Source: Candidatus Paceibacter sp. (lineage in GTDB: Bacteria; Patescibacteriota; Patescibacteriia; Magasanikbacterales; UBA922). From it: DNA of 64,000 nt. Positions 1 to 64,000 of the stretch are shown here, one piece after another; position 1 is the first letter of the stretch, and every line of letters begins with the position of its first letter. The stretch is taken from positions 1,504 to 65,503 of the forward strand of contig DYFM01000001.1 of the NCBI GenBank assembly GCA_020725175.1. Reading direction: 5' to 3'. A model generated the notes under the pieces. That model searched no databases and was not told where the DNA came from. It was given only the letters and a program-made list of their open reading frames with translations. The position numbers were made by a program, and so were the translations under genes.

Positions 1-170
1 ACGGAAAGATTGGAATCAAAGTGTGGGTATATCGTGGTCAAGTATTTGGAAGAAAGGATGACATTCAAGCTGAAGCTACACCAGCATCAACAAAACGAGA
101 TGAAAGTGAAAAACGAACCAACCGAGCACCACGACAACGAACTCGTAAACAGAGTGCTCCGGCTGCCTAA
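1..170 (+). CDS. rpsC: 30S ribosomal protein S3, C-terminal fragment (gene continues upstream of window)
   Basis: Reading frame ending at TAA 168-170 translates to ...GKIGIKVWVYRGQVFGRKD... with a basic tail, typical of the S3 C-terminus; followed directly by rplP. Confidence 0.75.
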   Translation, partial: GKIGIKVWVYRGQVFGRKDDIQAEATPASTKRDESEKRTNRAPRQRTRKQSAPAA

Positions 171-203
171 CTTATAGTGATTACTAGATTTTAGAAGAAT
201 GGT

Positions 204-617
204 ATGTTGTTACCTAAAAAAGTAAAACACAGAAAATGGCACAAGCCACGTCGCCGTAATAAAGGGGTGGCGACGCGTATGACAACGGTTGCGTTTGGAG
301 ACTTTGGTTTTCGTTCGGAAGATCATGGTTGGGTGACCAGTCGTCAGATTGAAGCGGCCCGACGGGTATTGACTCGTTACGTTCGTCGCGGTGGAAAAGT
401 GTGGATTCGAATTTTCCCAGATCGACCGGTTACCAAAAAAGGTGCCGAAGTGCCGATGGGGGGAGGAAAAGGTTCGCCGGATCATTATGTAGCCACCGTT
501 AAGCCCGGAACAGTCCTGTTTGAAATCGGTGGTGTCCCTGAAGATAAAGCACGAGAAGCTATTCTCCTTGCCGGACACAAGATGCCGGTCAAAGGAAAGG
601 TTGCGGCAAAATTCTAA
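204..617 (+). CDS. rplP: 50S ribosomal protein L16
   Basis: 137 aa, [21 protein letters not shown]... is the L16 N-terminal signature; position after rpsC. Confidence 0.95.
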
Positions 618-629
618 TTACGACAATAG

Positions 630-760
630 GATCCGAATCTGCAAATAGTATCCGAATCGACAAATCTACTAATAGTACGAATTAGCCCTCTGAAGTTAAT
701 ACAAACAGTATTCAGAAGTTCGTAGATCTGTAGATTCGGATACTATTCGTAGATTCGGAC
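630..760. repeat. Long imperfect inverted repeat (~40 bp arms, ~50 nt loop) filling the rplP-rpmC spacer
   Basis: Left arm ggatccgaatctgcaaatagtatccgaatcgacaaatctac (630-671) is near-complementary to right arm gtagatctgtagattcggatactattcgtagattcggac (723-760). Confidence 0.7.
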
Positions 761-777
761 AAAGTAGTTTATATTCT

Positions 778-972
778 ATGGATTTTAAAGAATTACAAAC
801 CAAGACTGAGCAAGAATTACATGATTTGCTTGCTACCGAAAAGCATCACTTGCGTGAGCTTCGATTCAAAGCAAGTGAAGGGCAGCTAAAAGGTGTTCAT
901 GCTATTCGTACAGCACGTACTACGATTGCTCAGATTTTAACCGTATTGAAAAAACGCCAGCAGGCGGGCTAA
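778..972 (+). CDS. rpmC: 50S ribosomal protein L29
   Basis: 64 aa helical protein MDFKELQTKTEQELHDLL...; conserved order between L16 and S17. Confidence 0.9.
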   Translation: MDFKELQTKTEQELHDLLATEKHHLRELRFKASEGQLKGVHAIRTARTTIAQILTVLKKRQQAG

Positions 973-1278
973 TTGTTTGATACTATGGTAAAGGTTTCCC
1001 AACAACAAACGCAACAAACACCAGTGAACCAGGCACTTACGCGTCAATTTGAAGGTGTGGTAGTTACTGCTCCCGGACAAAAAACCATTAGTGTTTTGGT
1101 GAAGACGGTAAAGTTGCATCAGAAATATCAGAAACAGTATACCGTTTCAAAAAAATATGCGGTACATGATGAGAATAACACAGCAGAAGTGGGCGATACC
1201 GTATTGTTTCAAGAATGCCGCCCAATCAGTAAACGAAAACGCTGGTATTTGCTGAAGGTAGTAAAGAAAGCAGCGTAA
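973..1278 (+). CDS. rpsQ: 30S ribosomal protein S17
   Basis: 101 aa; ...[30 protein letters not shown]...; position after L29. Confidence 0.9.
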
Positions 1279-1324
1279 GGCGTATTCATTCCGACGTTCA
1301 AAAGATACTTGTTATAGACATTAT

Positions 1325-1696
1325 ATGATACAGCACAGATCAATGCTTCAAGTGGCAGACAACAGTGGCGCGAAAAAACTTCAGTGTATTCGCGTACTTG
1401 GTGGCTACAAAAAACGCTATGCACGAATTGGTGACATTATTGTTTGCTCCGTGAAAGAAGCTGAGCCACGTGGTGCCGTTAAGAAAGGTGATGTGGTGAT
1501 TGCCGTTATCGTGCGACAGCGAAAGGAATTAGCCCGAAAAGACGGTACATATATTCGATTTGATGAAAACGCCGGAGTAATTGTTGACAAGAAAACCAAA
1601 GATCCAAAAGGTACTCGTATTTTTGGACCGGTGGCGCGTGAGCTCCGAGGAAGAGGATTTCAAAAAATAGTTTCCTTGGCGCCTGAGGTACTCTAA
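1325..1696 (+). CDS. rplN: 50S ribosomal protein L14
   Basis: 123 aa, [27 protein letters not shown]... is the canonical L14 start. Confidence 0.95.
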
Positions 1697-1706
1697 GTAA
1701 TTTTTT

Positions 1707-2024
1707 ATGAAGATCAAAACCAATGACATTGTAAAAGTGCTCTCTGGAAAAAGCCGTGGAAAAACCGGTAAAGTCTTGCAAGTGCTTGAACAAAAAAAGA
1801 ATGGCCGAACTTATGTGGTGGTAGAGGGAGTGAATATTTTGAAAAAACATTTGCGTGCACAACGAAACCAAAAAGGCCAGGTCATTGAATTGCCGGCTCC
1901 AGTTGACGTGAGTAATGTTATGTTGGTTGATCCAAAATCAAATAAACCAACTCGAGTTGGGTTTAAAAAAGATGGTGACCAAAAGAAACGTGTTGCCAAA
2001 AAAACCGGAGAATATATTGATTAA
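1707..2024 (+). CDS. rplX: 50S ribosomal protein L24
   Basis: 105 aa, MKIKTNDIVKVLSGKSRGKTGKVL... KOW motif; order L14-L24-L5. Confidence 0.9.
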   Translation: MKIKTNDIVKVLSGKSRGKTGKVLQVLEQKKNGRTYVVVEGVNILKKHLRAQRNQKGQVIELPAPVDVSNVMLVDPKSNKPTRVGFKKDGDQKKRVAKKTGEYID

Positions 2025-2053
2025 CTTAATCTTCGCTTTGTTTATAGAACGGT

Positions 2054-2599
2054 ATGAAATCACGATTTTACACAATGTACAAAGAACGCGTTGTTCCAAA
2101 CTTGAAAGCGGCGTTTGGTCTTAAAAACGTCATGCAGGTGCCAAAGATTGAAAAAGTGGTGATCAATGTTGGGTATGGCCGACAAGTAAAAGATAAAGCG
2201 TACATTGATAATGTAGAAAGTACTCTTGGAGCGATTACCGGACAAAAACCGGTCCACAATAAAGCCAAGAAGTCTATCTCCAACTTTAAAATACGTGAGG
2301 GTATGCCAATCGGGGCATCGGTAACTCTCAGAGGAAATCATATGTACGATTTTCTTGACAAGTTGGTAAGTGTTACTTTCCCACGTGTTCGTGATTTCCG
2401 TGGTATTTCTCCAAAGATATTTGACCGTCAAGGAAATTGTACGATTGGTTTTAAAGAAAACATTGCATTTCCGGAAATCAAAGCAGATGCCATTGAAAAA
2501 ATCCATGGACTTGAAGTGGTGATTCATACCACTGCTAAATCAAAAGAACATGGTTTGGCTCTCCTTAAAGAACTCGGATTTCCGTTTCAAGAAAAATAA
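2054..2599 (+). CDS. rplE: 50S ribosomal protein L5
   Basis: 181 aa; ...[32 protein letters not shown]... typical L5. Confidence 0.95.
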
Positions 2600-2610
2600 T
2601 TTCATTCATT

Positions 2611-2796
2611 ATGGCAACTCAGTCACAGAAAGCAAAATCTAACAGAAACCCAAAGTTTAGCACTCGTATAGTGCGCCGCTGCTGGAAATGTGGTCGAAAA
2701 CGCGGTTATATGCGGAAATTCGGTTTATGCCGTATTTGCTTCCGTGAACTTGCAAACCAAGGACGTTTGCCTGGGGTAAGAAAATCAAGTTGGTAA
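2611..2796 (+). CDS. rpsZ: 30S ribosomal protein S14 type Z (zinc-binding)
   Basis: 61 aa with CWKCGRKRG...CRICFRE (CxxC...CxxC) zinc ribbon; position between L5 and S8. Confidence 0.9.
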
Positions 2797-2812
2797 ATTT
2801 ACACATTCACAT

Positions 2813-3202
2813 ATGATGACCGATCCAATCGCAGACATGCTCACTCGAATTCGAAACGCGCAAGCCGCTCGCCTGGCGAGTGTTCAAATTCCTGCTTCCA
2901 AATTGAAAATGGCCATTGCCGGTATTTTGGTAGAAGAAGGATTTTTGACAGCTATGAAAGAGCTCGACGGAACACCAAAAATGCTGGAGTTGTCTTTGAA
3001 GTATGTTGGAAAACAACCGGCTATTCAGTCGATTGCCCGGGAAAGTAAACCTGGTCATCGCTGTTATGTAAAAGCCGATCAGTTACCAAGAATTTTGAAT
3101 GACTATGGTGTGGCTATTGTATCCACTTCAAAAGGATTGATGACAAATAAAAAAGCGCGAAAAGAAGGGATTGGCGGAGAAATTATTTGTTCCGTCTATT
3201 AA
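2813..3202 (+). CDS. rpsH: 30S ribosomal protein S8
   Basis: 129 aa, MMTDPIADMLTRIRNAQAARL... canonical S8 start. Confidence 0.95.
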   Translation: MMTDPIADMLTRIRNAQAARLASVQIPASKLKMAIAGILVEEGFLTAMKELDGTPKMLELSLKYVGKQPAIQSIARESKPGHRCYVKADQLPRILNDYGVAIVSTSKGLMTNKKARKEGIGGEIICSVY

Positions 3203-3233
3203 TCAGTCGCCTAAATATTGTAACGTAAACGCT

Positions 3234-3779
3234 ATGTCTCGTATTGGAAAAAAGACAATTACTATCCCAGCTGGTGTAACGGTTGAGGTTCAAGGAGACC
3301 TCATTCGGGTAAAAGGACCAAAAGGGGAGTTGACCAGAACCGTTTCGCCATTGGTGCAGATTCAGGTTGCGGCCGAAGGAGTAATGGTTGACGTGAAGAA
3401 TAAAGAAGACAAACAAGAACGTTCTTTGTGGGGTACTTTTGGATCTCATGTGACAAATATGGTGCGAGGCGTGACCGAAGGGTTTAAAAAGCAACTTGAG
3501 ATTAATGGTGTTGGATATAAAGCGGCAATGCAAGGAAAAGACCTGAAATTGGATGTTGGATTTTCACATTCGGTTATTTTTCCTCTTCCTAGTGTTGTAT
3601 CCGCACAAGTAGAGAAAAACGTTATTACATTAGAAAGTATTGATAAAGAGTTGTTGGGTGCTACGGCTGCCAAGCTTCGCAGTGTAAGACCACCGGAACC
3701 ATATAAAGGAAAAGGAATTAAGTACTCTGACGAGACAATTCGACGCAAAGCTGGTAAAGCAGCGAAGGCAGCGAAATAA
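3234..3779 (+). CDS. rplF: 50S ribosomal protein L6
   Basis: [33 protein letters not shown]...; start moved to internal ATG 3234 because the upstream ORF extension overlaps rpsH. Confidence 0.9.
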
Positions 3780-3814
3780 TGTTGATCACATTTTCTCTCA
3801 GTAGCTATTACTCT

Positions 3815-4189
3815 ATGAGCAAAAAAAACATGAACAACCAAACAAAACGTTTGCGCCGACATCGCCGAATTCGAGCGGTTATCTCCGGTACTGCCACTCG
3901 ACCTCGTTTGGCTGTATTTCGAAGTAATGATGCGCTTTTCTTGCAACTTATTGATGATGTGGCCGGAAAAACATTGGTATCTGCCCACAGTAAAACTGAT
4001 GCAACTGCCGGTGACGCAGGAGAACGAACTGGAAAAGTGAAAGAAAGTTATTTGGTTGGGAAAGCGTTGGCGGAAAAAGCAAAAGCAAAACAGATTGAAA
4101 CAGTAGTGTTTGATCGTGGAGGGTATCTGTATCACGGACGCGTAAAAGCAGCGGCTGAAGGCGCGCGTGATGGGGGATTACAATTTTAG
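3815..4189 (+). CDS. rplR: 50S ribosomal protein L18
   Basis: ...[28 protein letters not shown]... L18 signature; start ATG 3815 (or 3830) chosen over the hydrophobic ORF extension. Confidence 0.85.
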
Positions 4190-4200
4190 TTTTGTATTAC

Positions 4201-4293
4201 GTTTATTGGTTTAATAGTTCATTGGTCGATTGGGTAGCCAAACCTTCATCCAGTGCATCACGAAAGACCAATTTGATATTAAACCAATAAACT
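4201..4293. repeat. ~27-bp-arm inverted repeat occupying the rplR-rpsE spacer
   Basis: gtttattggtttaatagttcattggtc (4201-4227) vs gaccaatttgatattaaaccaataaac (4267-4293), near-perfect reverse complements. Confidence 0.7.
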
Positions 4294-4313
4294 AGTAAAC
4301 TAATAACTTCTTT

Positions 4314-4928
4314 ATGGCACAACAAGGCAAAGGAACAAAAAAAATGAGACCAAAAAAAGAAAAACCAGAGTTTGACCAACAGATTGTGGATTTGGCTCGT
4401 GTTACCCGTGTGACCAAAGGTGGAAAACAACTGAGTTTTCGCGCCTGTGTTGTGATTGGTGATCGCAAGGGTAGAGTAGGGTATGGAGTAGATAAAGGAA
4501 AGGATGTTCAGATTGCGGTTGAAAAAGCGGTAAATCAAGCAAAGAAGAGTTTGATCCGTGTTCCACTGGTAAATGAAACTATTCCGCACCGAGTAGAATC
4601 AAAATTTAAAGCAGCGCGTGTCATGATTAAACCTGCACCACGAGGATCTGGGCTTATTGCGGGAAGTTCAATTCGAATTGTTCTTGAGTTGGCTGGAGTC
4701 CCAAACGCATCATCAAAAATGCTGGGAAAAACCACCAACAAAATTACCAATATCAAGAGTATTTTTGACGCACTGACATCATTTCGCCCAACTTCAGGAA
4801 AGCCGTCTCGTTCGGAACGACCGGTAGTGAAATCAGAAGCTGAAGAGACTGACACACCGACAGCCGAAGTGAAGAAACGTCCTGCTCGTAAGACTGCTGC
4901 TAAGAAATCAGCAAAAGAAACCGCATAA
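4314..4928 (+). CDS. rpsE: 30S ribosomal protein S5 with lysine-rich C-terminal extension
   Basis: 204 aa; ...IVDLARVTRVTKGGKQLSFRACVVIGDRKGRVGYGVDKGKDVQIAV... S5 dsRBD core; extra ~40 aa basic tail. Confidence 0.9.
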   Translation: MAQQGKGTKKMRPKKEKPEFDQQIVDLARVTRVTKGGKQLSFRACVVIGDRKGRVGYGVDKGKDVQIAVEKAVNQAKKSLIRVPLVNETIPHRVESKFKAARVMIKPAPRGSGLIAGSSIRIVLELAGVPNASSKMLGKTTNKITNIKSIFDALTSFRPTSGKPSRSERPVVKSEAEETDTPTAEVKKRPARKTAAKKSAKETA

Positions 4929-4987
4929 TTGATCAGTCAGTTTCCCTTTTTTGTTATCTCGTTATCAATTTACCAAATTACCTTCAT

Positions 4988-5431
4988 ATGGCTGCATTAG
5001 CTCCTCACACAATTTCACAACCACGTGCTCGCAGAAAAGCAAAGCGAGTTGGTCGTGGTATTGCTTCCGGAAAAGGAAAAACCTCCGCACGAGGTGAAAA
5101 AGGTCAGAAAGCACGTTCTGGTGGAAAAGCCGGTTTGAAAACATTTGGGTTCAAACAGTCTTTACAAAAAGTACCAAAACTTCGCGGATTCAAGAGTCAA
5201 AAACCAAAAAAAGAAACCGTTACACTTGCAAAATTAGCTGAATACTCGGAAGCAAATCAAGTAGTTACTCCACACGTGTTGAAAGAAAAAGGCGTGATTG
5301 CGCGCCCGCAAAGCGGTGTGAAAATCGTCGCGAGCGGTACGATGCCTCACGCGATTACCGTGGAAGGTTGCTTGGTGAGTAAAAAAGCGGTAGAATTGAT
5401 TGAGAAAGCGGGTGGAAAGATTGTGTTCTAG
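4988..5431 (+). CDS. rplO: 50S ribosomal protein L15
   Basis: 147 aa; ...RRKAKRVGRGIASGKGKTSARGEKGQKARSGG... L15 glycine/lysine-rich N-terminus. Confidence 0.9.
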   Translation: MAALAPHTISQPRARRKAKRVGRGIASGKGKTSARGEKGQKARSGGKAGLKTFGFKQSLQKVPKLRGFKSQKPKKETVTLAKLAEYSEANQVVTPHVLKEKGVIARPQSGVKIVASGTMPHAITVEGCLVSKKAVELIEKAGGKIVF

Positions 5432-5470
5432 TTTCCGTGATAGATATGTTGGTGAGTACTGACTCGATCA

Positions 5471-5517
5471 GAAATAACGAAATAACGAAATAAAGAAATA
5501 AAGAAATAAAGAAATAA
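5471..5517. repeat. Tandem heptanucleotide array (CGAAATA/AGAAATA) x ~7 downstream of rplO
   Basis: gaaataacgaaataacgaaataaagaaataaagaaataaagaaataa, read directly in the sequence; preceded by tactgactcga. Confidence 0.85.
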
Positions 5518-5623
5518 GCATTACTTGGACTGGTCAAATGTACGTCTTCTTCTACAGTACACTTATTCTTTTGCGGTTTAAATTGTCTTTCCTGTTTAAT
5601 TTATACCACTACCTCTGATTTCT

Positions 5624-6898
5624 ATGTGGGAAAAACTTCAACGAATTTGGAAAATTACCGATCTGCGTAACCGCATTCTTTTTGTTATTGGGATGTTGGT
5701 TATTTTTCGGGTAGCGGCACACATTCCAGTTCCGGGAATTAATACTGCCAATTTGCAGCAATTTTTGTCTGGAAACCAAATTCTCGGATTGTTAAATATT
5801 TTTTCCGGTGGAACAATTGAAAACTTTTCGTTGGTCATGCTTGGAGTAGCCCCATATATTACGGCTTCCATTATTTTTCAGTTGTTGACCATGGTAGTTC
5901 CTCAGCTTGAAGAACTGTCAAAAGAGGGCGAATCAGGGCAACAGAAGATCAGTCAGTACACACGTATCACTACTATTCCGTTGGCTATTTTACAAGCGTT
6001 TGGGTTGTTACAACTATTACAACAATCACAACTCGATATTTTAGGAACATTAACCCCATTCCGCTTTGTTGCCATCTTGCTGAGTGTTACCGCCGGAACC
6101 ATGTTTTTGATGTGGATTGGTGAACAGATTACAGAAAAGAATATCGGAAACGGAATTTCATTGTTGATTTTTGCTGGTATCGTGGCGGTATTACCACAAA
6201 CAGTACAAAATATTGTGGTCAACTATAATCCGGCTGATTTACCGACGTATTTACTCTTTATTGTTATCGCGATTCTTACGGTTGTCGGAATTGTTATCAT
6301 CAATGAAGGACAGCGAAACATTCCAGTAAGTTATGCTAAACAAATTCGTGGTGGACGTGGCGCACAAGGTGGTGCGCAATCTCATTTGCCGCTTCGAGTA
6401 AATATGGCCGGAGTGATTCCGATTATCTTCGCGATTTCCGTGATTCTTTTCCCACCAATGGTCGCGCAATTTCTTGTAAATAAAGCCGGCATCATAGGTT
6501 CGCTCGCGCAAAAGACAATTACGCTATTTAATAACCAACTGTTTTACGGTATCATTTATTTCTTACTGGTTTTCGGATTTACCTATTTCTATACTGCAGT
6601 AATTTTCAAACCAGACAAGATTGCGGAAAATTTGCAACGTCAAGGCGGATTTATTCCTGGTATTCGTCCGGGCAAACAAACGGAAGAATATTTGGCTGGT
6701 ATCATGCATAAATTGGTTTTTGCGGGAGCACTGTTCTTGGCACTGATTGCTATTCTGCCACTCATTGTTCAGGCAATCACAAATTCTCAAGCGTTGGTGA
6801 TTGGGGGAACTAGCTTACTGATCGTAGTAAGCGTAGCGATCGAGATGACGAAACAAATAGAAGCGCAACTGACCATGCATGAATACGATCGGGTCTAA
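5624..6898 (+). CDS. secY: Preprotein translocase subunit SecY
   Basis: 424 aa, 10 predicted TM segments, N-terminus ...LRNRILFVIGMLVIFRVAAHIPVPGIN... typical of SecY; follows rplO. Confidence 0.95.
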   Translation: MWEKLQRIWKITDLRNRILFVIGMLVIFRVAAHIPVPGINTANLQQFLSGNQILGLLNIFSGGTIENFSLVMLGVAPYITASIIFQLLTMVVPQLEELSKEGESGQQKISQYTRITTIPLAILQAFGLLQLLQQSQLDILGTLTPFRFVAILLSVTAGTMFLMWIGEQITEKNIGNGISLLIFAGIVAVLPQTVQNIVVNYNPADLPTYLLFIVIAILTVVGIVIINEGQRNIPVSYAKQIRGGRGAQGGAQSHLPLRVNMAGVIPIIFAISVILFPPMVAQFLVNKAGIIGSLAQKTITLFNNQLFYGIIYFLLVFGFTYFYTAVIFKPDKIAENLQRQGGFIPGIRPGKQTEEYLAGIMHKLVFAGALFLALIAILPLIVQAITNSQALVIGGTSLLIVVSVAIEMTKQIEAQLTMHEYDRV

Positions 6899-7058
6899 TG
6901 ATTGGTGATGAAGATACTATACAGCCTGCTTTCGAGCGGGCTGTGTTGTTGCCAGCGACAGCCGTACTTGAGGTCTGAAGAGTGTGTGGTATAGTAAGAA
7001 TAGAGCGACTGTTTGTTCATTGGGTGAAGTGACTGTTTGGGAGTTAATCCAATGAAGA

Positions 7059-7406
7059 ATGCGCAGAAGTGTTGTATTCTTAGCAATTTCTTATATGAGT
7101 TTCTTCTCTTATTTATTTGGTTCTAGTTCAGATCGATACTCCGACCAGCAAAAAACATTGTCTGAACAAACAATTCAAGATATCGTGTCTCGTTCACTGG
7201 TAAACACGTTGTCAAAACAAGAAGAGTTGGTTGTGGAGCGAGCAATCGCGACAGCCAGAAAAGGCAACGGAAAGATTTCTCTTCGTCAAATTGATGAGAC
7301 GTTGAGGAGATTGCAGCATGCGAAAGATCCGAATCAAAGAATTAGTGAACACGATAGAAGAAAACTTATGAAAGTCTTTGAGAATTATTATGCAAAATTA
7401 GCTTGA
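7059..7406 (+). CDS. Hypothetical protein (hydrophobic N-terminus)
   Basis: 115-aa ORF between secY and adk; no recognisable motif. Confidence 0.35.
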   Translation: MRRSVVFLAISYMSFFSYLFGSSSDRYSDQQKTLSEQTIQDIVSRSLVNTLSKQEELVVERAIATARKGNGKISLRQIDETLRRLQHAKDPNQRISEHDRRKLMKVFENYYAKLA

Positions 7407-7662
7407 GAATACTGAGATGATAAGCAAGAAATATTTATAAAGAAAATTACAAGACGTATAAAACAAATAAAATATATAAAATGTTTAAAACGAATAACAT
7501 ATACAAAACATCTAAACAAATGAATTACCTGCAGCAGACTGTAGGGAATCCAACACTCGTCCACCTAGGGCGGATGAAGCAAACAATTAAGCAAATAATC
7601 CAATAAACTAATTTTCTCATTAACTATTTAACGAATATACTATTTACCAATTACACGTACGT

Positions 7663-8328
7663 ATGAAACACATCATTATCTTCATGGGTATTCCGGGAAG
7701 CGGCAAGGGGACGGAGGCAAAAAAACTGGCGGAGGAATTTGGTTATGTTCATATTTCTACCGGTGATTTGTTTCGGGCATTGGCACTTGATCCAAAGGCT
7801 GATCCAAATGACCTCAAACTTCTTGAAGATATGAAGGCAGGAAGACTAGTGTCTGATGCGTTGGTATATAAATTGGCTTTTCAGGCCATTGAACATTCTC
7901 TTGCAGAAGGTCATGGAGTAGTGCTAGATGGGGCGATTCGAAGTGTGGAGCAGGCAAAAGCTTTTGAAGCGTTTTTTGAAAAAAAGGGGTTAGTGGGTGA
8001 AGTGCAGGTGATTGAACTTACGCTTGATGATGAGATGGCTTATAATCGACTCACAAAAAGAAAAATTTGTTCAGAATGCGGAGCGATTTTACCATACTCA
8101 TTGGATAATGAGGTGCGCACGGTGTGTCAGGCGTGTGGGGGAAAATTGGTCGTGCGTTCGGATGATAGTCCGGAAATAGCCCGAAAACGGCTTGAAGAAC
8201 AAGGAAATGCCATGATTAAGCCTATAATTGCATATTATCAAACGATCGGATTGTGGAAAGCGGTGGACGCAAGTAAAAGTATTGATGAGGTTCATCACGA
8301 GGTGGTTGCGTGTTTAGCAGAAGTATAA
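7663..8328 (+). CDS. adk: Adenylate kinase (zinc-containing lid)
   Basis: MKHIIIFMGIPGSGKGTEAKKLAEEFGYVHISTGDLFR (P-loop); lid with CSECG...CQACGG. Confidence 0.95.
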   Translation: MKHIIIFMGIPGSGKGTEAKKLAEEFGYVHISTGDLFRALALDPKADPNDLKLLEDMKAGRLVSDALVYKLAFQAIEHSLAEGHGVVLDGAIRSVEQAKAFEAFFEKKGLVGEVQVIELTLDDEMAYNRLTKRKICSECGAILPYSLDNEVRTVCQACGGKLVVRSDDSPEIARKRLEEQGNAMIKPIIAYYQTIGLWKAVDASKSIDEVHHEVVACLAEV

Positions 8329-8470
8329 TATGCTAGAAGTATCATGAGTATCTGGTAAAACAAAAACCGACCTATCGGAAACCGCCGGCGGTCTCAACAA
8401 TAGATCGGTCTATGAAATCAAGTGATCAGCTTGATCTGTGTACCGTATCCCTACGAAAGGGAGAGAAAAG

Positions 8471-8496
8471 CAACGATACCTAGTCGTTGTTTTTTG
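8471..8496 (+). terminator. Rho-independent terminator candidate after adk
   Basis: caacgatacctagtcgttg hairpin followed by tttttt. Confidence 0.55.
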
Positions 8497-8638
8497 GTGG
8501 GCATGAGTATACCATAAAAAAAATAAATTGAATAGTAATAGAATTTGTGGATAGGTTGAAAAAAAACGATACTGTGGTACAATCAGATGGTTCTAGGAAT
8601 ATATGTATAATTTGATAATGGATATAATGTAACAAACT

Positions 8639-9451
8639 ATGTATAAAAAGAAACAACACGAACTCAAGTGGATTGAAGAAGGTGGAAAAAAGTTGGGGGA
8701 GATTTTGCGACAGCTTGAAACAATGGTACGGCCGGGAGTAAGTGCCTGGGATATTGATCAGGAGGCAGAAAAGCTCATCCGGGCAGTCGGTGGTGTGCCA
8801 GCGTTTAAAGGGTACAAGGCGCATCGCTATGATCCTCCGTTTCCATCTACAATTTGTGCCTCTCGCAATGAAGAAGTAGTGCACGGAATTGCCACAAAAG
8901 ATAAGATATTACATGATGGTGATATTTTTAGTATTGATATTGGGATGCAGTATCCGGCCGGATGTGGAGAGGGTAAAGACGGGAATGGATATTTTACCGA
9001 TACCGCTCTTACGGTGCCGGTGGGAACTATTCCGGAAACAACAAAACAATTACTTGCGGTTACCAAAAAAGCTCTTGAAATTGGGATTGCGGCTGCAGTA
9101 CCGGGGAATACTGTCGCGGAGATTGGACGAGCGATTGAAGACTATGTTGCTCCGCAAGGATATGGAATAGTGCGAGATTTGGTGGGTCATGGAGTGGGGC
9201 ATGCGGTACATGAAGATCCGCGGGTACCAAATTATTACGAAAAAGATTTGGAACAGTGGGAAATTGTTCCGGGGGTGGTACTGGCGCTCGAGCCGATGAT
9301 TACTATGAAAGGAGAGGATGTAGAAACTGCTGCTGACGGGTGGAGTATCTCTACGGTTGACAAAAGTTTAAGTGCGCATTTTGAACATACTATTATCATT
9401 ACAGAAGAAGGGCCGGTAGTGGTGACGAGGAGAGTGGGGGAGAAAGTTTGA
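8639..9451 (+). CDS. map: Methionine aminopeptidase type I
   Basis: 270 aa; ...DGDIFSIDIGMQYP...GHGVGHAVHEDP...LEPMIT... metal-binding residues of MetAP. Confidence 0.9.
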   Translation: MYKKKQHELKWIEEGGKKLGEILRQLETMVRPGVSAWDIDQEAEKLIRAVGGVPAFKGYKAHRYDPPFPSTICASRNEEVVHGIATKDKILHDGDIFSIDIGMQYPAGCGEGKDGNGYFTDTALTVPVGTIPETTKQLLAVTKKALEIGIAAAVPGNTVAEIGRAIEDYVAPQGYGIVRDLVGHGVGHAVHEDPRVPNYYEKDLEQWEIVPGVVLALEPMITMKGEDVETAADGWSISTVDKSLSAHFEHTIIITEEGPVVVTRRVGEKV

Positions 9452-9578
9452 AGTTTTAATGATTAAGTTTAAAGGTAGAGTGGGTATTTTGTACTAGTAT
9501 TAAAAAGTAATGTTATATAGGAAAAATATATACAGACGACAGAATAATAAAACTTAAACATTTAAACTTCAGCATTTT

Positions 9579-9956
9579 ATGAACATCCTTGCTATCGACT
9601 ACGGCACAAAACGTATTGGTCTTGCTTGGGTACAGCTTGGTCTTGGAGTGGTGTTGCCCTATGGAATAATTGAAAAACCTACACTTCAAGGGCAGGTACA
9701 AGCAGTGGTGGAGTTGATAGAAAAAGAAGGCATCGATACTCTGGTGGTGGGGTTGCCACTCGGCCTCAATGGAAAAGAAAATGAAAATACTGAACGGGTA
9801 CACGCATTTGTCTTAGCCTTGAAAAAAGCGAAAGAGATTTCGGTTGAGTTTATCGATGAGCGGTTTAGTTCGAAACAAGCTGATGTGATGGGTGGAGACG
9901 CGAGTCGAGATGAAAAAGCGGCGATGGTATTGTTGCAAAATTATCTAGCAAATTAA
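9579..9956 (+). CDS. ruvX: Putative pre-16S rRNA nuclease / Holliday-junction resolvase-like YqgF
   Basis: 125 aa, MNILAIDYGTKRIGLAW...DTLVVGLPLGLNGKENE... RNase H-like YqgF motifs. Confidence 0.8.
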   Translation: MNILAIDYGTKRIGLAWVQLGLGVVLPYGIIEKPTLQGQVQAVVELIEKEGIDTLVVGLPLGLNGKENENTERVHAFVLALKKAKEISVEFIDERFSSKQADVMGGDASRDEKAAMVLLQNYLAN

Positions 9957-9957
9957 T

Positions 9958-10332
9958 ATGAGGGAAAAAGAACAAACAATACATGTTGGATTAGAAAGCA
10001 ATGTAAATGACATGTGGGCTCGAATAAAAAAAACACTAGAAAATAGCGATGAAAGTAAGTTGTATACTGAAACGGTTGATAGTGTATTTATGCAAATTCA
10101 AGCGATAATTATTTACGAACTTGCAAAAAAAAATAATTGTGTGAACGAAACTGAATGCTCTACTGAGTATACCAGAAGTGGCTTATCAGAGAAGTTTCGT
10201 AAACTTTGGACTGAGACAGTTGACTTGGCATATGAAGGAAAATCCCCAAAGGTTGGAGCGTGGGTAGTCTATCTTATTTCTAAACATAGAGAAAATGAAG
10301 CGCTAGAATTTCTTTTGAAACGATTATTGTAA
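9958..10332 (+). CDS. Hypothetical protein
   Basis: 124-aa ORF tightly packed between ruvX and recO; no recognisable motif. Confidence 0.4.
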   Translation: MREKEQTIHVGLESNVNDMWARIKKTLENSDESKLYTETVDSVFMQIQAIIIYELAKKNNCVNETECSTEYTRSGLSEKFRKLWTETVDLAYEGKSPKVGAWVVYLISKHRENEALEFLLKRLL

Positions 10333-10333
10333 T

Positions 10334-11119
10334 ATGGAATCAATCATTCTCTCCCGCCGCGACTTTCGAGAATTTGATCAGATTATTTCTCTGTACACCA
10401 AAGAAAAGGGAAAGATGGAGCTACTCGCGCGGGGAGTAAAAAAAGTTATTAGTAAAAACACGGCTCATCTCGAGCCATGTTCATATGTGCAGGCAGACAT
10501 TGTGCCGGGAAAAGAAATTGACCATTTGATTCGCGTACAGCCGATCAATTTTTTTTCTTCAATACGACAACATGTACATGCATCACTGGCGGTTCAGTAT
10601 GGAATGAACCTGTTTGATGCGTTGGTACATGTTCATGAGCCGGACCAACGACTGTTTCACTTGTTAAAATCTTGGCTACGGTATATCGATCAAGCAAAAG
10701 AATATCGAGAACTATTGCTTGATAGCTTTGTGCTCAAATTGTTTTCCCTCCTCGGGGTTCAGCCGATATTGGATCGTTGTGTGGTATGTGAAAAACCGTA
10801 TAGTCACATTGTGAGAGACGAATTGAGTGATGTGCCTGGTGAGAATCGTCTTCATCCAGGTTTTTATGTTTCTGCTGGTGGTATAATTTGTCAAACTTGT
10901 CGCGCGGGGAAAGAAAAAAGTGGGGAAAACATAGTGACAGTGGGAATGAAAGAAGTGGGAGATATGGAGATCCTTCTTCGGGCTGAGTGGGTGGTAATCT
11001 CACGTATGTCTATTGGAGAACGTGATTATGAAAATCTTCATCGTTTGGTGTATCAGTTTGCGGTCTTTCATTCTGAGCGACGAATTGGAGATTGGGCGCG
11101 ACTGATGAAAATATTGTGA
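10334..11119 (+). CDS. recO: DNA repair protein RecO
   Basis: 261 aa; N-terminal OB region, central CVVCEK...CQTCR zinc finger; resembles RecO architecture. Confidence 0.75.
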   Translation: MESIILSRRDFREFDQIISLYTKEKGKMELLARGVKKVISKNTAHLEPCSYVQADIVPGKEIDHLIRVQPINFFSSIRQHVHASLAVQYGMNLFDALVHVHEPDQRLFHLLKSWLRYIDQAKEYRELLLDSFVLKLFSLLGVQPILDRCVVCEKPYSHIVRDELSDVPGENRLHPGFYVSAGGIICQTCRAGKEKSGENIVTVGMKEVGDMEILLRAEWVVISRMSIGERDYENLHRLVYQFAVFHSERRIGDWARLMKIL

Positions 11120-11206
11120 AATAGTGCGCGTTTGATTCAGCGGAAAGAGCGGAAAAGAAGCGGAATAAAGTGGAGCTGTTTTTATCACGTGTTCTCAATC
11201 TGCTGT

Positions 11207-11262
11207 TCCAACAAAAAAAGGAAGGGGACAGGTGCTTGCCAACACAAGTCCATCTCAGCACC
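11207..11262 (-). terminator. Hairpin plus T7 run (minus-strand reading) downstream of small minus-strand gene
   Basis: On minus strand gggaaggtgctgaga...caagcacctgtcccc hairpin followed by ttcctttttttgttgg. Confidence 0.5.
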
Positions 11263-11277
11263 TTCCCGAGATCTCCT

Positions 11278-11436
11278 TCACAAGATTGCGATCAGCGCAA
11301 ACACAATGAGAAGGAGGGTAAAGAAACCAATGATCATGGCACAGCCGATCCCTAGGATCACTCCCAGGAGCCGGAGAATGAATATGCCAAGAAAAAAACA
11401 AAAAGTCGCAAAAATAAGAATGAGAATAAACTCCAT
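11278..11436 (-). CDS. Small (52 aa) hydrophobic membrane protein
   Basis: Minus-strand ATG at 11436 preceded by ggaggaaaaa RBS; translation MEFILILIFATFCFFLGIFILRLLGVILGIGCAMIIGFFTLLLIVFALIAIL is two TM helices; has its own terminator. The overlapping plus-strand 106-aa ORF is basic, low-complexity, probably spurious. Confidence 0.45.
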   Translation of the reverse strand: MEFILILIFATFCFFLGIFILRLLGVILGIGCAMIIGFFTLLLIVFALIAIL

Positions 11437-11574
11437 TTTTTCCTCCGTTTAATGGTTGTTTCTCTCTTTTTTACTATAAATCAGATAAAAAATTCCGTCG
11501 AGTAGGGTATTTTTTCAAATATTGCAGAAATGAGCGAAAAGTGCTAGGATACTTGAACAATATAACTTATTTCT

Positions 11575-12873
11575 ATGACAAACACACGTATTACCCATAT
11601 TGGTTCACATGTTGATAAGGAGGTAGCAATTTCCGGCTGGCTCTACAACAGCCGTTCTTCCGGATCAATCGCGTTTTTGGAAATTCGCGATGGTTCAGGA
11701 TTTTTGCAAGCGATTGTAAACAAAGCGGATGTTTCCGAGGATGTTTGGAATGATACACAGAAACTCACTCAAGAATCATCGTTGCGGTTGACAGGAATAG
11801 TTTCAAAACACCCAAAAAAGGAAAACGTATTTGAGCTTCAGGTAAAGGATCTGCAGGTATATCAATTTGCGAGTGAATACCCTATAGCTCATAAAGAGCA
11901 TGGTCCGGAATTTTTGATGGACCATCGACACTTGTGGCTCCGCAGTAAACGACAATGGGCAATTCTTCGGATTCGTGACGTGGTGGAGTCGGCGGTCAAT
12001 GAGTATCTGCATCAAGAAGGATTTGTCCGTACCGATTCCCCGGTGTTTACTCCGAATGCGTGTGAAGGAACGACGACATTATTTGCGGTGCCGTACTTTG
12101 ATCTTGGGGAAGCGTACCTGTCACAGTCTGGACAATTGTATATCGAGGCGGCAATTTCTTCGGTTGGGCGGTGTTATGATTTTGGTCCGGTATTTCGAGC
12201 GGAAAAATCAAAAACAAAGCGTCATTTGACCGAGTTTTGGATGATGGATGCGGAGGCGGCGTTTGTAGAACATGAAGAGAATATGCAGATCCAAGAGGGA
12301 CTTATTAAACATATTGTGAAGCGCTGTCTGGAGCAGTGTCAAGAAGAATTTGCAATTCTTGAAAGAAATATTGAGCCCTTGCAAAAGGTGGTTGAGTTGC
12401 CATTTACCAAATTGACCTACGATGAAGCGATCAAAAAATTACATGAAGAAGGGTCTGATATTAAATATGGTGAAGATCTCGGTAATGACGACGAAGGACT
12501 TCTCACCCAACATAGTCCGGTGCCGGTATTTATTCACAAATGGCCAAAATCAATCAAACCTTTTTACGTCAAACGTGATCCGGAAAATGAAGACTTGGCC
12601 TTGAATGTGGATCTGATTGGTATTGAGGGTTCGGGAGAAATTATCGGTGGCGCGCAACGTGAAGATAATATCCAGTATCTGGAGGAACGAATAAAAGAAG
12701 AGGGATTGAATGAAGCTGATTATACTTGGTATTTGGATTTGCGTCGATATGGTTCAGTGCCACACTCCGGATTTGGATTGGGGCTCGAGAGAATGGTGCG
12801 GTGGATGTCTGGAGTGGAACATATTCGGGAATGTATTCCGTTTCCGAGAACTGTGAATCGATTGAAACCGTAG
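11575..12873 (+). CDS. asnS: Asparagine--tRNA ligase (class IIb)
   Basis: 432 aa; N-terminal OB fold, motif FRAEKSKTKRHLTEFWMMDAEAAF and C-terminal GFGLGLERMV class II motifs; length and motifs fit AsnRS rather than AspRS. Confidence 0.8.
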   Translation: MTNTRITHIGSHVDKEVAISGWLYNSRSSGSIAFLEIRDGSGFLQAIVNKADVSEDVWNDTQKLTQESSLRLTGIVSKHPKKENVFELQVKDLQVYQFASEYPIAHKEHGPEFLMDHRHLWLRSKRQWAILRIRDVVESAVNEYLHQEGFVRTDSPVFTPNACEGTTTLFAVPYFDLGEAYLSQSGQLYIEAAISSVGRCYDFGPVFRAEKSKTKRHLTEFWMMDAEAAFVEHEENMQIQEGLIKHIVKRCLEQCQEEFAILERNIEPLQKVVELPFTKLTYDEAIKKLHEEGSDIKYGEDLGNDDEGLLTQHSPVPVFIHKWPKSIKPFYVKRDPENEDLALNVDLIGIEGSGEIIGGAQREDNIQYLEERIKEEGLNEADYTWYLDLRRYGSVPHSGFGLGLERMVRWMSGVEHIRECIPFPRTVNRLKP

Positions 12874-12919
12874 GAAGGATAATGTAGTGGTTAGTTGTTT
12901 AGTAACTAGTTGTTGTATT

Positions 12920-13369
12920 ATGAAAGAATATTTAACTAGAATTGGCGAAATTGTGGAGGAGATATCTCTTCCGGAACATATTATTGAAAAGTATGAAGAA
13001 ATTCGCCGTGAATACGAAACAATAAAGAGAAGTATTTCTGAATTTCCAATAGAAGATGAGATGAAAAAAGAACTATTAAAACACATTTCTTCGCTTGCAC
13101 CAAATTGGAATTTTGAAAACAGAGATGTAAATGGCCTTTTTGTAGACTTAAGTGAGTTAGGTGCTATTTTAGCTTCAAAGCCATTTGAGATAAGACAGGT
13201 GGTAAAAGCTGATAGTGTTAAGGAATTGGTAAAAGCTTTGAACATGTATAAAAATTCTATAGACAAGCTTCGTAAGGATGTTGTTAGATTTGGAAAAGTA
13301 AAGTACCTAACCTTTTCCGCTTCTCCTGATACTGAATATGGTATTTTACCGGAAAACACCGAAGAGTAA
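12920..13369 (+). CDS. Hypothetical protein
   Basis: ORF between asnS and rsmB-like gene; ATG 12920 preferred over upstream GTG 12887. Confidence 0.4.
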   Translation: MKEYLTRIGEIVEEISLPEHIIEKYEEIRREYETIKRSISEFPIEDEMKKELLKHISSLAPNWNFENRDVNGLFVDLSELGAILASKPFEIRQVVKADSVKELVKALNMYKNSIDKLRKDVVRFGKVKYLTFSASPDTEYGILPENTEE

Positions 13370-13371
13370 GT

Positions 13372-14424
13372 ATGAAACGCAAAAAGAGAAAGGTAGTATC
13401 TTCTACCCTCCCCACTGGTTTTTTAGAGAGGCTCGCGATGTTCGTGAGTCCTTCTGTTTTTCGTGAAATGGAAAAACTGTTTGTGGAGCGACCAACGACG
13501 CTTCGGACAAATGGCATTAAAGTAAAAAAACATGAAAGCATGAAAGCAATATTAGGAGAGTTTGGGTTTAAAACGAGGAAAGTTGATTGGTACAAGGATG
13601 CGATGATTTTGGAAAATAGGACGAAACGAGATTTGACCGAAACGAAACCGTATGAAGAGGGAAAGATATATATACAGAGTTTGGCGAGTATGGTACCGCC
13701 ATTGATTCTTGATCCGAAACCAGGCGAAAAAGTGCTGGATCTCACAGCTGCGCCGGGGAGTAAAACATCGCAGATGGCGATGATGATGGAGAAGACCGGT
13801 GAGTTGGTGGCAAATGATAATAATAAAGTGAGGTTTTTTAAATTGAAGCACAATATGGAGTTGTTGGGGGTGGTCGGTGATGCCGACACCCCCCACCACT
13901 CCGGCGGGCAGGCATCCCCAACCTCTCCCCTAAACGGGGAGGGGGGATTGAGTTCTGATTGGAAATTTGTTTTACGGATGGAGCATGGTGCAAAGTTATG
14001 TCGAGAGTATCCGGAATATTTTGATAAGATACTACTTGATGCGCCATGTAGTGCGGAGGCGAGATTTGTGCTTGGTAATCCAAAGACGTTTGGGTATTGG
14101 AGTGAACGAAAAATTAAAGAAATGGCCTATAAACAGCGGCAGTTGCTTTTGGCGGCGTGGGGAGCGCTGAAGCCGGGTGGAGTGCTGGTGTATTCTACTT
14201 GTACCATGGCACCGGAAGAGAATGAGGTACAGATTTCTCGGTTATTGGAACGAAATCCTGATGCAGAAATCGAGAACATTGCAATTCCGGGTTTGAAAGT
14301 CGTCCCACCGGTGTTGACCTGGAAAGAAAAAGCTCTGCATTCTGGTGTAAAGAAAAGTTTGCGGATTATGCCAACGAAGGAAGTGGAGGGATTTTTTGTG
14401 GCAAAAATTCGGAAGAGGAAGTAA
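13372..14424 (+). CDS. RsmB/Sun/NOP2-family rRNA (cytosine-C5)-methyltransferase carrying an in-frame GC-rich palindromic insertion
   Basis: LDLTAAPGSKTSQ (SAM binding), ILLDAPCSAEA (motif IV Cys) and VYSTCTMAPEENE (motif VI Cys); insertion GDADTPHHSGGQASPTSPLNGEGGLSSD encoded by GC-rich 13876-13950. Confidence 0.8.
   Translation: MKRKKRKVVSSTLPTGFLERLAMFVSPSVFREMEKLFVERPTTLRTNGIKVKKHESMKAILGEFGFKTRKVDWYKDAMILENRTKRDLTETKPYEEGKIYIQSLASMVPPLILDPKPGEKVLDLTAAPGSKTSQMAMMMEKTGELVANDNNKVRFFKLKHNMELLGVVGDADTPHHSGGQASPTSPLNGEGGLSSDWKFVLRMEHGAKLCREYPEYFDKILLDAPCSAEARFVLGNPKTFGYWSERKIKEMAYKQRQLLLAAWGALKPGGVLVYSTCTMAPEENEVQISRLLERNPDAEIENIAIPGLKVVPPVLTWKEKALHSGVKKSLRIMPTKEVEGFFVAKIRKRK
13876..13950. 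mobile_element. GC-rich palindromic (REP/RPE-like) element inserted in frame in rsmB-like gene; core ctcccctaaacggggaggggg
   Basis: Local GC far above the ~42% background; hairpin ctcccc-taaac-ggggag; ORF stays open through it. Confidence 0.65.
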
Positions 14425-14437
14425 GAATGATGTTTAT

Positions 14438-15013
14438 ATGAAAAGGAGGAACAGAAAACGTAATCGAAAAAACGGATTTGATTATGCGGTGGATGGTTTT
14501 TATTTTATTACCATTTGTGTGAAAGATCGGATGTAATGTTTAGGACGTATTCATAACGGTCGCATGTGCGTCAATCGATTTGGAACAATTGTTTGGTGGC
14601 AATGGAAATGGTTGGAACGTCAATATTCGTTTGTGCGATTACATGAATTTATCGTGATGCCGAATCATGTGCATGGGGTGGTGGAAATATGTCGTTCATC
14701 CGTTCGTCCGACCGTTGGAATGATAATCGATGCGACGTCAACCGTAGGGAGAGGTCTAGACCTGTCCCTACGGTTGGACGAACCGGCGGTTGAACAAAAA
14801 CCATTGTCATTGTCCAATATCATCGGCGCATTAAAAACCACATCATCAAAATTGATTCATGAACATGGTTTACCGTCATTTCGTTGGCAACGATCATTTT
14901 ACGATGTTATTATCCGTGATCCGCGTGCATTATATGGTATTCAACAGTATATTCGAGAGAATCCATTAAAATGGTGGCGAGATAGAAATAATGAAGAAGG
15001 TATATTTATCTAA
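14438..15013 (+). pseudogene. REP-associated tyrosine transposase (RAYT / IS200-like Y1 HUH transposase) interrupted by in-frame TAA at 14534-14536
   Basis: N-part MKRRNRKRNRKNGFDYAVDGFYFITICVKDRM* matches the RAYT N-terminus; downstream in the same frame ...FIVMPNHVHGVV (HUH) and RWQRSFYDVIIRD...YIRENPLKWW (catalytic Tyr region). A near-perfect 38-bp palindrome (14739-14776), nested in a ~90 bp dyad, is inserted in frame. Confidence 0.6.
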
Positions 15014-15074
15014 AATAAGCCAAAAATTATCCAAAAACTACATATTGCCAAACAGGACCGTTTTTGATATCATA

Positions 15075-15100
15075 ATTGCGTTATTTAACGCAATTTTTTT
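15075..15100 (+). terminator. Hairpin plus T-run between RAYT pseudogene and aspS
   Basis: attgcgttatttaacgcaat followed by ttttttt. Confidence 0.5.
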
Positions 15101-15102
15101 GT

Positions 15103-16941
15103 ATGTCGTATAGAACACATACCTGTGGAGAACTCAGGAAAGAGCATGTTGGTCAGGAGGTAACTATTGCCGGATGGGTGCACAAGCGCCGAGATCTGGG
15201 TGGTTTGGTATTTGTCGATTTGCGTGATCGGTACGGGGTGACACAGGTAGTATTTAACCCCGACGAAATGGCCGATTTTTCTTTGGCGGAAGGGTTGAAA
15301 TATGAATATGTACTTTCGGTGGTAGGTGAAGTAGTGGCTCGAGAAGAAAAGACCGTGAATAAAGATTTGGCTACCGGAGCAGTGGAGTTGCGCGCAAAAC
15401 GATTGGAAATTTTGAGCGCGGCAAAAGCCATGCCGTTTGAAATTTTTGAGACAGGCAAAGGCGAAGAGGATGAAGAACTGCGGTTGAAATATAGATTTTT
15501 GGAATTACGTCGTCAAAAATTGAAAGATAATATTTTGTTTCGAGCAAAAATGGTGGCGCACATTCGAAAATATATGGAAGATCGTGGTTTTATCGATATC
15601 GCGACACCGATTTTAACAGTCAGTTCACCGGAAGGCGCGCGTGATTTTTTGGTCCCTAGTCGATTGCATCAAGGAAAATTTTACGCGTTACCACAAGCCC
15701 CACAGCAGTACAAACAACTCTTGATGGTGGCCGGCTTTGATCGATATTATCAAATTGCGCCGTGTCTGCGTGATGAAGATCCACGGGCAGATCGTTCACC
15801 AGGTGAATTTTATCAGTTGGACTGTGAAACCAGTTTTCTTACGCAAGATGAATTTTTCAACTTGATGGAACCGTTGTTTGTCGAGCTAACAGAACAGGTG
15901 GCCGGAAAAAAAGTGCAGCAAAAACCGTTCCCGAGAATTCCGTATAAAGAGGTGATGGAGACGTATGGCATGGATCGTCCGGATTTGCGCTTTGGTTTGA
16001 AAATAAAAGACATAACTGAATTTGCAAAGACCGTTTCATTTTCTATTTTTCAAGACGCTCCGGTTGTTCGGGCACTGGCTATTCCAGGTGGGGCGACGTT
16101 TACCCGCAAAGAAATTGATGAAGAATTTACTGACGTGGCGAAGCGAGCGCATGCCAAGGGTTTGGCGTGGATGAAGTTTGTGGACGGAAAATTTGATGGT
16201 GGCATTACGAAATTTTTTACTCCGGAACAATTACAGACGTTGAAGGTTCAGTTGGAAGAAACACTAGCTGATTCTCGCGTTCGACCCCTCCCCAATGCTC
16301 CTCTAAAAGGGGAGGGAGACGGTGTCTCTCTCGAGGGAAGTATTGTGTTTTTTGGGGCGGACAGTTGGGAAGTGTCGGCAAAGGCATTGGGAGCGGTACG
16401 AGCACTGGCTGGTGAAAAGTTACAACTAGCTGACCCAAATGAAATTGCCTGGGCATGGGTGGTTGATTTTCCATTTTTTGAGTGGAACGAAGATCAACAA
16501 AAAATTGATTTCGCGCACAATCCGTTTTCTATGCCACAAGGTGGTATGGATGCACTCTTAAATAAAAATCCACTGGATATAGTGGCATTTCAATACGATA
16601 TTATTGCCAATGGATTGGAATTGTCTTCCGGGGCAGTGCGAAATAAAGACGCGGAGATTATGTATAAGGCATTTGAAATTGCCGGGTACGGAAAAGAAGT
16701 GGTTGATCAGAAATTTGGTCATATGATTCGGGCATTTGAATTTGGCGCACCACCTCACTGTGGGTTTGCCCCAGGAATTGAACGTCTAGCCATGCTTTTG
16801 ACTGGAGAAAAAAATATCCGTGCCGTGGTACCATTCCCCAAGAATCAACGAGCCGAAGAACCAATGGTGGGAAGTCCGAGTGAAGTGAGTCGGGAGCAGC
16901 TGAAGGAGCTGGGGATTGATATTAAAAAAAATAATACATAG
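15103..16941 (+). CDS. aspS: Aspartate--tRNA ligase (bacterial type with GAD insertion domain) carrying an in-frame palindromic insertion
   Basis: MSYRTHTCGELRKEHVGQEVTIAGWVHKRRDLGGLVFVDLRDRYG... OB anticodon-binding domain; FYQLDCE, GFAPGIERL class II motifs; ATG 15103 preferred over TTG 15076. Confidence 0.9.
   Translation: MSYRTHTCGELRKEHVGQEVTIAGWVHKRRDLGGLVFVDLRDRYGVTQVVFNPDEMADFSLAEGLKYEYVLSVVGEVVAREEKTVNKDLATGAVELRAKRLEILSAAKAMPFEIFETGKGEEDEELRLKYRFLELRRQKLKDNILFRAKMVAHIRKYMEDRGFIDIATPILTVSSPEGARDFLVPSRLHQGKFYALPQAPQQYKQLLMVAGFDRYYQIAPCLRDEDPRADRSPGEFYQLDCETSFLTQDEFFNLMEPLFVELTEQVAGKKVQQKPFPRIPYKEVMETYGMDRPDLRFGLKIKDITEFAKTVSFSIFQDAPVVRALAIPGGATFTRKEIDEEFTDVAKRAHAKGLAWMKFVDGKFDGGITKFFTPEQLQTLKVQLEETLADSRVRPLPNAPLKGEGDGVSLEGSIVFFGADSWEVSAKALGAVRALAGEKLQLADPNEIAWAWVVDFPFFEWNEDQQKIDFAHNPFSMPQGGMDALLNKNPLDIVAFQYDIIANGLELSSGAVRNKDAEIMYKAFEIAGYGKEVVDQKFGHMIRAFEFGAPPHCGFAPGIERLAMLLTGEKNIRAVVPFPKNQRAEEPMVGSPSEVSREQLKELGIDIKKNNT
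16284..16335. mobile_element. GC-rich palindromic element in frame inside aspS; core ctcctctaaaaggggaggg (same family as the rsmB insert) plus gagacggtgtctc hairpin
   Basis: 14/16 identity of core tcctctaaaaggggag to rsmB core tcccctaaacggggag; encodes RVRPLPNAPLKGEGDGVSLEGS. Confidence 0.65.
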
Positions 16942-16955
16942 AAGGACTGTACTGT

Positions 16956-18722
16956 ATGCACCACCTGTTGTCATTTTCTGACATCCAACATATTTTGAGT
17001 ATAAAACTGTTGTTGGTGGTATTTGTGATAAGCGGATTGTTATTTTTGTACAAAAAATGGCATCCGCTTATTTTTTTACTGCTAACCGGTACGTTGATTG
17101 CTCTTTCGTATAGTATTTTAGTTGACGATCTTGGACTCATGTTTTGGGGGCTTCGGGGCGATGAAGTAACGATTGCTGCCATGTATCAAATGTTTGCGCA
17201 CGGAAGTTTTTTCTCTGACTTTGGATTTCCGGAGTTACCACCATTTTATCCACCATTCTTTTTTTGGCTTTTTGCGATTCCGGGAAAAATATTTCAGTGG
17301 AATGGTGTTATGATGGCCAAAGTTGCCACCGCTACAACCATGTTTATTTTTCCGGCTCTCACGTATGTCATTCAGTCGCGATATTGGAAAACGCATACAT
17401 CAGAATCAAATACACATGAAGTAATGCCAGGAATAATTGCCTGGTTTTTAGCACCGTTTCTTATTTTTTTCTTGACTGATTGGGATGCGTTTATTTTAAA
17501 ACCGTACGAAATATTGGCGGCTATGGGAAGCGTATTGTGGGTGAGTTATTTACTCAATGATTTGCACCGCGGAGTTTGGAGTAAAACACGAGTCGTTGTT
17601 TATGCTTTGACCGGCGGGGTATTATTCATGATGTACTATTTATGGTTGATTTACGGTGCCATGGCCATTGCGTTGTCTGGTCTGTTTGTTCCAAAAAAAG
17701 AGCAAGGCAAGTTTTATCTTCGTCTCATTATTCTCGCGGTACTTACTTTGTTAGTTGCTATTCCGTATCTCGGACCATTGGTACATTCATACGCAGTGCA
17801 TGGAACAGAAAACTGGCCGGTTGCATTTATGAGTTTGCGTGGACTTGATCTGTACGTACAGATGGTGCAGTGGTTTAGTTGGCGAGGGATTGTTCTCCTG
17901 TTTGGGTTCATTGTATTATTGTGGTATCGACACGTTGTGTACATACGTTCACTTCTTCTTTTGTTTATTGTTGGGTACATTTGGCAAATAATGGGTTGGA
18001 CGACTATTTTGTTGTTTGCCGCACCGCTGCAGGAATTTAAGCCATTTGATTTTTATCATTTCACAATTTTGGCATTTGCCGCAGCGTACGGGATAGAACG
18101 TGGATATGTGCTGTTGAAAGAAAGGTATGTTGACAGTAATAAACAATGGCAGATAGTGGTACCGATTGTTGGTTTGGTATTTATAACGCCGTCGATGATA
18201 TTTGGTTCTTTTATTGATGACCCACGAGTGCAAGAACGTCGATTAGCGTCAAAAGAGGTGGGTTTACCGGTACGTGAATTGGTGGAATATCTTCAGACAG
18301 AGAGAGTATTTCCGGGATTAAAAACAGTCCATTCGAGTATCGGACAGGTACATGCGTTTGTCCCAATAAATTCATACATTTATTTCAATCAGCACAATAA
18401 TCATCCGGCAACACGATTTTCAGAAAAATTTGTGTACCTTGATATTGCGTCCAAATCTTCCACTCCGGCTGAACTATATCAAGCTGTTTCGTCCATACCG
18501 GCTGGTCCAATTGATCGGTTTATATTATACAAAAACTATGATAATCCGGATTATGAACTGTATTTTCATGTTGATGACTTTCCAAACGGAGCAAAAGATC
18601 AAGGAATTTATTTTAAAAAAACATTGTTTGCAGAACCGTACTTTACTAAAAAATTGGAAAATCGGGAGTTTGTGGTGTGGGAGAGAAATGTTGATATCGC
18701 AATTTCTGAGATAGATTTATGA
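16956..18722 (+). CDS. Polytopic membrane protein, putative GT-C-type glycosyl/arabinosyltransferase
   Basis: 588 aa, >10 hydrophobic segments, large C-terminal soluble domain; overlaps the next gene by 4 nt (ATGA). Confidence 0.45.
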   Translation: MHHLLSFSDIQHILSIKLLLVVFVISGLLFLYKKWHPLIFLLLTGTLIALSYSILVDDLGLMFWGLRGDEVTIAAMYQMFAHGSFFSDFGFPELPPFYPPFFFWLFAIPGKIFQWNGVMMAKVATATTMFIFPALTYVIQSRYWKTHTSESNTHEVMPGIIAWFLAPFLIFFLTDWDAFILKPYEILAAMGSVLWVSYLLNDLHRGVWSKTRVVVYALTGGVLFMMYYLWLIYGAMAIALSGLFVPKKEQGKFYLRLIILAVLTLLVAIPYLGPLVHSYAVHGTENWPVAFMSLRGLDLYVQMVQWFSWRGIVLLFGFIVLLWYRHVVYIRSLLLLFIVGYIWQIMGWTTILLFAAPLQEFKPFDFYHFTILAFAAAYGIERGYVLLKERYVDSNKQWQIVVPIVGLVFITPSMIFGSFIDDPRVQERRLASKEVGLPVRELVEYLQTERVFPGLKTVHSSIGQVHAFVPINSYIYFNQHNNHPATRFSEKFVYLDIASKSSTPAELYQAVSSIPAGPIDRFILYKNYDNPDYELYFHVDDFPNGAKDQGIYFKKTLFAEPYFTKKLENREFVVWERNVDIAISEIDL

Positions 18723-20824
18723 AGCGTCACATTGCTATTATTCTTCCCTGTTACAACGAAGAGAAAATCATTTCTCACTCTCTTCGTTCATTAACCGATT
18801 TTTTGGAAACGCAAATAGAACAACAGTGGACAATTGTGTGTGTTAATGATGGGAGTAGTGATACCACTGCGTCGAAGATTCGAGAATTTCAAAAAGAATA
18901 TCAAAATACTATTGTTACGGTACATTTCGTAGACAAAACTCATAATGAAGGAAAGGGGGCGGCTATTCAAGCGGGGGTAGAAGCGGTGAGGGCTGATTGG
19001 TATGGATATATGGATGCGGATGTATCGATTGACTTCCAGATTGCCCTACCAACGTTTGTTTCCGCAATGGATTCAAGTGATATGTTGATTGCGGAACGAA
19101 CTACCATGCAGAAAGAATACTCATGGTTTCGGAGATTGTCTTCACGGTTCATGACGTTTTTTCCGCGCTGGTTTTTTCGATTGTCATTTTCCGATCCGCA
19201 ATGTGGCTTCAAGTTCTTTCATCATTCTTTACTTCCATTGGTATCGGCAGTGCGGCAAAGTCGTTTTTCGTTTGATATAGAATTGTTGGTGCGAGTACAA
19301 ATGCAGGGAAAAAACATCAGGAGTATTCCGGTTACCTGGCAACATCGTACCGAAACGAGCGTTCGTCTGCGTGATGGCGTACGCTACCTCATAGATTTGT
19401 TTCCTATCATGGAGGTCGCCTATTCATGGCGGACGTTTTTGCGTTTGTATGTTCTCATGGCGTTTTTCATCACGATAATCGTGTATGGTTGGACAGTAGT
19501 CTACGGATATTTTTTTTCTGATGATTTTACGTGGTTGTGGCACGGGGCGAAGATTTTGCGTGGTGAAATAGGGATCATGGCACACATGTCCACGTTTTTC
19601 TCTCCGGTTATCAATGTGTTTTATACCCTTTTTTACACGTTGTTTTCCTATCATGCTTCGGTGTATTTTGGATTTGGTCTTTTGGTTCATGTGCTCACCG
19701 CAGTCATGGTGGGGGTGCTTACCCGGTACTTGAGTCGATCTCAGTTGGCCGGATTTATCGCAGTGGTATTGTTCTCTTTTGCTGGGAGCGCGTATGAACC
19801 GTTGGTATGGGTCGGGGCAAATATGCATAGTGTGGCAGCGATGTTTATTGTTTTGTCGGTACTATCGCTCGTTTTGTTTTTTGAGAAACCGAAAAGTAGA
19901 TTTTTGAGCCTTTTTACTACGGTACTGGCATTACTATTCGCACTTGGAACAAAAGAAATTGCTGTTGCGTTGCCACCAATATTATTGTATGTTTCTTGGT
20001 GGTATTTGCGTGATAAAAAGGTAAGACAAGAAACATGGAAACTATTTTTTGTGGCGATTATTGTATCGGCTGTTCCATTGTTTTGGTATGTCTATTCCCA
20101 ATATATCTGGCAAAAAAGTAGTGTTTGGGTGGGAAGCGGTGCTTTCTCTCTCTCAGTAGAGCGGTTGTATGGATTGCCGATAGTTCTTATGGATATGGTT
20201 TTTCCGTTAGCGCAGTTTTTACGATCTCATACCGCAATGTCGTATGCTCTTCTAGCGCTTGGGTTACTTGTTGCACTTTTATATCGATTTCGTCAGAATG
20301 CCACTGTCTGGTTTGGTTTTATTTGGGCGGTCATGGCTGTGATGCCGGTTTTATTTTTTAATCATCTACATTGGTGGGATGTTTTACCATCTCGGTACAC
20401 CTATACGGCTCGTATCGGTATTGTGATGATGATTGCTGTGATACTGGTGCAATTGTTGCAACAGGGAAAATATTTGCGACTCGTGCATCGTTTATTTTGG
20501 GTGATTCTTATCTTTATTCTATACAACACGATACATACCGCTCATATTATTTCCACCCAGTATGCATATGTGTATGAAACCGGTCGGGCACTAACAAAAG
20601 TAAGTGAAGAATTGGCTACTATACAGCCGGAGAAAGTTGTAGTAGAATGGTATAGACCGTTTGAAAAAAATGTTGCGCATATTATCGGTGCATTTGACGT
20701 TATCGCCGGTATTCCGGAGGATCGGGTAGAGTTTTTGGAAAAAGATGAATTGTATGAACCGAAAGAGGGTGAAGTGGTAGTACGGTGGAATGATGGAGAT
20801 ATGCGATATCATTTGTTGAGGTAG
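18719..20824 (+). CDS. Family-2 glycosyltransferase (DPM1-like) fused to a large multi-pass membrane domain
   Basis: N-terminus ILPCYNEE...VNDGSSDTT...DADVS (GT2 DxD region); C-terminal ~450 aa highly hydrophobic. Confidence 0.6.
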   Translation: MKRHIAIILPCYNEEKIISHSLRSLTDFLETQIEQQWTIVCVNDGSSDTTASKIREFQKEYQNTIVTVHFVDKTHNEGKGAAIQAGVEAVRADWYGYMDADVSIDFQIALPTFVSAMDSSDMLIAERTTMQKEYSWFRRLSSRFMTFFPRWFFRLSFSDPQCGFKFFHHSLLPLVSAVRQSRFSFDIELLVRVQMQGKNIRSIPVTWQHRTETSVRLRDGVRYLIDLFPIMEVAYSWRTFLRLYVLMAFFITIIVYGWTVVYGYFFSDDFTWLWHGAKILRGEIGIMAHMSTFFSPVINVFYTLFYTLFSYHASVYFGFGLLVHVLTAVMVGVLTRYLSRSQLAGFIAVVLFSFAGSAYEPLVWVGANMHSVAAMFIVLSVLSLVLFFEKPKSRFLSLFTTVLALLFALGTKEIAVALPPILLYVSWWYLRDKKVRQETWKLFFVAIIVSAVPLFWYVYSQYIWQKSSVWVGSGAFSLSVERLYGLPIVLMDMVFPLAQFLRSHTAMSYALLALGLLVALLYRFRQNATVWFGFIWAVMAVMPVLFFNHLHWWDVLPSRYTYTARIGIVMMIAVILVQLLQQGKYLRLVHRLFWVILIFILYNTIHTAHIISTQYAYVYETGRALTKVSEELATIQPEKVVVEWYRPFEKNVAHIIGAFDVIAGIPEDRVEFLEKDELYEPKEGEVVVRWNDGDMRYHLLR

Positions 20825-20910
20825 GTGATTTTTTTATAGAACACGGATTGGACGGAATTTGAAAAATAGAGGAAAGAGTCTTTTGGTTCGTATTTATACG
20901 TAGAATTTAT

Positions 20911-21576
20911 ATGGTAAATGCAGAGATTGATACCCTTGCCAAAAAGATTTGGAACTATCATTTACTGCACCATTCTTTGAAACCAGCTGATATTCTTTTC
21001 GTCCTTTGTAGTCATGATTTACGGGTAGCTGACTATGCTGCTGAGTTATTTCATAAAGGGTTTGCGCCTTGGCTTGTTTTTTCCGGGGGAATAGCTCACA
21101 AAGGTGATTTGGTGGAAACTCCTTGGGATGAACCTGAGGCAATGGTGTTTGCCAGGCGAGCGAAAGAATTGAAGGTTCCCGATTCAGTAATACTTACAGA
21201 AGTACAGTCTACAAACTGTGGAGAAAATGTTCAGTTTACTAAAAACCTCTTAATACAGAAAAAAATTAGTGTTTCAACCATTATAGCGGTGCAAAAACCC
21301 TACATGGAACGAAGGACATTTGCAACATTGAAGAAGCATTGGCCGGAAAAACAGATAGTCGTTACTTCTCCTCCAATTTTGTATGAAGAATATCCAACGA
21401 CAGAAATTTCTCTTGAAGATGTAATTCATATCATGGTAGGAGATTTGCAGAGAATAAAAATTTACGCCGACAAAGGGTATCAAATTTCTCAGGAAATACC
21501 AGCGGATGTGTGGCAAGCGTATGAAAGACTGGTAAAACTTGGATACACGAAGCATTTGATAAAAGACAACCATTAA
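20911..21576 (+). CDS. DUF218 (YdcF/ElyC/SanA-like) domain protein
   Basis: ...LVFSGGIAHKGDLVETPWDEPEAMVFARRAKELKVPDSVILTEVQSTNCGENVQF... resembles the DUF218 conserved core. Confidence 0.55.
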   Translation: MVNAEIDTLAKKIWNYHLLHHSLKPADILFVLCSHDLRVADYAAELFHKGFAPWLVFSGGIAHKGDLVETPWDEPEAMVFARRAKELKVPDSVILTEVQSTNCGENVQFTKNLLIQKKISVSTIIAVQKPYMERRTFATLKKHWPEKQIVVTSPPILYEEYPTTEISLEDVIHIMVGDLQRIKIYADKGYQISQEIPADVWQAYERLVKLGYTKHLIKDNH

Positions 21577-21589
21577 AAAACAGTTGTGT

Positions 21590-22279
21590 ATGCACCAAAT
21601 CCAACTTCAACAATTTTCCGGACCACTTGATTTATTGCTTTCTTTGATTGAAGATGAGAAAATGGATATTACCACTGTTTCATTGTCGACAGTTACCGAG
21701 CAATATCTCAAGTATATTGATGAGCATGAAGAAATTCCGGCGGAAGAGTTGGCTGACTTTTTGACGGTAGCGGCAAAATTGTTATTGTTGAAATCGAAAC
21801 TGTTGTTACCAAAATTTTTACCGGAAGAAGATGAGGAGCCGGATTTGGCTTCTCAATTGCGACTGTATAAAGCCTTTGTGGAAGCAAGTCGCACAGTTCA
21901 TCGGCTATGGTTGAGTGAAAAAAGAGGGGTATTTCGTGTTGAACCGGTTCGAAAGGTGGAGGGATTTGTACCGCCGGAAAACGTTACTGTGGATAGCCTC
22001 CACACGCGTATGGTACAATTGTTGAAACGGTTAAAACCATTAAAAGCTCTTCCAAAGACTACTATTGATAAAACAGTAAGTTTGAAGGAAAAGATACATC
22101 ACATTCGAATGCTTCTTAGTAAAGATAAAAAAGTTCTTTTTCATGAAGTGCTCGATAATACACGGAATAAAACAGAAGTGATTGTTGGGTTTTTGGCCCT
22201 TCTTGAGTTGGTAAAACAACGCAGTGCTATCTTACAGCAAGATGAGACGTTTAGTGATATTGTGATTGAGGGGTTGTAA
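21590..22279 (+). CDS. scpA: Segregation and condensation protein A
   Basis: MHQIQLQQFSGPLDLLLSLIEDEKMDITTVSLSTVTEQYLKYI... ScpA signature; ATG 21590 preferred over TTG 21584. Confidence 0.8.
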   Translation: MHQIQLQQFSGPLDLLLSLIEDEKMDITTVSLSTVTEQYLKYIDEHEEIPAEELADFLTVAAKLLLLKSKLLLPKFLPEEDEEPDLASQLRLYKAFVEASRTVHRLWLSEKRGVFRVEPVRKVEGFVPPENVTVDSLHTRMVQLLKRLKPLKALPKTTIDKTVSLKEKIHHIRMLLSKDKKVLFHEVLDNTRNKTEVIVGFLALLELVKQRSAILQQDETFSDIVIEGL

Positions 22280-22287
22280 TCATCTGT

Positions 22288-22464
22288 AGGACGGATTACG
22301 GATAATACGGAGGTACGTACGGATACTAAATTTGCAGAGTAAGCTCGTAAGCAGAATAGGCAGAGTAGGCACATACAGTACAATAGCGTATTCTACGTAC
22401 TCTGCTTTCTTGCATATTCTACTCAACACCACATCCGTACCTCCGTATTATTGTAATCCGTAAA
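22288..22464. repeat. ~175 bp dyad-symmetric intergenic repeat element, copy 1 (scpA/scpB spacer)
   Basis: Terminal inverted repeats ggattacggataatacggaggtacg / cgtacctccgtattattgtaatccgtaa; internal hairpin gcagagtaagctcgtaagcagaatag...tattct..tactctgc; near-identical copy at 60321-60494. Confidence 0.8.
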
Positions 22465-22487
22465 GTTATTCTCAACAGTACATCCAT

Positions 22488-23051
22488 ATGAACTTACTTT
22501 CCCAAATCGAATCCATTCTCTTTGTGGCGTCAAAGCCGGTAACCGCTAAAAAAATGGCACAGGCCACCGGTCAAGATGTGGTAAAGATTGAAGAAGCGCT
22601 GGAAACTTTGCGTATGAAGTATAATCGAGAAGATTCTGGTATTCATTTGTTGTTTACAGAAGATAGTGTACAGATGGCAACGAATCCGGAAAACGTCACG
22701 GTAATTGATGGTTTTATTAAAGATGAAATTGCCGGCGAATTGACAAAAGCGCAGCTGGAAACCCTTACTGTTATCGCATATCACGGGCCGGTGACCCGAC
22801 CGGAATTGGAACAGATTCGCGGAGTCAATTGCGCGGTAATCATTCGCAACTTGATGATTCGGGGTCTGGTAGAAGAGCAGGTAAGTAGTGATAGTGTTCT
22901 TTCTCGATATGTGATTTCTACTGAAGCACTGCGTCATTTGGGAGTTGCGTCGGTGGAAGAATTGCCGCAGTATGAAGAGCTACATCGGCATGAATACATT
23001 GAGGCGGTGTTGAATGGTGGAACTGGTGAGAGTGGGGAAGAGGAAGGGTAA
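22488..23051 (+). CDS. scpB: Segregation and condensation protein B
   Basis: 187 aa; ...SILFVASKPVTAKKMAQATG...LTKAQLETLTVIAYHGPVTRPELEQIRGVN... winged-helix ScpB. Confidence 0.8.
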   Translation: MNLLSQIESILFVASKPVTAKKMAQATGQDVVKIEEALETLRMKYNREDSGIHLLFTEDSVQMATNPENVTVIDGFIKDEIAGELTKAQLETLTVIAYHGPVTRPELEQIRGVNCAVIIRNLMIRGLVEEQVSSDSVLSRYVISTEALRHLGVASVEELPQYEELHRHEYIEAVLNGGTGESGEEEG

Positions 23052-23115
23052 TTTTTTTGAGTCAGCGGAGATAACGAAAAATAAGCAGAGGGAGCGGAAT
23101 TATCATTACTATTTT

Positions 23116-24174
23116 ATGGATATTCGGAACATATTTCAAAAAAAAATACCGTTGATACGAAACTTCTTTTTTGTTTTTGCATTGGTAGGGCTTTTGGTAG
23201 GTGGTTTTTTCTTCACTTATTTCCACTATACCAAACCTGAACAATTAACGAAGCTATTGTTTAAAGTTGCCAACATTAACGTGGAAGGGCTAGTATTTGA
23301 TCGTTTGGTGGGAGGTGATATTATGATTGCGCCACCGGCACAAGCGGTTCCGGAACTGCCGGAGCTCATCGGAGAATTACCTGCGCCAGAATTGTTTACT
23401 GCTGAGAGAATGTTGGTAAAAGATAAAGAAACCGGGACCATACTGTATGGAAAGAAAGAGTACGAACAATGGCCAATTGCGAGTATTACAAAACTTATGT
23501 CGGCATTGGTGCTGCTCGAATATTCCCCAACCTGGTCTTCTTCAACAGTTGTAATTGGTGAAGATTGGCTGGATGTGCATATGTATAAAGGAGATACGTA
23601 CACGTTTGAACAAATTTGGAATGCTGCCTTGATTGCATCGTCAAATAAAGCTGTCAAAACGTTTGTCCACGCACTTGATATTCCTGAAGAGGTATTTGTG
23701 GCTCGAATGAATGAAAAAGCAAAGGAGCTTGGCATGACTGATACGGTTTTTTTTGAAACCAGTGGACTTGATCAGCGAAATGTTTCCACTGCTTCTGATA
23801 TCGTGCTACTCTTACAAGCTGCTCTAGAAGAGGAAAAAATTCAAAAAACCTTACTTACCAGAGAATACCGTTTGTATTCAAAAGAAAGAAAAAAAGGTCA
23901 TCACATGTGGAACACAAATTGGTTACTGTTGGGTTGGATTCCAAACACCTTTCCAAAAATCAATGGAGGAAAAACAGGGTTTATCGAAGCGGCACAATAT
24001 AATCTAGTGATTGAGATTGAAGATGAAAAAGGAAGGGTTTTGGATGTGGTCATTTTGGGGGCAGAAAGTAATGAGAGCCGTTTTACCGAAGCAAGAGATG
24101 TGGCCGAGGCGGTATTAAAACAGTATCGTTGGCCGAAGGATGAGATTGTTGTTGAGGATGAAATAACCGATTAA
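23116..24174 (+). CDS. D-alanyl-D-alanine carboxypeptidase (PBP5/6-like, peptidase S11) with N-terminal membrane anchor
   Basis: SxxK (ASITK), SxN (SSNKAV) and KTG (GGKTGF) active-site motifs; start at internal ATG 23116 to avoid overlap with scpB. Confidence 0.75.
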   Translation: MDIRNIFQKKIPLIRNFFFVFALVGLLVGGFFFTYFHYTKPEQLTKLLFKVANINVEGLVFDRLVGGDIMIAPPAQAVPELPELIGELPAPELFTAERMLVKDKETGTILYGKKEYEQWPIASITKLMSALVLLEYSPTWSSSTVVIGEDWLDVHMYKGDTYTFEQIWNAALIASSNKAVKTFVHALDIPEEVFVARMNEKAKELGMTDTVFFETSGLDQRNVSTASDIVLLLQAALEEEKIQKTLLTREYRLYSKERKKGHHMWNTNWLLLGWIPNTFPKINGGKTGFIEAAQYNLVIEIEDEKGRVLDVVILGAESNESRFTEARDVAEAVLKQYRWPKDEIVVEDEITD

Positions 24175-24195
24175 AGAAATATAGAAATAACTCCA

Positions 24196-24260
24196 CCCCC
24201 ACCCGAGGCGGGTAAACAAGGTGGGTAAACAAGGCTGACAGGTAAGGCGGACACGTGCGT
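24196..24260. repeat. Intergenic GC-rich patch with cccgaggcgg core and tandem gggtaaacaag x2
   Basis: ...cacccgaggcgggtaaacaaggtgggtaaacaagg...; core shared with the elements at 40821, 40989, 41114 and in recG. Confidence 0.5.
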
Positions 24261-24357
24261 AGGGAAATTCATTGGGTGGAATTGTTTCACTATATCTGTA
24301 TTTTGTTTTTTCGTCATGTATTGTTTCGATATTTGTTTTTAAGCGATAGTAAAATGT

Positions 24358-24864
24358 ATGTTTCATTTGAATCCTCTCGATCTTGTTGGAAATATTCCGC
24401 CGGAGCTGGCAACGTTTTTATTGTCAATGTTGCCGATTGTTGAGTTGCGTGGATCACTTCCGTTGGCGTTAACTGTATTCCAGATGCCTATCTATACGGC
24501 ATATCTGTTGGCGGTGTTGGGAAATATTTTTCCGACCATTTTTATTTTATGGCTCATGCCATATTTGCATGATTGGATTATCAAACAACGGTTTGTTGGT
24601 AATTATTTGAAACGAAAATTGCAACATGCGGAAGTAAAGTTTTCCGGTAAATATTCCAAATATGGTTTAGTGGCGCTGGTTATTTTTGTTGCCATACCGC
24701 TTCCGATGACGGGGGCATGGACCGGATCTTTGGCAGCGTTTATCTTCAATATTCCTTTTAAGAAATCATTTCCAATGATTGCGCTCGGTGTTGCGATAGC
24801 GGGTGTATTGGTCACGTTGATTACACTTTTTGCCAAAGGAGCGTTGGGGTGGTTGTTGGGATAA
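24358..24864 (+). CDS. Small multi-pass membrane protein (resembles the COG2426 putative small multidrug export family)
   Basis: 168 aa, 4-5 TM helices; family assignment from memory of the motif pattern, not verified. Confidence 0.4.
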   Translation: MFHLNPLDLVGNIPPELATFLLSMLPIVELRGSLPLALTVFQMPIYTAYLLAVLGNIFPTIFILWLMPYLHDWIIKQRFVGNYLKRKLQHAEVKFSGKYSKYGLVALVIFVAIPLPMTGAWTGSLAAFIFNIPFKKSFPMIALGVAIAGVLVTLITLFAKGALGWLLG

Positions 24865-24971
24865 TGCATAAATCAAAAGTCGAACATAAAAAATCCTAAA
24901 TCACGGAACCTGAGTCATCTGAAAAAATGAAAAGGATTTATGATTTAGGATTTTTGATTTTAGATTTTGAT

Positions 24972-25940
24972 TTACTGTATTTCCAAGACAACAATCTCTG
25001 GTGGGTTAAATAATCTTGCTCTTACTCCTGATTCTCCAATACCGCTCGTAACAAAAACATGGAGATCTTCATATGTGTACCAGCCTTGGTACCAATTTTT
25101 GTTCGGAACATCTCCAATTCTACCAATAGGGCCAATGAAAGGGAGTCGTATTTGACCGCCGTGGGTGTGTCCGGATAGCATGAGGTCAATATCATGTTTG
25201 GCAACTTCTTGAGTGGCTGCCGGATTGTGGATGAGGGCAATGGTTGGGATGTTTTTGGTACGTTTTTCCAGTGAAGAAAAATCGAGTGTGCCGTTCCACC
25301 ATTCATCACCACCAAAAAGGTAGAATGATTCACCATTGACAGAAATCTCTTCAAGCTCATTGATGAGATACTGAACACCCAATTCTCGCATTACCTCGGC
25401 TGTGTGTTGGCTCCGGTCGGTAAATCGAAATGCCGGATTAGAAATTGATTTTCCACCTGGTATTCCGTACTCGTGATTTCCATGAACTGCGTAAGTGGGA
25501 ACTGTTGAAGCCAGTCGAGCGAGTGGAGTGAGGTAGATGGTTTCATCTTCCGTGGTATATGAATTATCAATGAGATCACCGATGATAAATACAATGTCTG
25601 GTTGTAGTGCAAGAATTCTGTCGACAGATTGGTCAACAAAGTCAGTTTTTTTGTATGGCCCAACCTGATAATCAGCTATCACTACTGCGCGAATAGGCTT
25701 GGAAATTTTTGGGAGATCAATTGTTTCAGGGTTAAGAACAATAATTCTCGGTTCGATAAAACTGCCATAGATGAGGGTGAGACTGGCAAGAGAAAAGAGA
25801 ATGGCAAACAGGCGGGAAAATGTTTTGTGCAATTCGTGCCAATTGGTTTTCTTTTTCCGCAGGTAGAATAAAACCACCGCCGGAAAAGCGGTGAGGATTA
25901 TTCCTAGCCAAATGACTATATCAAAGTGGAGAGGTGTCAT
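24972..25940 (-). CDS. Membrane-anchored calcineurin-like metallophosphoesterase
   Basis: N-terminal TM then ...AVVIADYQVGPY..., DIVFIIGDLID, GNHEY, GHTHGGQ metallophosphatase motifs; start set at ATG 25940 (MTPLHF...) because the longer ORF reads through the tRNA-Leu gene. Confidence 0.75.
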   Translation of the reverse strand: MTPLHFDIVIWLGIILTAFPAVVLFYLRKKKTNWHELHKTFSRLFAILFSLASLTLIYGSFIEPRIIVLNPETIDLPKISKPIRAVVIADYQVGPYKKTDFVDQSVDRILALQPDIVFIIGDLIDNSYTTEDETIYLTPLARLASTVPTYAVHGNHEYGIPGGKSISNPAFRFTDRSQHTAEVMRELGVQYLINELEEISVNGESFYLFGGDEWWNGTLDFSSLEKRTKNIPTIALIHNPAATQEVAKHDIDLMLSGHTHGGQIRLPFIGPIGRIGDVPNKNWYQGWYTYEDLHVFVTSGIGESGVRARLFNPPEIVVLEIQ

Positions 25941-25942
25941 AG

Positions 25943-26027
25943 TGCCGTCGGAGAGAATCGAACTCTCACTCTCGCAGGGAGAACGGGATTTTGAGTCCCG
26001 CGCGTCTACCAATTCCGCCACGACGGC
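25943..26027 (-). tRNA. tRNA-Leu (anticodon CAA), type II with long variable arm, no encoded CCA
   Basis: Minus-strand GCCGTCGTGGCGGAATTGGTAGACGCGCGGGACTCAAAATCCCG-TTCTCCCTGCGAGAGT-GAGAGTTCGATTCTCTCCGACGGCA folds as a cloverleaf: 7-bp acceptor, GG in D-loop, anticodon loop CTCAAAA, T-loop TTCGATT. Confidence 0.85.
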
Positions 26028-26041
26028 TTAATGTAGCAAAA

Positions 26042-26056
26042 ATTATCCAGTGGATA
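26042..26056. promoter_or_regulatory. Palindromic DnaA-box-like pair (ttatccagtggataa)
   Basis: TTATCCAGT, and rc of gtggataac = gttatccac (8/9 to TTATCCACA). Confidence 0.25.
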
Positions 26057-26108
26057 ACAGGGAATAGTATAGAATATATTGTGATTTTTGTCAATGTGAT
26101 GTATAATT

Positions 26109-26216
26109 GCTCTGAGTTAGCTGAGCTAGCTAAGTTTTCTGAGTGCTCTAAGTTTTCTAAGAGTAGACTCAGTCAACTCAGAACACTCAGAAAACTCAGA
26201 ACACTTAGTTAACTCA
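26109..26216. repeat. Dyad-symmetric array of 9-bp repeats (ctgagNNNN x6 / NNNNctcag x5) immediately upstream of parA
   Basis: ctgagttag ctgagctag ctaagtttt ctgagtgct ctaagtttt ctaagagta | gactcagt caactcag aacactcag aaaactcag aacacttag ttaactcag. Confidence 0.75.
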
Positions 26217-26221
26217 GCACC

Positions 26222-26989
26222 ATGTCTCGCATCATTTCTGTTGTTAATCAAAAAGGTGGAGTAGGGAAGACTACTACTGCCATGAATTTGGCCGCGCACT
26301 TATCGGAGCTCGGTAAGTTTGTATTGTTGGTTGATATGGATTCTCAAGGAAATGCGACCAGTGGACTTGGAGTCGATAAAAGTACGGTGCAGCATGGAAT
26401 TTATGAAGCATTGGCACGCCAAAAAAGAATTCATGATGTGGTTCGAAATACTATGCACGATGGACTTCGAGTTGCTCCGGCAACACCAAATTTGGCGGGT
26501 GCAAATATCGAACTCGTCGATGTAGAACGACGAGAACATCAGCTTTCCGATCTCCTTTCGGAAGTAAAGCATGCGTATGATTATATTATTATTGATTGCC
26601 CGCCGTCGCTTGGTTTGTTGACTATCAATAGTTTGGTGGCAGCTGATGAACTGTTGATTCCCGTCCAGGCGGAATATTATGCTCTTGAAGGACTGGGCCA
26701 ACTTCTTAATACTATAGAACTTATTCAGACACATATAAAACCGGAACTCAAGATTCTTGGTGCGGTCATTACGATGTTTGATAAGCGCACTCGACTTTCT
26801 GAAGAAGTAATGGGGCAACTTTATCAATACTTTCCCGATGGAATATTTCGATCAATTATTCCTCGTACGGTGAGATTGGCTGAAGCGCCAAGTTTTGGAA
26901 AAAGTATTTTGCAATATGAACCGGGGGGAAAGGGTTCGAAAGCGTATGAACGATTGGCGAGGGAGATATTGGAAAAGCATGAAGGTTGA
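26222..26989 (+). CDS. parA: Chromosome partitioning ATPase ParA/Soj
   Basis: MSRIISVVNQKGGVGKTTTAMNLAAHL (deviant Walker A), ...IIIDCPPSLG... typical ParA. Confidence 0.9.
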   Translation: MSRIISVVNQKGGVGKTTTAMNLAAHLSELGKFVLLVDMDSQGNATSGLGVDKSTVQHGIYEALARQKRIHDVVRNTMHDGLRVAPATPNLAGANIELVDVERREHQLSDLLSEVKHAYDYIIIDCPPSLGLLTINSLVAADELLIPVQAEYYALEGLGQLLNTIELIQTHIKPELKILGAVITMFDKRTRLSEEVMGQLYQYFPDGIFRSIIPRTVRLAEAPSFGKSILQYEPGGKGSKAYERLAREILEKHEG

Positions 26990-26994
26990 TCGGC

Positions 26995-27150
26995 TATTGA
27001 ATCTTACAGATAATACGGAGATACGGATGTTGGTTTTCAGATATAGTGAAATGATGAAATAAAAGCTTTTCATTATGATCAATTTACTTCGCTAATTCAA
27101 TGTATAGCAAGATAGATATCTGTAACTCCGTGTTATCCGTAATCTGTACT
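26995..27150. repeat. Diverged copy of the dyad-symmetric intergenic repeat family (parA/parB spacer)
   Basis: acagataatacggagatacggatg ... ctgtaactccgtgttatccgtaatctgta terminal inverted repeats related to copies at 22288 and 60321; central palindrome gaaaagcttttc. Confidence 0.6.
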
Positions 27151-27183
27151 ATCAATTCTTCTTACTTATAAACAGGAAGTCAT

Positions 27184-28044
27184 ATGGCACTCGGCAAAGG
27201 TCTCAATTCACTTATTCCGCAAAAGAAGACGGCGACAGCTGTTCTTGATAAACCAACTACTAAAAAGCCGGATGGCGAACGGGTGTGGCAGATTCCTATT
27301 TCTGAAATTGTGCCAAATCCGGAACAGCCACGAAAGCATTTCAATCATCAGGATTTGGAAGATTTAATTGCTTCGATTAAAAAACACGGTATCATGCAGC
27401 CATTGACCGTTACGGAACGGGCAGATGGGGGATATGAACTCATTGCCGGAGAGCGTCGATTGAGGGCTTCTCAAATGGCTGGACTTGTGACTGTGCCGGC
27501 ACTGGTGCGAGGTGCGACACAGCAAGAAAAGCTTGAACTGGCGCTGATTGAAAATATTCAACGCCAAGAACTAAATGCTATTGAAGAAGCGTTTGCTTTT
27601 CAGCGTTTGATCGATGAATTTGGTTTGACGCAGCAAGAGGTTGCCGATCAAGTGGGAAAGAGTCGTCCTCAGGTAGCAAACACGATTCGATTGCTCAGTT
27701 TGCCAGACCGAGTTCAAAAAGCCTTGGTAGATGGAGTGATTACCATGGGAAAAGCTCGCGCCCTCTTGAGTTTGAAAGATGAACAGGAACTTTTAGATGT
27801 GTTTGAAGAAATGGTTGGACAACAGGTAACAGTACGAGATGTAGAAAAGACAGTCGCACAAAAAGGTGTTCGTTCTCGAAAAGGTTCTGTACGAAGAGAT
27901 CCGAATCTTCTTGCTCAAGAACAGCTTTTGGAAGATAGACTGGGAGCCAAAGTGCATATCTCTCAAAAAGGGGAACGAGGGACAATTACGATTGAGTATC
28001 ATTCGAAAGAAGAGTTGAAACGGATTATGGAGGAGATAATTTGA
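27184..28044 (+). CDS. parB: Chromosome partitioning protein ParB (Spo0J)
   Basis: ...IVPNPEQPRKHFNHQDLEDLIASIKKHGIMQPLTV...IAGERRLRAS... ParB box motifs. Confidence 0.9.
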   Translation: MALGKGLNSLIPQKKTATAVLDKPTTKKPDGERVWQIPISEIVPNPEQPRKHFNHQDLEDLIASIKKHGIMQPLTVTERADGGYELIAGERRLRASQMAGLVTVPALVRGATQQEKLELALIENIQRQELNAIEEAFAFQRLIDEFGLTQQEVADQVGKSRPQVANTIRLLSLPDRVQKALVDGVITMGKARALLSLKDEQELLDVFEEMVGQQVTVRDVEKTVAQKGVRSRKGSVRRDPNLLAQEQLLEDRLGAKVHISQKGERGTITIEYHSKEELKRIMEEII

Positions 28045-28050
28045 CATACT

Positions 28051-28108
28051 CGAAATATCGAAATAACGAAATAGCGAAATAAAGAAATGAAGAAATAACG
28101 AAATACAA
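28051..28108. repeat. Tandem heptanucleotide array (CGAAATA-like x ~8) downstream of parB; same family as 5471-5517
   Basis: cgaaatatcgaaataacgaaatagcgaaataaagaaatgaagaaataacgaaatac, preceded by catactcga. Confidence 0.85.
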
Positions 28109-28153
28109 AATAGTAAAGTTTACTTTTAAGAACTTTTATTCACCTGAAAAAAT

Positions 28154-28522
28154 ATGCCTACCGATTATAGTGTCGAAACATACCCTTTAACCTCTTCGGG
28201 ACAACTCGCTGAAGTAACGATGCAAAGCACGATGTTTTCTTGGGCTTCTGTAGTTCTTGGTTTAATTGGTGTTTTGGTGATGGTACTCTATCTAGTTTTA
28301 TGGATTTATATGATTGTTGATGTGATCCGAAGAGATGATTTGAAAGAGAGTAAGTTGTTGTGGATTGTATTGTTTTTGTTTATCGCTCCGGTGGGGATGG
28401 TGGCGTATGGATTTGTGGAAGGGAAAAAGAAGTTAGGTTGGCTTTCGCTCGCACCGATTATCGTTTTCCCTCTTTTGTTGTCTTTGTATGCTATCGCTGG
28501 GTTTGTGATAAAAAATGGTTAG
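28154..28522 (+). CDS. Small membrane protein (resembles the PLD-nuclease N-terminal (PLDc_N) family)
   Basis: 122 aa, three TM helices; WIYMIVDVIRRDDLKESKLLWIVLFLFIAPVGMVAY; family assignment not verified. Confidence 0.4.
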   Translation: MPTDYSVETYPLTSSGQLAEVTMQSTMFSWASVVLGLIGVLVMVLYLVLWIYMIVDVIRRDDLKESKLLWIVLFLFIAPVGMVAYGFVEGKKKLGWLSLAPIIVFPLLLSLYAIAGFVIKNG

Positions 28523-28550
28523 AAAAGAAAAGTTCTAAATGAACTTGCCA

Positions 28551-28577
28551 AAAAACAGCCATCTGGCTGTTTTTTAT
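28551..28577 (+). terminator. Rho-independent terminator
   Basis: aacagccatctggctgtt hairpin followed by ttttt. Confidence 0.6.
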
Positions 28578-28658
28578 GATGAAGATGTCTCTATTTTTAT
28601 GACGAATTTCGCCTGCGGGCTCAATTCGTCACTCCACTAAATAAATAGACAAGGTTTT

Positions 28659-30134
28659 TTACTTCTTAGGTAAAACCATCTTCAACCAATCAGTCAAAGA
28701 AGATTTTTGTTGAGATTTAATGCGTGTTTTGGCGGTGTGGGTTTTGACAAATTTGAGCCAGTCTTGACTGGGACCTTTACGGTTTTTGTCAACAATGATT
28801 TCCACCACGTCACCATTTTTCAGTTCGGTATCAAGACTTACCATTTTATCGTTGACGCGAGCGGCGTTGCACTTGTTTCCAATGTCGGTATGAATGTGAT
28901 ATGCAAAATCAACCGGTGTCGCACCTTCCGGAAGGTCAATGACGTCACCCCCGGGGGTAAAGACAAAAATGCGGCTTTTCAAAAAATCAATCTTCATTTC
29001 TTCGAGATCAGACATGCGAGTGAGAATATCTTTTTGAATGTCGGCCAGTTCTTTGGCCCAGGCAATTTCTCGTTTTGGCATGCGTGTTCCACCTTCATCA
29101 TAATGCCAGTGGGCGGCAATACCAAATTCTGCTTGGTCGTGCATTTGTTGGGTGCGAATCTGAAACTCAACCACTTCACCGTTTTCAGCAAATACTGTGG
29201 TGTGGAGGGATTGATAGCCATTTGGTTTTGGTTGGGCGATGTAGTCTTTGATGCGCCCCTTCATAGGTTTCCAAAGTTTATGTAAAATTCCAAGAGTAGC
29301 GTAACAATCTCCCACATCCGGAACAATAATACGAATCGCAACGAGATCGTATATGCGGGCCACTTGTTCATCTTTTCGTTGTAGTTTTTGGTATAAACTG
29401 TAGAGACGTTTGTTTCTACCGTGAATGGAAATAAACGGAATGTTGGCTACTTCCAATTCCTTGCGAGCTTTTTCTTGTACGGTCTTTATATACTTCTCTT
29501 TTCCTTTGAGGCGTTCATCTCGAATACGTTTGGTTTCTTCGTACTGTTTTGGGTGAACGTACTTAAATGAAAGATCTTCCAATCTCCCTTTCATTTCATC
29601 CATACCAAGTCGATTGGCAATCGGAGCGTAAATTTCCAAACTTTCCAGTGCGATTCGGTACTGTTTTTGTGGCGGAAGTGCGTCGAGACTTTCGAGGTTG
29701 TTTATTCGATCGGCAAATTTGATAATCATCACTCGCACATCTTCAGCCATGGCAACAAACATTTTTCGTAGATTTTCAATATAGCGTTCCACTCCGCGAT
29801 ACTTTAGTTTTCCGAGTTTGGTAATTCCTTTGACCAGGTTGGCAATTTCACTTCCAAAGTTTTGTTCGATTTCTTCAAGGGTAACCGGTGTGTCCTCCGG
29901 AACATCATGAAGAAGGGTGGCGATAATAATGGTAGGGTCAATGCGCATTTCCGCGAGAAGATGGGCGGCACCAAGGGGGTGGATAATGTATGGTTCACCA
30001 CTTTTTCTCATCTGTCCTTCATGAGCCTGTTTGGCAAATTCATAGGTCAATTTGATCATGTCAAAGTCAGCCTCTGGGTCGTAGGCCTGTATTTTCTTGA
30101 TTAGTCCGTCAATTGTCTGCTTTCTGGTTGACAT
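28659..30134 (-). CDS. rel: Bifunctional (p)ppGpp synthetase/hydrolase, short Rel/SpoT form (HD + synthetase + TGS, no ACT)
   Basis: HD motif TLLHDVPEDT; synthetase ...DLVAIRIIV...KDYIAQPKPNGYQSLHTTV; C-terminal TGS ...FTPGGDVIDLPEGATPVDFAYHIHTDIG.... Confidence 0.85.
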   Translation of the reverse strand: MSTRKQTIDGLIKKIQAYDPEADFDMIKLTYEFAKQAHEGQMRKSGEPYIIHPLGAAHLLAEMRIDPTIIIATLLHDVPEDTPVTLEEIEQNFGSEIANLVKGITKLGKLKYRGVERYIENLRKMFVAMAEDVRVMIIKFADRINNLESLDALPPQKQYRIALESLEIYAPIANRLGMDEMKGRLEDLSFKYVHPKQYEETKRIRDERLKGKEKYIKTVQEKARKELEVANIPFISIHGRNKRLYSLYQKLQRKDEQVARIYDLVAIRIIVPDVGDCYATLGILHKLWKPMKGRIKDYIAQPKPNGYQSLHTTVFAENGEVVEFQIRTQQMHDQAEFGIAAHWHYDEGGTRMPKREIAWAKELADIQKDILTRMSDLEEMKIDFLKSRIFVFTPGGDVIDLPEGATPVDFAYHIHTDIGNKCNAARVNDKMVSLDTELKNGDVVEIIVDKNRKGPSQDWLKFVKTHTAKTRIKSQQKSSLTDWLKMVLPKK

Positions 30135-30223
30135 AAATTGCCTACATTAAGAGAAAATACCTCCACAGGTAGTGCAGGTATTGTAACGGAAGGCGGGATA
30201 GTTTGCAAGTCCGGACGCAAAGT

Positions 30224-32515
30224 TTAGGAGCTTTTTTTTCTCCGTACAAATTTCCGTTTTGGTTTTTTGGCTGACTCTTCAAGAAGTTGTTGACAGGTTT
30301 CAAGATCGAGAGATTCAGGTTCGGTATCTTTTGGAATTTTGGCATTCGTTGTACCGTCGGTGATGTAGGGTCCATAGCGTCCAACTTTGACAATAATGGT
30401 TGTACCAGGAAATTCCTTAATCAGTGACTTTGCTTCGGCATCCTTTTTTTCTTGGATTACCTCCTTGGCACGTTCAAGAGTAAGAGTGTAGGGATCATCT
30501 TGTTTAAGACTGTAGTATGTTTTTCCTACTTGTACATACGGACCAAAGCGACCGATATTTACTTTAATATCTCGGCCTTCCTCATCTTGACCAAGAACTT
30601 TTGGTAAAGAAAGATATTCGAGTGCTTGTTCAAACGTGACTTCGTTTACTGACATACCTTTTGGAAGGGAAGCAAAGACCGGTTTTTCTTCATCGTCTTT
30701 CGAGCCCCGTTGCACAAACGGTCCATATCGACCCACCCGCGCGTAAATAGGTTTACCTGTTTTTGGATCAGTACCGAGTTCTCGCATTTCTATCACGTCT
30801 TCTTTGGTCAGTTCTTCGTTTTTGGTTTCAATTGTTTCGTGAAATGGCGCGTAAAATTCTTGCACCACCGGTTGCCATTCTTTATTTCCTTCGGCAATAT
30901 CATCAAGATCAGCCTCCATTTTGGCAGTAAAAGAATAATCAACGATGGTTGGAAAATGTTCTACCAAAAGATCATTCACTAAAAAAGCAATGTCAGTTGG
31001 TTTTAGACGTTTATTATCGTCACGCTCCACGTAATTGCGAGCTTCTATCGTGGAAATAGTTGGCGCGTACGTAGAAGGACGACCAATACCATGTTCTTCG
31101 AGCGCTTTCACGAGTGTCGCATCTGAGTATCGAGCTGGTGGTTCAGTAAAATGTTGCTCAGGTTTAAGTTCTTGACAATAGAGCGACTGTCCTTCGGCAA
31201 GTTTTGGTAATGTTTCTTCTCGGATAGACTCCGGATAAAGTTTGAGCCAACCTGGGAACACGACCATTTGTCCGGCAGCGCGAAACGTATACTTCTTCGC
31301 GGAAATATCGATTGATGTTTTATCCATGCGTGCTTCTTTCATTTGAGTTGCTACTGCCCGTTTCCAGATAAGTGTGTAGAGTTTCAACTGTTGTGGCGTA
31401 AGGTATGGTGCAACTGTTTCAGGAGTACGCTCGGGATGGGTTGGTCGTATTGCTTCATGAGCTTCTTGAGCGCCTTTGGATTTTGTTTTATAGCGGCGGA
31501 ATGTGTCAACGGTATAATCTGTTCCGTATGTTTGTTTGATAAACTGAGTTGTTTCTTGCAAAAATTGATCAGATAAATTCATGGAGTCAGTTCGCATGTA
31601 GGTGATAAGACCCACTTGACCCTCGTCTCCGACTTTAATTCCTTCGTAGAGTTGTTGCGCAAGACGCATGGTTTGCTTGGAAGAATAGCCAAATTTTTGG
31701 TTGGCGTTTTGTTGCAATGTTGACGTGGTAAATGGTGGGGGAGGAACACGTTTGGCCTCTTTTTTGGTAATTGCGGAAATGGTGTATGCCACTTCTTTGA
31801 GATCAGCTACAATAGCCTCAACTTGCTCTTGGTTTGGCAAATCTAATTTTTTGAGAGATGTACCATTAATGGCGTGTAGTTTAGCTTTGATTGGTTGTTC
31901 AGAAATCTGTTTTGATTCTGAAAAGAGAGCGTCTATGGTCCAGTATTCTACCGGAATGAAGGCTTGAATTTCTCGTTCTCGTTCCACAATAAGACGAACC
32001 GCTACCGACTGTACGCGTCCGGCCGATAGCCCTCTCGCTACTTTTTTCCAGAGCAATGGAGAAAGTTCATATCCCACCAACCGGTCAACAATCCGTCGTG
32101 TTTGCTGCGCGTCTACCAGTTGTTGATTGATGTGGCGAGGATGTTGTAAGGCTTCGTCAATTGCTCGTTTGGTAATTTCATGAAATACAATGCGCTTGGC
32201 TTTTTCCGGTGGAATGTCAAAAATTTCTGCCAAATGCCAGGCAATTGCTTCTCCTTCTCGATCCTCATCGCTTGCGAATATGACTTCCTCTGCAGTCTTG
32301 GCTTTTGCTTTAAGTTCTTTTACTTGCGCAGTTTTGTCTTTGGGTATAGTATATGTAGGAAGGAACGTGTTGTTTTCTATATCTATCCCCATCTTACTTT
32401 TTGGCAGATCTCGCACATGTCCAAAAGAAGAAGTAACAGAATATTTACTGCCGAGAAATTTGGAAATAGTTTTTGCTTTGGTAGGGGATTCTACAATAAC
32501 TAACGTTTTTGCCAT
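30224..32515 (-). CDS. topA: DNA topoisomerase I
   Basis: 763 aa; MAKTLVIVESPTKAKTISKFLG (TOPRIM), ...RTDSMNLS... region with catalytic Tyr, C-terminal repeated GRYGPY/GRFGPY topo-C repeats. Confidence 0.9.
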   Translation of the reverse strand: MAKTLVIVESPTKAKTISKFLGSKYSVTSSFGHVRDLPKSKMGIDIENNTFLPTYTIPKDKTAQVKELKAKAKTAEEVIFASDEDREGEAIAWHLAEIFDIPPEKAKRIVFHEITKRAIDEALQHPRHINQQLVDAQQTRRIVDRLVGYELSPLLWKKVARGLSAGRVQSVAVRLIVEREREIQAFIPVEYWTIDALFSESKQISEQPIKAKLHAINGTSLKKLDLPNQEQVEAIVADLKEVAYTISAITKKEAKRVPPPPFTTSTLQQNANQKFGYSSKQTMRLAQQLYEGIKVGDEGQVGLITYMRTDSMNLSDQFLQETTQFIKQTYGTDYTVDTFRRYKTKSKGAQEAHEAIRPTHPERTPETVAPYLTPQQLKLYTLIWKRAVATQMKEARMDKTSIDISAKKYTFRAAGQMVVFPGWLKLYPESIREETLPKLAEGQSLYCQELKPEQHFTEPPARYSDATLVKALEEHGIGRPSTYAPTISTIEARNYVERDDNKRLKPTDIAFLVNDLLVEHFPTIVDYSFTAKMEADLDDIAEGNKEWQPVVQEFYAPFHETIETKNEELTKEDVIEMRELGTDPKTGKPIYARVGRYGPFVQRGSKDDEEKPVFASLPKGMSVNEVTFEQALEYLSLPKVLGQDEEGRDIKVNIGRFGPYVQVGKTYYSLKQDDPYTLTLERAKEVIQEKKDAEAKSLIKEFPGTTIIVKVGRYGPYITDGTTNAKIPKDTEPESLDLETCQQLLEESAKKPKRKFVRRKKSS

Positions 32516-32580
32516 ACAATCTTTTATTTATAATCGGAAGGTATAGTACTCAAGATACTGCCTTCTGTCAAACTATAGAT

Positions 32581-32805
32581 ATGAGTGAACAATATATTGA
32601 TCCAGTAAGTAGGGATCCTGAGAGTCATGGATATGTTCTTTGTCGAACTGAAGAAGTGAGATTAGAACTTAGATTTATGGATGGTGCTGTGCTTCCATCG
32701 GATAGACCAGGGCATGTGTATGTTTTAGCTGAACTGTTAAACCTTTCTTCTGATAATTCTGATAACACTACAGCTGAAGGGGGAGAGACAAAAAAAGCTG
32801 CATAA
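32581..32805 (+). CDS. Small hypothetical protein (75 aa) between convergent/co-directional minus-strand genes
   Basis: ORF MSEQYIDPVSRDPESHGYVLCRTEEV...; no motif; could be non-coding spacer. Confidence 0.2.
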   Translation: MSEQYIDPVSRDPESHGYVLCRTEEVRLELRFMDGAVLPSDRPGHVYVLAELLNLSSDNSDNTTAEGGETKKAA

Positions 32806-32809
32806 TACT

Positions 32810-34117
32810 TTAGCGACGTAACTCTCCACTCAAAAAAATCGATCCGGTAACTAAAATAATATCTTGTTTCTTGGCTTGAGACTTACTCCAATGAAGCGCT
32901 TCCTGTGGTTCTAGAAATACGTTCGTAGTTGTTTTTGGAAGAATTTTTTTCACAATGCGTTCCATGATAATCGGTGACATAACTTTTCGAAACGCATTAC
33001 TGGTATTTCTGGTACACGCCACACTCACCGGTTGAAGACTGGTGAGTTTTTTTATCATGGATGTTGTATCTTTGTTTTCAGAAAATCCGAGTACAAGATG
33101 AATTCGTTGATTTTTCTTTTTCATAGACAAAATAGTTTCAACCGAAGATTTGATTTTATCAGCATTGTGTGCGCCATCGAGAATGATAGTGGGGGAATGT
33201 TGAACCACTTCCATGCGTAATGGTTGGGTTGCGCGTTGTAATCCGGTTTGAATTGCTTTGGTTGAGCAACCAAGATATTCCGCTACATCAATCGCCAGCG
33301 CAGCGTTGGTGGTTTGGTGGATACCGGGCGCTTGGATTGCGTATGTTTTATTATTGTACTTAAACCGTTGACCAGTGATCGTGCGAGAAATAACCGTTGG
33401 AGGGGTGGTAGGAGTAAAAAGAATTGAACGACCGGAGACTTTTCTCCATTCTTTGGTAAAAATTGATTGCAATCGTTTATTTTTTTCTCCTATAAATACC
33501 GCACTATCTTTCATAATGATCCCGGCTTTTTCGTAAGCGATTTTTTCTTTGGTATCTCCAAGTATTTCTGTATGATCAAGCCCGATATTGGTAATGATGG
33601 CGACATCTTTCCATGGTAAAATGTTGGTAGAATCGTATCTTCCCCCACATCCTACTTCTACTACCGCCCATTCAACTTTTTTTTGTGCAAAATAATACAG
33701 AGCAATGGCCGTGGTTATTTCAAAAAAAGAAACCATGTCGTATGGGCTGGTTCGAACGTACTGATCAAGAACCGGCTTAAACGTTTCAACGATCTGAATA
33801 AATTCTCGTTCACTCATGTTTTTGTCATTGGTTCTCCAACGTTCCGTTAACTTGGTAGGGTGTGGTGAGGTAGTCAATCCAACTTTTTTCCCATCCGCAA
33901 CGAGAATGTTGTGCAGGTAGGTAGAAACTGATCCTTTTCCACTGGTACCGGTGACATGAATATAATGAGGAATTTGTTTTTCCGGGTTTCCTAGAAGATC
34001 AAGGAGGAATTGCATGCGCTTCAAGTAGACGCCGCACGCATGTGGATCATTCATGTATTCCTGGCGGGGGAGATTTGAGAGGGAGAGGAGGAATTGTTCG
34101 GCCTGTTGATAATTCAT
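32810..34117 (-). CDS. Mur ligase family protein (FolC-like folylpolyglutamate synthase)
   Basis: P-loop HVTGTSGKGSVS, central and C-terminal Mur-ligase domains; 435 aa fits FolC. Confidence 0.65.
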   Translation of the reverse strand: MNYQQAEQFLLSLSNLPRQEYMNDPHACGVYLKRMQFLLDLLGNPEKQIPHYIHVTGTSGKGSVSTYLHNILVADGKKVGLTTSPHPTKLTERWRTNDKNMSEREFIQIVETFKPVLDQYVRTSPYDMVSFFEITTAIALYYFAQKKVEWAVVEVGCGGRYDSTNILPWKDVAIITNIGLDHTEILGDTKEKIAYEKAGIIMKDSAVFIGEKNKRLQSIFTKEWRKVSGRSILFTPTTPPTVISRTITGQRFKYNNKTYAIQAPGIHQTTNAALAIDVAEYLGCSTKAIQTGLQRATQPLRMEVVQHSPTIILDGAHNADKIKSSVETILSMKKKNQRIHLVLGFSENKDTTSMIKKLTSLQPVSVACTRNTSNAFRKVMSPIIMERIVKKILPKTTTNVFLEPQEALHWSKSQAKKQDIILVTGSIFLSGELRR

Positions 34118-34129
34118 ATAGGTGTTTTA

Positions 34130-34168
34130 GTTGTCAGGTTTGCAAGTTTGCAGGTTAACAAGTTGGTG
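34130..34168. repeat. Left inverted repeat flanking the four-helix-bundle gene
   Basis: gttgtcaggtttgcaagtttgcaggttaacaagttgg; rc resembles right flank caaacttgccaacctgccaacctgtcaacttgcaaac. Confidence 0.6.
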
Positions 34169-34180
34169 TATTGAAACGTT

Positions 34181-34540
34181 TTACTTTTGAACATTAATCC
34201 AGCCACGTAACGTTCTGCCGGTTTCATTACAGTGTTTAGACAATTCTTGATATGTTTCTAACGGTAAGTATTTCAGATCATAGCTTAATAGAAGGAAATA
34301 TTTTACTTCTTCTAGTGAGCTCATGGCTACTTCATAAAAACGAAGGCTTTCTTTTGTAGTGTTTCGGTAAAATCCTTCAACGATATTGGCTGCTACTGAT
34401 ATCATTGCTCGGCGCATTTGGGATGTTACACCATACAATTCTTCCTTTGGAAAATTTCTCGTAACTTTGTATATTTCAAGAACTGTCTTATGTGCCATTT
34501 GCCAGGCTTTAATATCCTGAAAACGCGTTATTGTCGGCAT
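34181..34540 (-). CDS. Four-helix-bundle protein (23S rRNA intervening-sequence protein family)
   Basis: MPTITRFQDIKAWQMAHKTVLEIYKVTRNFPKEELYGVTSQMRRAMISVAANIVEGF... matches the conserved DL[KR]VWQ...E.[YF]GL..Q[ML]RRA..S...NI.EG motif as I recall it. Confidence 0.6.
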   Translation of the reverse strand: MPTITRFQDIKAWQMAHKTVLEIYKVTRNFPKEELYGVTSQMRRAMISVAANIVEGFYRNTTKESLRFYEVAMSSLEEVKYFLLLSYDLKYLPLETYQELSKHCNETGRTLRGWINVQK

Positions 34541-34569
34541 ACTATGAAAAATTACTAGAAACATGTTAA

Positions 34570-34615
34570 GTTACAAACTTGCCAACCTGCCAACCTGTCA
34601 ACTTGCAAACTCCAA
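34570..34615. repeat. Right inverted repeat flanking the four-helix-bundle gene
   Basis: ttacaaacttgccaacctgccaacctgtcaacttgcaaactccaac. Confidence 0.6.
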
Positions 34616-34616
34616 C

Positions 34617-35702
34617 TCACCTACTCAACACATACATCATCCCACCTAAGTTTCTCACTTTTCCTTTCATCTCCATGAGTGTCATGGTGCCGTTGACGAC
34701 ATGACTGGCGAGGCCGGAGCGTTTGATAATGTTATCGATGTGGATAGGTTCACGAGAAAGGTGAGGAAGAATGGTGGCTTCAGTAGGAGAATCAGGGAGA
34801 ATTTCTTTCGATTCGACGAATTGTTGAATATTTTGTAAATTTAGTGCATCGAGGATGTCTTTGGCGGAGGTAACCGGTTTGGCTCCCATTTTGAGAAGAT
34901 TATTTGGTCCGATAGCGGTTGGAGACGTGATGTTTTGTGGTACCGCGAACACGTCTCGGTTGCTGTCGAGGCTGCATTGAGCGGTAATAAGAGCACCGGA
35001 ACTCTCACCGGCTTCGATGACAAGTGTCCCAAGTGACAGTCCGGCAATGATACGATTGCGGCGAGGAAAACTGAATTGGGTAGGAAGTGTTCCGGGGTGA
35101 TATTCTGAGAGTACTGCTCCACCGGCATCAATAATCCGTTCTGCCAAATGTTTGTGTGCGGCCGGATACAGATATTGATGATCTACTCCTCCCCCGAGAA
35201 CAGCAATCGTCACTCCGTTGGCGCGAATGGTGGCTTCATGAGCAATACCATCAATCCCCAGTGCGAGACCGCTAATAATAGCTACTCCTTGTCGAGCGAG
35301 TTCACCAATCAGCTCTTCAGTGACTTGTTTTCCGTACGAAGTAAACTTTCTTGTCCCTACTACGCCGAGTGGAAAATCGAGTCGAGTGAGTGAGCCACGG
35401 ATAAACAGGCAAAAGGGCGGATCATAAATTTGTTTCAATAGTTCTGGGTATTCCGGGTCATCAAGTGTGACACAGTTAATGCCGGTATCGTTTAATCGTT
35501 TAATGATGAGTTCTTCATTGAGATTATCTTTCCAAATCAAAAATTCATGGATCAGATTGTCATCCCAGTGTAGTTTGGTTTTTATTTCATCAAAGTATGA
35601 GTTCCAAAACGCATTAACATCTGAAAAAGCGCTGCGGATATCTTGCCAGCGCTTGTTGGTGAGTTTGGGGAAGTGAGCGAGAAGAATTTCTTTTTTAAGC
35701 AT
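34617..35702 (-). CDS. dprA: DNA-processing protein DprA (Smf)
   Basis: ...GLALGIDGIAHEATIRANGVTIAVLGGGVDHQYP...IEAGESSGALITA... Rossmann-like DprA domain; ATG 35702 preferred over TTG 35732. Confidence 0.85.
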   Translation of the reverse strand: MLKKEILLAHFPKLTNKRWQDIRSAFSDVNAFWNSYFDEIKTKLHWDDNLIHEFLIWKDNLNEELIIKRLNDTGINCVTLDDPEYPELLKQIYDPPFCLFIRGSLTRLDFPLGVVGTRKFTSYGKQVTEELIGELARQGVAIISGLALGIDGIAHEATIRANGVTIAVLGGGVDHQYLYPAAHKHLAERIIDAGGAVLSEYHPGTLPTQFSFPRRNRIIAGLSLGTLVIEAGESSGALITAQCSLDSNRDVFAVPQNITSPTAIGPNNLLKMGAKPVTSAKDILDALNLQNIQQFVESKEILPDSPTEATILPHLSREPIHIDNIIKRSGLASHVVNGTMTLMEMKGKVRNLGGMMYVLSR

Positions 35703-35705
35703 AGT

Positions 35706-35770
35706 TTTTGGCAGTGTAGGCAGAATACGCAAAGTAAGTTTGTAAGCACCTTACGCGTATTCTGCCTACC
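35706..35770. repeat. Perfect 15-bp-arm hairpin (gtaggcagaatacgc...gcgtattctgcctac) related to the internal hairpin of the 175-bp repeat family
   Basis: Shares agtaagNtNgtaagca and gcagaata with copies at 22288/60321. Confidence 0.6.
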
Positions 35771-35797
35771 AGCTTATTGTGCATAATCTGCAACTAA

Positions 35798-36343
35798 CTA
35801 TGAAATAAGATCCAACACTTCAGTGGTTGCTTTTTTGATGGTTTCCTTTACTTTTCCTCTTTCAGTCAAACCAAATTTACCAAGAACAAATTTTGGTACA
35901 TCACTCATTTTTTTTTCATTTTCCGGGGCAATGCCAACTCGGACACGGGTAAAGTTTTGTGACTTGAGACATTCTATAATGGATTTAATTCCATTGTGTC
36001 CGGCATGTCCACGATCGCGTTGTACTTTAATATCACCTAGTTTGAGATCCTTGTCATCGTGTACCACGATGAGATCGTTGAGAGTGGCTTTATAAAATTG
36101 TCCAATGACTTGAACAGCGTGTCCGGAAGCATTCATGTAGGTCATTGGTTTGGCGAGAATTATTTTTTGATCACCAATGGTGCATCCGGCTACCACGGCA
36201 TTAAACTTTTTACTGAGCGACCATTCGTTGATGCCATGTTTTTCAAGTTCAGTATGGAGTTCATCTAGCACCATAAACCCGATATTGTGTCGGGTTTTCT
36301 CATACTTTTTGCCTGGATTGCCGAGACCGATGATGAGTTTCAT
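35798..36343 (-). CDS. pth: Peptidyl-tRNA hydrolase
   Basis: MKLIIGLGNPGKKYEKTRHNIGFMVLDEL canonical Pth N-terminus; catalytic His at MNASGHAV. Confidence 0.9.
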   Translation of the reverse strand: MKLIIGLGNPGKKYEKTRHNIGFMVLDELHTELEKHGINEWSLSKKFNAVVAGCTIGDQKIILAKPMTYMNASGHAVQVIGQFYKATLNDLIVVHDDKDLKLGDIKVQRDRGHAGHNGIKSIIECLKSQNFTRVRVGIAPENEKKMSDVPKFVLGKFGLTERGKVKETIKKATTEVLDLIS

Positions 36344-37014
36344 TGGGAAGGTTTTTTAATAATATGAAAAACTTTTATATATTTTACAACTGAGGGCATA
36401 GATCTAGAAAAGAAGATTTCGGCTATTTTCTCGTTCAGTGATGTGTTATTGGTCATTGTGTTTGCTTTTTCTGCTTCATTTTTTAAGAATGCCGTAATCT
36501 TCTCTTTTGTAATAATCTCTTCAATATTATGATTTTTGATTTTTGAATGTGTAAATGATGAATGAGTAAGAGATGAGCTTACGTGACCGCTTAATAAGAG
36601 AGCTAGTTCTGTTATAGATCTTTGTAATAATGAGGCTGGTATGTCATCTATCTCTTGTGAAGCAGAGTGTGTTTCTTTGGTTTGGTGGTGTTGAGTTAGT
36701 GTAGTGTCAGAAAGGAAAAGATGAGGCGATATATTCATTGTTTGGTTTCCTTGTTCCGTTTTCATTCTCTCTAATTCATCAACTAGTATCGATATTTCAT
36801 GTATAATGCTTTCAAAAGAAATGATTTGTTTTTTATCATGAGAGATTATGTTAACAACTCTTTTTAAGAAGTTGTGCCATGCTAGTGCTAGTAATTTGTC
36901 AGGAATGTCTTTGGTGTATGCATTAAAAATTTGTTGCTCTTTGATACTTAAACTAGACTCTTGATCTGGTAGTAATATTTCTAGTTTTGAATTACCGAAT
37001 AAAGAGAGTGACAT
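36340..37014 (-). CDS. Hypothetical protein
   Basis: 224-aa ORF co-directional between der and pth, 4-nt overlap with pth; Ser/Thr/His-rich, no motif. Confidence 0.4.
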   Translation of the reverse strand: MSLSLFGNSKLEILLPDQESSLSIKEQQIFNAYTKDIPDKLLALAWHNFLKRVVNIISHDKKQIISFESIIHEISILVDELERMKTEQGNQTMNISPHLFLSDTTLTQHHQTKETHSASQEIDDIPASLLQRSITELALLLSGHVSSSLTHSSFTHSKIKNHNIEEIITKEKITAFLKNEAEKANTMTNNTSLNEKIAEIFFSRSMPSVVKYIKVFHIIKKPSQ

Positions 37015-37019
37015 ATGTT

Positions 37020-38459
37020 TTACCGTTTCTGTTTTCTCAACTTCATAATCACCGGCGTACCAGTCAGATCAAATTGTTCTCTTAGTCTATTTTCGAGAAA
37101 GTGGAGATATGAGCGGTGGAGCGATGTGCGATATTTGATAAACAGTTCAATGACCGGGGGAGCAGTGCCGAGTTGGCGGATACCAAGAATTTCCGGGAAA
37201 CGAGTTCCTTTGCCTCGAGCCGGGCGGTGCTGGGAGACGGATTGTTTCAAAAAGAACTCAAGTGTTTTCACCGGAATCACCAGGTGACGCGCTTGCCACA
37301 CTTGCATGATGACTGGAAAAATTTGATGTACGCGATACCCGGTAAGACCACTCACAAATAAGACTTCCGCAAAGGAAAGGTGGGGAAATTCCGCCATAAT
37401 CATGCGCTTTACTTCATTTCTTCTGGTGTCACTGTTATCATCGGTCAAATCCCACTTGTTGATAAGGATAATGACACTTTTGGCACGTTTTTCGAGTAAG
37501 CCGCCGAGTTGTTTATCTTGACTTGAGATAGGTTCATTGCCATCGAGAACAAATAATATTATATCTGAGGCTTCAATGGATTGAATACTTTTACTAATTC
37601 CAATCTGTTCCAATCCTTCGCCAACTTTGGCTTTGCGACGAATACCGGCGGTGTCAACAAACTGAATTGCTTGTTGCTTTGTTTCTTCGCCCTCTTCGTA
37701 TTCATAGGTCATGAGCGTGTCAAATGGTTCGCGCGTGGTATGGGGCATGTCACTCACGATGACCCGATCTTCACCAATAAGTTTATTAAACAATGAAGAC
37801 TTACCAACATTTGGTTTTCCGATTAAACTGATATTGATGGTTCGGTTAAGATTACGAAAATCTTCCGGTTCAATTATTTCTTCTTCATCGGGAAACACTT
37901 CTTCTATTTCTTCACTTTGTGGTTTTTTACCAACTGTCTCCAGTATTCTGTATATCTTATCCAAAAGATCTCCCAAATTTTTTCCACTCGCCGCGGCAAT
38001 TAAAAATGGTGCGCCAAGTCCGAGCTTCATCCATTCATTGACTTCAAACTGTTGGGTAACTCTGGCATTATCCAACTTGTTTGCGATAAGGAGTATTGGC
38101 TTCGATGATTTTCTGAGACGCTTGGCCAGTTCTATTTCTTGTGGGAGAATACCGGCTTTTCCATCGGTAACAAACAAGATCACGTCGGCTTCTTTTACCG
38201 CTCGTTCACTTTGTTTGATAATATCTTCTTCAAGCGGTACGGTTTCATCAAACGTGAGTCCACCGGTATCGATCAGTTTTATTTCTTCTCCGCGCCATAA
38301 GACAATCCCTTCATTGCTAGTACGGGTTGTGCCAGCGACATCGGAAACAATGGCTTTATTTTCTTCAATAAGCTTGTTGAATAGTGTGGATTTTCCAACA
38401 TTGACTCTCCCGACAAGGGCGACAACAGGAAGAGAGGATTGGGTTTGGGTGCGGTTCAT
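37020..38459 (-). CDS. der: GTPase Der (EngA), tandem GTP-binding domains + KH-like domain
   Basis: VALVGRVNVGKSTLFNKL and ISLIGKPNVGKSSLFNKL G1 motifs, DTAG/DTGG G3, NKWD/NKLD G4. Confidence 0.9.
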   Translation of the reverse strand: MNRTQTQSSLPVVALVGRVNVGKSTLFNKLIEENKAIVSDVAGTTRTSNEGIVLWRGEEIKLIDTGGLTFDETVPLEEDIIKQSERAVKEADVILFVTDGKAGILPQEIELAKRLRKSSKPILLIANKLDNARVTQQFEVNEWMKLGLGAPFLIAAASGKNLGDLLDKIYRILETVGKKPQSEEIEEVFPDEEEIIEPEDFRNLNRTINISLIGKPNVGKSSLFNKLIGEDRVIVSDMPHTTREPFDTLMTYEYEEGEETKQQAIQFVDTAGIRRKAKVGEGLEQIGISKSIQSIEASDIILFVLDGNEPISSQDKQLGGLLEKRAKSVIILINKWDLTDDNSDTRRNEVKRMIMAEFPHLSFAEVLFVSGLTGYRVHQIFPVIMQVWQARHLVIPVKTLEFFLKQSVSQHRPARGKGTRFPEILGIRQLGTAPPVIELFIKYRTSLHRSYLHFLENRLREQFDLTGTPVIMKLRKQKR

Positions 38460-38511
38460 ACGGGAGGATGATTGATTCTAGAATGAGTGAGAAAATTGAT
38501 TGTGGGAGGGG

Positions 38512-39996
38512 TTATTCGCTAGTAGAGGTAGTTGAAGTTTCTTCTTCTACAATATCTTCACCGAGAATAATAAGAATATCAGTATCAGATTTGGTAATTT
38601 CGCCGGTGGGGACGGTTTGTTTAATGGGGATACGGAGCTCATTGCGAAGGGTTTGGAGAACATCTCCGGCCTGGGCATTGCTGATAAGATAGATCCCGCT
38701 CTCTGTATACGGTTTTTTTTGCGTATTGTCAACAGAGGCGACCGGTAGTCCGAGATCTTCAACTGTTTGTTTTGTCCGGGCGGCAAACCCAGGAATCCAG
38801 GTACCATTTTGAATTTCTATGGTGACTGGTGTCAAAAGAGGGGCATTTTGTGGTGGAGTATCGTCTACTACCGCCGGCTTAGTGTCAAAAACATTGGTAA
38901 ACATGTCTTTGATTTCAGTAAAATTGCCAGTACGTGGTGAAAGGATAAATGCTCCACCGGTACTGGTACCTGGAACCAAATATCCATTTGGTCCATCATC
39001 GAGGACGACCGTGATAATGTTTTTTGTATCCATCTCTTTGGCAAGACGCAGTAAGGACACCATGTCAGAAAATTGGAGGTTGGTATTGATGTGACTTTCT
39101 AGTGTGTTTAAAATGTTGTTTATCTGGACAGGATTCGCCAGTGTTCCAAATGAAAGCACTTTTTCTTTTAGTGCTAGTATGACTTTTTGTTGTCGTGCCG
39201 CTCGAGCAAAGTCTGAACCTTCGCCATTGTTTCCTTTTCGAGAACGAGCAAATTGTAGCGCGGTTTTTCCATTCATCACTTGTGGTCCTTGTTTGAATGA
39301 AACAACTTGGTACAGATGGTTGGCTGCCGGATATTCATAATCGGTAAAGGATCGCTCAACATTGACTTTTATTCCACCAATGTCATCAATTACTTTTTCA
39401 AAGCCGGCAAAATCAATGCGGGTGTAGTAGTGAATATTGATTCCAAAATTATCTTCTATGACTTTAGTAGCAAATGCTGCCCCTGCTTGTTGGGCTTTGG
39501 TTTCGCCAAAGGCATTGGCATGGTTGATTTTGTACCAACCATGACCGGCAATGTTAACTCCAAGATCACGAGGAATGGAAATCATGGCTATTTGTTCGGT
39601 GGATGGTTTGATGCTTACCACCATGATGGTATCGGTAAGAAATGGTCCGTCGTGTCCTGGTCCGCCCATTCCTAAGAGGAGAATATTGATTCGATCTTCT
39701 TCGTGTCCGGCCAACGCTTCGCTGGAACCAAAGACAAATTGTTTGATACGACTAAATACCCCTTTTGGTTTTACCGGTTCAAGCGTATCAGGGTCGTACA
39801 CAATCGGTGAGGCGGTGTCGGCCGGGTGAGAGAGGGTTTGGAATATCTTTCCACCACCAAGAATGAGAATAAAGAGTATGAAGCACAAAAAAATCACGCG
39901 GCGAAATCGTTGTGGTGGTTGTTTTGGTTCAAGAGGTGTTTTGGGAAGAAAATTTATCCGGTTTTCGTACGAAGCATCTTTCATGGAATCTTTCAT
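38512..39996 (-). CDS. LytR-CpsA-Psr (LCP) family cell-envelope phosphotransferase with LytR_C domain
   Basis: N-terminal TM; INILLLGMGGPGHDGPFLTDTIMVVSIKPSTEQIAMISIPRD is the LCP core; C-terminal ~90 aa LytR_C-like. Confidence 0.75.
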   Translation of the reverse strand: MKDSMKDASYENRINFLPKTPLEPKQPPQRFRRVIFLCFILFILILGGGKIFQTLSHPADTASPIVYDPDTLEPVKPKGVFSRIKQFVFGSSEALAGHEEDRINILLLGMGGPGHDGPFLTDTIMVVSIKPSTEQIAMISIPRDLGVNIAGHGWYKINHANAFGETKAQQAGAAFATKVIEDNFGINIHYYTRIDFAGFEKVIDDIGGIKVNVERSFTDYEYPAANHLYQVVSFKQGPQVMNGKTALQFARSRKGNNGEGSDFARAARQQKVILALKEKVLSFGTLANPVQINNILNTLESHINTNLQFSDMVSLLRLAKEMDTKNIITVVLDDGPNGYLVPGTSTGGAFILSPRTGNFTEIKDMFTNVFDTKPAVVDDTPPQNAPLLTPVTIEIQNGTWIPGFAARTKQTVEDLGLPVASVDNTQKKPYTESGIYLISNAQAGDVLQTLRNELRIPIKQTVPTGEITKSDTDILIILGEDIVEEETSTTSTSE

Positions 39997-40124
39997 AATA
40001 GATATGTGATAGTATACAAGAAAAAGAGGAAACTCGCAATATCATACTGCTGTATGTGTAGCGTACCGATTGTTGTATATTTTGTCGAGAGATGGTATAC
40101 TGTGGATAGCTTTAACTACATCAT

Positions 40125-40628
40125 ATGCCACAACAAATAACTCAGGAAACCGATGTCGGAGACATTTTCTATGAATGGACGGTAAAAGAGTATGAACAGT
40201 ATGAACGCAATCGTGCGTGGTACATGTTTATGTTGACGGTAGGACTTTTGTTGGTGTTATACGGAATTTTTACGCAGAATTTTTTGTTTGTCCTTATTAT
40301 CGCGTTGGCCGGGATTATTTTGTTTATCCAAAATAAGCAAGCTCCACCATCTGTTAATGTGGCGATTACTAACGTTGGGGTGGTTCTCAATAATCGCATA
40401 TATCCATATACAGAGCTCAAAGATTTTTATCTCATCTATAATCCTCCGGAAACAAAAATGTTGTACATTGATACCAAAACAATCCTACGACCATTGCTTC
40501 GCATTCCATTGGAGAATATGAATCCACTCGATATTCGCTTTAGTTTACGAGAATTTTTACCGGAAGATCTTGAAAAAGAAACCGAGCCGTTTTTGGATGA
40601 GATGACGAGAAAATGGAGAATTCAGTAG
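40125..40628 (+). CDS. Hypothetical membrane protein (two TM helices)
   Basis: 167-aa ORF with its own terminator; no motif. Confidence 0.4.
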   Translation: MPQQITQETDVGDIFYEWTVKEYEQYERNRAWYMFMLTVGLLLVLYGIFTQNFLFVLIIALAGIILFIQNKQAPPSVNVAITNVGVVLNNRIYPYTELKDFYLIYNPPETKMLYIDTKTILRPLLRIPLENMNPLDIRFSLREFLPEDLEKETEPFLDEMTRKWRIQ

Positions 40629-40670
40629 GTTGTTTCGTAAAAAATAGCTGTATTTTTCAAGATATAGGTA

Positions 40671-40701
40671 AACCGTCCGGTATTGACGGTTTTCGTTTTT
40701 T
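40671..40701 (+). terminator. Rho-independent terminator overlapping the tRNA promoter -35
   Basis: aaccgtc-cggtatt-gacggtt hairpin then ttcgtttttt. Confidence 0.55.
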
Positions 40702-40711
40702 CGGCTATACT
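40683..40711 (+). promoter_or_regulatory. Sigma70-type promoter for tRNA-Arg: TTGACG -17 nt- TATACT
   Basis: TTGACG at 40683-40688, 17-nt spacer, TATACT at 40706-40711, 22 nt upstream of the tRNA 5' end. Confidence 0.55.
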
Positions 40712-40733
40712 ATGCTGCGTGTAAGAAATTTAG

Positions 40734-40808
40734 GCTCTCGTCGTTCAATGGATAGGACATGGGTTTGCGGAACCCAAGATCTAAGTTCGATTCTTAGCGA
40801 GAGCACCA
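40734..40808 (+). tRNA. tRNA-Arg (anticodon GCG) with encoded CCA
   Basis: GCTCTCG-TC-GTTC-AATGGATA-GGAC-A-TGGGT-TTGCGGA-ACCCA-AGAT-CTAAG-TTCGATT-CTTAG-CGAGAGC-A-CCA; 7-bp acceptor, U8, GG in D-loop, U33, purine 37, TTC in T-loop, A58. Confidence 0.75.
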
Positions 40809-41160
40809 ATAGAAGAGTCGTTTCCGCCCGAGGCGGACCCGCCTTGGGCGGGCAATGGATAGGACATGGGTTTGCGGAACCCAAGATCTAAGTTCGATTC
40901 TTAGCAGGTGCACAGTGTATAGGTGTTGGTTTGTCGGGTCATCCGACCCGATCGGGTTGAATAACCCGACGGAACCCAAGATCTAAGTTCTCCTCCCGAG
41001 GCGGATCCGTCCTGGGCGGAGATTCTTAGCAGGTGCACAGTGTATAGGTGTTGGTTTGTCGGGTCATCCGACCCGATCGGGTTGAATAACCCGACGGAAC
41101 CCAAGATCTAAGTTCTCCTCCCGAGGCGGATCCGTCCTGGGCGGAGATTCTTAGCGAGAG
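40809..41160 (+). repeat. Composite tandem array: partial tRNA-Arg copies (D-loop-to-T-arm, then anticodon-stem-to-T-arm x2), each later unit split inside the T-loop by a 30-bp GC-rich palindrome, separated by an identical 65-bp palindromic spacer; ends with a duplicate of the tRNA 3' acceptor strand
   Basis: ggaacccaagatctaagttc...gattcttagc recurs at 40770, 40877, 40972, 41097; 125-bp unit 40906-41030 is repeated exactly at 41031-41155; palindromes ccgcccgaggcggacccgccttgggcggg (40824) and tcctcccgaggcggatccgtcctgggcgga (40989, 41114); final cttagcgagagcac repeats the tRNA 3' end. Confidence 0.8.
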
Positions 41161-41164
41161 CACG

Positions 41165-41191
41165 AAAAAACTGCCAATATGGCAGTTTTTT
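41165..41191 (+). terminator. Rho-independent terminator closing the tRNA/repeat unit
   Basis: aaaaactgcc-aatat-ggcagtttttt perfect hairpin plus T6. Confidence 0.75.
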
Positions 41192-41218
41192 AAACTTGTA
41201 GTAAATGTGTGAAAGATA

Positions 41219-43196
41219 TCAACTAGTTGTTGATGAATATTTATTTTTTAACATTTTCACGAGTGCTTCGGCCGCATGTTTCGCTAGTTCTACTTTACTT
41301 ATGTTATTTTTTCTCAAATTATCATCTCCCAATGCTTCTATCATCGTGTAACAGACACCGGATGGCAGTTCTGATAAAAGCTGTCGCCAATATTTTTCAA
41401 CTGTACTACTATAACTTTCAGCAAAAAAGTTATTTCCAAAAGGAGTATTTGTCTTTTCTCCACTTATAAGAGTTACTCCATGCTGAGTAATTGTAGCTTT
41501 TGAATCATGTTTTTGAGTGCCGGAGTTTACAGCCCGTTCTGCTTTCTGGAAAATTTCAAACGCTGTTTGTTGATCTTCGATATTTACAATCGCACTGTCT
41601 GGGGTGTCATCAAGATTATCAAGTTGTGATAAGGTGCCTTTCTTGTGAAGTTCGGTGGCAATTCTTTTCGGAATAATAAAATTATTTGTGTAGAATACAT
41701 GATGCACTTTATGTTCTTGGGGATTTCCATCCTTATCAAAGGCAAACCGTGACATGTTTGGATCCATCACACGGGCATTTTTTTTGCCGGTTGTTATTGT
41801 TGTTCCTTGTATATTAGCAAACTCTTCCATCATTTTTGAGTCGGCATTTGACATGTTGCCATAGTCGCCGCGCTCTACAGGAATGGCGTACCATCCATCT
41901 TTTTTTTTTCCTCATATGAAACATATCACCGGCTACAATGCGTAAATCTACTATACTTCCGGCTTTTTTCATTCGAGTAAGTTGCTCAATCATTTCACCT
42001 TTTCCGGTGGAACTCTCTCCGGCAAATGCAAGGCCTATCCATTCTCCGCCTTTTTCTAACTGAATCTGCACACATGCTCCGTGAACAGGTAAAATAGTCT
42101 CGCCTTCCCGAAGGAGTGCTTCCGTATTCGCCATTTCGGAAATGCACTTTTTAGCGTAAGCGTGGTATCGGTGTCCTGGATCAGTATCCGTCGTCAACTT
42201 ATCAGATAAAAATCCGACATGTACTCGCTTTCCCCCTACAGGCTGGTGAGTGTAGTAGAATCTGTCATTTAAACTGTTTTCTGTAATCGTTTCGTGACTG
42301 ACTCCTAAGAAGAGAATATTGTCAAACGTCAGACCATGGAAATTTTTCGCCACCATAAATTGCTGCGAACAGGTGACAAGTTGTTCTAAAAACGTACGTT
42401 TATTAAAAATTGCTAGCGTATTTGTAACCCCAGTTCTAAGCGGTAAAGCAAGATAATCCCCCGGAACAATGGAGTCAAGTAGGGCTTTTATTTCCGGTTT
42501 ATGTTCTTCATATTTAAATCTCCCTTTTCGTTTGTTCGAGTCGGTTGTAAATATAATTTGGTTGATGAGTGGAATAACATCTGTTACGACCGGAACTTCT
42601 CTCACTATTGTGTCCAATTTTTCGTCTCCTGTTTGTATTCGTTCTTTATCTTGATCGTTAAAATGACTATACTCAATGACAAACTCATGGGTTGGATCAA
42701 GAAAAACCGATTTGTTTTCAAAGTGGAAAGGGTTTTTTTTTGTTCCTACTGCCTGTTCTATTGCACCAAACATTTGATAGAGTGACTGTTTGAGAGTGCG
42801 AAACTTTTCAATATTCTTTGTAGTTGCTTGTTCTGTGTCTTGACTTTTCATTATTCCGTAACGAATAGAGAAGGTGGTCCAGTGATTGAATAGACTCTGC
42901 AAATCTTGTCGCAATTTTGTACGATCAACCCATCGAGGTACATTTTTATTATGTATAATATCTTGTAAAATAGGCAAATTAAGTACTAAAGGTTCATAGT
43001 TTTTTTTCCACCGAGAAAAAATAGCCTTAAATTGATTACTTCCCACAATTTCTTGGGGAGATTGACACAGTTCTTCTTCGGGAGTATCTATTGGTTCTCT
43101 TGTTGGTACCGTATCGGCTGCGGTTGCTAATGCATCTTGAGATGTGATGGGTTTGTTATATTCTGGCGCTATTCCATCATTTGTTATTATGCTCAT
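41219..43196 (-). pseudogene. ~660-aa P-loop protein (resembles the PEP-carboxykinase / HprK kinase fold) split into 460-aa and 211-aa ORFs by a +1 frameshift at a poly-A10 tract (plus-strand T10 at 41890-41899)
   Basis: Deleting one A fuses the frames: ...GDMFHMRKKK|DGWYAIPVERGDYGNMSNADSK.... Motifs GLAFAGESSTGKGE, IVAGDMFHM..DGW and VHHVFYTNNFIIP parallel PEPCK GLSGTGKT / LIGDDEHGW / VSYPIYHIDNIV, from memory. Confidence 0.5.
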
Positions 43197-43411
43197 AAAG
43201 TATTTTTATTAAACATGCTACTATGATACACCTTTGTACGAATAAGTAAATGGTTTAATGGGTTTTTTGTGGATAATTTTTTTGCTTTTGTGTATCGAGT
43301 AAGTTGGTGGGGCGCGGGACATGCGTAGTGTCTGGTAAGAAGTAGAGATGTTGGGGGAGTGAGATATGGGTTAGTAGAGTTTTTTTGCTATTCCTGCTAC
43401 AATAATTCCGT

Positions 43412-45613
43412 ATGAAGCTCACCACCAAAGTCAGTCAACTAAATCGCGTGGGGGAAGTGCTTGCTCGGCGATTGAAGCATCTCGGAATTGAAACCGTAGA
43501 GGATTTGTTATTTTACTATCCATTTCGATATGAAGATTTCAGTCAAAGCGAACAGATAAAAAAATTGAAAGAAGGAGAACAGGTGACGGTACGAGGAAAG
43601 GTGGAACTTATCGCCAATAAACGGAGTCCTCGAAAAGGAAAAATTATTACCGAAGCGGTGGTGGCTGATGACGCGGATCGGTTGCGGGTGGTGTGGTTTG
43701 GTCAGCCGTTTATCGCAAAAACAATTCATGTTGGAGATACGGTTTTTTTGTCCGGAAAAGTCTCTCGAGATATGTTTGGGCTGGTCATGAAATCACCGAG
43801 TTATGAAAAAGAAAAGAAACTTGCAAAACAGCACCTTGAAGATATTTCTTCACAGCAAAAAGATGGCGATATTGAACAGACGCACACTGGAAGGTTGGTG
43901 CCGATCTATTCTTTGACTGCCGGGATCACTCAAAAACAGCTACGTTTTTTGATTAGTCAGGTAATTTCACTCTCGTCAACACTGGAAGAATGGTTGCCGG
44001 TAGAAATATTGGAAGGGGCGGACTTGATACCAATTCAGGACGCGGTGAAAGCCATTCATTTTCCCGAAGATCGGACCGATTTGCAGCAGGCAAAAAAACG
44101 GTTGAAATTTGATGAACTATTTATTCTTCAGCTTCGGGCTGAAATGATCCGTCAGTCGATCAAACGCGAAGAAGCGCCGAAACTGGTATTTCAAGAAACA
44201 TTGATCAAAGAATTTGTTCAAAGACTACCGTTTACGTTGACCAATGCACAAAAGATTGCCACCTGGGAAATTTTACAAGATATTCAAAAATCGGAACCGA
44301 TGAACCGTTTGCTCGAAGGTGATGTGGGAAGCGGAAAAACGGTGGTGGCAGCGATGTGTCTGTATAACGCGGTGTTAAACGGGTATCAGGGAGTTTTGAT
44401 GGCACCAACGGAGATACTCGCGAAACAGCATTTTGAATCTATTGTTAGTTTGTTGGGAGAAGCATGTGCTGTCGCGTTGTTGACTGGTTCTGAAACTGGA
44501 AATTGTCAGCCCAAGGCTGATCCGCCTCGGGCGGAGAAATTGGAAATTGGGGAAAAAACAAAAAAGGGGAAAAGAGCGGAATTGTTGAAGTTTGTAAAAA
44601 ACGGAACAGCGAACATTATTGTTGGTACCCATGCGTTGTTGGTGGATGAGGTGAAGTTTAAACAGTTGGGATTGGTGATTGTGGATGAGCAGCATCGTTT
44701 TGGAGTAGAACAGCGAAAAACAATCCGCGAGAAGTCCGGGGTTGGTGGAATGACACCGCATTTCTTGAGCATGACGGCGACTCCAATTCCGCGTTCATTT
44801 GCGCTGACGCTCTACGGCGATTTAGATTTATCAATTATCAATCAAATGCCGGCCAATCGAAAGCCTATTCAGACACGACTCGTTGATCCGCATCAACGGG
44901 AGAAAGCCTATGGATTTATTCGATCTCAAGTGAAAGAAGGGAGGCAGGTATTTGTGATTTGTCCGTTGATTAGCAAGGAACAAGGAACAAGGAACAAGGA
45001 ACAAGATGTTGAGCCATCGCGTTTACTATCTTTGCAGGATGAGAGAAAGACCGTGATGGAGGAATATGAAAAATTGAAAAATCATGTTTTTCCGGATTTG
45101 CGTGTGGGGTATTTGCACGGGAAAATGAAATCGGCGGAGAAAGATGTGATGATGAAGCAGTTTGCGGCCGGAGAGATTGATATTTTGGTGTCGACGTCGG
45201 TGGTTGAGGTTGGGGTAAATATTCCAAATGCCTCGGTCATGATGATTGAGGGGGCGGAGCGTTTTGGACTCGCGCAGTTGCATCAGTTTCGGGGGCGAGT
45301 AGGGCGAAGCGAGTATCAGTCGTATTGCTTTTTGTTTACCGAAAGTCAGTCGGACAGCTCGCGAGGGAGACTGGAATTTTTTGAAAAAACTCTTGATGGT
45401 TTCAAACTGGCTGAATATGATCTCAATACGCGAGGTCCCGGAGAAGTCTATGGTACGTCCCAAAGTGGCCTCATGAATTTTCGGTTGGCAAGTATGAAGG
45501 ATACTGCTATAATCAAACTGGCCCGAGATACGGCCCGGGGAATTGATTTTGAAAAATACCCGTTACTTAAGGAAAAAGTAAAAGAATGGGAGGGGAGAGT
45601 ACATTTGGAATGA
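43412..45613 (+). CDS. recG: ATP-dependent DNA helicase RecG, with two in-frame insertions (palindromic element; heptamer repeat)
   Basis: Wedge/OB N-terminus, helicase motifs GDVGSGKT (I), DEQHRFG (II), TATPIPRS, QFRGRVGR (VI). Confidence 0.9.
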   Translation: MKLTTKVSQLNRVGEVLARRLKHLGIETVEDLLFYYPFRYEDFSQSEQIKKLKEGEQVTVRGKVELIANKRSPRKGKIITEAVVADDADRLRVVWFGQPFIAKTIHVGDTVFLSGKVSRDMFGLVMKSPSYEKEKKLAKQHLEDISSQQKDGDIEQTHTGRLVPIYSLTAGITQKQLRFLISQVISLSSTLEEWLPVEILEGADLIPIQDAVKAIHFPEDRTDLQQAKKRLKFDELFILQLRAEMIRQSIKREEAPKLVFQETLIKEFVQRLPFTLTNAQKIATWEILQDIQKSEPMNRLLEGDVGSGKTVVAAMCLYNAVLNGYQGVLMAPTEILAKQHFESIVSLLGEACAVALLTGSETGNCQPKADPPRAEKLEIGEKTKKGKRAELLKFVKNGTANIIVGTHALLVDEVKFKQLGLVIVDEQHRFGVEQRKTIREKSGVGGMTPHFLSMTATPIPRSFALTLYGDLDLSIINQMPANRKPIQTRLVDPHQREKAYGFIRSQVKEGRQVFVICPLISKEQGTRNKEQDVEPSRLLSLQDERKTVMEEYEKLKNHVFPDLRVGYLHGKMKSAEKDVMMKQFAAGEIDILVSTSVVEVGVNIPNASVMMIEGAERFGLAQLHQFRGRVGRSEYQSYCFLFTESQSDSSRGRLEFFEKTLDGFKLAEYDLNTRGPGEVYGTSQSGLMNFRLASMKDTAIIKLARDTARGIDFEKYPLLKEKVKEWEGRVHLE
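44510..44536. mobile_element. GC-rich palindromic element in frame inside recG (cccaaggctgatccgcctcgggcggag); reverse complement matches the 40824 element
   Basis: rc ctccgcccgaggcggatcagccttggg vs 40821 tccgcccgaggcggacccgccttgggcggg; encodes ...CQPKADPPRAEK... in an insertion absent from typical RecG. Confidence 0.65.
44974..45005 (+). repeat. (CAAGGAA)x4 heptanucleotide tandem repeat inside recG coding sequence
   Basis: caaggaacaaggaacaaggaacaaggaacaag encoding KEQGTRNKEQ in a loop insertion. Confidence 0.9.
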
Positions 45614-45620
45614 TGTTATT

Positions 45621-48149
45621 ATGTCACCAGGAGATACGGAATATCGTATACATTCGTTTATTCCTGATACGAATGTTTCAAAGGAACAAGAAAACAGAGA
45701 AAGAAGAGTGTCACGATCTTTTGTGACACAATCTTTGCGTTCTGAGGTAATAGAGCCGCACCTTAAGAAGTTATTGGAAACTCATCCGGAGCAAGATGTG
45801 ATTGATGTGTTGGTTGATACTGATTTGACTTCAGTTATGCTGATAGAAAAAGGCTTTGAATCTGTTAATGCCGGGCAGGTGATGCCAACAGGAGGAGAGG
45901 CGGATCAGGGGGAGGATTTTGAGACAGCCGCTTTACGACGGAAGTTTGAAGAAACGCATTTACGGCCGGTAGAAGGAAAGAGACTTGGGAAAATGACTTA
46001 TACATTGAAACATCCATCAAAAGGTGATCGAGATTTACGTGTGCAGTATTTTTCTTTTCATATTTTACCAACCGATGTTTCGTATGCCCATGACCCAGAA
46101 GGAGATAAGATCGGCGGAGTAGTACGACTTACTATTGAGCAGGCTATAGAGCTACTTCAAAAGAATAAACTTTCTTCAAAACAAATATTTTTACTAGAAG
46201 CAGAAACTGGATACGAATCTGCCGAAGAGGTAGCATTGTTGGATAGTTTGCGAACAGTTCGTGAGGATGAAAATGATATAGTAAAGAATGTTAAGCCACA
46301 TGAAGTGGAGCAAATTCAAATTTCTTTCTTACTAGATATTGTTAAAAAAGAAACTGAAAAAAAGAAATCATTGTTACGACAAATTTTGGCAATAAATTCT
46401 TCAAAATTTAGTACTGATGAGATAGAAGAATTGAATACGAAGATAGATCAAAGCAAAGATCAGGTGCAAACACGTAAATGCCTGCGAGAAATACTGGAAA
46501 GCCTGCAGAAAAAGGGATTGTCAAATGAAGATGTTTTTAATACTTATATAGCTGCTATTGATCTGAGTAACTTTGAAGAAGAAGTTGCAGACAAACACGC
46601 TGGTCTTTCAAAGATAGAAGCCCTGTCCCGGTTTATGTTTACCCTGTTAGAAACACGGTATGATTTTGATACTTATATTTCTATCGCAGAAAAGAATCCT
46701 TTTTTAAAGGAATTTATCGGAAAGTTGAGAAATTTTGCTGCCGCAGTAGAAAAGACTGCAAAAAGAAATGGATTAACAGGTAAAAGCCTTCCTCTCTCAG
46801 CTCAACTTGCTTATATTCATGAGTTAGGCGATGGACAGTTAGAAGTACTTTTTATGGACCACTTTTTTTTGACAGATCATGAGCGCGAGGGTGTAGAGCA
46901 ACTGCCTCGAAAAGTGAAAGCGTCTCAGAAACAGGCTCATGATTTTTTTCGGCAGGTAAAGTTGGAGGTGAACAAATTTAATCAAAGTATTGTGCAGAGT
47001 ATACGTCCAGAGTCTGGAGTGACGCACAATGTAAAATTGTTGGAACAGATGCATGAGGTGGAAGAAGCATCGGTAGCAAATCTTATTCGATTAAGTTTTT
47101 CAAATACCTTACCACCAGACGTGTTAAGGAGGTTTGTTCCTAAAGGCAAAAGAAAGACCAATGAAGAAAGAGAAAAAATTAAACATTTAATAAAACGTTA
47201 TAAATTTGAATGTCGAAGAAAACTGATGGACATGTATTTATTTTATGAGCCAAATGAATTTTTTCGGCAGGTACAAACTGAGAATCGTCCGGTGCAAAAC
47301 CAGGTTTGGAATAAAATTTCCAGTTTTCCAATATACCAAATATTTGTGCGACTTGAAAAAGATGGTACTGATCTGCGAGCAGTAGAGGTACTAGATTCTG
47401 ATGTAAATCCTGAGGAAAGCAAGAATATTTTAGTGGTTGATGTACGCGCATACAAAACTGATCGAGGCTTTTATTATGTTCACCAAAATGGACTTCCGAA
47501 AGAAATTGAATCATTTATGAGAAAGCTAATGGTAAGAGGGTATGATAATTATGAACAGGTTGAAGATATTCATCGTCGGGCAATTGTGCTTTTTGGCGGT
47601 GAGAATGAAGAAACGAGGCAGCGTTTGCATGAAAGAGAAAACGTCGTCTTTTCAGTGAGCGAATTAGATCCGCAAATTGTAAAAGACAAGACAGCCTCGG
47701 AACAAGAGGTGGAAGACGTGGCTGCAGTTTTTGATATTATTCGTGCTTTGAAAAAAATTCCGGGCGTAAAAATAAAAAACTATCGACCTACCAACAAGCC
47801 TGGAGAAACATATAAAAGTAAAAGTGTCGGTGGTGGTGGAAAAGTAGTGTTTGCGAAGTTGTATATTGAGTACACACCTCCTGGCGAAGTAAAGACATAT
47901 CATGAAGAGGTGATGCTTTTTTCTCCCACACCAAAAGAGGGGGGGTTTTCGGAGCAATCAGCCTATTTTTGGTTTGAATTCAAAAAAGCCGATGACAAAA
48001 AGTACGCTTTTTCTCGACTTCTTTCCACTAAGTCACTGCGCTCATTTATTGACCTTCGATATCCGCCACAGATATATGGAAAGCCGGTTCGGCAAGTTGT
48101 TGGAAGATTTATAGAAACACAGAAGCAAAAGAGAAAGGGAAAAGATTAA
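45621..48149 (+). CDS. Large hypothetical protein (842 aa), likely co-transcribed with recG
   Basis: Starts 8 nt after the recG stop; long uninterrupted ORF with coiled-coil-like segments; no motif I can assign. Confidence 0.5.
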   Translation: MSPGDTEYRIHSFIPDTNVSKEQENRERRVSRSFVTQSLRSEVIEPHLKKLLETHPEQDVIDVLVDTDLTSVMLIEKGFESVNAGQVMPTGGEADQGEDFETAALRRKFEETHLRPVEGKRLGKMTYTLKHPSKGDRDLRVQYFSFHILPTDVSYAHDPEGDKIGGVVRLTIEQAIELLQKNKLSSKQIFLLEAETGYESAEEVALLDSLRTVREDENDIVKNVKPHEVEQIQISFLLDIVKKETEKKKSLLRQILAINSSKFSTDEIEELNTKIDQSKDQVQTRKCLREILESLQKKGLSNEDVFNTYIAAIDLSNFEEEVADKHAGLSKIEALSRFMFTLLETRYDFDTYISIAEKNPFLKEFIGKLRNFAAAVEKTAKRNGLTGKSLPLSAQLAYIHELGDGQLEVLFMDHFFLTDHEREGVEQLPRKVKASQKQAHDFFRQVKLEVNKFNQSIVQSIRPESGVTHNVKLLEQMHEVEEASVANLIRLSFSNTLPPDVLRRFVPKGKRKTNEEREKIKHLIKRYKFECRRKLMDMYLFYEPNEFFRQVQTENRPVQNQVWNKISSFPIYQIFVRLEKDGTDLRAVEVLDSDVNPEESKNILVVDVRAYKTDRGFYYVHQNGLPKEIESFMRKLMVRGYDNYEQVEDIHRRAIVLFGGENEETRQRLHERENVVFSVSELDPQIVKDKTASEQEVEDVAAVFDIIRALKKIPGVKIKNYRPTNKPGETYKSKSVGGGGKVVFAKLYIEYTPPGEVKTYHEEVMLFSPTPKEGGFSEQSAYFWFEFKKADDKKYAFSRLLSTKSLRSFIDLRYPPQIYGKPVRQVVGRFIETQKQKRKGKD

Positions 48150-48193
48150 AAAAAGTCTAAGTTCTGAACAATTGAAGGAGATAATTATACTGT

Positions 48194-49624
48194 ATGCCAT
48201 CATCAATTCCTCTCACCCTCACCTACGACGATGTTCTTCTCGTGCCAAAACGCACACCGCTTGCGTCCCGATCGGAAGCAGATATTCGTAGTCGCTTTAC
48301 GAAACATATTTGGCTGAACACTCCTTTCGTCAGTGCCAATATGGCAACCGTGACGGAACATAAAACCGCCATTGCTTTGGCACGAGAAGGTGGACTTGGG
48401 ACTATTCATCAGTTCGGCACCATCGCTGAGCAAGTGCAAGAAGTAAGGCGAGTAAAACGCAGTACCAGTTATGTGGTGGAAGATCCGGTAACTATTCATG
48501 TCTGGGCTACGCTTAAAGAAGCCAGAGATCTCATGGAACAAAAAGAAGTAACCAGTCTCATAGTCATGAGTGGGGAAGATTTGGTAGGGCTTCTTACGCA
48601 TCGAGATTATACCTTTGAGACCGATGGGAATCGATTAATTCGAGAACTCATGACCCCGCGAGAGCGACTTATTACCGCTGATTACGGTATCACGCAAGAC
48701 GCGGCGAAAGATATTTTTCGTACCTACAAAGTGGAAAAGTTACCGCTACTCGAACAGGGAAAACTGCGTGGACTTATTACTACAAAAGATATCAAGCGAA
48801 TGGAACACTGGCCATTGGCATCCCGAGACGCGAAAGGACGGCTCATGGTGGCCGGGGCGGTGGGGGTAAAAGATTCACTGGAGCGAACCGAAGCATTGAT
48901 TCGAGCCGGGGTGGACGTTATTGTCATGGACATTGCCCACGCGCATTCTGATCTCATGATCAAACAACTTCGTGAAGTAAAATCTAGTTTTTCTATTGAT
49001 GTAATGGTTGGAAACATTGCTACTGCCGCGGCAGCTCATGACCTTGTTGAGGCTGGGGCTGATGGGCTAAAAGTAGGAATTGGACCTTCGCCAGTGTGTA
49101 CCACCAGAATTATGTCAGGCGCTGGCTATCCACAGCTGAGTGCTGTTATGAATGTGGTGTCGGTTGCTAAAGAACATGATGTGCCGGTAACGGCCGATGG
49201 TGGAATGAAATATCCGGGTGATGTAGTAAAAGCTATTGCCGCCGGAGCGAGTAGTATTTTTTCCGGTTCTTTTTTTGCCGGTACAGATGAGGCTCCCGGT
49301 ATTATTATCATGAAAGACGGAAAACGCTATAAACGCTACGCTGGCAGTGCATCATACGAAAGTGGACATGCGAGAAAAGAGCGTGATGAAGGGCGACAGC
49401 TCAAAGAAAATATCGATGTTTTTGTGGAAGGGGTTTCGGTATTGGTTGATTATAAAGGCTCAGTTTCTGATGTTGTGCGGGGATTGAAAAAGGGACTGCA
49501 AAGTGGAATAAGTTACTGTGGTGGAAGAAATATCGAGGAAATGCAAACGAACGCGGAGTTTATCCAAATTACGTCTAGTGGATGGGTAGAGTCGGGTTCA
49601 AGAGGGATGAAGGTGATGGAGTGA
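48194..49624 (+). CDS. guaB: Inosine-5'-monophosphate dehydrogenase (with CBS pair)
   Basis: 476 aa; ...LKVGIGPSPVCTTRIMSGAGYPQLSAV... (catalytic Cys loop), tandem CBS region 48470-48800, GGMKYPGDVVKAIAAGAS. Confidence 0.9.
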   Translation: MPSSIPLTLTYDDVLLVPKRTPLASRSEADIRSRFTKHIWLNTPFVSANMATVTEHKTAIALAREGGLGTIHQFGTIAEQVQEVRRVKRSTSYVVEDPVTIHVWATLKEARDLMEQKEVTSLIVMSGEDLVGLLTHRDYTFETDGNRLIRELMTPRERLITADYGITQDAAKDIFRTYKVEKLPLLEQGKLRGLITTKDIKRMEHWPLASRDAKGRLMVAGAVGVKDSLERTEALIRAGVDVIVMDIAHAHSDLMIKQLREVKSSFSIDVMVGNIATAAAAHDLVEAGADGLKVGIGPSPVCTTRIMSGAGYPQLSAVMNVVSVAKEHDVPVTADGGMKYPGDVVKAIAAGASSIFSGSFFAGTDEAPGIIIMKDGKRYKRYAGSASYESGHARKERDEGRQLKENIDVFVEGVSVLVDYKGSVSDVVRGLKKGLQSGISYCGGRNIEEMQTNAEFIQITSSGWVESGSRGMKVME

Positions 49625-49693
49625 GTGAGAAGCAATTAAAACGTATAAAACTAATAAAACCTATAAAACAGTTAAGAGTTTGATAACAAGTAA

Positions 49694-49721
49694 AAATCCC
49701 TCTTGATGTGGGATTTTTTTT
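49694..49721 (+). terminator. Rho-independent terminator after guaB
   Basis: aaatccc-tcttgatgt-gggattt hairpin then ttttttt. Confidence 0.65.
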
Positions 49722-49787
49722 ACAAAAAAAACAGATCCGCCGCCATTAGTCGAATCCGTTCAATTCGAAGGTCTATGTATATGGATC

Positions 49788-51134
49788 TCACGAATGCTTT
49801 ATCAACTCCTCAATATTCTTCACAGAAAAAATTTTCAACTGAGTCGTTGGTAATTTCATTTGCGCTTTTGACGCCATAATGACTCGTTTCATACCCAACC
49901 CTTCCGCTTCTTTCAACCTCTTTTCCGTAAACGTCACGCTTCGTACCTCTCCGCCAAGACCCACTTCACCAAAGACCAGTAAATCTTTACCTAGAGCTTT
50001 GTCTTTATAACTTGAGGCAATTGCAAGGCACACCGCCAGATCAACCGCGGGTTCATTGGCACGAATTCCGCCGGCGACATTTAGATGAATATCATATTGT
50101 GCCAAATTGAGACCAGCTCGTTTTTGAAGGACAGCGGTCAGCACATGAAGACGATTCAGGTCAAACCCACTTGATTTTCGAATAGGGAATCCGAAAGCTG
50201 TTTTACTGACGAGCGCCTGGACTTCGACGAGCATGGGTCGAGTACCTTCCATAAGACAAGTAATAATAGTGCCTGGTGTTGATTCACTTCCTTCATCAAG
50301 GAAACTCGCTGAGGGATTTTTTACTTCTTTTAGGCCGGTTTCCTGCATTTCAAAAATACCTACTTCATCGGTTGAGCCAAAACGATTTTTGACAGTGCGA
50401 AGAATGCGGTAATTATTGTGTTTCCGGCCTTCAAGGTAGAGGACGGTATCCACCAAATGTTCCAGTGTTTTTGGTCCGGCAACGGTCCCTTCTTTTGTCA
50501 CATGGCCAATAATGATTACTGCAGTATTGGTTGATTTTGCTACATCTAGGAGTGTTGCGGTACATGCTCGTACTTGTGTCATACTGCCGGTTTCACCGGT
50601 CGCCTCGTCAGTTGAGATGGTTTGAACAGAATCTACGATGACAAGGGCAGGGGAGAGTTGTCGGATGGTGGCCGAGATGGCATCGACATTTGTTTCATTG
50701 GCCAGACGAAGTGTTGGCGCGGTAATTCCAAGTCGATCAGCGCGAAGCTTGATTTGCTCGATTGATTCTTCTCCGGAAACATAGAGGGTATTAGGAATGA
50801 CTGTAGCGAGTTGAATGGAGAGGGTTGATTTACCGATACCTGGTTCGCCACCAAGAAGTATCAGGCTCCCGGGCACAATCCCTCCACCGAGAACTCGATC
50901 CAATTCAGTAATGTTTGTTTTCGACCGTTGTACTTCTTTTCCTTTCAACTCACTAAATGCCACTGTTTTTACTGGTGCTGCTTTTGGTACCTCGATCTTT
51001 TGTTTACTGACCACTGTCCCTTGTTCACTGATACTACCCCATTTTCCACATTCCAAACAACGACCGGCCCATTTTTTGAATTGGGCGTCGCAGTTGGTGC
51101 AGGTGAAGACGAGATTGAGAGTGGGTTTGGACAT
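49788..51134 (-). CDS. radA: DNA repair protein RadA (Sms)
   Basis: N-terminal CTNCDAQFKKWAGRCLECGKWG zinc finger, RecA-like LLGGEPGIGKSTL, KNRFG motif, Lon-protease-like C-terminus. Confidence 0.9.
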   Translation of the reverse strand: MSKPTLNLVFTCTNCDAQFKKWAGRCLECGKWGSISEQGTVVSKQKIEVPKAAPVKTVAFSELKGKEVQRSKTNITELDRVLGGGIVPGSLILLGGEPGIGKSTLSIQLATVIPNTLYVSGEESIEQIKLRADRLGITAPTLRLANETNVDAISATIRQLSPALVIVDSVQTISTDEATGETGSMTQVRACTATLLDVAKSTNTAVIIIGHVTKEGTVAGPKTLEHLVDTVLYLEGRKHNNYRILRTVKNRFGSTDEVGIFEMQETGLKEVKNPSASFLDEGSESTPGTIITCLMEGTRPMLVEVQALVSKTAFGFPIRKSSGFDLNRLHVLTAVLQKRAGLNLAQYDIHLNVAGGIRANEPAVDLAVCLAIASSYKDKALGKDLLVFGEVGLGGEVRSVTFTEKRLKEAEGLGMKRVIMASKAQMKLPTTQLKIFSVKNIEELIKHS

Positions 51135-51190
51135 GTAGTTTGGTGTTATACGAATATCCGGATGACGCAGATATGCGGATATAGTTGTTA

Positions 51191-53107
51191 TTATAATTTA
51201 CTCCCAATTGGACATTGGGTAATATTCTTTGGTCCTGCAAATTCAGTCACTCCGAGGGATCGAATTTTCACAACAATCTTTTGAACATATCCTTTTGATG
51301 CACCGTTGAATATTTTCTTTCCAGCATAGGTGCTTCCTTCTGGCCAAAGACCATCAGGCCACTGGTTGGTATTACAGCTAAAACGATTGATTGCCGCTCC
51401 AAGTGCACCTGGTCCGCTACTGTGCCCAAAGTATAACATGAATACCTTATCATCTAGTGAGGAATTAGGACATTTTTTATTAATTTTCTGAAAGCTAGCT
51501 TGTGTAACAAGAATGCCGTAAGCGCTATTGACCTCCGGGTTTTTTAACCCGTCACGAGTGGAGCAGTGTTGGGCAAGATCGACTTTTGCAAGCACGGGTC
51601 GACATTGCCATCCACCTGTTTTTTTACCGATTTTTGGAAATCCCCACATTGCTTGAAACAAACCGGTTGCGCTAGACTTCGGATTTTCTGCATTTGGGTT
51701 GAGGGCTGATTCGTGGTGTGCCATAGCTTTCAGTAATTGCCAATTTATTCCAATACAGGCTGCAAATTTTTGGAATAATTGATCAAATTCTGTTGTTCCA
51801 AAAGGTTTTCCTCCTCCAGTATACGCACTCGCATCAAATTCACCTTTTTCCTCAGCATAAAAATCCATATTGTCGAGAGACTTTCCTTGTATATATTGAA
51901 TTTTGAGATTGCGAAATTGAACCAAATTGGGATTGAGTGTGTAGAGTATGGTATAGGACAAAATGGCAAAAAATAATCCGATAATAGCGCCTGCAATTTT
52001 TTTCTTGGCCGAGCTAATACTGTCACTACTACTCCCAGATATCATCCATTGAAAGCCACCAAAAATAATCATGATAATTGATATGATTCCAGCAGCAGCA
52101 ATGGCGTATCGGTAGAGCGCGAGTATGTAGTCACCGATAAAGGGGAGATAAGCATAGAATCCTCCGTCTACGTCACCTTCTTCAGGTATATAAACACCAC
52201 CAAATTGTAAACCAGGAACAATTATCTGGGGCTGTGGACATTTGATCTGTGGTTTTGTTTCAGAGGTATATTCCTGTGTATCAAATACCGCATCAATCAT
52301 ACTGCCGGTTTTTGGGTCTTGATCCGAGCAAGGGAAATAACCGGTGGGGATGGGGGTAACGGTACTGGCAGGTGACTGTTGACCGAGCGTTGAGGCGTCA
52401 AATCCAGCGGAATCTGGTCCTGGGGTATATCCACCATAGGCTTGTTGCATAAGAAGCGCAAACATAACCTCTTGCCCTGTTTTGTTTAGGTGAAGATGGT
52501 CGCCAGAATCAAACTGACTATCTATGGTATCATCGTTATCTTTATCAACGTTACTATAGACATCAATGTAACTATCAATACCATAAGGTTTTCCGGCGAG
52601 CCAGGCATTATTGGCTTTGATGTTGTCTCCCCATGTTTGTGTCCAGCTATTATATCCCTTAAATGGTTGTGCCCCCATGATAATTATTTTGCTTCCTTCC
52701 GATTTTGCAGACTGTATAATCGTTGTAAGATTTTTTTGTGTATTTTGGAGACCAGTTGTGTTATTAAGCCCGTTTAGGCCGCCGTAAAGTATAATTTCAC
52801 TGAATCCTTTTCCTTTTACTTTAGTATTGTACTGATCCAGAAAAAATGATGAGCTGGATCCTGATTTTGCAAAACATTCAAACGCTTTGTCCGGAAGTGC
52901 TTTTTTGAGTTTTTCCACAAAACCTCCTGAACTACATCCACCAACAAAACTTGATGACCCGATGACGGCGGTTTTGGTGGTGGCACGAACAGTATTTGGG
53001 AAATACGCAATGAATAATAGAAAAAGAAATATATATATAACTTTGTTTTTTTTTCCACGCTGAATAGATCTAATAAATTGGAATAGCTCTTCTAAATTTT
53101 TTTTCAT
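51191..53107 (-). CDS. Multidomain envelope protein: SGNH/GDSL-like hydrolase + two-helix membrane hairpin domain + soluble lytic transglycosylase (SLT) domain
   Basis: VIGSSSF (GDS block) and DSGDHLHLN (DxxH); hairpin domain LALYRYAIAAAGIISIIMIIFGGFQWM...LSYTILYTLNPNLVQFRNLK; SLT motif MAHHESALNPNAENPKSSATGLFQAM. Confidence 0.6.
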   Translation of the reverse strand: MKKNLEELFQFIRSIQRGKKNKVIYIFLFLLFIAYFPNTVRATTKTAVIGSSSFVGGCSSGGFVEKLKKALPDKAFECFAKSGSSSSFFLDQYNTKVKGKGFSEIILYGGLNGLNNTTGLQNTQKNLTTIIQSAKSEGSKIIIMGAQPFKGYNSWTQTWGDNIKANNAWLAGKPYGIDSYIDVYSNVDKDNDDTIDSQFDSGDHLHLNKTGQEVMFALLMQQAYGGYTPGPDSAGFDASTLGQQSPASTVTPIPTGYFPCSDQDPKTGSMIDAVFDTQEYTSETKPQIKCPQPQIIVPGLQFGGVYIPEEGDVDGGFYAYLPFIGDYILALYRYAIAAAGIISIIMIIFGGFQWMISGSSSDSISSAKKKIAGAIIGLFFAILSYTILYTLNPNLVQFRNLKIQYIQGKSLDNMDFYAEEKGEFDASAYTGGGKPFGTTEFDQLFQKFAACIGINWQLLKAMAHHESALNPNAENPKSSATGLFQAMWGFPKIGKKTGGWQCRPVLAKVDLAQHCSTRDGLKNPEVNSAYGILVTQASFQKINKKCPNSSLDDKVFMLYFGHSSGPGALGAAINRFSCNTNQWPDGLWPEGSTYAGKKIFNGASKGYVQKIVVKIRSLGVTEFAGPKNITQCPIGSKL

Positions 53108-53113
53108 AGAAAA

Positions 53114-54403
53114 TTATTCAAGACTCGGATCCCAACTACACTGACCTTTAGGATTATGTTGTGAAAGGTTAAAAGAAGTACCCATATATTTTCCGAGTTT
53201 GTTGAGTTTAAAATTTGGTGGATCATGGTGAGTGCCAAGTTCACAATGTCCTCGTACTGTAGTATCATTAATTGGAAAATTATATTTTTTACTCAATGCA
53301 ACAATGAGTTTTGCAATATTTTGGTACTGTTCTTCCGTATAAAAATAACCTTCAGAGTTTTTTTGATAATTTATATCAATCCCAATCGAGATTTTATTTT
53401 CACTACAACAGTGATTCATAACATGTAATTCATCTGCTAGTTGATATACTTCACCACTCGGAACAGCCGCATAATGTGAGCCAATTGGCACCTGATTGAC
53501 TGTTAATGGAAGACGATAAATTTTTTTAGTTGCCTTATCTTTTTTTGCTTTACCTAACTTGTAGTCATTGGCCCACATACTAATCATTCCTGATACGTTT
53601 TCTTTTGGGAATCCGAGGTGTAATATGACCATTTTTACATCAGAAGGAGGTCTTTTCGCATTTTTTGTTCTGGATGAAATATTGCAATCAAGTTGTCCTA
53701 GAAATTTTTTATTCGTATCAAATCCGGTTAAATTGCTAGGTGAGGAGGGTACAGGTACAGAACAATTTCTTGGGGGTTGAATGGTTCCATCGGGTCCTAT
53801 TATATTTGGTCCTGAATCAGAAGCAACATCATTAACATGACTATATGCTTCATCTGGTATTGGTTCAGCCTGCACATACAACACTTTCAAATTACGAAAC
53901 TTTACCAAATTTGGATTAATGGTAAAAAGAAAAAGATATGATCCAACAGCCAATAAAATACCGATGAGGGCGTGTTCGATCCGGGTTTTGGCTTTTGTGA
54001 TATTGTCGCTATTACCGGCACTTGTTACCCATTGAAAACCAGCTATTATAATCATAATAACTGACACAATCCCAATCGCCGCAATCACAAATCGGTAGAT
54101 GGCCGCGATATATTCACCGGCATAGGGAATTGAAATGTACTTGTTTCCTTCATCATCTTCGGTTGTTAAGTTTTCAACATTTGCTTCGGTAAATTTTTCG
54201 AGTCCTGGCAGCTTGATACGAAGCTGTGGCTGTTGTAGCATTGCATTGAGTTCACTTTCGGTTAATGGTTCGGAACCGGTAAACGCGTCACCTATCGCGT
54301 TCCCTGGGCCGTATTGGGCAAGTGCTGGGGAAGAATACAAAAAACAGATCGTGATGAGCGTCAAGACAATTACTCGAAAATGTTTATGAAAGAAAGGCAA
54401 CAT
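53114..54403 (-). CDS. Signal peptide + same two-helix membrane hairpin domain + N-acetylmuramoyl-L-alanine amidase (Amidase_2/PGRP-like) domain
   Basis: AAIYRFVIAAIGIVSVIMIIIAGFQWV...GSYLFLFTINPNLVKFRNLK is a paralog of the hairpin in 51191-53107; C-terminus ...ILHLGFP...ISIGIDIN...TVRGHCEL... amidase_2-like. Confidence 0.55.
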   Translation of the reverse strand: MLPFFHKHFRVIVLTLITICFLYSSPALAQYGPGNAIGDAFTGSEPLTESELNAMLQQPQLRIKLPGLEKFTEANVENLTTEDDEGNKYISIPYAGEYIAAIYRFVIAAIGIVSVIMIIIAGFQWVTSAGNSDNITKAKTRIEHALIGILLAVGSYLFLFTINPNLVKFRNLKVLYVQAEPIPDEAYSHVNDVASDSGPNIIGPDGTIQPPRNCSVPVPSSPSNLTGFDTNKKFLGQLDCNISSRTKNAKRPPSDVKMVILHLGFPKENVSGMISMWANDYKLGKAKKDKATKKIYRLPLTVNQVPIGSHYAAVPSGEVYQLADELHVMNHCCSENKISIGIDINYQKNSEGYFYTEEQYQNIAKLIVALSKKYNFPINDTTVRGHCELGTHHDPPNFKLNKLGKYMGTSFNLSQHNPKGQCSWDPSLE

Positions 54404-54406
54404 AGG

Positions 54407-55051
54407 TTATAACCCAAGAACAGTTTTCCAGCCGGCAAGTGACTGCGGAGGAGTGATTTGTTTGTTGTCTATAAAAATTGCCGGTACCGCTTGAACGTTG
54501 ACAGACATGGCAAGTGCTTCGGTATTTACAATATGTGTTTCTGTAGCGACATTATTGAGACACGTGGTTAGAAGTTCTTGATCCAGTTCTATTTGCGTGG
54601 CAATTTCTTGAAGCATTGTATCGGACAAGGATTCGTTGTTCGCGTACGCAAAATCCTTGAAGGTGACAAATTTTCCTTGGAGATTGGCACAGTAGGCGTA
54701 TTGGTGAGCAAGGCGGGCATTATGTGGAAAACGTGCCACTGGAAGTCCTTTCCAGATTACCTTGATTTTACCAGGATATTCTCGTTCTATTTCTGATAAG
54801 AAATAATCTTGTTGTTTACATCCTTCACAACTAAAATCTTCAAACACAACAATTGTTTTAGCGGCTGCTTTGTTTCCGATAATCGGATCGCCTGGAAGAA
54901 TCGGGAGTAGTGTTGGGGTTTCTGAAGTTTGTTCTTCTTCTGGTAGTTTAGGGAAGAGGGGACGATATTGTACCACTTCAATAAAAAGTGCCAGTCCCGC
55001 AATAAGAATGGCCGGAATAAAGATGGTGAGGATGTGTTTTGTGTTCAGCAT
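54407..55051 (-). CDS. Membrane-anchored DsbA-like thiol:disulfide oxidoreductase
   Basis: N-terminal TM, thioredoxin-fold with CEGC active site (FSCEGCKQQ). Confidence 0.65.
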   Translation of the reverse strand: MLNTKHILTIFIPAILIAGLALFIEVVQYRPLFPKLPEEEQTSETPTLLPILPGDPIIGNKAAAKTIVVFEDFSCEGCKQQDYFLSEIEREYPGKIKVIWKGLPVARFPHNARLAHQYAYCANLQGKFVTFKDFAYANNESLSDTMLQEIATQIELDQELLTTCLNNVATETHIVNTEALAMSVNVQAVPAIFIDNKQITPPQSLAGWKTVLGL

Positions 55052-55071
55052 ACACGTACAATAGTTGAGCT

Positions 55072-56319
55072 TTAGAGCGGTATAGAAAAAATACCCGGTA
55101 CATTGACATCGGTGTAAAATAGAGTTTTACCGTCATCACTTAGAAACATGGATTGAACGGTCGGCGGAGTCTCTACCGGGATTTCGGTTTTTAGTCCGGT
55201 CTGGGTATCAATTTTCATAATTGAATCTTGGGTCGTGTTTCCGAGTCCTGGTTGAAATCCCGCACCAGCCGGAAGGTTTTGCGGCACACCACAGTACACA
55301 TATCGATCATCAGTTCCAAATCCGCATTTATTGGCCCAGGTGTTTACTTCAAGCAGTTTTCTACCGGTACCAATTTGATCTCCAGAAGCATTGACGACCC
55401 AGAGAGTTGGGTTGAAATTTGTTTGGTTACTAAAAGCACTGTAGAGAAGTTTTTCTCCGGTTGGTGACCATGCGGTAGTCAGGCCTCGTCCTTCAACGAT
55501 AGTTGATTTGAAGTTTTCTTTGTTTTGTCCAATAAAAAGGAGTTCTTGTCGATATGCGCCCAGTGGTTCACCAGTGAGAGCCATGCCAACTATTTGTTTA
55601 TTTGGTGACCAGTCAATGATTACTTGATCAGCATTTTCTCCAAGCGGTTCAATCAGAGAAATGTTGTTTCCGGTTGGATCTGAGGTGATGAGCCAGCGAT
55701 TTTCCGGAGAAAATCCCAGGCTTTTGGCAGCGATTTTGTCCGATTGTGGAGAGAAAGAAAAGTTTTCCCAGTGTTTTGGTAGGGTAACTTGTTCTTTGGA
55801 GTCAAAATTGTAGTAAATGTTGGAGCCATCCGGATACTCTATGATTGTTTCATTTTTTTCTGGTGACCATACGACATTTGCTACATTAAAAAATGTTTGT
55901 TCGCTTAAGAGTTCGAGACTTCCGTCGGGTAAAAGACGATAAAATTTTCCATCTTGTTTATTGTAAAATTTGGCTGCACCCAGAGTGTCTTTGGTGGCAG
56001 CGAGTACCGGTACATCAATGAGCTGTACGCTGGCTGGAAGGACGAAGCTGGGTTCAGATGAACCAGGTTGTTGGGTTGTTGGGGGGGTGGTTCCGGGAGT
56101 TTGACCGGGAGTTGGGAGAGAACCTGGTTGGTCAGTGACACTGCCGCGTGTGCCACCTTGACCTGCTTCAGGAAATCCGTCAGTGGGAAGTGGTTGCCCA
56201 TCTGGACCAACCGGTCGAGGAGTGGGCTTGGGGGCAAAAAATACCATCCAAAGAAGAATACCGAGAATGATGGTGACAATGAGGAACCCGATGGCGAAAA
56301 GGAGGCGACGTTTGTCCAT
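55072..56319 (-). CDS. Membrane-anchored TolB-like beta-propeller protein with Pro/Gly/Thr-rich linker
   Basis: N-terminal TM; PD40-like repeats (VVWSPEKNETIIEYPDGS, IDWSPNKQIVGMAL, TAWSPTGEKLLYSA, LSDDGKTLFYTD). Confidence 0.55.
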   Translation of the reverse strand: MDKRRLLFAIGFLIVTIILGILLWMVFFAPKPTPRPVGPDGQPLPTDGFPEAGQGGTRGSVTDQPGSLPTPGQTPGTTPPTTQQPGSSEPSFVLPASVQLIDVPVLAATKDTLGAAKFYNKQDGKFYRLLPDGSLELLSEQTFFNVANVVWSPEKNETIIEYPDGSNIYYNFDSKEQVTLPKHWENFSFSPQSDKIAAKSLGFSPENRWLITSDPTGNNISLIEPLGENADQVIIDWSPNKQIVGMALTGEPLGAYRQELLFIGQNKENFKSTIVEGRGLTTAWSPTGEKLLYSAFSNQTNFNPTLWVVNASGDQIGTGRKLLEVNTWANKCGFGTDDRYVYCGVPQNLPAGAGFQPGLGNTTQDSIMKIDTQTGLKTEIPVETPPTVQSMFLSDDGKTLFYTDVNVPGIFSIPL

Positions 56320-56340
56320 ACAAGAAAATGTAATTAATGG

Positions 56341-57363
56341 TTATGCTGAACGAAGTTGGTTTAATCGTTGTGATATTCCCGCTATTTTTTGTTGAGTTTG
56401 TCCTAATTGAGCGGTAAGTTGTGGGATGCCATACTCTTGTTGGAGCTGTGCTATTCTAGCGGACAGCTCGTCTTGTAATCTCGTAATTTTGGATTTCAGT
56501 CGAGCTTTTTGAAAACGAAGTCTTCCGGCCATGGCAAATAAAAATCCGGCGCCTCCGGTAAGAATGAGAATGATAATAGGGATAATGGTAATGATTGAGA
56601 AAATTACTATTATCATGATTCCATAGAAAGCAAGATTAACTAATTTCAGACTAAACTTTAGTTGGGAAATTTGTTTGCGTAGACCCGACACTCTTTCGTC
56701 TTTATCGAGTCGATTTTTTGCCTGATTAAGTTGTTGAATTGTTTGTCGTTCTTCTTGCTGGAGTGCCGCGGCTTGCGTTTGAAGGGTTTGGACTTGTTGT
56801 TGGATGCTTTCTGAATCAGGAGGTGATTGGTCTGGTTGTGTTTCCGGTGGTTGTGTTTCATCAATATCGTTATTTGGTTGTTTGGTAGTATCTTCAGGTA
56901 GTTCGTTTTCCGGAGGAGATTGATCAAACGGTTGATATGGAGGTTGTTCTGTTGGTTCTCCTTGTTCCCCTTGTTGTTCCTCAGTGGTAGCCGATTTGTT
57001 TTGAGGAGTCGGTTCGTTTTTCGGTTGGGTTGATGATGGATTTTTTTCCTCTAGAGCATCATTGATTCTGTTTCGGGTGGACGGTTGCTCTGCAGCCGGG
57101 TTGTCAAACGCTTGACTCGGTTGAGACAGTGTTTCGTCGAGAGCGGACGTATCGGCGAAACTATCGAGGACTTCTTTGTTGGTAAAATTATCAACAGCAT
57201 TTTGAGCTGCGTCAGTAACGGCATCTTCCATGGTTGCTGCCGCTTCAGCGGCTGCCTGCTGTAATTCTTCTTCATTACTTACCGATCCAGGCCCTCCGGC
57301 AAAATTGAGAAACGCAGCCATGAGCGCGCCGGTTAATTTGCTGTGAAGTCCTGGTATGTTCAT
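56341..57363 (-). CDS. Acidic Pro/Gln-rich protein with one TM helix and C-terminal coiled coil
   Basis: Low-complexity acidic region, TM IMIIVIFSIITIIPIIILILTGGAGFLF, then heptad-like Q/L-rich tail; ATG 57363 preferred over TTG 57369. Confidence 0.4.
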   Translation of the reverse strand: MNIPGLHSKLTGALMAAFLNFAGGPGSVSNEEELQQAAAEAAATMEDAVTDAAQNAVDNFTNKEVLDSFADTSALDETLSQPSQAFDNPAAEQPSTRNRINDALEEKNPSSTQPKNEPTPQNKSATTEEQQGEQGEPTEQPPYQPFDQSPPENELPEDTTKQPNNDIDETQPPETQPDQSPPDSESIQQQVQTLQTQAAALQQEERQTIQQLNQAKNRLDKDERVSGLRKQISQLKFSLKLVNLAFYGIMIIVIFSIITIIPIIILILTGGAGFLFAMAGRLRFQKARLKSKITRLQDELSARIAQLQQEYGIPQLTAQLGQTQQKIAGISQRLNQLRSA

Positions 57364-57372
57364 ACGCAAACA

Positions 57373-57726
57373 TTAGCGCGATTGAGAAAAAGCAACTACG
57401 AGTCTGGCGCATTCAGTATAGTACATTTTCGTTTCTTTCTCAATATCCTTGGCAGTCAGTTTTCCTTGTTGTTTGAGGAGTGTCAGTGAAATGACACATA
57501 GTCGGGCTCGCAGATCAACCATTCTGTTGAGACGTCGTTCGGTGTCTGAGGTTTGTTGTTTGTCGTGTGCTTGCAAAAGTTGTGTTTTTTGAAATTGTAT
57601 TTCTTCAAGAATATTTTTTTGCTCCTCGTGTAACGTAAAACCGGCCTTGGAAAAGCGGCGGCCTTTTTGGGTGCGGAGTGCTGCTGCCCATTGTTGTTCT
57701 TGATCTGGGAGAGGTGAGACAGGCAT
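57373..57726 (-). CDS. Hypothetical helical protein
   Basis: 117-aa ORF between the clpC-like gene and the coiled-coil protein; no motif. Confidence 0.4.
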   Translation of the reverse strand: MPVSPLPDQEQQWAAALRTQKGRRFSKAGFTLHEEQKNILEEIQFQKTQLLQAHDKQQTSDTERRLNRMVDLRARLCVISLTLLKQQGKLTAKDIEKETKMYYTECARLVVAFSQSR

Positions 57727-57733
57727 GTGTAGT

Positions 57734-60283
57734 TTAGATAAGTCGATAACCTTGGTTGCTCTTTTTGAGCGTATAACGTTTTTTGCGTTGTTTTTTATCG
57801 AGTACTGTCATGACTTGTTCGTGAATGACGCGCTCTAAGTGGCGGGTAACATAGCGTGCGCCTGAATCGGAGGAGAAACATTCTTTGGTGAGGCTAGGAA
57901 GAATAGTCGAATCGAGTTGAATCACTATTTGTTGGACGTTTCGTACTTGTGCAAAAATCTCTTCTGTGTGTTTTTTTACAATAGTGGAAATGTGTTCTTC
58001 TGAAAGTGGGGTAAACAGAGAAATTTGATCTAAACGACTCATCAGCGCATTGCCCAATTCTTCTTTGATACGAGCGGTAACGGCCGTTTGTATTCGTGAA
58101 AGTCCGATCGGGTCATTGGTTTGTTTTTCAAATCCGATACCGGTAGTTTGAAAAAGTTCCGCTCCGATGTTGGCGGTCAGAATAATGATCGAATTTTTAA
58201 AAGAAATTTTTTTGCCGGTGCTGTCGGTGAGCTCGCCCTCGTCAAGGATCTGGAGAAGAAGTTTCAAGACATCTCTGTGGGCCTTGTCAATTTCATCATA
58301 CAAGACAACGGCATACGGTTTTTTTTGAACTTCATCGAGAAATCTATTCCGTTCTTTATACCCAACATACCCGGCCGGGGAACCGAGCAGTTTTGAAACT
58401 CCGTGCGATTCAGAAAACTCACTCATGTCGAGTTTTATCAGCGCGTTTGGTGACTGATACAGTTCTTTGGCAAGCTGTTTAGCCAGTTCGGTTTTTCCTA
58501 CGCCACTTGGTCCAACAAAAAGAAAAGACGCACGTGGTTTTCGTTCTTCTATTCCCCGTAATTCTCTTTGTTTAAGTGTTCGCACCAGATCGTGAATGAC
58601 CGGTTCTTGACCAATGATATGGGTGCTGAGACGTGTTCCGAGTTCATTAAGAGATGTCCATTCGTCTGCAATCAAAAGTGATGAATCGATGCCAAGTCGA
58701 TCAGCTAATACATTGGTAACATCTTCAGCTGTGACCGGCTCTGGTTTGGTGGAAGGTTTCTTTTTGTATTTCTTTTCAATCGTGTGCAGTTCTTTTTCTA
58801 GTGCAGCCAGTTCGTTTTTTATTTCCATCGCGCCGTCAAACTGTTCGGAAATTACCGCTTCTTCTTTTTTCTTTTTTAGTTCTTGCAATCGATCACGAAG
58901 CGTACGTAGTTTTGCGACATACGGCGGGGTAGGGCGTTTGGATCGAACACTGGCCGCGGCTTCGTCGATGAGGTCTATGGCTTTATCCGGAAAAAAATTA
59001 TCATGTACATAGCGACCGCTGAGAGAAACTGCCGCTCGAATTGCATCATCTTGAATAAGTGTTCCGTGATATTCGTCAAAATTTTCTTTCACTCCTTCTA
59101 AAATTTGAATGGTTTCATTGGCACTTGGTTCTTCTACGTGAATGGAAAGAAATCGTCGGGACAGTGCTGGATCATTGGAAATGTATTTTTTGTATTCATC
59201 AAATGTGGTTGCCCCGATACAGCGCAGTTGTCCTCGGGCCAAGGCTGGTTTCAACATGTTGGCTGCGTCCATAGTCCCTTGGTTTGATCCGGCGCCGATA
59301 ATGTTGTGAATTTCATCTATAAACAAGATGCAGTCTTCCCGATTACTGAGTTCGTCCATAATGTGTTTTAGTCTGCCTTCAAACTCTCCACGGTAAATCG
59401 TACCAGCTAAAAGAAGGGTAAGGTCAAGGGAAAGAATTTTTTTGTCTTTCAAAATGTCCGGTACATCGCCACTGGCTATACGGCGAGCCAATCCTTCGAC
59501 AATGGCGGTTTTCCCTACGCCTGGTTCTCCAACTAGAACCGGATTGTTTTTATGTCGACGTGCCAAGATGTGGATGAGACGGCTTATTTCTCTCTCTCGT
59601 CCAATTACCGGATCAATTTTCCTCTGTAACTGCTTCGCTGTCAGATCGATGGTAAACATCTCCAGGGCAGTTTGCTGTTTTGGTGCATGTTTCTTTTTTC
59701 CGGAGTGATTGGGGGTGATGCGGGGAGTGGATTGCGGATGGTTGGTTGGCGGCTGGTCAATCATTTGTTCTATTTGATCCATTGCATCAATCACGTCTTC
59801 TACGGCTGGGAATTTACTCACGCTGGCAAAGACGGTGTGAATTTGATCTTCAAGGTCGTCAAATGATATTTTTTGTTGTTTTAGAATCGCGTCTACCAAA
59901 GGATCTTCACAAATAATGAGCCCATGGAGAACGTGTTCGGTGCCAATGTAGTTGTGCTCATGTTCATAGGCAGAAAGCATGGCTTTTTCCAACACTTCTT
60001 TGGACTTGTGATTTAATTCTGGTAAGAGATTTGCTATCGGGTTGGTGGAGGTGGTGGCTGGTACTTTTACTCGTGAACGCAAGGAATCAGCGACAATTTG
60101 GCTGTTAAATTTGGATTTTTTCAAAATTTCCGCCGCCACTGATCCTGGTTCTTCGGCCAGGGCAATCAAGAGGTGGATTGGCAAGACCTCTTGTTCATTC
60201 AAAGATGCCGCTAAAGAAATTGCCCGCGCAATACTATTTTTGAGGTGGGTAGAGAGATTGTCAAGAAATTGTTTAGAATTCAT
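57734..60283 (-). CDS. AAA+ chaperone of the ClpA/ClpB/ClpC family (two NBDs, Clp_N domain, short middle domain; ClpC-like)
   Basis: [21 protein letters not shown] (Walker A, NBD1), ILFIDEIH (Walker B), [19 protein letters not shown] (NBD2), ...[11 protein letters not shown]...; N-terminal Clp_N repeats. Confidence 0.85.
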
Positions 60284-60320
60284 AGGGAATAGTTGTTTTT
60301 ACTAATAGGTACTATGTATC

Positions 60321-60494
60321 TTACGGATTACGGATAATACGGAGGTACGGATAATTGTTTTGCAGAGTAAGCTAGTAAGCAGAATAGGCAGAGTAAGAGT
60401 ACAAAACACCATAGCTTATTCTGCTTACTCTGCGTACTTGCATATTCTGCCCGGTTCAACATCTGTATCTCCGTATTATCCGTAATCCGTAAAA
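60321..60494. repeat. ~175 bp dyad-symmetric intergenic repeat element, copy 2 (clpC-like/pgm divergent spacer)
   Basis: ttacggattacggataatacggaggtacgg ... gcagagtaagctagtaagcagaataggcagagta ... tattctgcttactctgc ... ctccgtattatccgtaatccgtaaa; matches 22288-22464. Confidence 0.8.
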
Positions 60495-60566
60495 CAAAAT
60501 TTGCAAAAAATTCCTCCTTCACGTTATACTAATCATACATGATAATTCCTTCTAAATCAACTACAT

Positions 60567-62426
60567 ATGACAGTAGATGTTTTTTCTAGTCAACTTTCAG
60601 AACTTCGAACACTTGGTTTGGTTGATTCGGCCAGCCAAAAAATTGAAAAATGGCTCAATGAAGAATCATACGAAGCGTTTCGTTCCGAAATTTTGGCTCT
60701 CATTGAAGCAAAAAATGTGAGCGAACTCAATGACGCGTTTTATCAAGTTATTCCTTTTGGTACCGGAGGGCGACGTGGAAAAATGGGGGTGGGGCCAAAT
60801 CGCATCAATACACGTACTATTGCTGAGTCGGCTCAGGGTTTTGCGGAATATCTCAAAAAACACTTTGGTGAAGAAGAGGTGAAGCGGCGGGGAATGGTGG
60901 TGACATACGATGTTCGGCATAATTCCCGACGGTTTGCTGAGGTAGCGGCGAGTGTGTTTGCGGCCAATGGAATTACCGTATACTTTTTTGACGGTGTACG
61001 AGCAACACCGCAGATTTCTTTTACTATTCGGTATAAACATGCTGTTGGTGGGGCCATGATTAGCGCGAGTCATAATCCGCCAACAGATAACGGGATAAAG
61101 GTTTATTGGGAAACGGGCGGGCAGGTCGTGCCACCGCATGATGTTGGGATTATTTCTGAAGTAGGAAGTGTTCAACACATTGTTCAGGCAGATTTTCAAA
61201 AGGCGGTAGCACAAGGCAAGATTGTGTTACTCGGGAGTGATGCTGACCAAGCTTATCATGATGCTGTTGCGAATTTGTCTTTGGGGCCCTATCGAGATGT
61301 CCATATTGTTTTCAGCCCGCTACACGGATGTGCTACTACCTCATTTTTACCGGTTCTTGAGCAAATGAACTTTACTGTTATTGAGCGAGTTGAGCCGCAA
61401 ATGACGCCTGACCCGGAATTTTCGGCTGTGGAAAAACAAACGCCAAATCCGGAAGTACCAATCGCTATGCGTCAAGCGGTGGAACAAGCCAAAGCAAACG
61501 GTGCGGATTTGGCTTTGGCAGCTGATCCGGACGCGGATCGAATCGGGGTAGTCGGAAGAAAGAGTTTTTCAAGTGATGAGTATGTGTTTTTTAATGGCAA
61601 TCAAATTTCCGTCTTATTGTTTGATTATATTACCAGCGAACTAAAACAGCAGGGGAGACTTACAAAGAATGCGGTCCTGGTAAAAACTATTGTTACAACA
61701 GAACTGTTGACCAAAATTGCGCAAGATAATGGTGTAGAAGTTATTCCGGATTTGCCGGTAGGATTTAAATATATTGGTGATGCGATAGAACAGCGATTGA
61801 CAGGAAAGGTGTTTTTGTTTGGTGCTGAAGAAAGTCATGGGTATTTGTATGGTACTTACGCGAGAGAAAAAGATGGAGCGGTGGGGGCAATGCTTATTTC
61901 CGAGTATGCTGCCAAACTAAAACAAGAAGGAAAAACTTTGTATGAGCGGTTGGAGGAAATTAAAAAACAGTATGGATATTTTCGAGAACTGTTGCAAGCG
62001 ATTTATTATCAAGGAATGGATGGGATGGAAAAAATGCTCGCTATTATGAACAATTTTCGTGCGCAATTACCTACTGAGGTGGATGGAAAACGAGTACATA
62101 TTGTACTCGACCAACTTGCCAAGAAGTTCATTGATCCACATACCGGCGAAGAAGTAGGTGAATATGTAGGGTTTCCGGATAATGCGTTGGTATTCTATTT
62201 AAATGAAGAACGAACGAAACGAATTGTGGTGCGACCTTCGGGTACTGAACCGAAGATTAAATTCTACGTTGCTATCGGTGAGGATGTTGGGCTTGAGGTA
62301 ACCGAAGAGAAATTTGAACAAGTAAAACAGCAGGTTGATGCTACCGCTTTCGCGGTGTTGGAAGATATCGTTAGTCGGGCGGAAAAAGTTTCTAATGGAG
62401 GAAAACGATTTGAGGTGTTGGGTTGA
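60567..62426 (+). CDS. Phosphoglucomutase/phosphomannomutase family (alpha-D-phosphohexomutase)
   Basis: Active-site GAMISASHNPPTDNGIKV, metal loop ALAADPDADRIGV, sugar-binding ...EESHGY... Confidence 0.85.
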   Translation: MTVDVFSSQLSELRTLGLVDSASQKIEKWLNEESYEAFRSEILALIEAKNVSELNDAFYQVIPFGTGGRRGKMGVGPNRINTRTIAESAQGFAEYLKKHFGEEEVKRRGMVVTYDVRHNSRRFAEVAASVFAANGITVYFFDGVRATPQISFTIRYKHAVGGAMISASHNPPTDNGIKVYWETGGQVVPPHDVGIISEVGSVQHIVQADFQKAVAQGKIVLLGSDADQAYHDAVANLSLGPYRDVHIVFSPLHGCATTSFLPVLEQMNFTVIERVEPQMTPDPEFSAVEKQTPNPEVPIAMRQAVEQAKANGADLALAADPDADRIGVVGRKSFSSDEYVFFNGNQISVLLFDYITSELKQQGRLTKNAVLVKTIVTTELLTKIAQDNGVEVIPDLPVGFKYIGDAIEQRLTGKVFLFGAEESHGYLYGTYAREKDGAVGAMLISEYAAKLKQEGKTLYERLEEIKKQYGYFRELLQAIYYQGMDGMEKMLAIMNNFRAQLPTEVDGKRVHIVLDQLAKKFIDPHTGEEVGEYVGFPDNALVFYLNEERTKRIVVRPSGTEPKIKFYVAIGEDVGLEVTEEKFEQVKQQVDATAFAVLEDIVSRAEKVSNGGKRFEVLG

Positions 62427-62550
62427 AATCAGAAGTTGTCTCCTCCTTTTTTGTAAGGAAAGGAGGTTGAAAGGATTGGTTGTGTTAAGAGGTGTCTCGG
62501 TCACATTTACCGGTGTTTTAGTATAGATGACAACAACAAAAAATCATCCG

Positions 62551-62979
62551 TCACAGCGGATGATTTTTGAGATACTCAAGTATGTGTTGAAGACTAATCG
62601 TTTTTGGCAAGTCGCCCATTTCTTGTATTGTAAACCAATCAAGCAAGTCACATTTGTGTGGTTCCATAATCTGAGGAGTGCCCTTGGAAATGGTACAAAT
62701 ATAGGTAGTGGTTACCCAATGTTGTTTTTCTTCGGGAATGATATGGTTGAAATTGTGAAGTTGCTGAATTATTTCAACGTCTACGCCAAGTTCTTCTTTG
62801 GCTTCCTTTTGTACTGTCTTTTCAAGCGTATCGCCAAACTCTACCATTCCTCCTGGTAGGCTCCACTTGTTGGGTTCATTGCGTACTTCTTTACCACGTT
62901 TGAGAAGGAGAATTTTTCTTTCTTCATTCATAATGAGGATACCTACTCCAACGCTGATGTAGTCTTTACCGGGGATCAT
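62551..62979 (-). CDS. NUDIX hydrolase
   Basis: Nudix box GGMVEFGDTLEKTVQKEAKEELGV. Confidence 0.8.
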   Translation of the reverse strand: MIPGKDYISVGVGILIMNEERKILLLKRGKEVRNEPNKWSLPGGMVEFGDTLEKTVQKEAKEELGVDVEIIQQLHNFNHIIPEEKQHWVTTTYICTISKGTPQIMEPHKCDLLDWFTIQEMGDLPKTISLQHILEYLKNHPL

Positions 62980-63105
62980 AGGGAATTGTTTGGTTGATTA
63001 GTTTATTGGTTTTTTGTTGAGGATAAAGGTTGGGGTAGTTGATGAGAACTGTTTCATCAGATAATGTAGAATGAAAAAAATGGTATTACGATTCAAGGGA
63101 TGTAT

Positions 63106-63876
63106 TTATTCCTGTAACCTACGTACGATAGCGGTTGCGACTGTTCTTGGTACGAAGCGGTTGAGGAAGGTGAGAGTAGTGTTTTTCCATCCGGGTATAA
63201 CAACTGTTTTTCCTTTCATGAGTCCACTGTAGCCTACTTCAGCTACAGATTTAGCTGTAGGGATGTTGCCGGTAAACAGTGAACCGCTATTCATCTGTGA
63301 TCGTTTTTGAAATTCCGTCTCAGTTGGTCCAGGGCAGAGCGTGGTTACTGTGATACCGGTTCCTTTGAGTTCGTTTGCGAGCGCTTCGGAAAAAGATAAT
63401 ACGTAGGCTTTGGTAGTAAAATATACAGCCATGAGAGGCCCGGGTTGAAAGGCGGCGGTAGAAGCGACATTGAGAATTTTACCAGATTTTTGAGTAATCA
63501 TTTGTGGGAGAAAGAGTTTGGTGAGAGCGGTGAGAGAGGAAATATTTACCTGAATCATGTTCAGTTCTTCTTGTAACTTTGTATCTTTGAAAAAACCATA
63601 GGTTCCAAAGCCGGCATTGTTGACAAGAGTGTTAACCTGAAGATGGTATTCTTTGGTCAGGTGGTACAATTCTTCCGGGGCCGAGGGCTGCGAGAGATCT
63701 TTCGGAAACACGTGGACAGATATGTTGTGTTTAGATTCAAGTTCACTTTTTAATTGTAGTAATTTTGTTTCATTGCGAGCCACCAAGAAAAGGTCAGATC
63801 CTTCTTGCGCAAAAATACGGGCGAGTTCAAGGCCTATGCCACTGGATGCGCCGGTAATGAGGGTTGTTTTTTTCAT
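63106..63876 (-). CDS. Short-chain dehydrogenase/reductase (SDR) family oxidoreductase
   Basis: MKKTTLITGASSGIGLELA (TGxxxGxG), NNAG, catalytic YxxxK (YFTTKAYV). Confidence 0.85.
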   Translation of the reverse strand: MKKTTLITGASSGIGLELARIFAQEGSDLFLVARNETKLLQLKSELESKHNISVHVFPKDLSQPSAPEELYHLTKEYHLQVNTLVNNAGFGTYGFFKDTKLQEELNMIQVNISSLTALTKLFLPQMITQKSGKILNVASTAAFQPGPLMAVYFTTKAYVLSFSEALANELKGTGITVTTLCPGPTETEFQKRSQMNSGSLFTGNIPTAKSVAEVGYSGLMKGKTVVIPGWKNTTLTFLNRFVPRTVATAIVRRLQE

Positions 63877-64000
63877 GCTTGTTCAGTTATAGCGAAAAAA
63901 AACCACAATAATAAGTATTTTCTTCGGTACTTCATTTTACGGATTAAAGTTTCTTTATTTTGCTATTTCATCATTTCGTACCGGAATGAACTACAACATC

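Follow-up and report, generated by a model that had tools for sequence, protein, structure and literature searches.

The genes between positions 51191 and 60283 of the window (the whole 64,000-nucleotide stretch analysed), together with the radA gene beyond them, are a real, lineage-wide Magasanikbacteria operon running from clpC to radA in an uncultured ultrasmall (CPR) bacterium. The region is more likely an accessory set for pilus function or DNA uptake than a new ClpC-driven secretion machine; this reading is favoured because relatives place the core of the set beside type IV pilus (T4P) genes, without ClpC. We give an even chance to the fuller account, in which this is the Magasanikbacteria form of a clpC operon: housekeeping ends, two lineage-specific proteins, and a portable envelope core serving a pilus, uptake or contact apparatus.

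A conserved run from clpC to radA

A sequence-only reading had described the run as a nine-gene envelope operon. Its coordinates and strand are borne out by the ORF list and by a gene caller on the source contig, but 51191-60283 contains seven non-overlapping ORFs, all on the minus strand, or eight genes with radA:

57734..60283, minus strand: clpC; 849 aa (Pfam, NCBIfam, PDB match)
57373..57726, minus strand: basic helical protein; 117 aa (composition, positional homologues)
56341..57369, minus strand: acidic coiled-coil membrane protein; 342 aa with TTG as start, or 326 aa with the first ATG (composition)
55072..56319, minus strand: membrane-tethered seven-bladed beta-propeller; 415 aa (AF2, fold searches)
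54407..55051, minus strand: membrane-tethered DsbA-like oxidoreductase; 214 aa (Pfam)
53114..54403, minus strand: signal peptide, hairpin and Amidase_2; 429 aa (Pfam, hairpin HMM)
51191..53107, minus strand: TM anchor, SGNH, hairpin and SLT; 638 aa (Pfam, hairpin HMM)
49788..51134, minus strand: radA/sms; 448 aa; last gene of the co-directional run (TIGR00416)
60319..60497, no strand: near-perfect palindrome of about 180 nt in the divergent clpC-pgm intergenic region (folding)

The gaps from clpC to radA are, in order, 7, 3 (or 51), 21, 20, 3, 6 and 56 nt; the gene beyond radA is guaB, on the opposite strand. Tight packing and a shared strand are in themselves ordinary here, because the median same-strand gap of this genome is 46 nt and a 28-gene co-directional run occurs elsewhere in the window; the feature that exceeds chance is conservation. 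The palindrome (folding energy -88 kcal/mol, z = -11.5) is one member of a repeat family dispersed through this genome; any role in the operon is putative.

The order clpC, small helical protein, coiled-coil protein, propeller, DsbA, one or more hairpin proteins, radA recurs across some 80 species of Magasanikbacteria; the call of a conserved, tightly coupled operon is upheld. Among species-level genomes, ClpC is present in 55 of 55, DsbA in 74 of 74, a hairpin protein in 67 of 68 and RadA in 41 of 47. Median junctions are 4 nt from clpC to the next ORF, 1 between the small and coiled-coil proteins, 22 from coiled-coil protein to propeller, 4 from propeller to DsbA, 2 from DsbA to the hairpin gene, and about 10 between radA and the hairpin gene that precedes it (56 genomes). 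The dsbA gene directly follows the propeller gene in all 74 genomes, with a 4-nt overlap in 21. The eight genes are probably co-transcribed, and an envelope location is supported for most of the products. Conservation within the lineage does not prove a joint function for all seven genes, because some 25 kb of unrelated housekeeping flanks (pheST, rseP, lemA, an M48 peptidase gene, pgm, guaB, recG) is equally kept; it can be inheritance alone.

The core in other CPR lineages

A wider perspective is given by an outgroup set of 80 metagenome loci, in which the propeller is 38-49% identical to that of the window. ClpC is upstream in one of 31 of these loci; it is also found upstream in L089 and three further outgroup loci (L173, L170, L157). 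A pilM gene lies head-to-head with the propeller gene in 45 of 52 loci, at a median spacing of 154 nt, and the T4P operon pilM-pilO-pilB-pilT-pilC-pilin, confirmed by Pfam, is complete in 18 of 19. Downstream of the propeller the next gene encodes DsbA in 23 of 62 loci and a ComFC-like protein in 21; L116, L117 and L138 have T4P genes on one side and a propeller-DsbA-T4SS_pilin-RadA run on the other. We infer the tie of the core to pili, as we do every functional link proposed below, and the evidence for it is these neighbourhoods in other lineages: the 64-kb window, a further 10 kb outside it and all the Magasanikbacteria loci lack T4P genes and virB4. Nor is there a T2SS, T4SS or T4P ATPase or a secretin in the window, as had been noted, or in any Magasanikbacteria locus. 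Indirect support does exist for the suggested pilus-like or attachment apparatus, from the outgroup propeller standing head-to-head with a T4P operon and from a hairpin that resembles T4SS pilins.

One might suppose that the genes have no common function: unrelated housekeeping genes, for proteostasis, turnover of the cell's own wall, oxidative folding and DNA repair, would be held together by slow rearrangement. The equally conserved flanks, the tight co-directional packing that is the norm of the genome, and the splitting of the cluster in outgroups all agree with this. The account is nevertheless unlikely. Propeller and DsbA remain adjacent throughout Magasanikbacteria and in those 23 outgroup loci despite rearrangements; hairpin-module ORFs in Magasanikbacteria loci occur solely in the slot between dsbA and radA (110 of 110); the propeller retains its head-to-head pilM while downstream genes change; and DsbA beside Cys-rich exported products is a coherent pairing.

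Propeller, oxidoreductase and hairpin proteins

The AF2 model of the propeller (pLDDT 84) has an N-terminal TM helix (residues 3-28), a disordered Pro/Thr/Gly-rich stalk (35-91) and seven blades, so that the call of a TM-anchored beta-propeller stands. There is an invariant cysteine pair, C332/C343; homologues fall into 1209 clusters, and the TM segment and KC...C pair are retained in 76 of 76 full-length outgroup homologues. The label 'TolB-like' has to be dropped: the PD40 score, 18.1, falls short of the cutoff (20.9), and two fold searches gave generic seven-blade propellers only, with TolB absent among the matches listed in both. TolB of the Tol-Pal system is also an extracytoplasmic beta-propeller within an envelope gene cluster, but the seven generic blades here come without the TolB N-domain, in a monoderm CPR bacterium with no TolQRA or Pal genes in the region. 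PilX2 of Nanosynbacter lyticus TM7x and PilY1 of Pseudomonas likewise present a seven-bladed extracellular propeller behind a non-canonical N-terminal hydrophobic segment, and the outgroup propeller gene adjoins pilus assembly genes; the likeness is one of fold and gene position. By contrast, the propeller consensus has no pilin-type N-terminus (no G/F-x-x-x-E motif) and a long Pro/Thr stalk, and pilus genes are not near it in its own genome. PilX2, a propeller-bearing T4P protein, promotes host binding in TM7x, a CPR bacterium (PMC11623550).

The DsbA-like protein, correctly read as a TM-anchored oxidoreductase, matches Thioredoxin_4 (2.5e-20) and DSBA (4.3e-9) and carries the motif C75-E-G-C78. 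It shares with the DsbA/BdbD enzymes a thioredoxin fold, CxxC, a membrane tether and a gene beside those of exported Cys-pair proteins; it differs in that its substrates are putative and that DsbA is missing from the cluster in outgroup L089. In B. subtilis, BdbD is required for the pseudopilin ComGC. The placement of DsbA beside the hairpin proteins and the propeller makes sense, because the hairpin proteins are Cys-rich and the propeller's Cys pair is invariant. Cysteine makes up 2.4% of the hairpin proteins, versus 0.2-0.7% of four cytoplasmic neighbours and 1.6% of the zinc-ribbon RadA; the count is even in 61 of 83 hairpin proteins.

One to four such proteins occupy the dsbA-radA slot. 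In the window, the 429-aa protein has the hairpin module at DNA 53849-54271 (hairpin HMM 5.4e-54; two helices in the AF2 model, module residues 51-82 and 88-122), Amidase_2 at 53219-53641 (1.9e-12) and six Cys in its mature part. The 638-aa protein, with 10 Cys, has SGNH at 52469-52930, the hairpin at 51860-52240 (1.3e-49) and SLT at 51389-51778; its translation contains the motifs GSSS, GGLNG and DHLH (SGNH) and HHES...GLFQ (SLT), and its PDB matches, TesA-type SGNH and EmtA, are weak. Pfam confirms both domain calls, and three wall-cleaving activities are indeed encoded along with a disulfide catalyst. Across the Magasanikbacteria loci the heads are SLT (13), VanY (13), SGNH (11), Amidase_2 (10) and C39_2 (9), also M23, CHAP, GH18 and nuclease; 88 database representatives of the family, which numbers about 25,000 sequence clusters, have the same repertoire.

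Judged by profile matches, the hairpin is a VirB2/T4SS-pilin-like module, related to pilins. T4SS_pilin is matched by 58 of 83 hairpin proteins and 71 of 88 database representatives, the window's two scoring 21.0 and 25.5, below the Pfam cutoff of 26.6; one relative matches TrbC/VirB2 at 1.9e-28, another is a stand-alone hairpin of 136 aa, and the hairpin model had no informative match in a fold search. Signal peptide, two hydrophobic helices and a short basic loop are shared with VirB2-like pilins (T4SS_pilin PF18895, TrbC PF04956), and relatives of the hairpin come immediately behind prgI-traC-virB4 in L091 and sit in pilin arrays in L093. SLT- or peptidase-type wall hydrolases accompany monoderm and CPR T4SS as the VirB1-like proteins (PrgK, TcpG and CwlT types). 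Here, however, a single chain of 429-638 aa contains both the pilin-like module and the hydrolase, with a globular domain to one side or to either side, and no VirB4, VirB3 or VirB6 is near the hairpin genes. SpoIID and SpoIIP are a lytic transglycosylase and an amidase, and the Ape1-type O-acetyl-peptidoglycan esterase acts before lytic transglycosylases; the window similarly joins amidase, lytic transglycosylase and SGNH hydrolase, with SGNH and SLT fused, but no specific homology was found, the PDB matches being generic, and the combination is not conserved: other species have other heads.

A further perspective supposes that the hairpin proteins are an epibiont's polymorphic, host-directed peptidoglycan-degrading effectors, with propeller and DsbA as maturation or targeting helpers; the VirB2-like module would let the CPR T4SS encoded elsewhere handle the proteins or build them into its pilus. 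A constant module with exchanged heads is the pattern of polymorphic effectors (the amidase protein of the window and one with a C39 peptidase share 54% identity in the module), and the relatives in L091 are directly downstream of virB4. In Southlakia, peptidase and lysozyme homologues by virB4, and a pilin array, are reported to be essential for epibiotic growth (10.1101/2025.01.22.634366); the genome table in supplementary file 2 of the T4SS paper has 'Yes' for Magasanikbacteria in its final Yes/No column, presumably for VirB4 or a T4SS detected. We consider such effectors improbable: in about 85 genomes the 10 kb around the genes contain no virB4, polymerising pilins do not resemble proteins of 429-638 aa whose hairpin is flanked by globular domains, and the substrate could be the organism's own wall, because the window encodes wall genes (a Mur ligase, an S11 carboxypeptidase, LytR-CpsA-Psr).

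ClpC, RadA and the proteins between

ClpC, a class-I Clp/Hsp100 unfoldase, has two Clp_N repeats, D1, a short M-domain with a UVR motif, and D2; Clp_N, AAA, AAA_lid_9, AAA_2 and UVR are the Pfam and NCBIfam matches. Its GIGF ClpP-docking loop aligns with the VGF loop of the best PDB matches, ClpC of B. subtilis and S. aureus and ClpC1 of M. tuberculosis (a single colinear stretch, query 205-825). These features mark it as a canonical ClpP-docking ClpC; the locus seems to have no other Clp ATPase. Equivalog scores for ClpV, ClpB and ClpA all fall under their cutoffs. RadA matches TIGR00416 at 3e-163, above cutoff. Passages in PMC4786428 (citing Krueger 1997) and PMC10633939 place clpC and radA of B. 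subtilis in one operon and one regulon; the linkage is of long standing, was known before from Firmicutes, and predates the inserted genes. The B. subtilis operon (ctsR-mcsA-mcsB-clpC-radA/sms-disA) also has both genes on the same strand in one transcription unit, and its ClpC, with short M-domain, UVR motif and ClpP loop, belongs to the same subfamily. Here, by contrast, six envelope or unknown genes separate clpC from radA, and ctsR, mcsA, mcsB and disA are absent; no CtsR box was found upstream of clpC.

The 117-aa protein is lineage-specific and always immediately follows clpC; it is helical, with pI 9.6 and no TM segment. It has no match in Pfam, NCBIfam, PHROG or PADLOC, its profile retrieves only designed helical bundles from the PDB, and 37 positional homologues share the motifs E-x-x-W-A, L-R-A and Y-x-x-D-C. 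The N-terminal half of the 342-aa protein is cytoplasmic and rich in D/E/P/Q (pI 4.05); the protein also has a coiled coil, an unbroken run of about 40 hydrophobic residues and, towards its C-terminus, a basic coiled coil. A family search gave only weak DUF2207_C matches, in 14 of 56 homologues. The reading of an acidic coiled-coil membrane protein stands, that of a single pass does not: the hydrophobic stretch is better read as a pair of neighbouring TM segments, and double segments recur in the positional homologues (212-771 aa).

That all seven products form one trans-envelope machine is very unlikely. In it, ClpC would be the motor and the coiled-coil protein the membrane scaffold; the propeller would lie on the outside, and the hydrolases would make the hole. 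In its favour, every junction is tight, including clpC-117-aa gene-342-aa gene, ClpC is upstream in 55 of 55 Magasanikbacteria and a few outgroups, and the coiled-coil protein has large cytoplasmic parts that could be met by an unfoldase. Against it, this ClpC is of the canonical kind, the propeller-DsbA-hairpin-RadA core does without it in 30 of 31 outgroup loci, its linkage to radA is older than the inserted genes, and neither the window nor any Magasanikbacteria locus encodes a component that could form a channel, a secretin or an ATPase for secretion. The ClpC-powered machine of the sequence-only reading is not demonstrated, and ClpC as its dedicated motor is disfavoured. A genuine tie to ClpC may still exist, given how closely the 117-aa gene follows clpC and the few outgroup loci with ClpC upstream.

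The preferred reading is an operon with housekeeping ends, the ClpP-docking unfoldase ClpC and the recombination helicase RadA, around what would be an older, portable extracytoplasmic core of propeller, translationally coupled DsbA and hairpin-hydrolase proteins. DsbA would oxidise the exported Cys pairs of propeller and hairpin proteins; the hairpin would keep the enzymes at the membrane's outer face, both flanking domains outside; SGNH esterase, lytic transglycosylase and amidase could then open the wall locally, with the propeller perhaps binding a partner or serving as scaffold. For the 117-aa and 342-aa proteins, a role as membrane-proximal ClpC partner or adaptor is possible. The apparatus that the envelope set would serve, for pili, DNA uptake or contact with a host, would be encoded elsewhere, and RadA may process the incoming DNA. 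In these ultrasmall bacteria the operon is real and its accessory envelope module is partly new; the module probably serves pili, the uptake of DNA or contact with a host.

The run from clpC to radA

The source is a 196-kb contig from a metagenome (JGI 3300029893), assigned to Candidatus Magasanikbacteria (CPR/Patescibacteria, class ABY1). The segment 51191-60283 had been described as a nine-gene operon; it holds seven minus-strand genes, and radA makes an eighth in the run, with successive gaps of 7, 3 (51 with the ATG start), 21, 20, 3, 6 and 56 nt.

Products of the run, in order from clpC, as assigned by profile searches
51191-60283, minus strand, seven genes:
ClpC
117-aa protein, no family
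342-aa acidic coiled-coil membrane protein, no family
415-aa TM-anchored propeller
DsbA-like protein with a CEGC motif
429-aa hairpin + Amidase_2 protein
638-aa SGNH + hairpin + SLT protein
49788-51134, minus strand: radA

These searches bore out the domain calls of the sequence-only reading, except for the TolB-like label of the propeller. A TolB or Tol-Pal identity was rejected: PD40 did not exceed its cutoff, neither a TolB N-domain nor the partner genes were found, and TolB is not among the top matches listed.

Genes packed tightly on one strand are the norm in this genome: same-strand neighbours stand a median of 46 nt apart, and a run of 28 co-directional genes lies elsewhere in the window. 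A scan with the propeller alignment, one genome per species, gave 412 relatives; the best 80 of the 412, Magasanikbacteria-type as judged by record title or locus layout, are the loci analysed here, though many of the titles carry no useful information or are plainly wrong. Mapped by tblastn, their order is nearly universal: pgm (-), then clpC, a variable 0.5-2.5 kb, propeller, dsbA, one or more hairpin proteins and radA, then recG (-). ClpC was found in 55/55, DsbA in 74/74, hairpin proteins in 67/68, RadA in 41/47, RecG in 43/47 and PGM in 39/46. Junctions are very short and many overlap: ClpC to the next ORF has a median of 4 nt, the small protein to the coiled-coil protein 1 nt, the latter to the propeller 22 nt, propeller to DsbA 4 nt (with a 4-nt overlap in 21 genomes), DsbA to the first hairpin gene 2 nt and the last hairpin gene to radA about 10 nt, all of these values and any single start site being approximate under the simple longest-ATG calling used for the fetched loci. 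Because the order is conserved across such short, overlapping junctions, the operon is real and includes radA. Conservation of the neighbourhood, which had been proposed as a check, thus holds almost everywhere in Magasanikbacteria loci, but the flanks behave likewise: pheT-pheS-rseP / lemA-M48-... on the upstream side and guaB/recG on the downstream side are retained in these genomes too, so that conservation within the lineage is by itself no proof of common function.

The AAA+ protein has the two AAA+ modules and N-terminal Clp_N repeats of a ClpC (Pfam AAA, AAA_lid_9, AAA_2, Clp_N twice, ClpB_D2-small), and its short M-domain carries a UVR motif at 465-498 (Pfam). The match to B. subtilis ClpC is one continuous alignment stretch, 205-825, short M-domain included; alignments to ClpB/Hsp104 break at the M-domain, leaving no single passing stretch, the best one ending near residue 508. 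At the ClpP-docking (I/V/L)-G-F loop of D2, GIGF stands opposite YVGF of B. subtilis ClpC; no ClpP, MecA or McsB was seen in ~74 kb of the source genome. ClpV, ClpB and ClpA equivalog scores all fall under their cutoffs, and identity with the T6SS protein ClpV/TssH was rejected (TIGR03345 scores 650.5, below its cutoff of 884.95, and the window has no T6SS genes). A search for ClpC homologues aimed at CPR loci outside Magasanikbacteria (outgroups) recovered only apparent Magasanikbacteria, judged on all lineage-named matches and both loci checked.

In B. subtilis, clpC and radA share an operon and a regulon (Krueger et al. 1997, cited in PMC4786428; PMC10633939). The Firmicute-type clpC operon has ctsR-mcsA-mcsB and a CtsR operator upstream, and disA after radA, an arrangement not found here: in contrast, this clpC is preceded by a divergent pgm and a palindromic repeat, and radA is followed by guaB on the other strand, with no disA. 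In the clpC upstream region a CtsR box did not rise above chance, and no Rfam element was detected.

The palindrome occupies the clpC-pgm intergenic region (60319-60497) and is ~180 nt long and near-perfect (RNA fold -88 kcal/mol, z = -11.5). Its 24-nt arm motif, TTACGGATTACGGATAATACGGAG, is repeated in other intergenic regions of the window (22289-22451, 27126-27149, 14910-14924), was seen only in loci of the source organism and has no Rfam match; it looks like a species-specific dispersed REP/MITE-like repeat.

Positional homologues of the 117-aa protein number 37 and share weak motifs; searched against the PDB, the family profile matched designed helical bundles only, with no detectable relatives. 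Positional homologues of the 342-aa protein are 212-771 aa long and resemble it in architecture alone: the cytoplasmic half is acidic and disordered, and there are a coiled coil and a doubled hydrophobic segment. The family has no consistent Pfam match.

Between recG and guaB lies an 842-aa protein (45621-48149, +) with an N-terminal NUDIX domain and ~650 residues without a family match; relatives at 27-29% identity occur in only a few fetched loci (L009, L038, L082). Sizeable window ORFs without a Pfam or NCBIfam match include 16956-18722 (+, 588 aa) and a pair divergent from recG, 41814-43196 (-, 460 aa) and 41219-41854 (-, 211 aa). A 974-aa product of a relative locus (L086:6042-8966) has no NCBIfam match and no Pfam on record.

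Exported and hairpin-bearing products

The propeller is confidently modelled (pLDDT 84) as a generic seven-bladed propeller borne on a disordered Pro/Thr/Gly stalk behind a TM helix; two cysteines are invariant, and at least 1209 clusters match the family. In the CPR bacterium TM7x, PilX2, a pilus protein that bears a propeller and has a non-canonical N-terminus, is required for efficient host binding (PMC11623550); it may be regarded as a functional analogue of the window propeller, not as a tested homologue. The neighbouring DsbA-like protein matches Thioredoxin_4 (2.5e-20) and DSBA (4.3e-9) in Pfam, with CxxC at C75/C78 and an N-terminal TM segment, the layout of an extracytoplasmic oxidoreductase of this kind.

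Searched with an HMM of the hairpin module, the window yields exactly two copies and the Magasanikbacteria loci 110, all between dsbA and radA, with one to four per genome. T4SS_pilin matched (E <= 0.001) in 58/83 Magasanikbacteria hairpin proteins and 71/88 database representatives; the best E among homologues is 2.9e-71, and one relative matches TrbC/VirB2 at 1.9e-28. Against PF18895 the two window proteins score 21.0 and 25.5 bits (gathering 26.6), and a homologue in the relative locus L116 scores 31.7. The layout is that of PF18895: a signal peptide, then two hydrophobic helices with a short basic loop between them; alignment to a stand-alone 136-aa relative spans the signal peptide, a PGL motif and both helices. 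AF2, working from a three-sequence alignment at moderate confidence (pLDDT 63), predicts two long helices (51-82 and 88-122), and a fold search with this model gave no significant match, which speaks neither for nor against structural kinship to solved pilins.

Set against a small polymerising pilin subunit, the window proteins differ, having 429 and 638 aa with enzyme domains attached. Among the 83 hairpin proteins the heads are SLT (13), VanY (13, plus M15 variants), SGNH (11), Amidase_2 (10) and C39_2 (9), with M23, CHAP, GH18, a nuclease and a phosphoesterase besides. Cysteine content is 2.4%, against 0.2-0.7% in four cytoplasmic neighbours and 1.6% in RadA (zinc ribbon), and the number of cysteines is even in 61/83, about 4 standard deviations from parity; this richness in mostly even-numbered cysteines supplies a rationale for the adjacent DsbA.

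The family reaches far beyond these loci. Exhaustive HMMER search with the 141-aa module matched 24,816 representative clusters (50% identity) at E <= 0.001 and 4,420 at E <= 1e-10; the best 150 of the 24,816 are mostly 300-900-aa fusions, some with 3-7 modules, and the domain repertoire of the database representatives is that of the Magasanikbacteria proteins. A word-indexed search had found one match for the same module: such indexed search badly under-samples hydrophobic, fast-evolving modules.

Multi-hairpin proteins or small-pilin arrays occur in two relative loci (L090:10001-17365, L093:8649-12991) and among database representatives (P0262, P0247, P0282, P0295). Some CPR proteins carry 3-7 tandem modules per polypeptide, up to 1057 aa, with giant ones in L090; L093 (Andersenbacteria) has an array of small T4SS_pilin genes, up to seven. 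At oriC in another relative, a canonical CPR T4SS core (L091:1465-10463; PrgI, TraC-like, VirB4) lies beside rnpA-yidC-dnaA-dnaN, with three large hairpin proteins (686, 370 and 891 aa), homologous to the window module, directly after virB4. Three hairpin proteins in L089:8483-11830 have no recognisable enzyme domain and end in Cys-rich tails with CC motifs.

Neighbours in other CPR lineages

L089 (GCA_016204025.1) is the most distant clpC-type relative (identity to the window: ClpC 37%, propeller 38%, RadA 48%), with the order lemA-M48-clpC-200-aa TM protein-propeller-three hairpin proteins-radA...recG; its cluster lacks DsbA and has pilM 5.7 kb upstream. A metagenome scan headed by the L089 propeller gave 80 loci from other lineages, with propellers 38-49% identical to that of the window (pairwise median 51%). 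ClpC stands upstream of the propeller in 1/31 of these outgroup loci; in 45/52 pilM, encoded on the opposite strand, adjoins it directly on the upstream side, at a median spacing of 154 nt. After pilM come an unassigned gene, pilO, pilB, often a receiver-domain gene and pilT, pilC and 1-3 prepilins (Pfam-verified), and the type IV pilus (T4P) operon is complete in 18/19 loci with enough sequence. Downstream of the propeller the next gene is DsbA in 23/62 and ComFC-like in 21/62. Several loci (L116, L117, L138) set T4P opposite propeller-DsbA-T4SS_pilin hairpin-RadA-MPG; others have propeller-DsbA-RadA / RecG. By these contexts, having ClpC and its two small partners upstream is a feature of one lineage; propeller-(DsbA)-(hairpin)-RadA forms the portable core, and the T4P operon is the most persistent propeller neighbour outside Magasanikbacteria.

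Within this set (L096-L175; e.g. L116:639-9858, L167:3030-9856) a small ORF lies between pilO and pilB, and FemAB often follows the T4P operon; the stand-alone response-regulator receiver between pilB and pilT is unusual.

In Magasanikbacteria themselves the apparatus was not seen. VirB4, PrgI/VirB3 and VirB6 were not detected by Pfam across the window, and tblastn with VirB4, PrgI and TraC-like proteins of L091 found nothing in the window or other loci. As T4SS loci of ABY1/Magasanikiibacteriota include comF, recG and radA according to one study (10.1101/2025.01.22.634366), virB4 was sought near radA/recG; it is absent from the window, 10 kb beyond and every Magasanikbacteria locus. PilB, PilC, PilM, PilO and prepilins are likewise absent from the window and Magasanikbacteria loci, so the earlier statement that no T4SS or T4P ATPase is present stands.

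Two further candidates were rejected. A prophage lysis cassette and an anti-phage defence system do not fit, since PHROGs matches are limited to catalytic domains, PADLOC matches are limited to the generic AAA+ fold, and the locus is fixed in all species.

Weighing the readings

One way to understand the arrangement, to which we give about an even chance, is as a Magasanikbacteria clpC operon that has incorporated, or retained, an accessory envelope module, linked by its neighbourhood in relatives to T4P and to radA, comFC, recG and dprA. The module would comprise the tethered propeller, DsbA and modular wall hydrolases tethered by their hairpins. DsbA would oxidise the exported cysteine pairs; the hairpin would hold the domains on either side of it outside the membrane; the SGNH esterase may act before the lytic transglycosylase, with peptides stripped by the amidase; and the propeller would be the binding partner. 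In the window, dprA (34617-35732), recG (43412-45613), radA (49788-51134) and topA (30224-32515) lie within about 20 kb; together with the outgroup ComFC and RadA after the propeller, they suggest a transformation or recombination theme.

A second perspective, pure inherited synteny, is unlikely: for it, the flanking genes are kept as faithfully as the run; against it, the core recurs beside T4P genes in other lineages. We hold equally improbable that the hairpin fusions are host-directed polymorphic effectors tied to a T4SS. The Patescibacteria T4SS literature (10.1101/2025.01.22.634366) counts PF18895 proteins as VirB2-like and notes that arrays of pilins, and wall hydrolases that are essential, adjoin virB4; searched by term, it gave no description of hairpin-hydrolase fusions. 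The variety of heads would suit such effectors; against them, VirB4 is absent from the Magasanikbacteria loci.

Doubtful, and less probable than either, is a bolder reading: the hairpin-enzyme fusions would be VirB2-type subunits, or T4SS/T4P cargo, presenting swappable wall-degrading enzymes at a pilus and breaching the host's or the cell's own wall; the propeller would be a widely conserved CPR pilus accessory that has gone unrecognised; and ClpC, together with its two private partners, would pull these hairpin proteins out of the membrane or recycle them. Least probable is a ClpC-driven machine, the motor proposed by the sequence-only reading: that association is probably an effect of inherited gene order, given how rarely ClpC precedes the propeller in outgroups.

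The single domains, the pilin-like family and CPR pili and T4SS are already described. No description was found in the literature searched of the fixed dsbA-to-radA slot of hairpin-hydrolase fusions, of the conserved head-to-head pilM-propeller pair or of the clpC-embedded arrangement.

CPR/Patescibacteria make up a large part of bacterial diversity and live attached to other cells; to our knowledge, no surface systems other than pili and a T4SS have yet been shown to be important for this lifestyle. The propeller family, whose gene faces pilM head-to-head in several lineages, may be a pilus accessory or adhesin, and the very large hairpin-hydrolase family suggests modular tethering or delivery of wall-cutting enzymes. 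DsbA and genes of transformation (radA, comFC, recG and dprA) are recurrent partners of the locus. If the enzyme-armed pilus were true, it would be a new kind of contact apparatus for an ultrasmall epibiont.

Follow-up and report, generated by a model that had tools for sequence, protein, structure and literature searches.

A type IV secretion system (T4SS) is essential for epibiotic growth in the one genetically tractable Patescibacterium, and whether the system builds a pilus is debated. To our knowledge, extracellular pilus polymerization has not been shown for any protein of the family T4SS_pilin (PF18895); the pilin function of this family rests on homology and essentiality. Patescibacteria live as epibionts, and they need their T4SS and PF18895 pilins to grow on hosts (PMC10633639). 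In S. epibionticum, both the PF18895 pilins and the separate peptidoglycan hydrolases whose genes neighbor virB4 are essential; SEML1_0006 and SEML1_0007, located directly after virB4, are essential for epibiotic growth (PMC10633639, supplement). VirB2-like pilins diverge fast within arrays, with about 25% identity (PMC12102498). In a survey of 3,035 genomes, most of those with VirB2-like pilins had no recognizable VirB1, and recG and radA were common in ABY1 T4SS loci (PMC12102498). PrgK of pCF10, TraG of pIP501, and CwlT of ICEBs1 are needed for T4SS function (summarized in PMC12102498).

In this study, two adjacent genes (ORF A and ORF B) were analyzed within a 64-kb stretch of DNA from an uncultured, ultra-small Patescibacterium, referred to here as the window. 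Both encode wall hydrolases that are covalently fused to a hairpin related, by sequence, to the Patescibacterial VirB2-like pilins of PF18895.

Domain architecture of ORF A and ORF B

Both genes lie on the minus strand, 6 nt apart. Their features are as follows.

51191..53107, minus strand: ORF A, 638 aa, with signal/anchor, SGNH esterase, pilin-like hairpin module, and SLT lytic transglycosylase (ORF list, Pfam)
52982..53107, minus strand: ORF A residues 1-42, basic N-terminus (RGKKNK) and hydrophobic segment 22-42 (hydropathy scan, sequence)
52448..52984, minus strand: ORF A residues 42-220, SGNH/GDSL hydrolase domain with GSSS50, GGLNG109, and DHLH203 (Pfam, PDB sequence matches, motif positions)
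51875..52264, minus strand: ORF A residues 282-411, conserved module (BLASTP of A against B, PF18895, alignment, AlphaFold2), in the order PxPxIxVPGLxF N-extension, YxxLPFxGxY, TM1 327-359, K-rich loop SAKKK, TM2 370-392, NPNLVQFRNLK
51359..51790, minus strand: ORF A residues 440-583, SLT lytic transglycosylase domain with HES465 and GLFQ482 (Pfam, colinear alignment with a homolog at locus L058)
53114..54403, minus strand: ORF B, 429 aa, with signal peptide, pilin-like hairpin module, and Amidase_2 (ORF list, Pfam, structure search)
54317..54403, minus strand: ORF B residues 1-29, signal peptide ending in SSPALA, with predicted cleavage before QY (hydropathy scan, sequence)
53858..54256, minus strand: ORF B residues 50-182, conserved module with TM1 97-130, loop TKAKTR, TM2 142-167, and NPNLVKFRNLK
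53219..53641, minus strand: ORF B residues 255-395, Amidase_2 (N-acetylmuramoyl-L-alanine amidase) with putative Zn ligands H262, H386, and D394

The hydropathy scan detected three hydrophobic segments in A (22-42, 327-359, and 370-392) and three in B (9-30, the signal peptide, 97-130, and 142-167). The first 42 residues of A are predicted to serve as a signal anchor or a Sec signal peptide, and cleavage may occur after VRA. Lipase_GDSL_2 matched A at residues 60-213 with 32.4 bits against a GA of 32.9 (E=1.7e-7). The SGNH domain gave PDB sequence matches to TesA (4jgg) and an SGNH protein (9kr0) with conserved blocks in the alignment, blocks I, III, and V being GSSS, GGLNG, and DxxH. Its nearest solved relatives by sequence are generic esterases, e.g., TesA. 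The SLT match (residues 444-573, 30.9 bits) is above the GA of 21.3, and the domain carries the catalytic Glu motif HES465 together with GLFQ482, as expected of a VirB1-type SLT. The same domain order was found in homologs P0002-P0004.

In ORF B, the Amidase_2 match at residues 255-395 reached 48.1 bits (GA 26, E=1.9e-12), and H262, H386, and D394 were invariant among 19 homologs. A Foldseek search with the AlphaFold2 model of B returned the Amidase_2 endolysins LysC and PlyL, T7 lysozyme, and AmpD; the TM-score on target was highest for LysC, at 0.74 (E=5e-5). B is an Amidase_2 enzyme by profile, by fold, and by its triad of putative Zn ligands. The original prediction had described two adjacent ORFs with a common motif string, the first with SGNH and SLT domains and the second with a signal peptide and an amidase. 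Both ORFs lie exactly at the coordinates it gave, the motif string was reproduced by BLASTP, and the domain assignments were borne out by Pfam matches, catalytic motifs, and the hydropathy scan.

The shared hairpin module

BLASTP of A against B gave a single significant segment (A282-411/B50-182, 45% identity over 133 aa, E=3e-34), and no other region was shared outside this module of about 130 aa. No third copy was found in the window. Both proteins start with a signal sequence and have, further along, two TM helices with a short basic loop between them, SAKKK in A and TKAKTR in B. AlphaFold2 modeled helices at positions 41-75 and 80-110 of the module with pLDDT above 90.

On the full-length proteins, PF18895 scored 25.5 bits for A (residues 330-390) and 21.0 bits for B (residues 99-153), both below the GA of 26.6. 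When the hairpins alone were searched, A rose above GA with 29.7 bits and B, with 24.5 bits, stayed below. The E-values of these matches ranged from 7e-7 to 4e-4, and 72 of the 88 closest relatives matched PF18895 at E<1e-3. The B hairpin also weakly matched the model of a Mycoplasma ICE "pilin-like conjugal transfer protein." The TrbC/VirB2 family (PF04956) gave no significant match to the A hairpin (E=0.29) or to B (E=0.074, located on the signal peptide). In an hhalign comparison with six annotated VirB2/TrbC proteins, the module profile reached a probability of only 20% (E=1e-3); the turns of the hairpins were aligned with each other. A fold search with the hairpin was uninformative, with no pilin among the matches. 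Relatives with several hairpins matched both PF18895 and PF04956 far above threshold, the latter with 99-145 bits. The connection of the A/B hairpin to classical VirB2/TrbC is only indirect, running through these relatives that match both families. The original prediction had likened the hairpin to the topology of VirB2/TrbC-type pilins. Since the hairpin matches PF18895, also when searched alone, the pilin idea holds; direct similarity to PF04956 or MPF_T VirB2 (E 0.07-0.29; hhalign 20%) was not significant.

In the B family, mean pairwise identity was 44% for the hairpin and 46% for the amidase domain, and across lineages the hairpin module retained 40-50% identity. The hairpin is as conserved as the catalytic domain, a stronger constraint than expected of a generic anchor.

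An exhaustive search at E<=1e-10 recovered 3,947 cluster representatives with the module, i.e., about 4,000 clusters defined at 50% identity. Nearly all of the 150 best matches listed were long fusions, and 167 of 172 single-module relatives had at least 100 aa C-terminal to the module. The cargo domains include SLT, amidase, VanY/M15, M23, NlpC/P60, CHAP, C39, and SGNH; some are non-wall enzymes (Metallophos, Exo_endo_phos). Relatives with 2-11 tandem hairpins were also found. The fusion of hairpin and hydrolase is therefore very common in Patescibacteria, and it can be called unusual, as originally supposed, only relative to model organisms. We found no description of the hairpin-enzyme design in the literature. 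These proteins form a large, strongly conserved subfamily of PF18895 "pilins" covalently fused to wall hydrolases; if all PF18895 matches are counted as pilus subunits, the number of true pilins would be overestimated.

Gene neighborhood and synteny

Upstream of B the following features were identified.

54407..55051, minus strand: DsbA/Thioredoxin_4-like protein, membrane-anchored, CxxC motif, 3 nt upstream of B (Pfam, synteny)
55072..56319, minus strand: gene Y, with N-terminal TM anchor, Pro-rich linker, and beta-propeller (weak PD40 match in Pfam)
56341..57369, minus strand: gene X, with acidic/Q-rich N-terminal region and coiled coils flanking a central hydrophobic stretch of about 45 aa
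57415..57443, minus strand: sigma-70-like promoter candidate upstream of X (TTGAGA-17-TATACT), the best match in the region

The co-directional block X-Y-DsbA-B-A is tightly packed, with gaps of 3-21 nt. It starts with X and is followed, after A, by RadA. The site at 57415..57443 is a possible, weak candidate for a promoter of the whole block; the count of promoter-like sites in the region was not above shuffle expectation. No Pfam family was matched by X, which is poorly conserved, with homologs in only three related loci. The surrounding genes are housekeeping genes (ClpC, RadA, RecG, IMPDH, LytR, Mur ligase). VirB4, PrgI, a TraC-like protein, and a small pilin were all absent from the window. 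No phage genes flank A and B, and no immunity-like small gene follows either of them. PHROG matches were confined to the enzyme domains (Amidase_2 and SLT, matching phage endolysin and transglycosylase PHROGs); X and Y gave no meaningful ones.

The order ClpC-X-Y-DsbA-(one to four hairpin enzymes)-RadA-RecG was kept in 35 of 80 genome loci, and the type of enzyme in the hairpin slot varied between genomes. The DsbA-like gene is co-conserved with this slot. VirB4 was absent within 10 kb from 33 of the 35 syntenic loci; among loci of relatives it was present within that distance in 25 of 87. Both L052 and L058 show PrgI, TraC-like, VirB4, hairpin-X, Y, and hairpin-SLT in this order, and L058 continues with RadA. 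The homologs of Y at these loci (phmmer, 3e-81 at L052 and 4e-77 at L058) each lie between two hairpin genes after VirB4. Hairpin genes and Y also follow VirB4 at L064, L071, L072, L082, and L087, with a hairpin-SLT confirmed at L064; at L007, a hairpin-SLT lies two genes downstream of VirB4. The hairpin-SLT of the L058 T4SS cluster is colinear with A over hairpin and SLT (E=2e-17). Y is thus co-conserved with hairpin proteins both in loci of the type described here and in T4SS clusters of other lineages. Fused and small pilin genes stand side by side after VirB4 in sister lineages. The presence of hairpin-SLT and Y after PrgI, TraC-like, and VirB4 in sister lineages supports the earlier suggestion that wall opening is coupled to a membrane assembly.

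Proposed function

We propose that A and B open the wall for the Patescibacterial T4SS as membrane-tethered equivalents of VirB1, a reading to which we give about an even chance. Both would be peptidoglycan hydrolases exported through Sec, and the module of about 125 aa, whose core is the VirB2-like (PF18895) two-helix hairpin, would hold them on the outer side of the cytoplasmic membrane. The basic N-terminus, the three hydrophobic segments, and the K/R-rich loop suggest that the loop between the helices is cytoplasmic and both flanks are outside. This topology would bring the SGNH esterase and SLT domain of A together on the wall side, and likewise the Zn amidase of B. Domain families and intact motifs point to the chemistry. 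O-acetyl groups block lytic transglycosylases, and de-O-acetylation of MurNAc at C6 is needed before these enzymes can cleave. The SGNH domain of A may remove an ester, most plausibly this O-acetyl group, after which SLT would cut the glycan strands; B would remove stem peptides. The synteny in relatives suggests the wall-opening role in the secretion apparatus. The pilin-like hairpin may keep A and B within or close to the assembly platform and the pilin-like subunits pooled in the membrane, so that the wall would be opened only at the exit point of the machine. Outside the hairpin, and nowhere within it, A has ten Cys residues and mature B six; the upstream DsbA probably oxidizes these Cys-rich ectodomains. 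The propeller protein Y is a likely, previously unrecognized partner. The close packing of the block, the conservation of the hairpin, the recG and radA genes of ABY1 T4SS loci, and the adjacency of virB1 and virB2 in classical plasmids also favor this reading. Against it stand the lack of T4SS genes in the window, the 33 of 35 syntenic loci with no VirB4 within 10 kb, cargo that belongs to ordinary wall turnover or does not act on the wall, the lack of significant direct similarity between the module and bona fide VirB2, and the basis of the PF18895 pilin function in homology and essentiality.

Housekeeping autolysis is a rival explanation, which we regard as possible but rather unlikely. The hairpin would be a domesticated pilin fold that acts as a mere anchor, independent of any T4SS, retaining enzymes of growth, division, and separation on a monoderm cell without an outer membrane. 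The housekeeping neighbors and the lack of T4SS genes over 64 kb fit such a role, as do the very large size of the family and a cargo in which every kind of autolysin is represented (amidase, LT, DD/LD-peptidases, M23, NlpC/P60, CHAP), with VanY/M15 carboxypeptidases of the sort used in ordinary turnover of the wall. Members with 2-11 hairpins in tandem, moreover, cannot be simple extractable pilins. However, the hairpin and its flanking motifs are as conserved as the catalytic domain, which is atypical for a mere anchor, and the enzyme in the same slot differs from genome to genome, unlike housekeeping enzymes, which as a rule are stable orthologs. The embedding of Y and a colinear hairpin-SLT in T4SS clusters of sister lineages also argues against plain autolysis.

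The swapping of enzymes could instead mark "armed pilins" or polymorphic effectors, in which the hairpin is a T4SS trafficking or docking module with exchangeable enzyme heads directed against the host envelope. The T4SS would extract the fusions from the membrane and show them on the pilus or its tip, or pass them to the host surface. Polymorphic toxin/effector families likewise pair an invariant N-terminal module with C-terminal enzymes that vary, as seen here at one locus in one to four tandem copies; nuclease/phosphoesterase-type cargo occurs alongside the wall hydrolases, and the epibiotic lifestyle, with T4SS and PF18895 pilins essential on hosts, fits as well. In F- and T-pilus structures, VirB2-type pilins have their termini on the outside. 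The missing immunity-like gene, the lack of T4SS genes near A and B, and the tandem-hairpin relatives, which argue for membrane residence, make this improbable in our judgment. In addition, with about 280 aa before and 245 aa after its hairpin, A would pack poorly in a VirB2-type filament, which would probably admit it only as a rare or terminal subunit. If host-directed, A and B would be weapons or feeding tools rather than self-wall enzymes, and the first effector family proposed for the Patescibacterial T4SS. A prophage or phage-derived lysis cassette, with endolysins joined to a two-TM hairpin that serves as holin or signal-anchor-release element, is effectively refuted for A and B by core-gene synteny, and we consider it highly improbable. 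The enzyme domains do match phage PHROGs and phage endolysins are the best structural neighbors of the B amidase, but the endolysin-like fold is common to all Amidase_2 enzymes. The locus is syntenic among core genes in dozens of Patescibacterial genomes, its flanks are free of phage genes, X and Y gave no meaningful PHROG matches, and the hairpin matches a pilin family rather than holins.

As wall openers, the fusions, which are present in T4SS clusters in several lineages, are candidates for the missing wall-opening function. In the Rosetta-stone sense, the fusion is also evidence for joint action of pilin-like subunits and hydrolases, and the separate, essential hydrolases and pilins of S. 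epibionticum fit the same logic.

Comparison with known systems

The hairpin of A and B matches, with scores around the GA, the same HMM as the Patescibacterial VirB2-like pilins (PF18895; e.g., S. epibionticum SEML1_0014-0019), has the same SGG...AKK-type basic loop, and is likewise exported via an N-terminal signal. Canonical PF18895 pilins are small, about 100-190 aa with little beyond the hairpin, whereas A and B (638 and 429 aa) carry enzymes on one or both sides. Their hairpin is also much more conserved than array pilins (40-50% vs. about 25% identity), with extra motifs before (PxPxIxIPGLxF) and after it (NPxLVxFxxLK).

MPF_T VirB1 resembles A in its SLT domain with E-S and GLxQ motifs. 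virB1 stands immediately beside virB2 in classical MPF_T plasmids, and in Patescibacterial relatives the hairpin-SLT lies in the VirB4 cluster. VirB1 is soluble, periplasmic, and apart from the pilin, whereas the SLT of A is covalently joined to the hairpin and an SGNH esterase, and its gene has no adjacent T4SS gene in the window. PrgK, TraG, and CwlT likewise come from monoderms and combine a membrane anchor or signal with at least two wall-degrading domains. They use a single N-terminal TM helix or lipobox and pair SLT/muramidase with CHAP/LytM/NlpC; A and B have an internal VirB2-like hairpin as anchor, with activities split over two paralogous genes and with SGNH and Amidase_2 as partners. 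Ape1-type SGNH O-acetylpeptidoglycan esterase and LT are separate periplasmic proteins in Neisseria and other diderms, and A combines an SGNH domain, a candidate for this activity, with an SLT domain in one protein. The enzyme classes of SEML1_0006 (two lysozyme-like domains and a cysteine proteinase) and SEML1_0007 (M15B/M23-like) are those of the hairpin-family cargo. Neither has PF18895 in the tables of PMC10633639; in S. epibionticum, pilins and hydrolases are separate genes, whereas A and B join a pilin-like hairpin to hydrolases.

Domain Architecture of A and B

Two adjacent open reading frames, separated by 6 nt, encode paralogues in which a pilin-like membrane hairpin is joined to wall hydrolase domains:

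51191-53107, minus strand, ORF A, 638 aa; Pfam domains Lipase_GDSL_2 (residues 60-213), PF18895 T4SS_pilin (330-390) and SLT (444-573)
53114-54403, minus strand, ORF B, 429 aa; Pfam domains PF18895 (99-153) and Amidase_2 (255-395)

BLASTP aligned the two over a single significant segment (A282-411 / B50-182, 45% identity, 133 residues, E=3e-34) and detected no similarity of A to B outside it. The original prediction of a paralogous pair with a common motif string was confirmed at its exact coordinates, and the string itself was recovered. Its domain assignments, an SGNH esterase with SLT in A and a signal peptide with Amidase_2 in B, were supported by Pfam matches and by the presence of the motifs, although the Lipase_GDSL_2 match in A falls marginally short of its gathering score. 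The SGNH blocks of A (GSSS50, GGLNG109, and DHLH203) align with TesA and further SGNH structures, the SLT motifs are HES465 and GLFQ482, and residues H262, H386, and D394 of B are invariant across 19 homologues. The catalytic motifs of both proteins are intact. Modeled with AlphaFold2 at a mean pLDDT of 75.8, B resembles Amidase_2 endolysins, T7 lysozyme, AmpD, and PGRPs.

The N-terminus of A is basic, and three hydrophobic segments follow in this protein (22-42, 327-359, and 370-392). In B, a signal peptide that ends in ALA, before QY, precedes two such segments (97-130 and 142-167). Both proteins have K/R-rich loops between the two helices. Assuming Sec export and the positive-inside rule, we infer that the loop is cytoplasmic and every enzyme domain is outside. 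All cysteines of the mature proteins lie within the ectodomains, which fits the DsbA-like gene located 3 nt upstream of B.

Nature of the Hairpin Module

In a 24-sequence alignment the conserved module begins with a pre-motif (PxPxIxIPGLxF), a variable acidic stretch, and YLxIPFLGEYIAAxYKY running into TM1, followed by the SGG...AKKRI loop, TM2, and SYxxLYTINPxLVxFxxLK. It was modeled by AlphaFold2 as two helices with pLDDT above 90. Short strands directly flank the hairpin on either side in both AlphaFold2 models and, as modeled, may clasp its two outer ends together. Within the B family, mean pairwise identity is 44% for the hairpin vs 46% for the amidase domain.

The hairpin had been likened to VirB2/TrbC pilins. 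Its pilin-like character gained support from HMM searches against PF18895, where the isolated hairpins of A and B scored 29.7 and 24.5 bits, respectively (gathering score 26.6), but a direct match of either hairpin to TrbC/VirB2 (PF04956) was not significant in Pfam. Direct PF04956 membership is not claimed for the module; its profile reached only 20% probability against six annotated plasmid VirB2/TrbC proteins (hhalign), with the hairpin turn in register. PF18895 is the family by which Patescibacterial VirB2-like pilins are called (PMC12102498), and six PF18895 pilins are found within the essential type IV secretion system (T4SS) locus of S. epibionticum (PMC10633639 supplement). Relatives with 3-11 tandem hairpins match PF18895 and PF04956 far above threshold (264 and 145 bits in P0055), linking the module transitively to VirB2. 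In NCBIfam, the B hairpin weakly matched the "pilin-like conjugal transfer protein" of a Mycoplasma ICE. Foldseek returned no significant PDB structure match to the module model, and the sequence profile gave no meaningful match to the PDB. The sequence evidence places the module with the Patescibacterial pilin-like family and ties it to classical VirB2 only indirectly. No further pilin-like ORFs were found in the window.

The tandem relatives, or "poly-pilins," carry 3-11 VirB2-like hairpins in one polypeptide and include P0055 (1147 aa), P0153 (966 aa), P0067 (822 aa), P0041/P0043 (about 610 aa), and P0038 (325 aa); the PF18895 maximum extends over 11 stretches, and P0041 ends C-terminally in an SLT domain. 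It is difficult to see how hairpins chained in this way could polymerize one by one into a pilus.

Spread and Cargo of the Fusion

An exhaustive phmmer search of 1.84 billion cluster representatives with the 126-aa module as query gave 20,121 matches at E<=1e-3 and 3,947 at E<=1e-10. The fusion, originally considered unusual, is thus common and widespread in Patescibacteria. The best 150 matches are nearly all 300-1,100 aa long with the module at variable positions; among single-module proteins, 167/172 have at least 100 aa C-terminal of it and 105/172 at least 100 aa N-terminal. Pfam domains in the 88 best matches are listed below. One relative is labeled "Type IV secretion system pilin/Transglycosylase SLT domain" by JGI. 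Our literature searches found no published description of Patescibacterial pilin-hydrolase fusions.

Table. Pfam cargo domains in the 88 best module matches (number of proteins)
SLT, 12
Amidase_2, 10
Peptidase_C39_2, VanY and M15_4, 7 each
GDSL_2, NlpC/P60 and M23, 5 each
M15, 3
CHAP, 2
GH18, 1
Remaining domains, a few

Gene Context and Synteny

The window (GC about 41%) resembles a Patescibacterial (CPR) chromosome segment with many core genes. Upstream of B lie:

54407-55051, co-directional with B, DsbA-like gene
55072-56319, minus strand, Y; TM anchor, Pro-rich linker and beta-propeller, with weak Pfam PD40/propeller matches only
56341-57369, minus strand, X, block gene

X, Y, DsbA, B, A, and RadA run in one direction with gaps of 3-56 nt, the best promoter-like site is before X, and ClpC is upstream. 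MAGs of Magasanikbacteria, Uhrbacteria, and other groups repeat the order ClpC-X-Y-DsbA-[hairpin enzyme(s)]-RadA-RecG. In a related-locus search seeded with a 7-sequence alignment, it is kept in 35/80 loci from GTDB representative genomes, with one to four hairpin-enzyme genes in the slot between DsbA and RadA. The enzyme in this slot varies among genomes: the 57 slot proteins carry GDSL_2 (10), VanY (8), SLT (7), C39_2 (6), Amidase_2 (5), M15 (4), M15_4 (3), Metallophos (2), M23 (2), Exo_endo_phos (1), and C70 (1). Different enzymatic heads are exchanged on an unchanging scaffold. Four tandem hairpin-enzyme genes fill the slot of one genome (L022, 4012-11791), and non-wall domains sit on the scaffold in a few slot proteins (Metallophos twice, Exo_endo_phos, FGE-sulfatase).

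The N-terminal half of X is long, acidic/Q/P-rich, and of low complexity; coiled coils follow, surrounding a hydrophobic region of ~45 aa. X is poorly conserved (homologues in 3/87 loci), belongs to no Pfam family, and occupies the position of the hairpin protein that precedes Y in sister lineages. A degenerate pilin was considered for X and rejected, as neither the pairwise comparison over the hydrophobic stretch (E=0.02) nor the module HMM (E=0.23) was significant. Homologues of Y (L052 8610-9869, L058 8234-9499, L064 11412-12593, L087 8529-9662) are co-conserved with hairpin proteins both at the ClpC-RadA locus and inside PrgI-TraC-like-VirB4 clusters; Y may be an unrecognized T4SS-associated component. 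Many MAG records named "uncultured Gammaproteobacteria bacterium" (L008, L015, L020-L023, L028, L030, and others) show Patescibacteria-type synteny and hairpin proteins, and one protein name reads "Kapabacteria"; these names seem to be placeholders or to have been wrongly assigned.

Proposed Link to Type IV Secretion

The original prediction of wall opening coupled to a membrane assembly gained support from T4SS clusters in relatives but not from the window, where VirB4, PrgI, a TraC-like gene, and a small pilin are all absent within 64 kb. In L052 and L058 the order is PrgI, TraC-like, VirB4, hairpin-X, Y, and hairpin-SLT, continuing in L058 with RadA and RecG. Hairpin genes and Y follow VirB4 in L064, L071, L072, L082, and L087 (hairpin-SLT confirmed in L064), and in L007 a hairpin-SLT gene lies two genes past VirB4, near dnaA. 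Altogether, VirB4 occurs within 10 kb in 25/87 loci, 11 of which also have Y, and is absent from that distance in 33/35 syntenic loci. A and the L058 hairpin-SLT protein are colinear over hairpin and SLT (E=2e-17), and both genes immediately precede RadA; recG and radA are commonly included in ABY1-class T4SS loci (PMC12102498). The T4SS link of the hairpin enzymes is shown in the relatives, not in the source genome; the 196-kb contig that contains the window did not occur among the 120 VirB4 homologues listed of about 8,000.

We give about even chances to A and B being membrane-tethered wall openers of the Patescibacterial T4SS, equivalent to VirB1. Through the hairpin they would be kept in or next to the pilin-like subunit pool and the site of assembly. 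A would de-esterify peptidoglycan, plausibly at O-acetyl-MurNAc, and cut glycan strands, while B would strip stem peptides. O-acetyl-MurNAc blocks lytic transglycosylases.

Ordinary autolysins anchored by a domesticated hairpin would suit the housekeeping gene context in the window, the lack of nearby VirB4 at most syntenic loci, and a family cargo that spans the full range of autolysin enzymes. We regard this as rather unlikely, since the module is strongly conserved, enzyme heads are swapped at one locus, and relatives are embedded in T4SS clusters. The constant module with a variable head, together with an epibiotic lifestyle, would also be expected of armed pilins or polymorphic effectors that the T4SS presents to the envelope of the host. 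Immunity-like genes are absent and the fusion proteins are bulky, which makes such a role distinctly improbable. A prophage lysis cassette is scarcely credible, being ruled out by synteny and genomic context.

Other Features of the Window

Overlapping orphan ORFs of 211 and 460 aa (41219-41854 and 41814-43196, both minus strand) lie between tRNA-Arg and RecG, without a Pfam family and without homologues in any of 87 related loci; in the larger, GESSTGKGE resembles a P-loop motif. The pair looks like a lineage-specific insertion or a single gene split by a frameshift. RadA and RecG are neighbors in most relatives; here an 842-aa protein (45621-48149, plus strand), recognizable only by its N-terminal NUDIX domain and with homologues in only 3/87 loci, and IMPDH (48194-49624, plus strand) are inserted between them. 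A 588-aa ORF (16956-18722, plus strand) without a significant Pfam family (AftA_C match weak) runs 4 nt into the start of the gene for a 701-aa GT2 glycosyltransferase (18719-20824, plus strand), and the two may form an envelope glycan module. A 349-aa GTG-start ORF (24972-26021, minus strand) overlaps tRNA-Leu (25942-26027, minus strand) by 80 nt; its true start is probably farther downstream. GC skew is positive in all 2-kb bins (1-64000) and the cumulative skew climbs monotonically, placing the window on one replichore, without origin or terminus. Genes are mostly on the plus strand over 1-28 kb and mostly on the minus strand over 28-60 kb.

Comparison with Known Systems

The Patescibacterial T4SS is essential yet unexplained, and the fusion is relevant to its passage through the wall. 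A recognized VirB1 is missing from most genomes with VirB2-like pilins (PMC12102498). In S. epibionticum, peptidoglycan hydrolases directly follow virB4 (lysozyme-like and cysteine peptidase; M15B/M23-like), encoded separately from the PF18895 pilins, and all of these genes are essential (PMC10633639 supplement). The fusion of hydrolase and pilin functions in one protein is a Rosetta-stone indication that they act jointly. The architecture joins components of known kinds, a VirB2-like pilin and a VirB1-like hydrolase. In classical MPF_T plasmids (6/6 records, L089-L094) the lytic transglycosylase gene virB1 (SLT) is followed by virB2 and virB3, so that hydrolase and pilin are unfused immediate neighbors, whereas in A and B they are fused.
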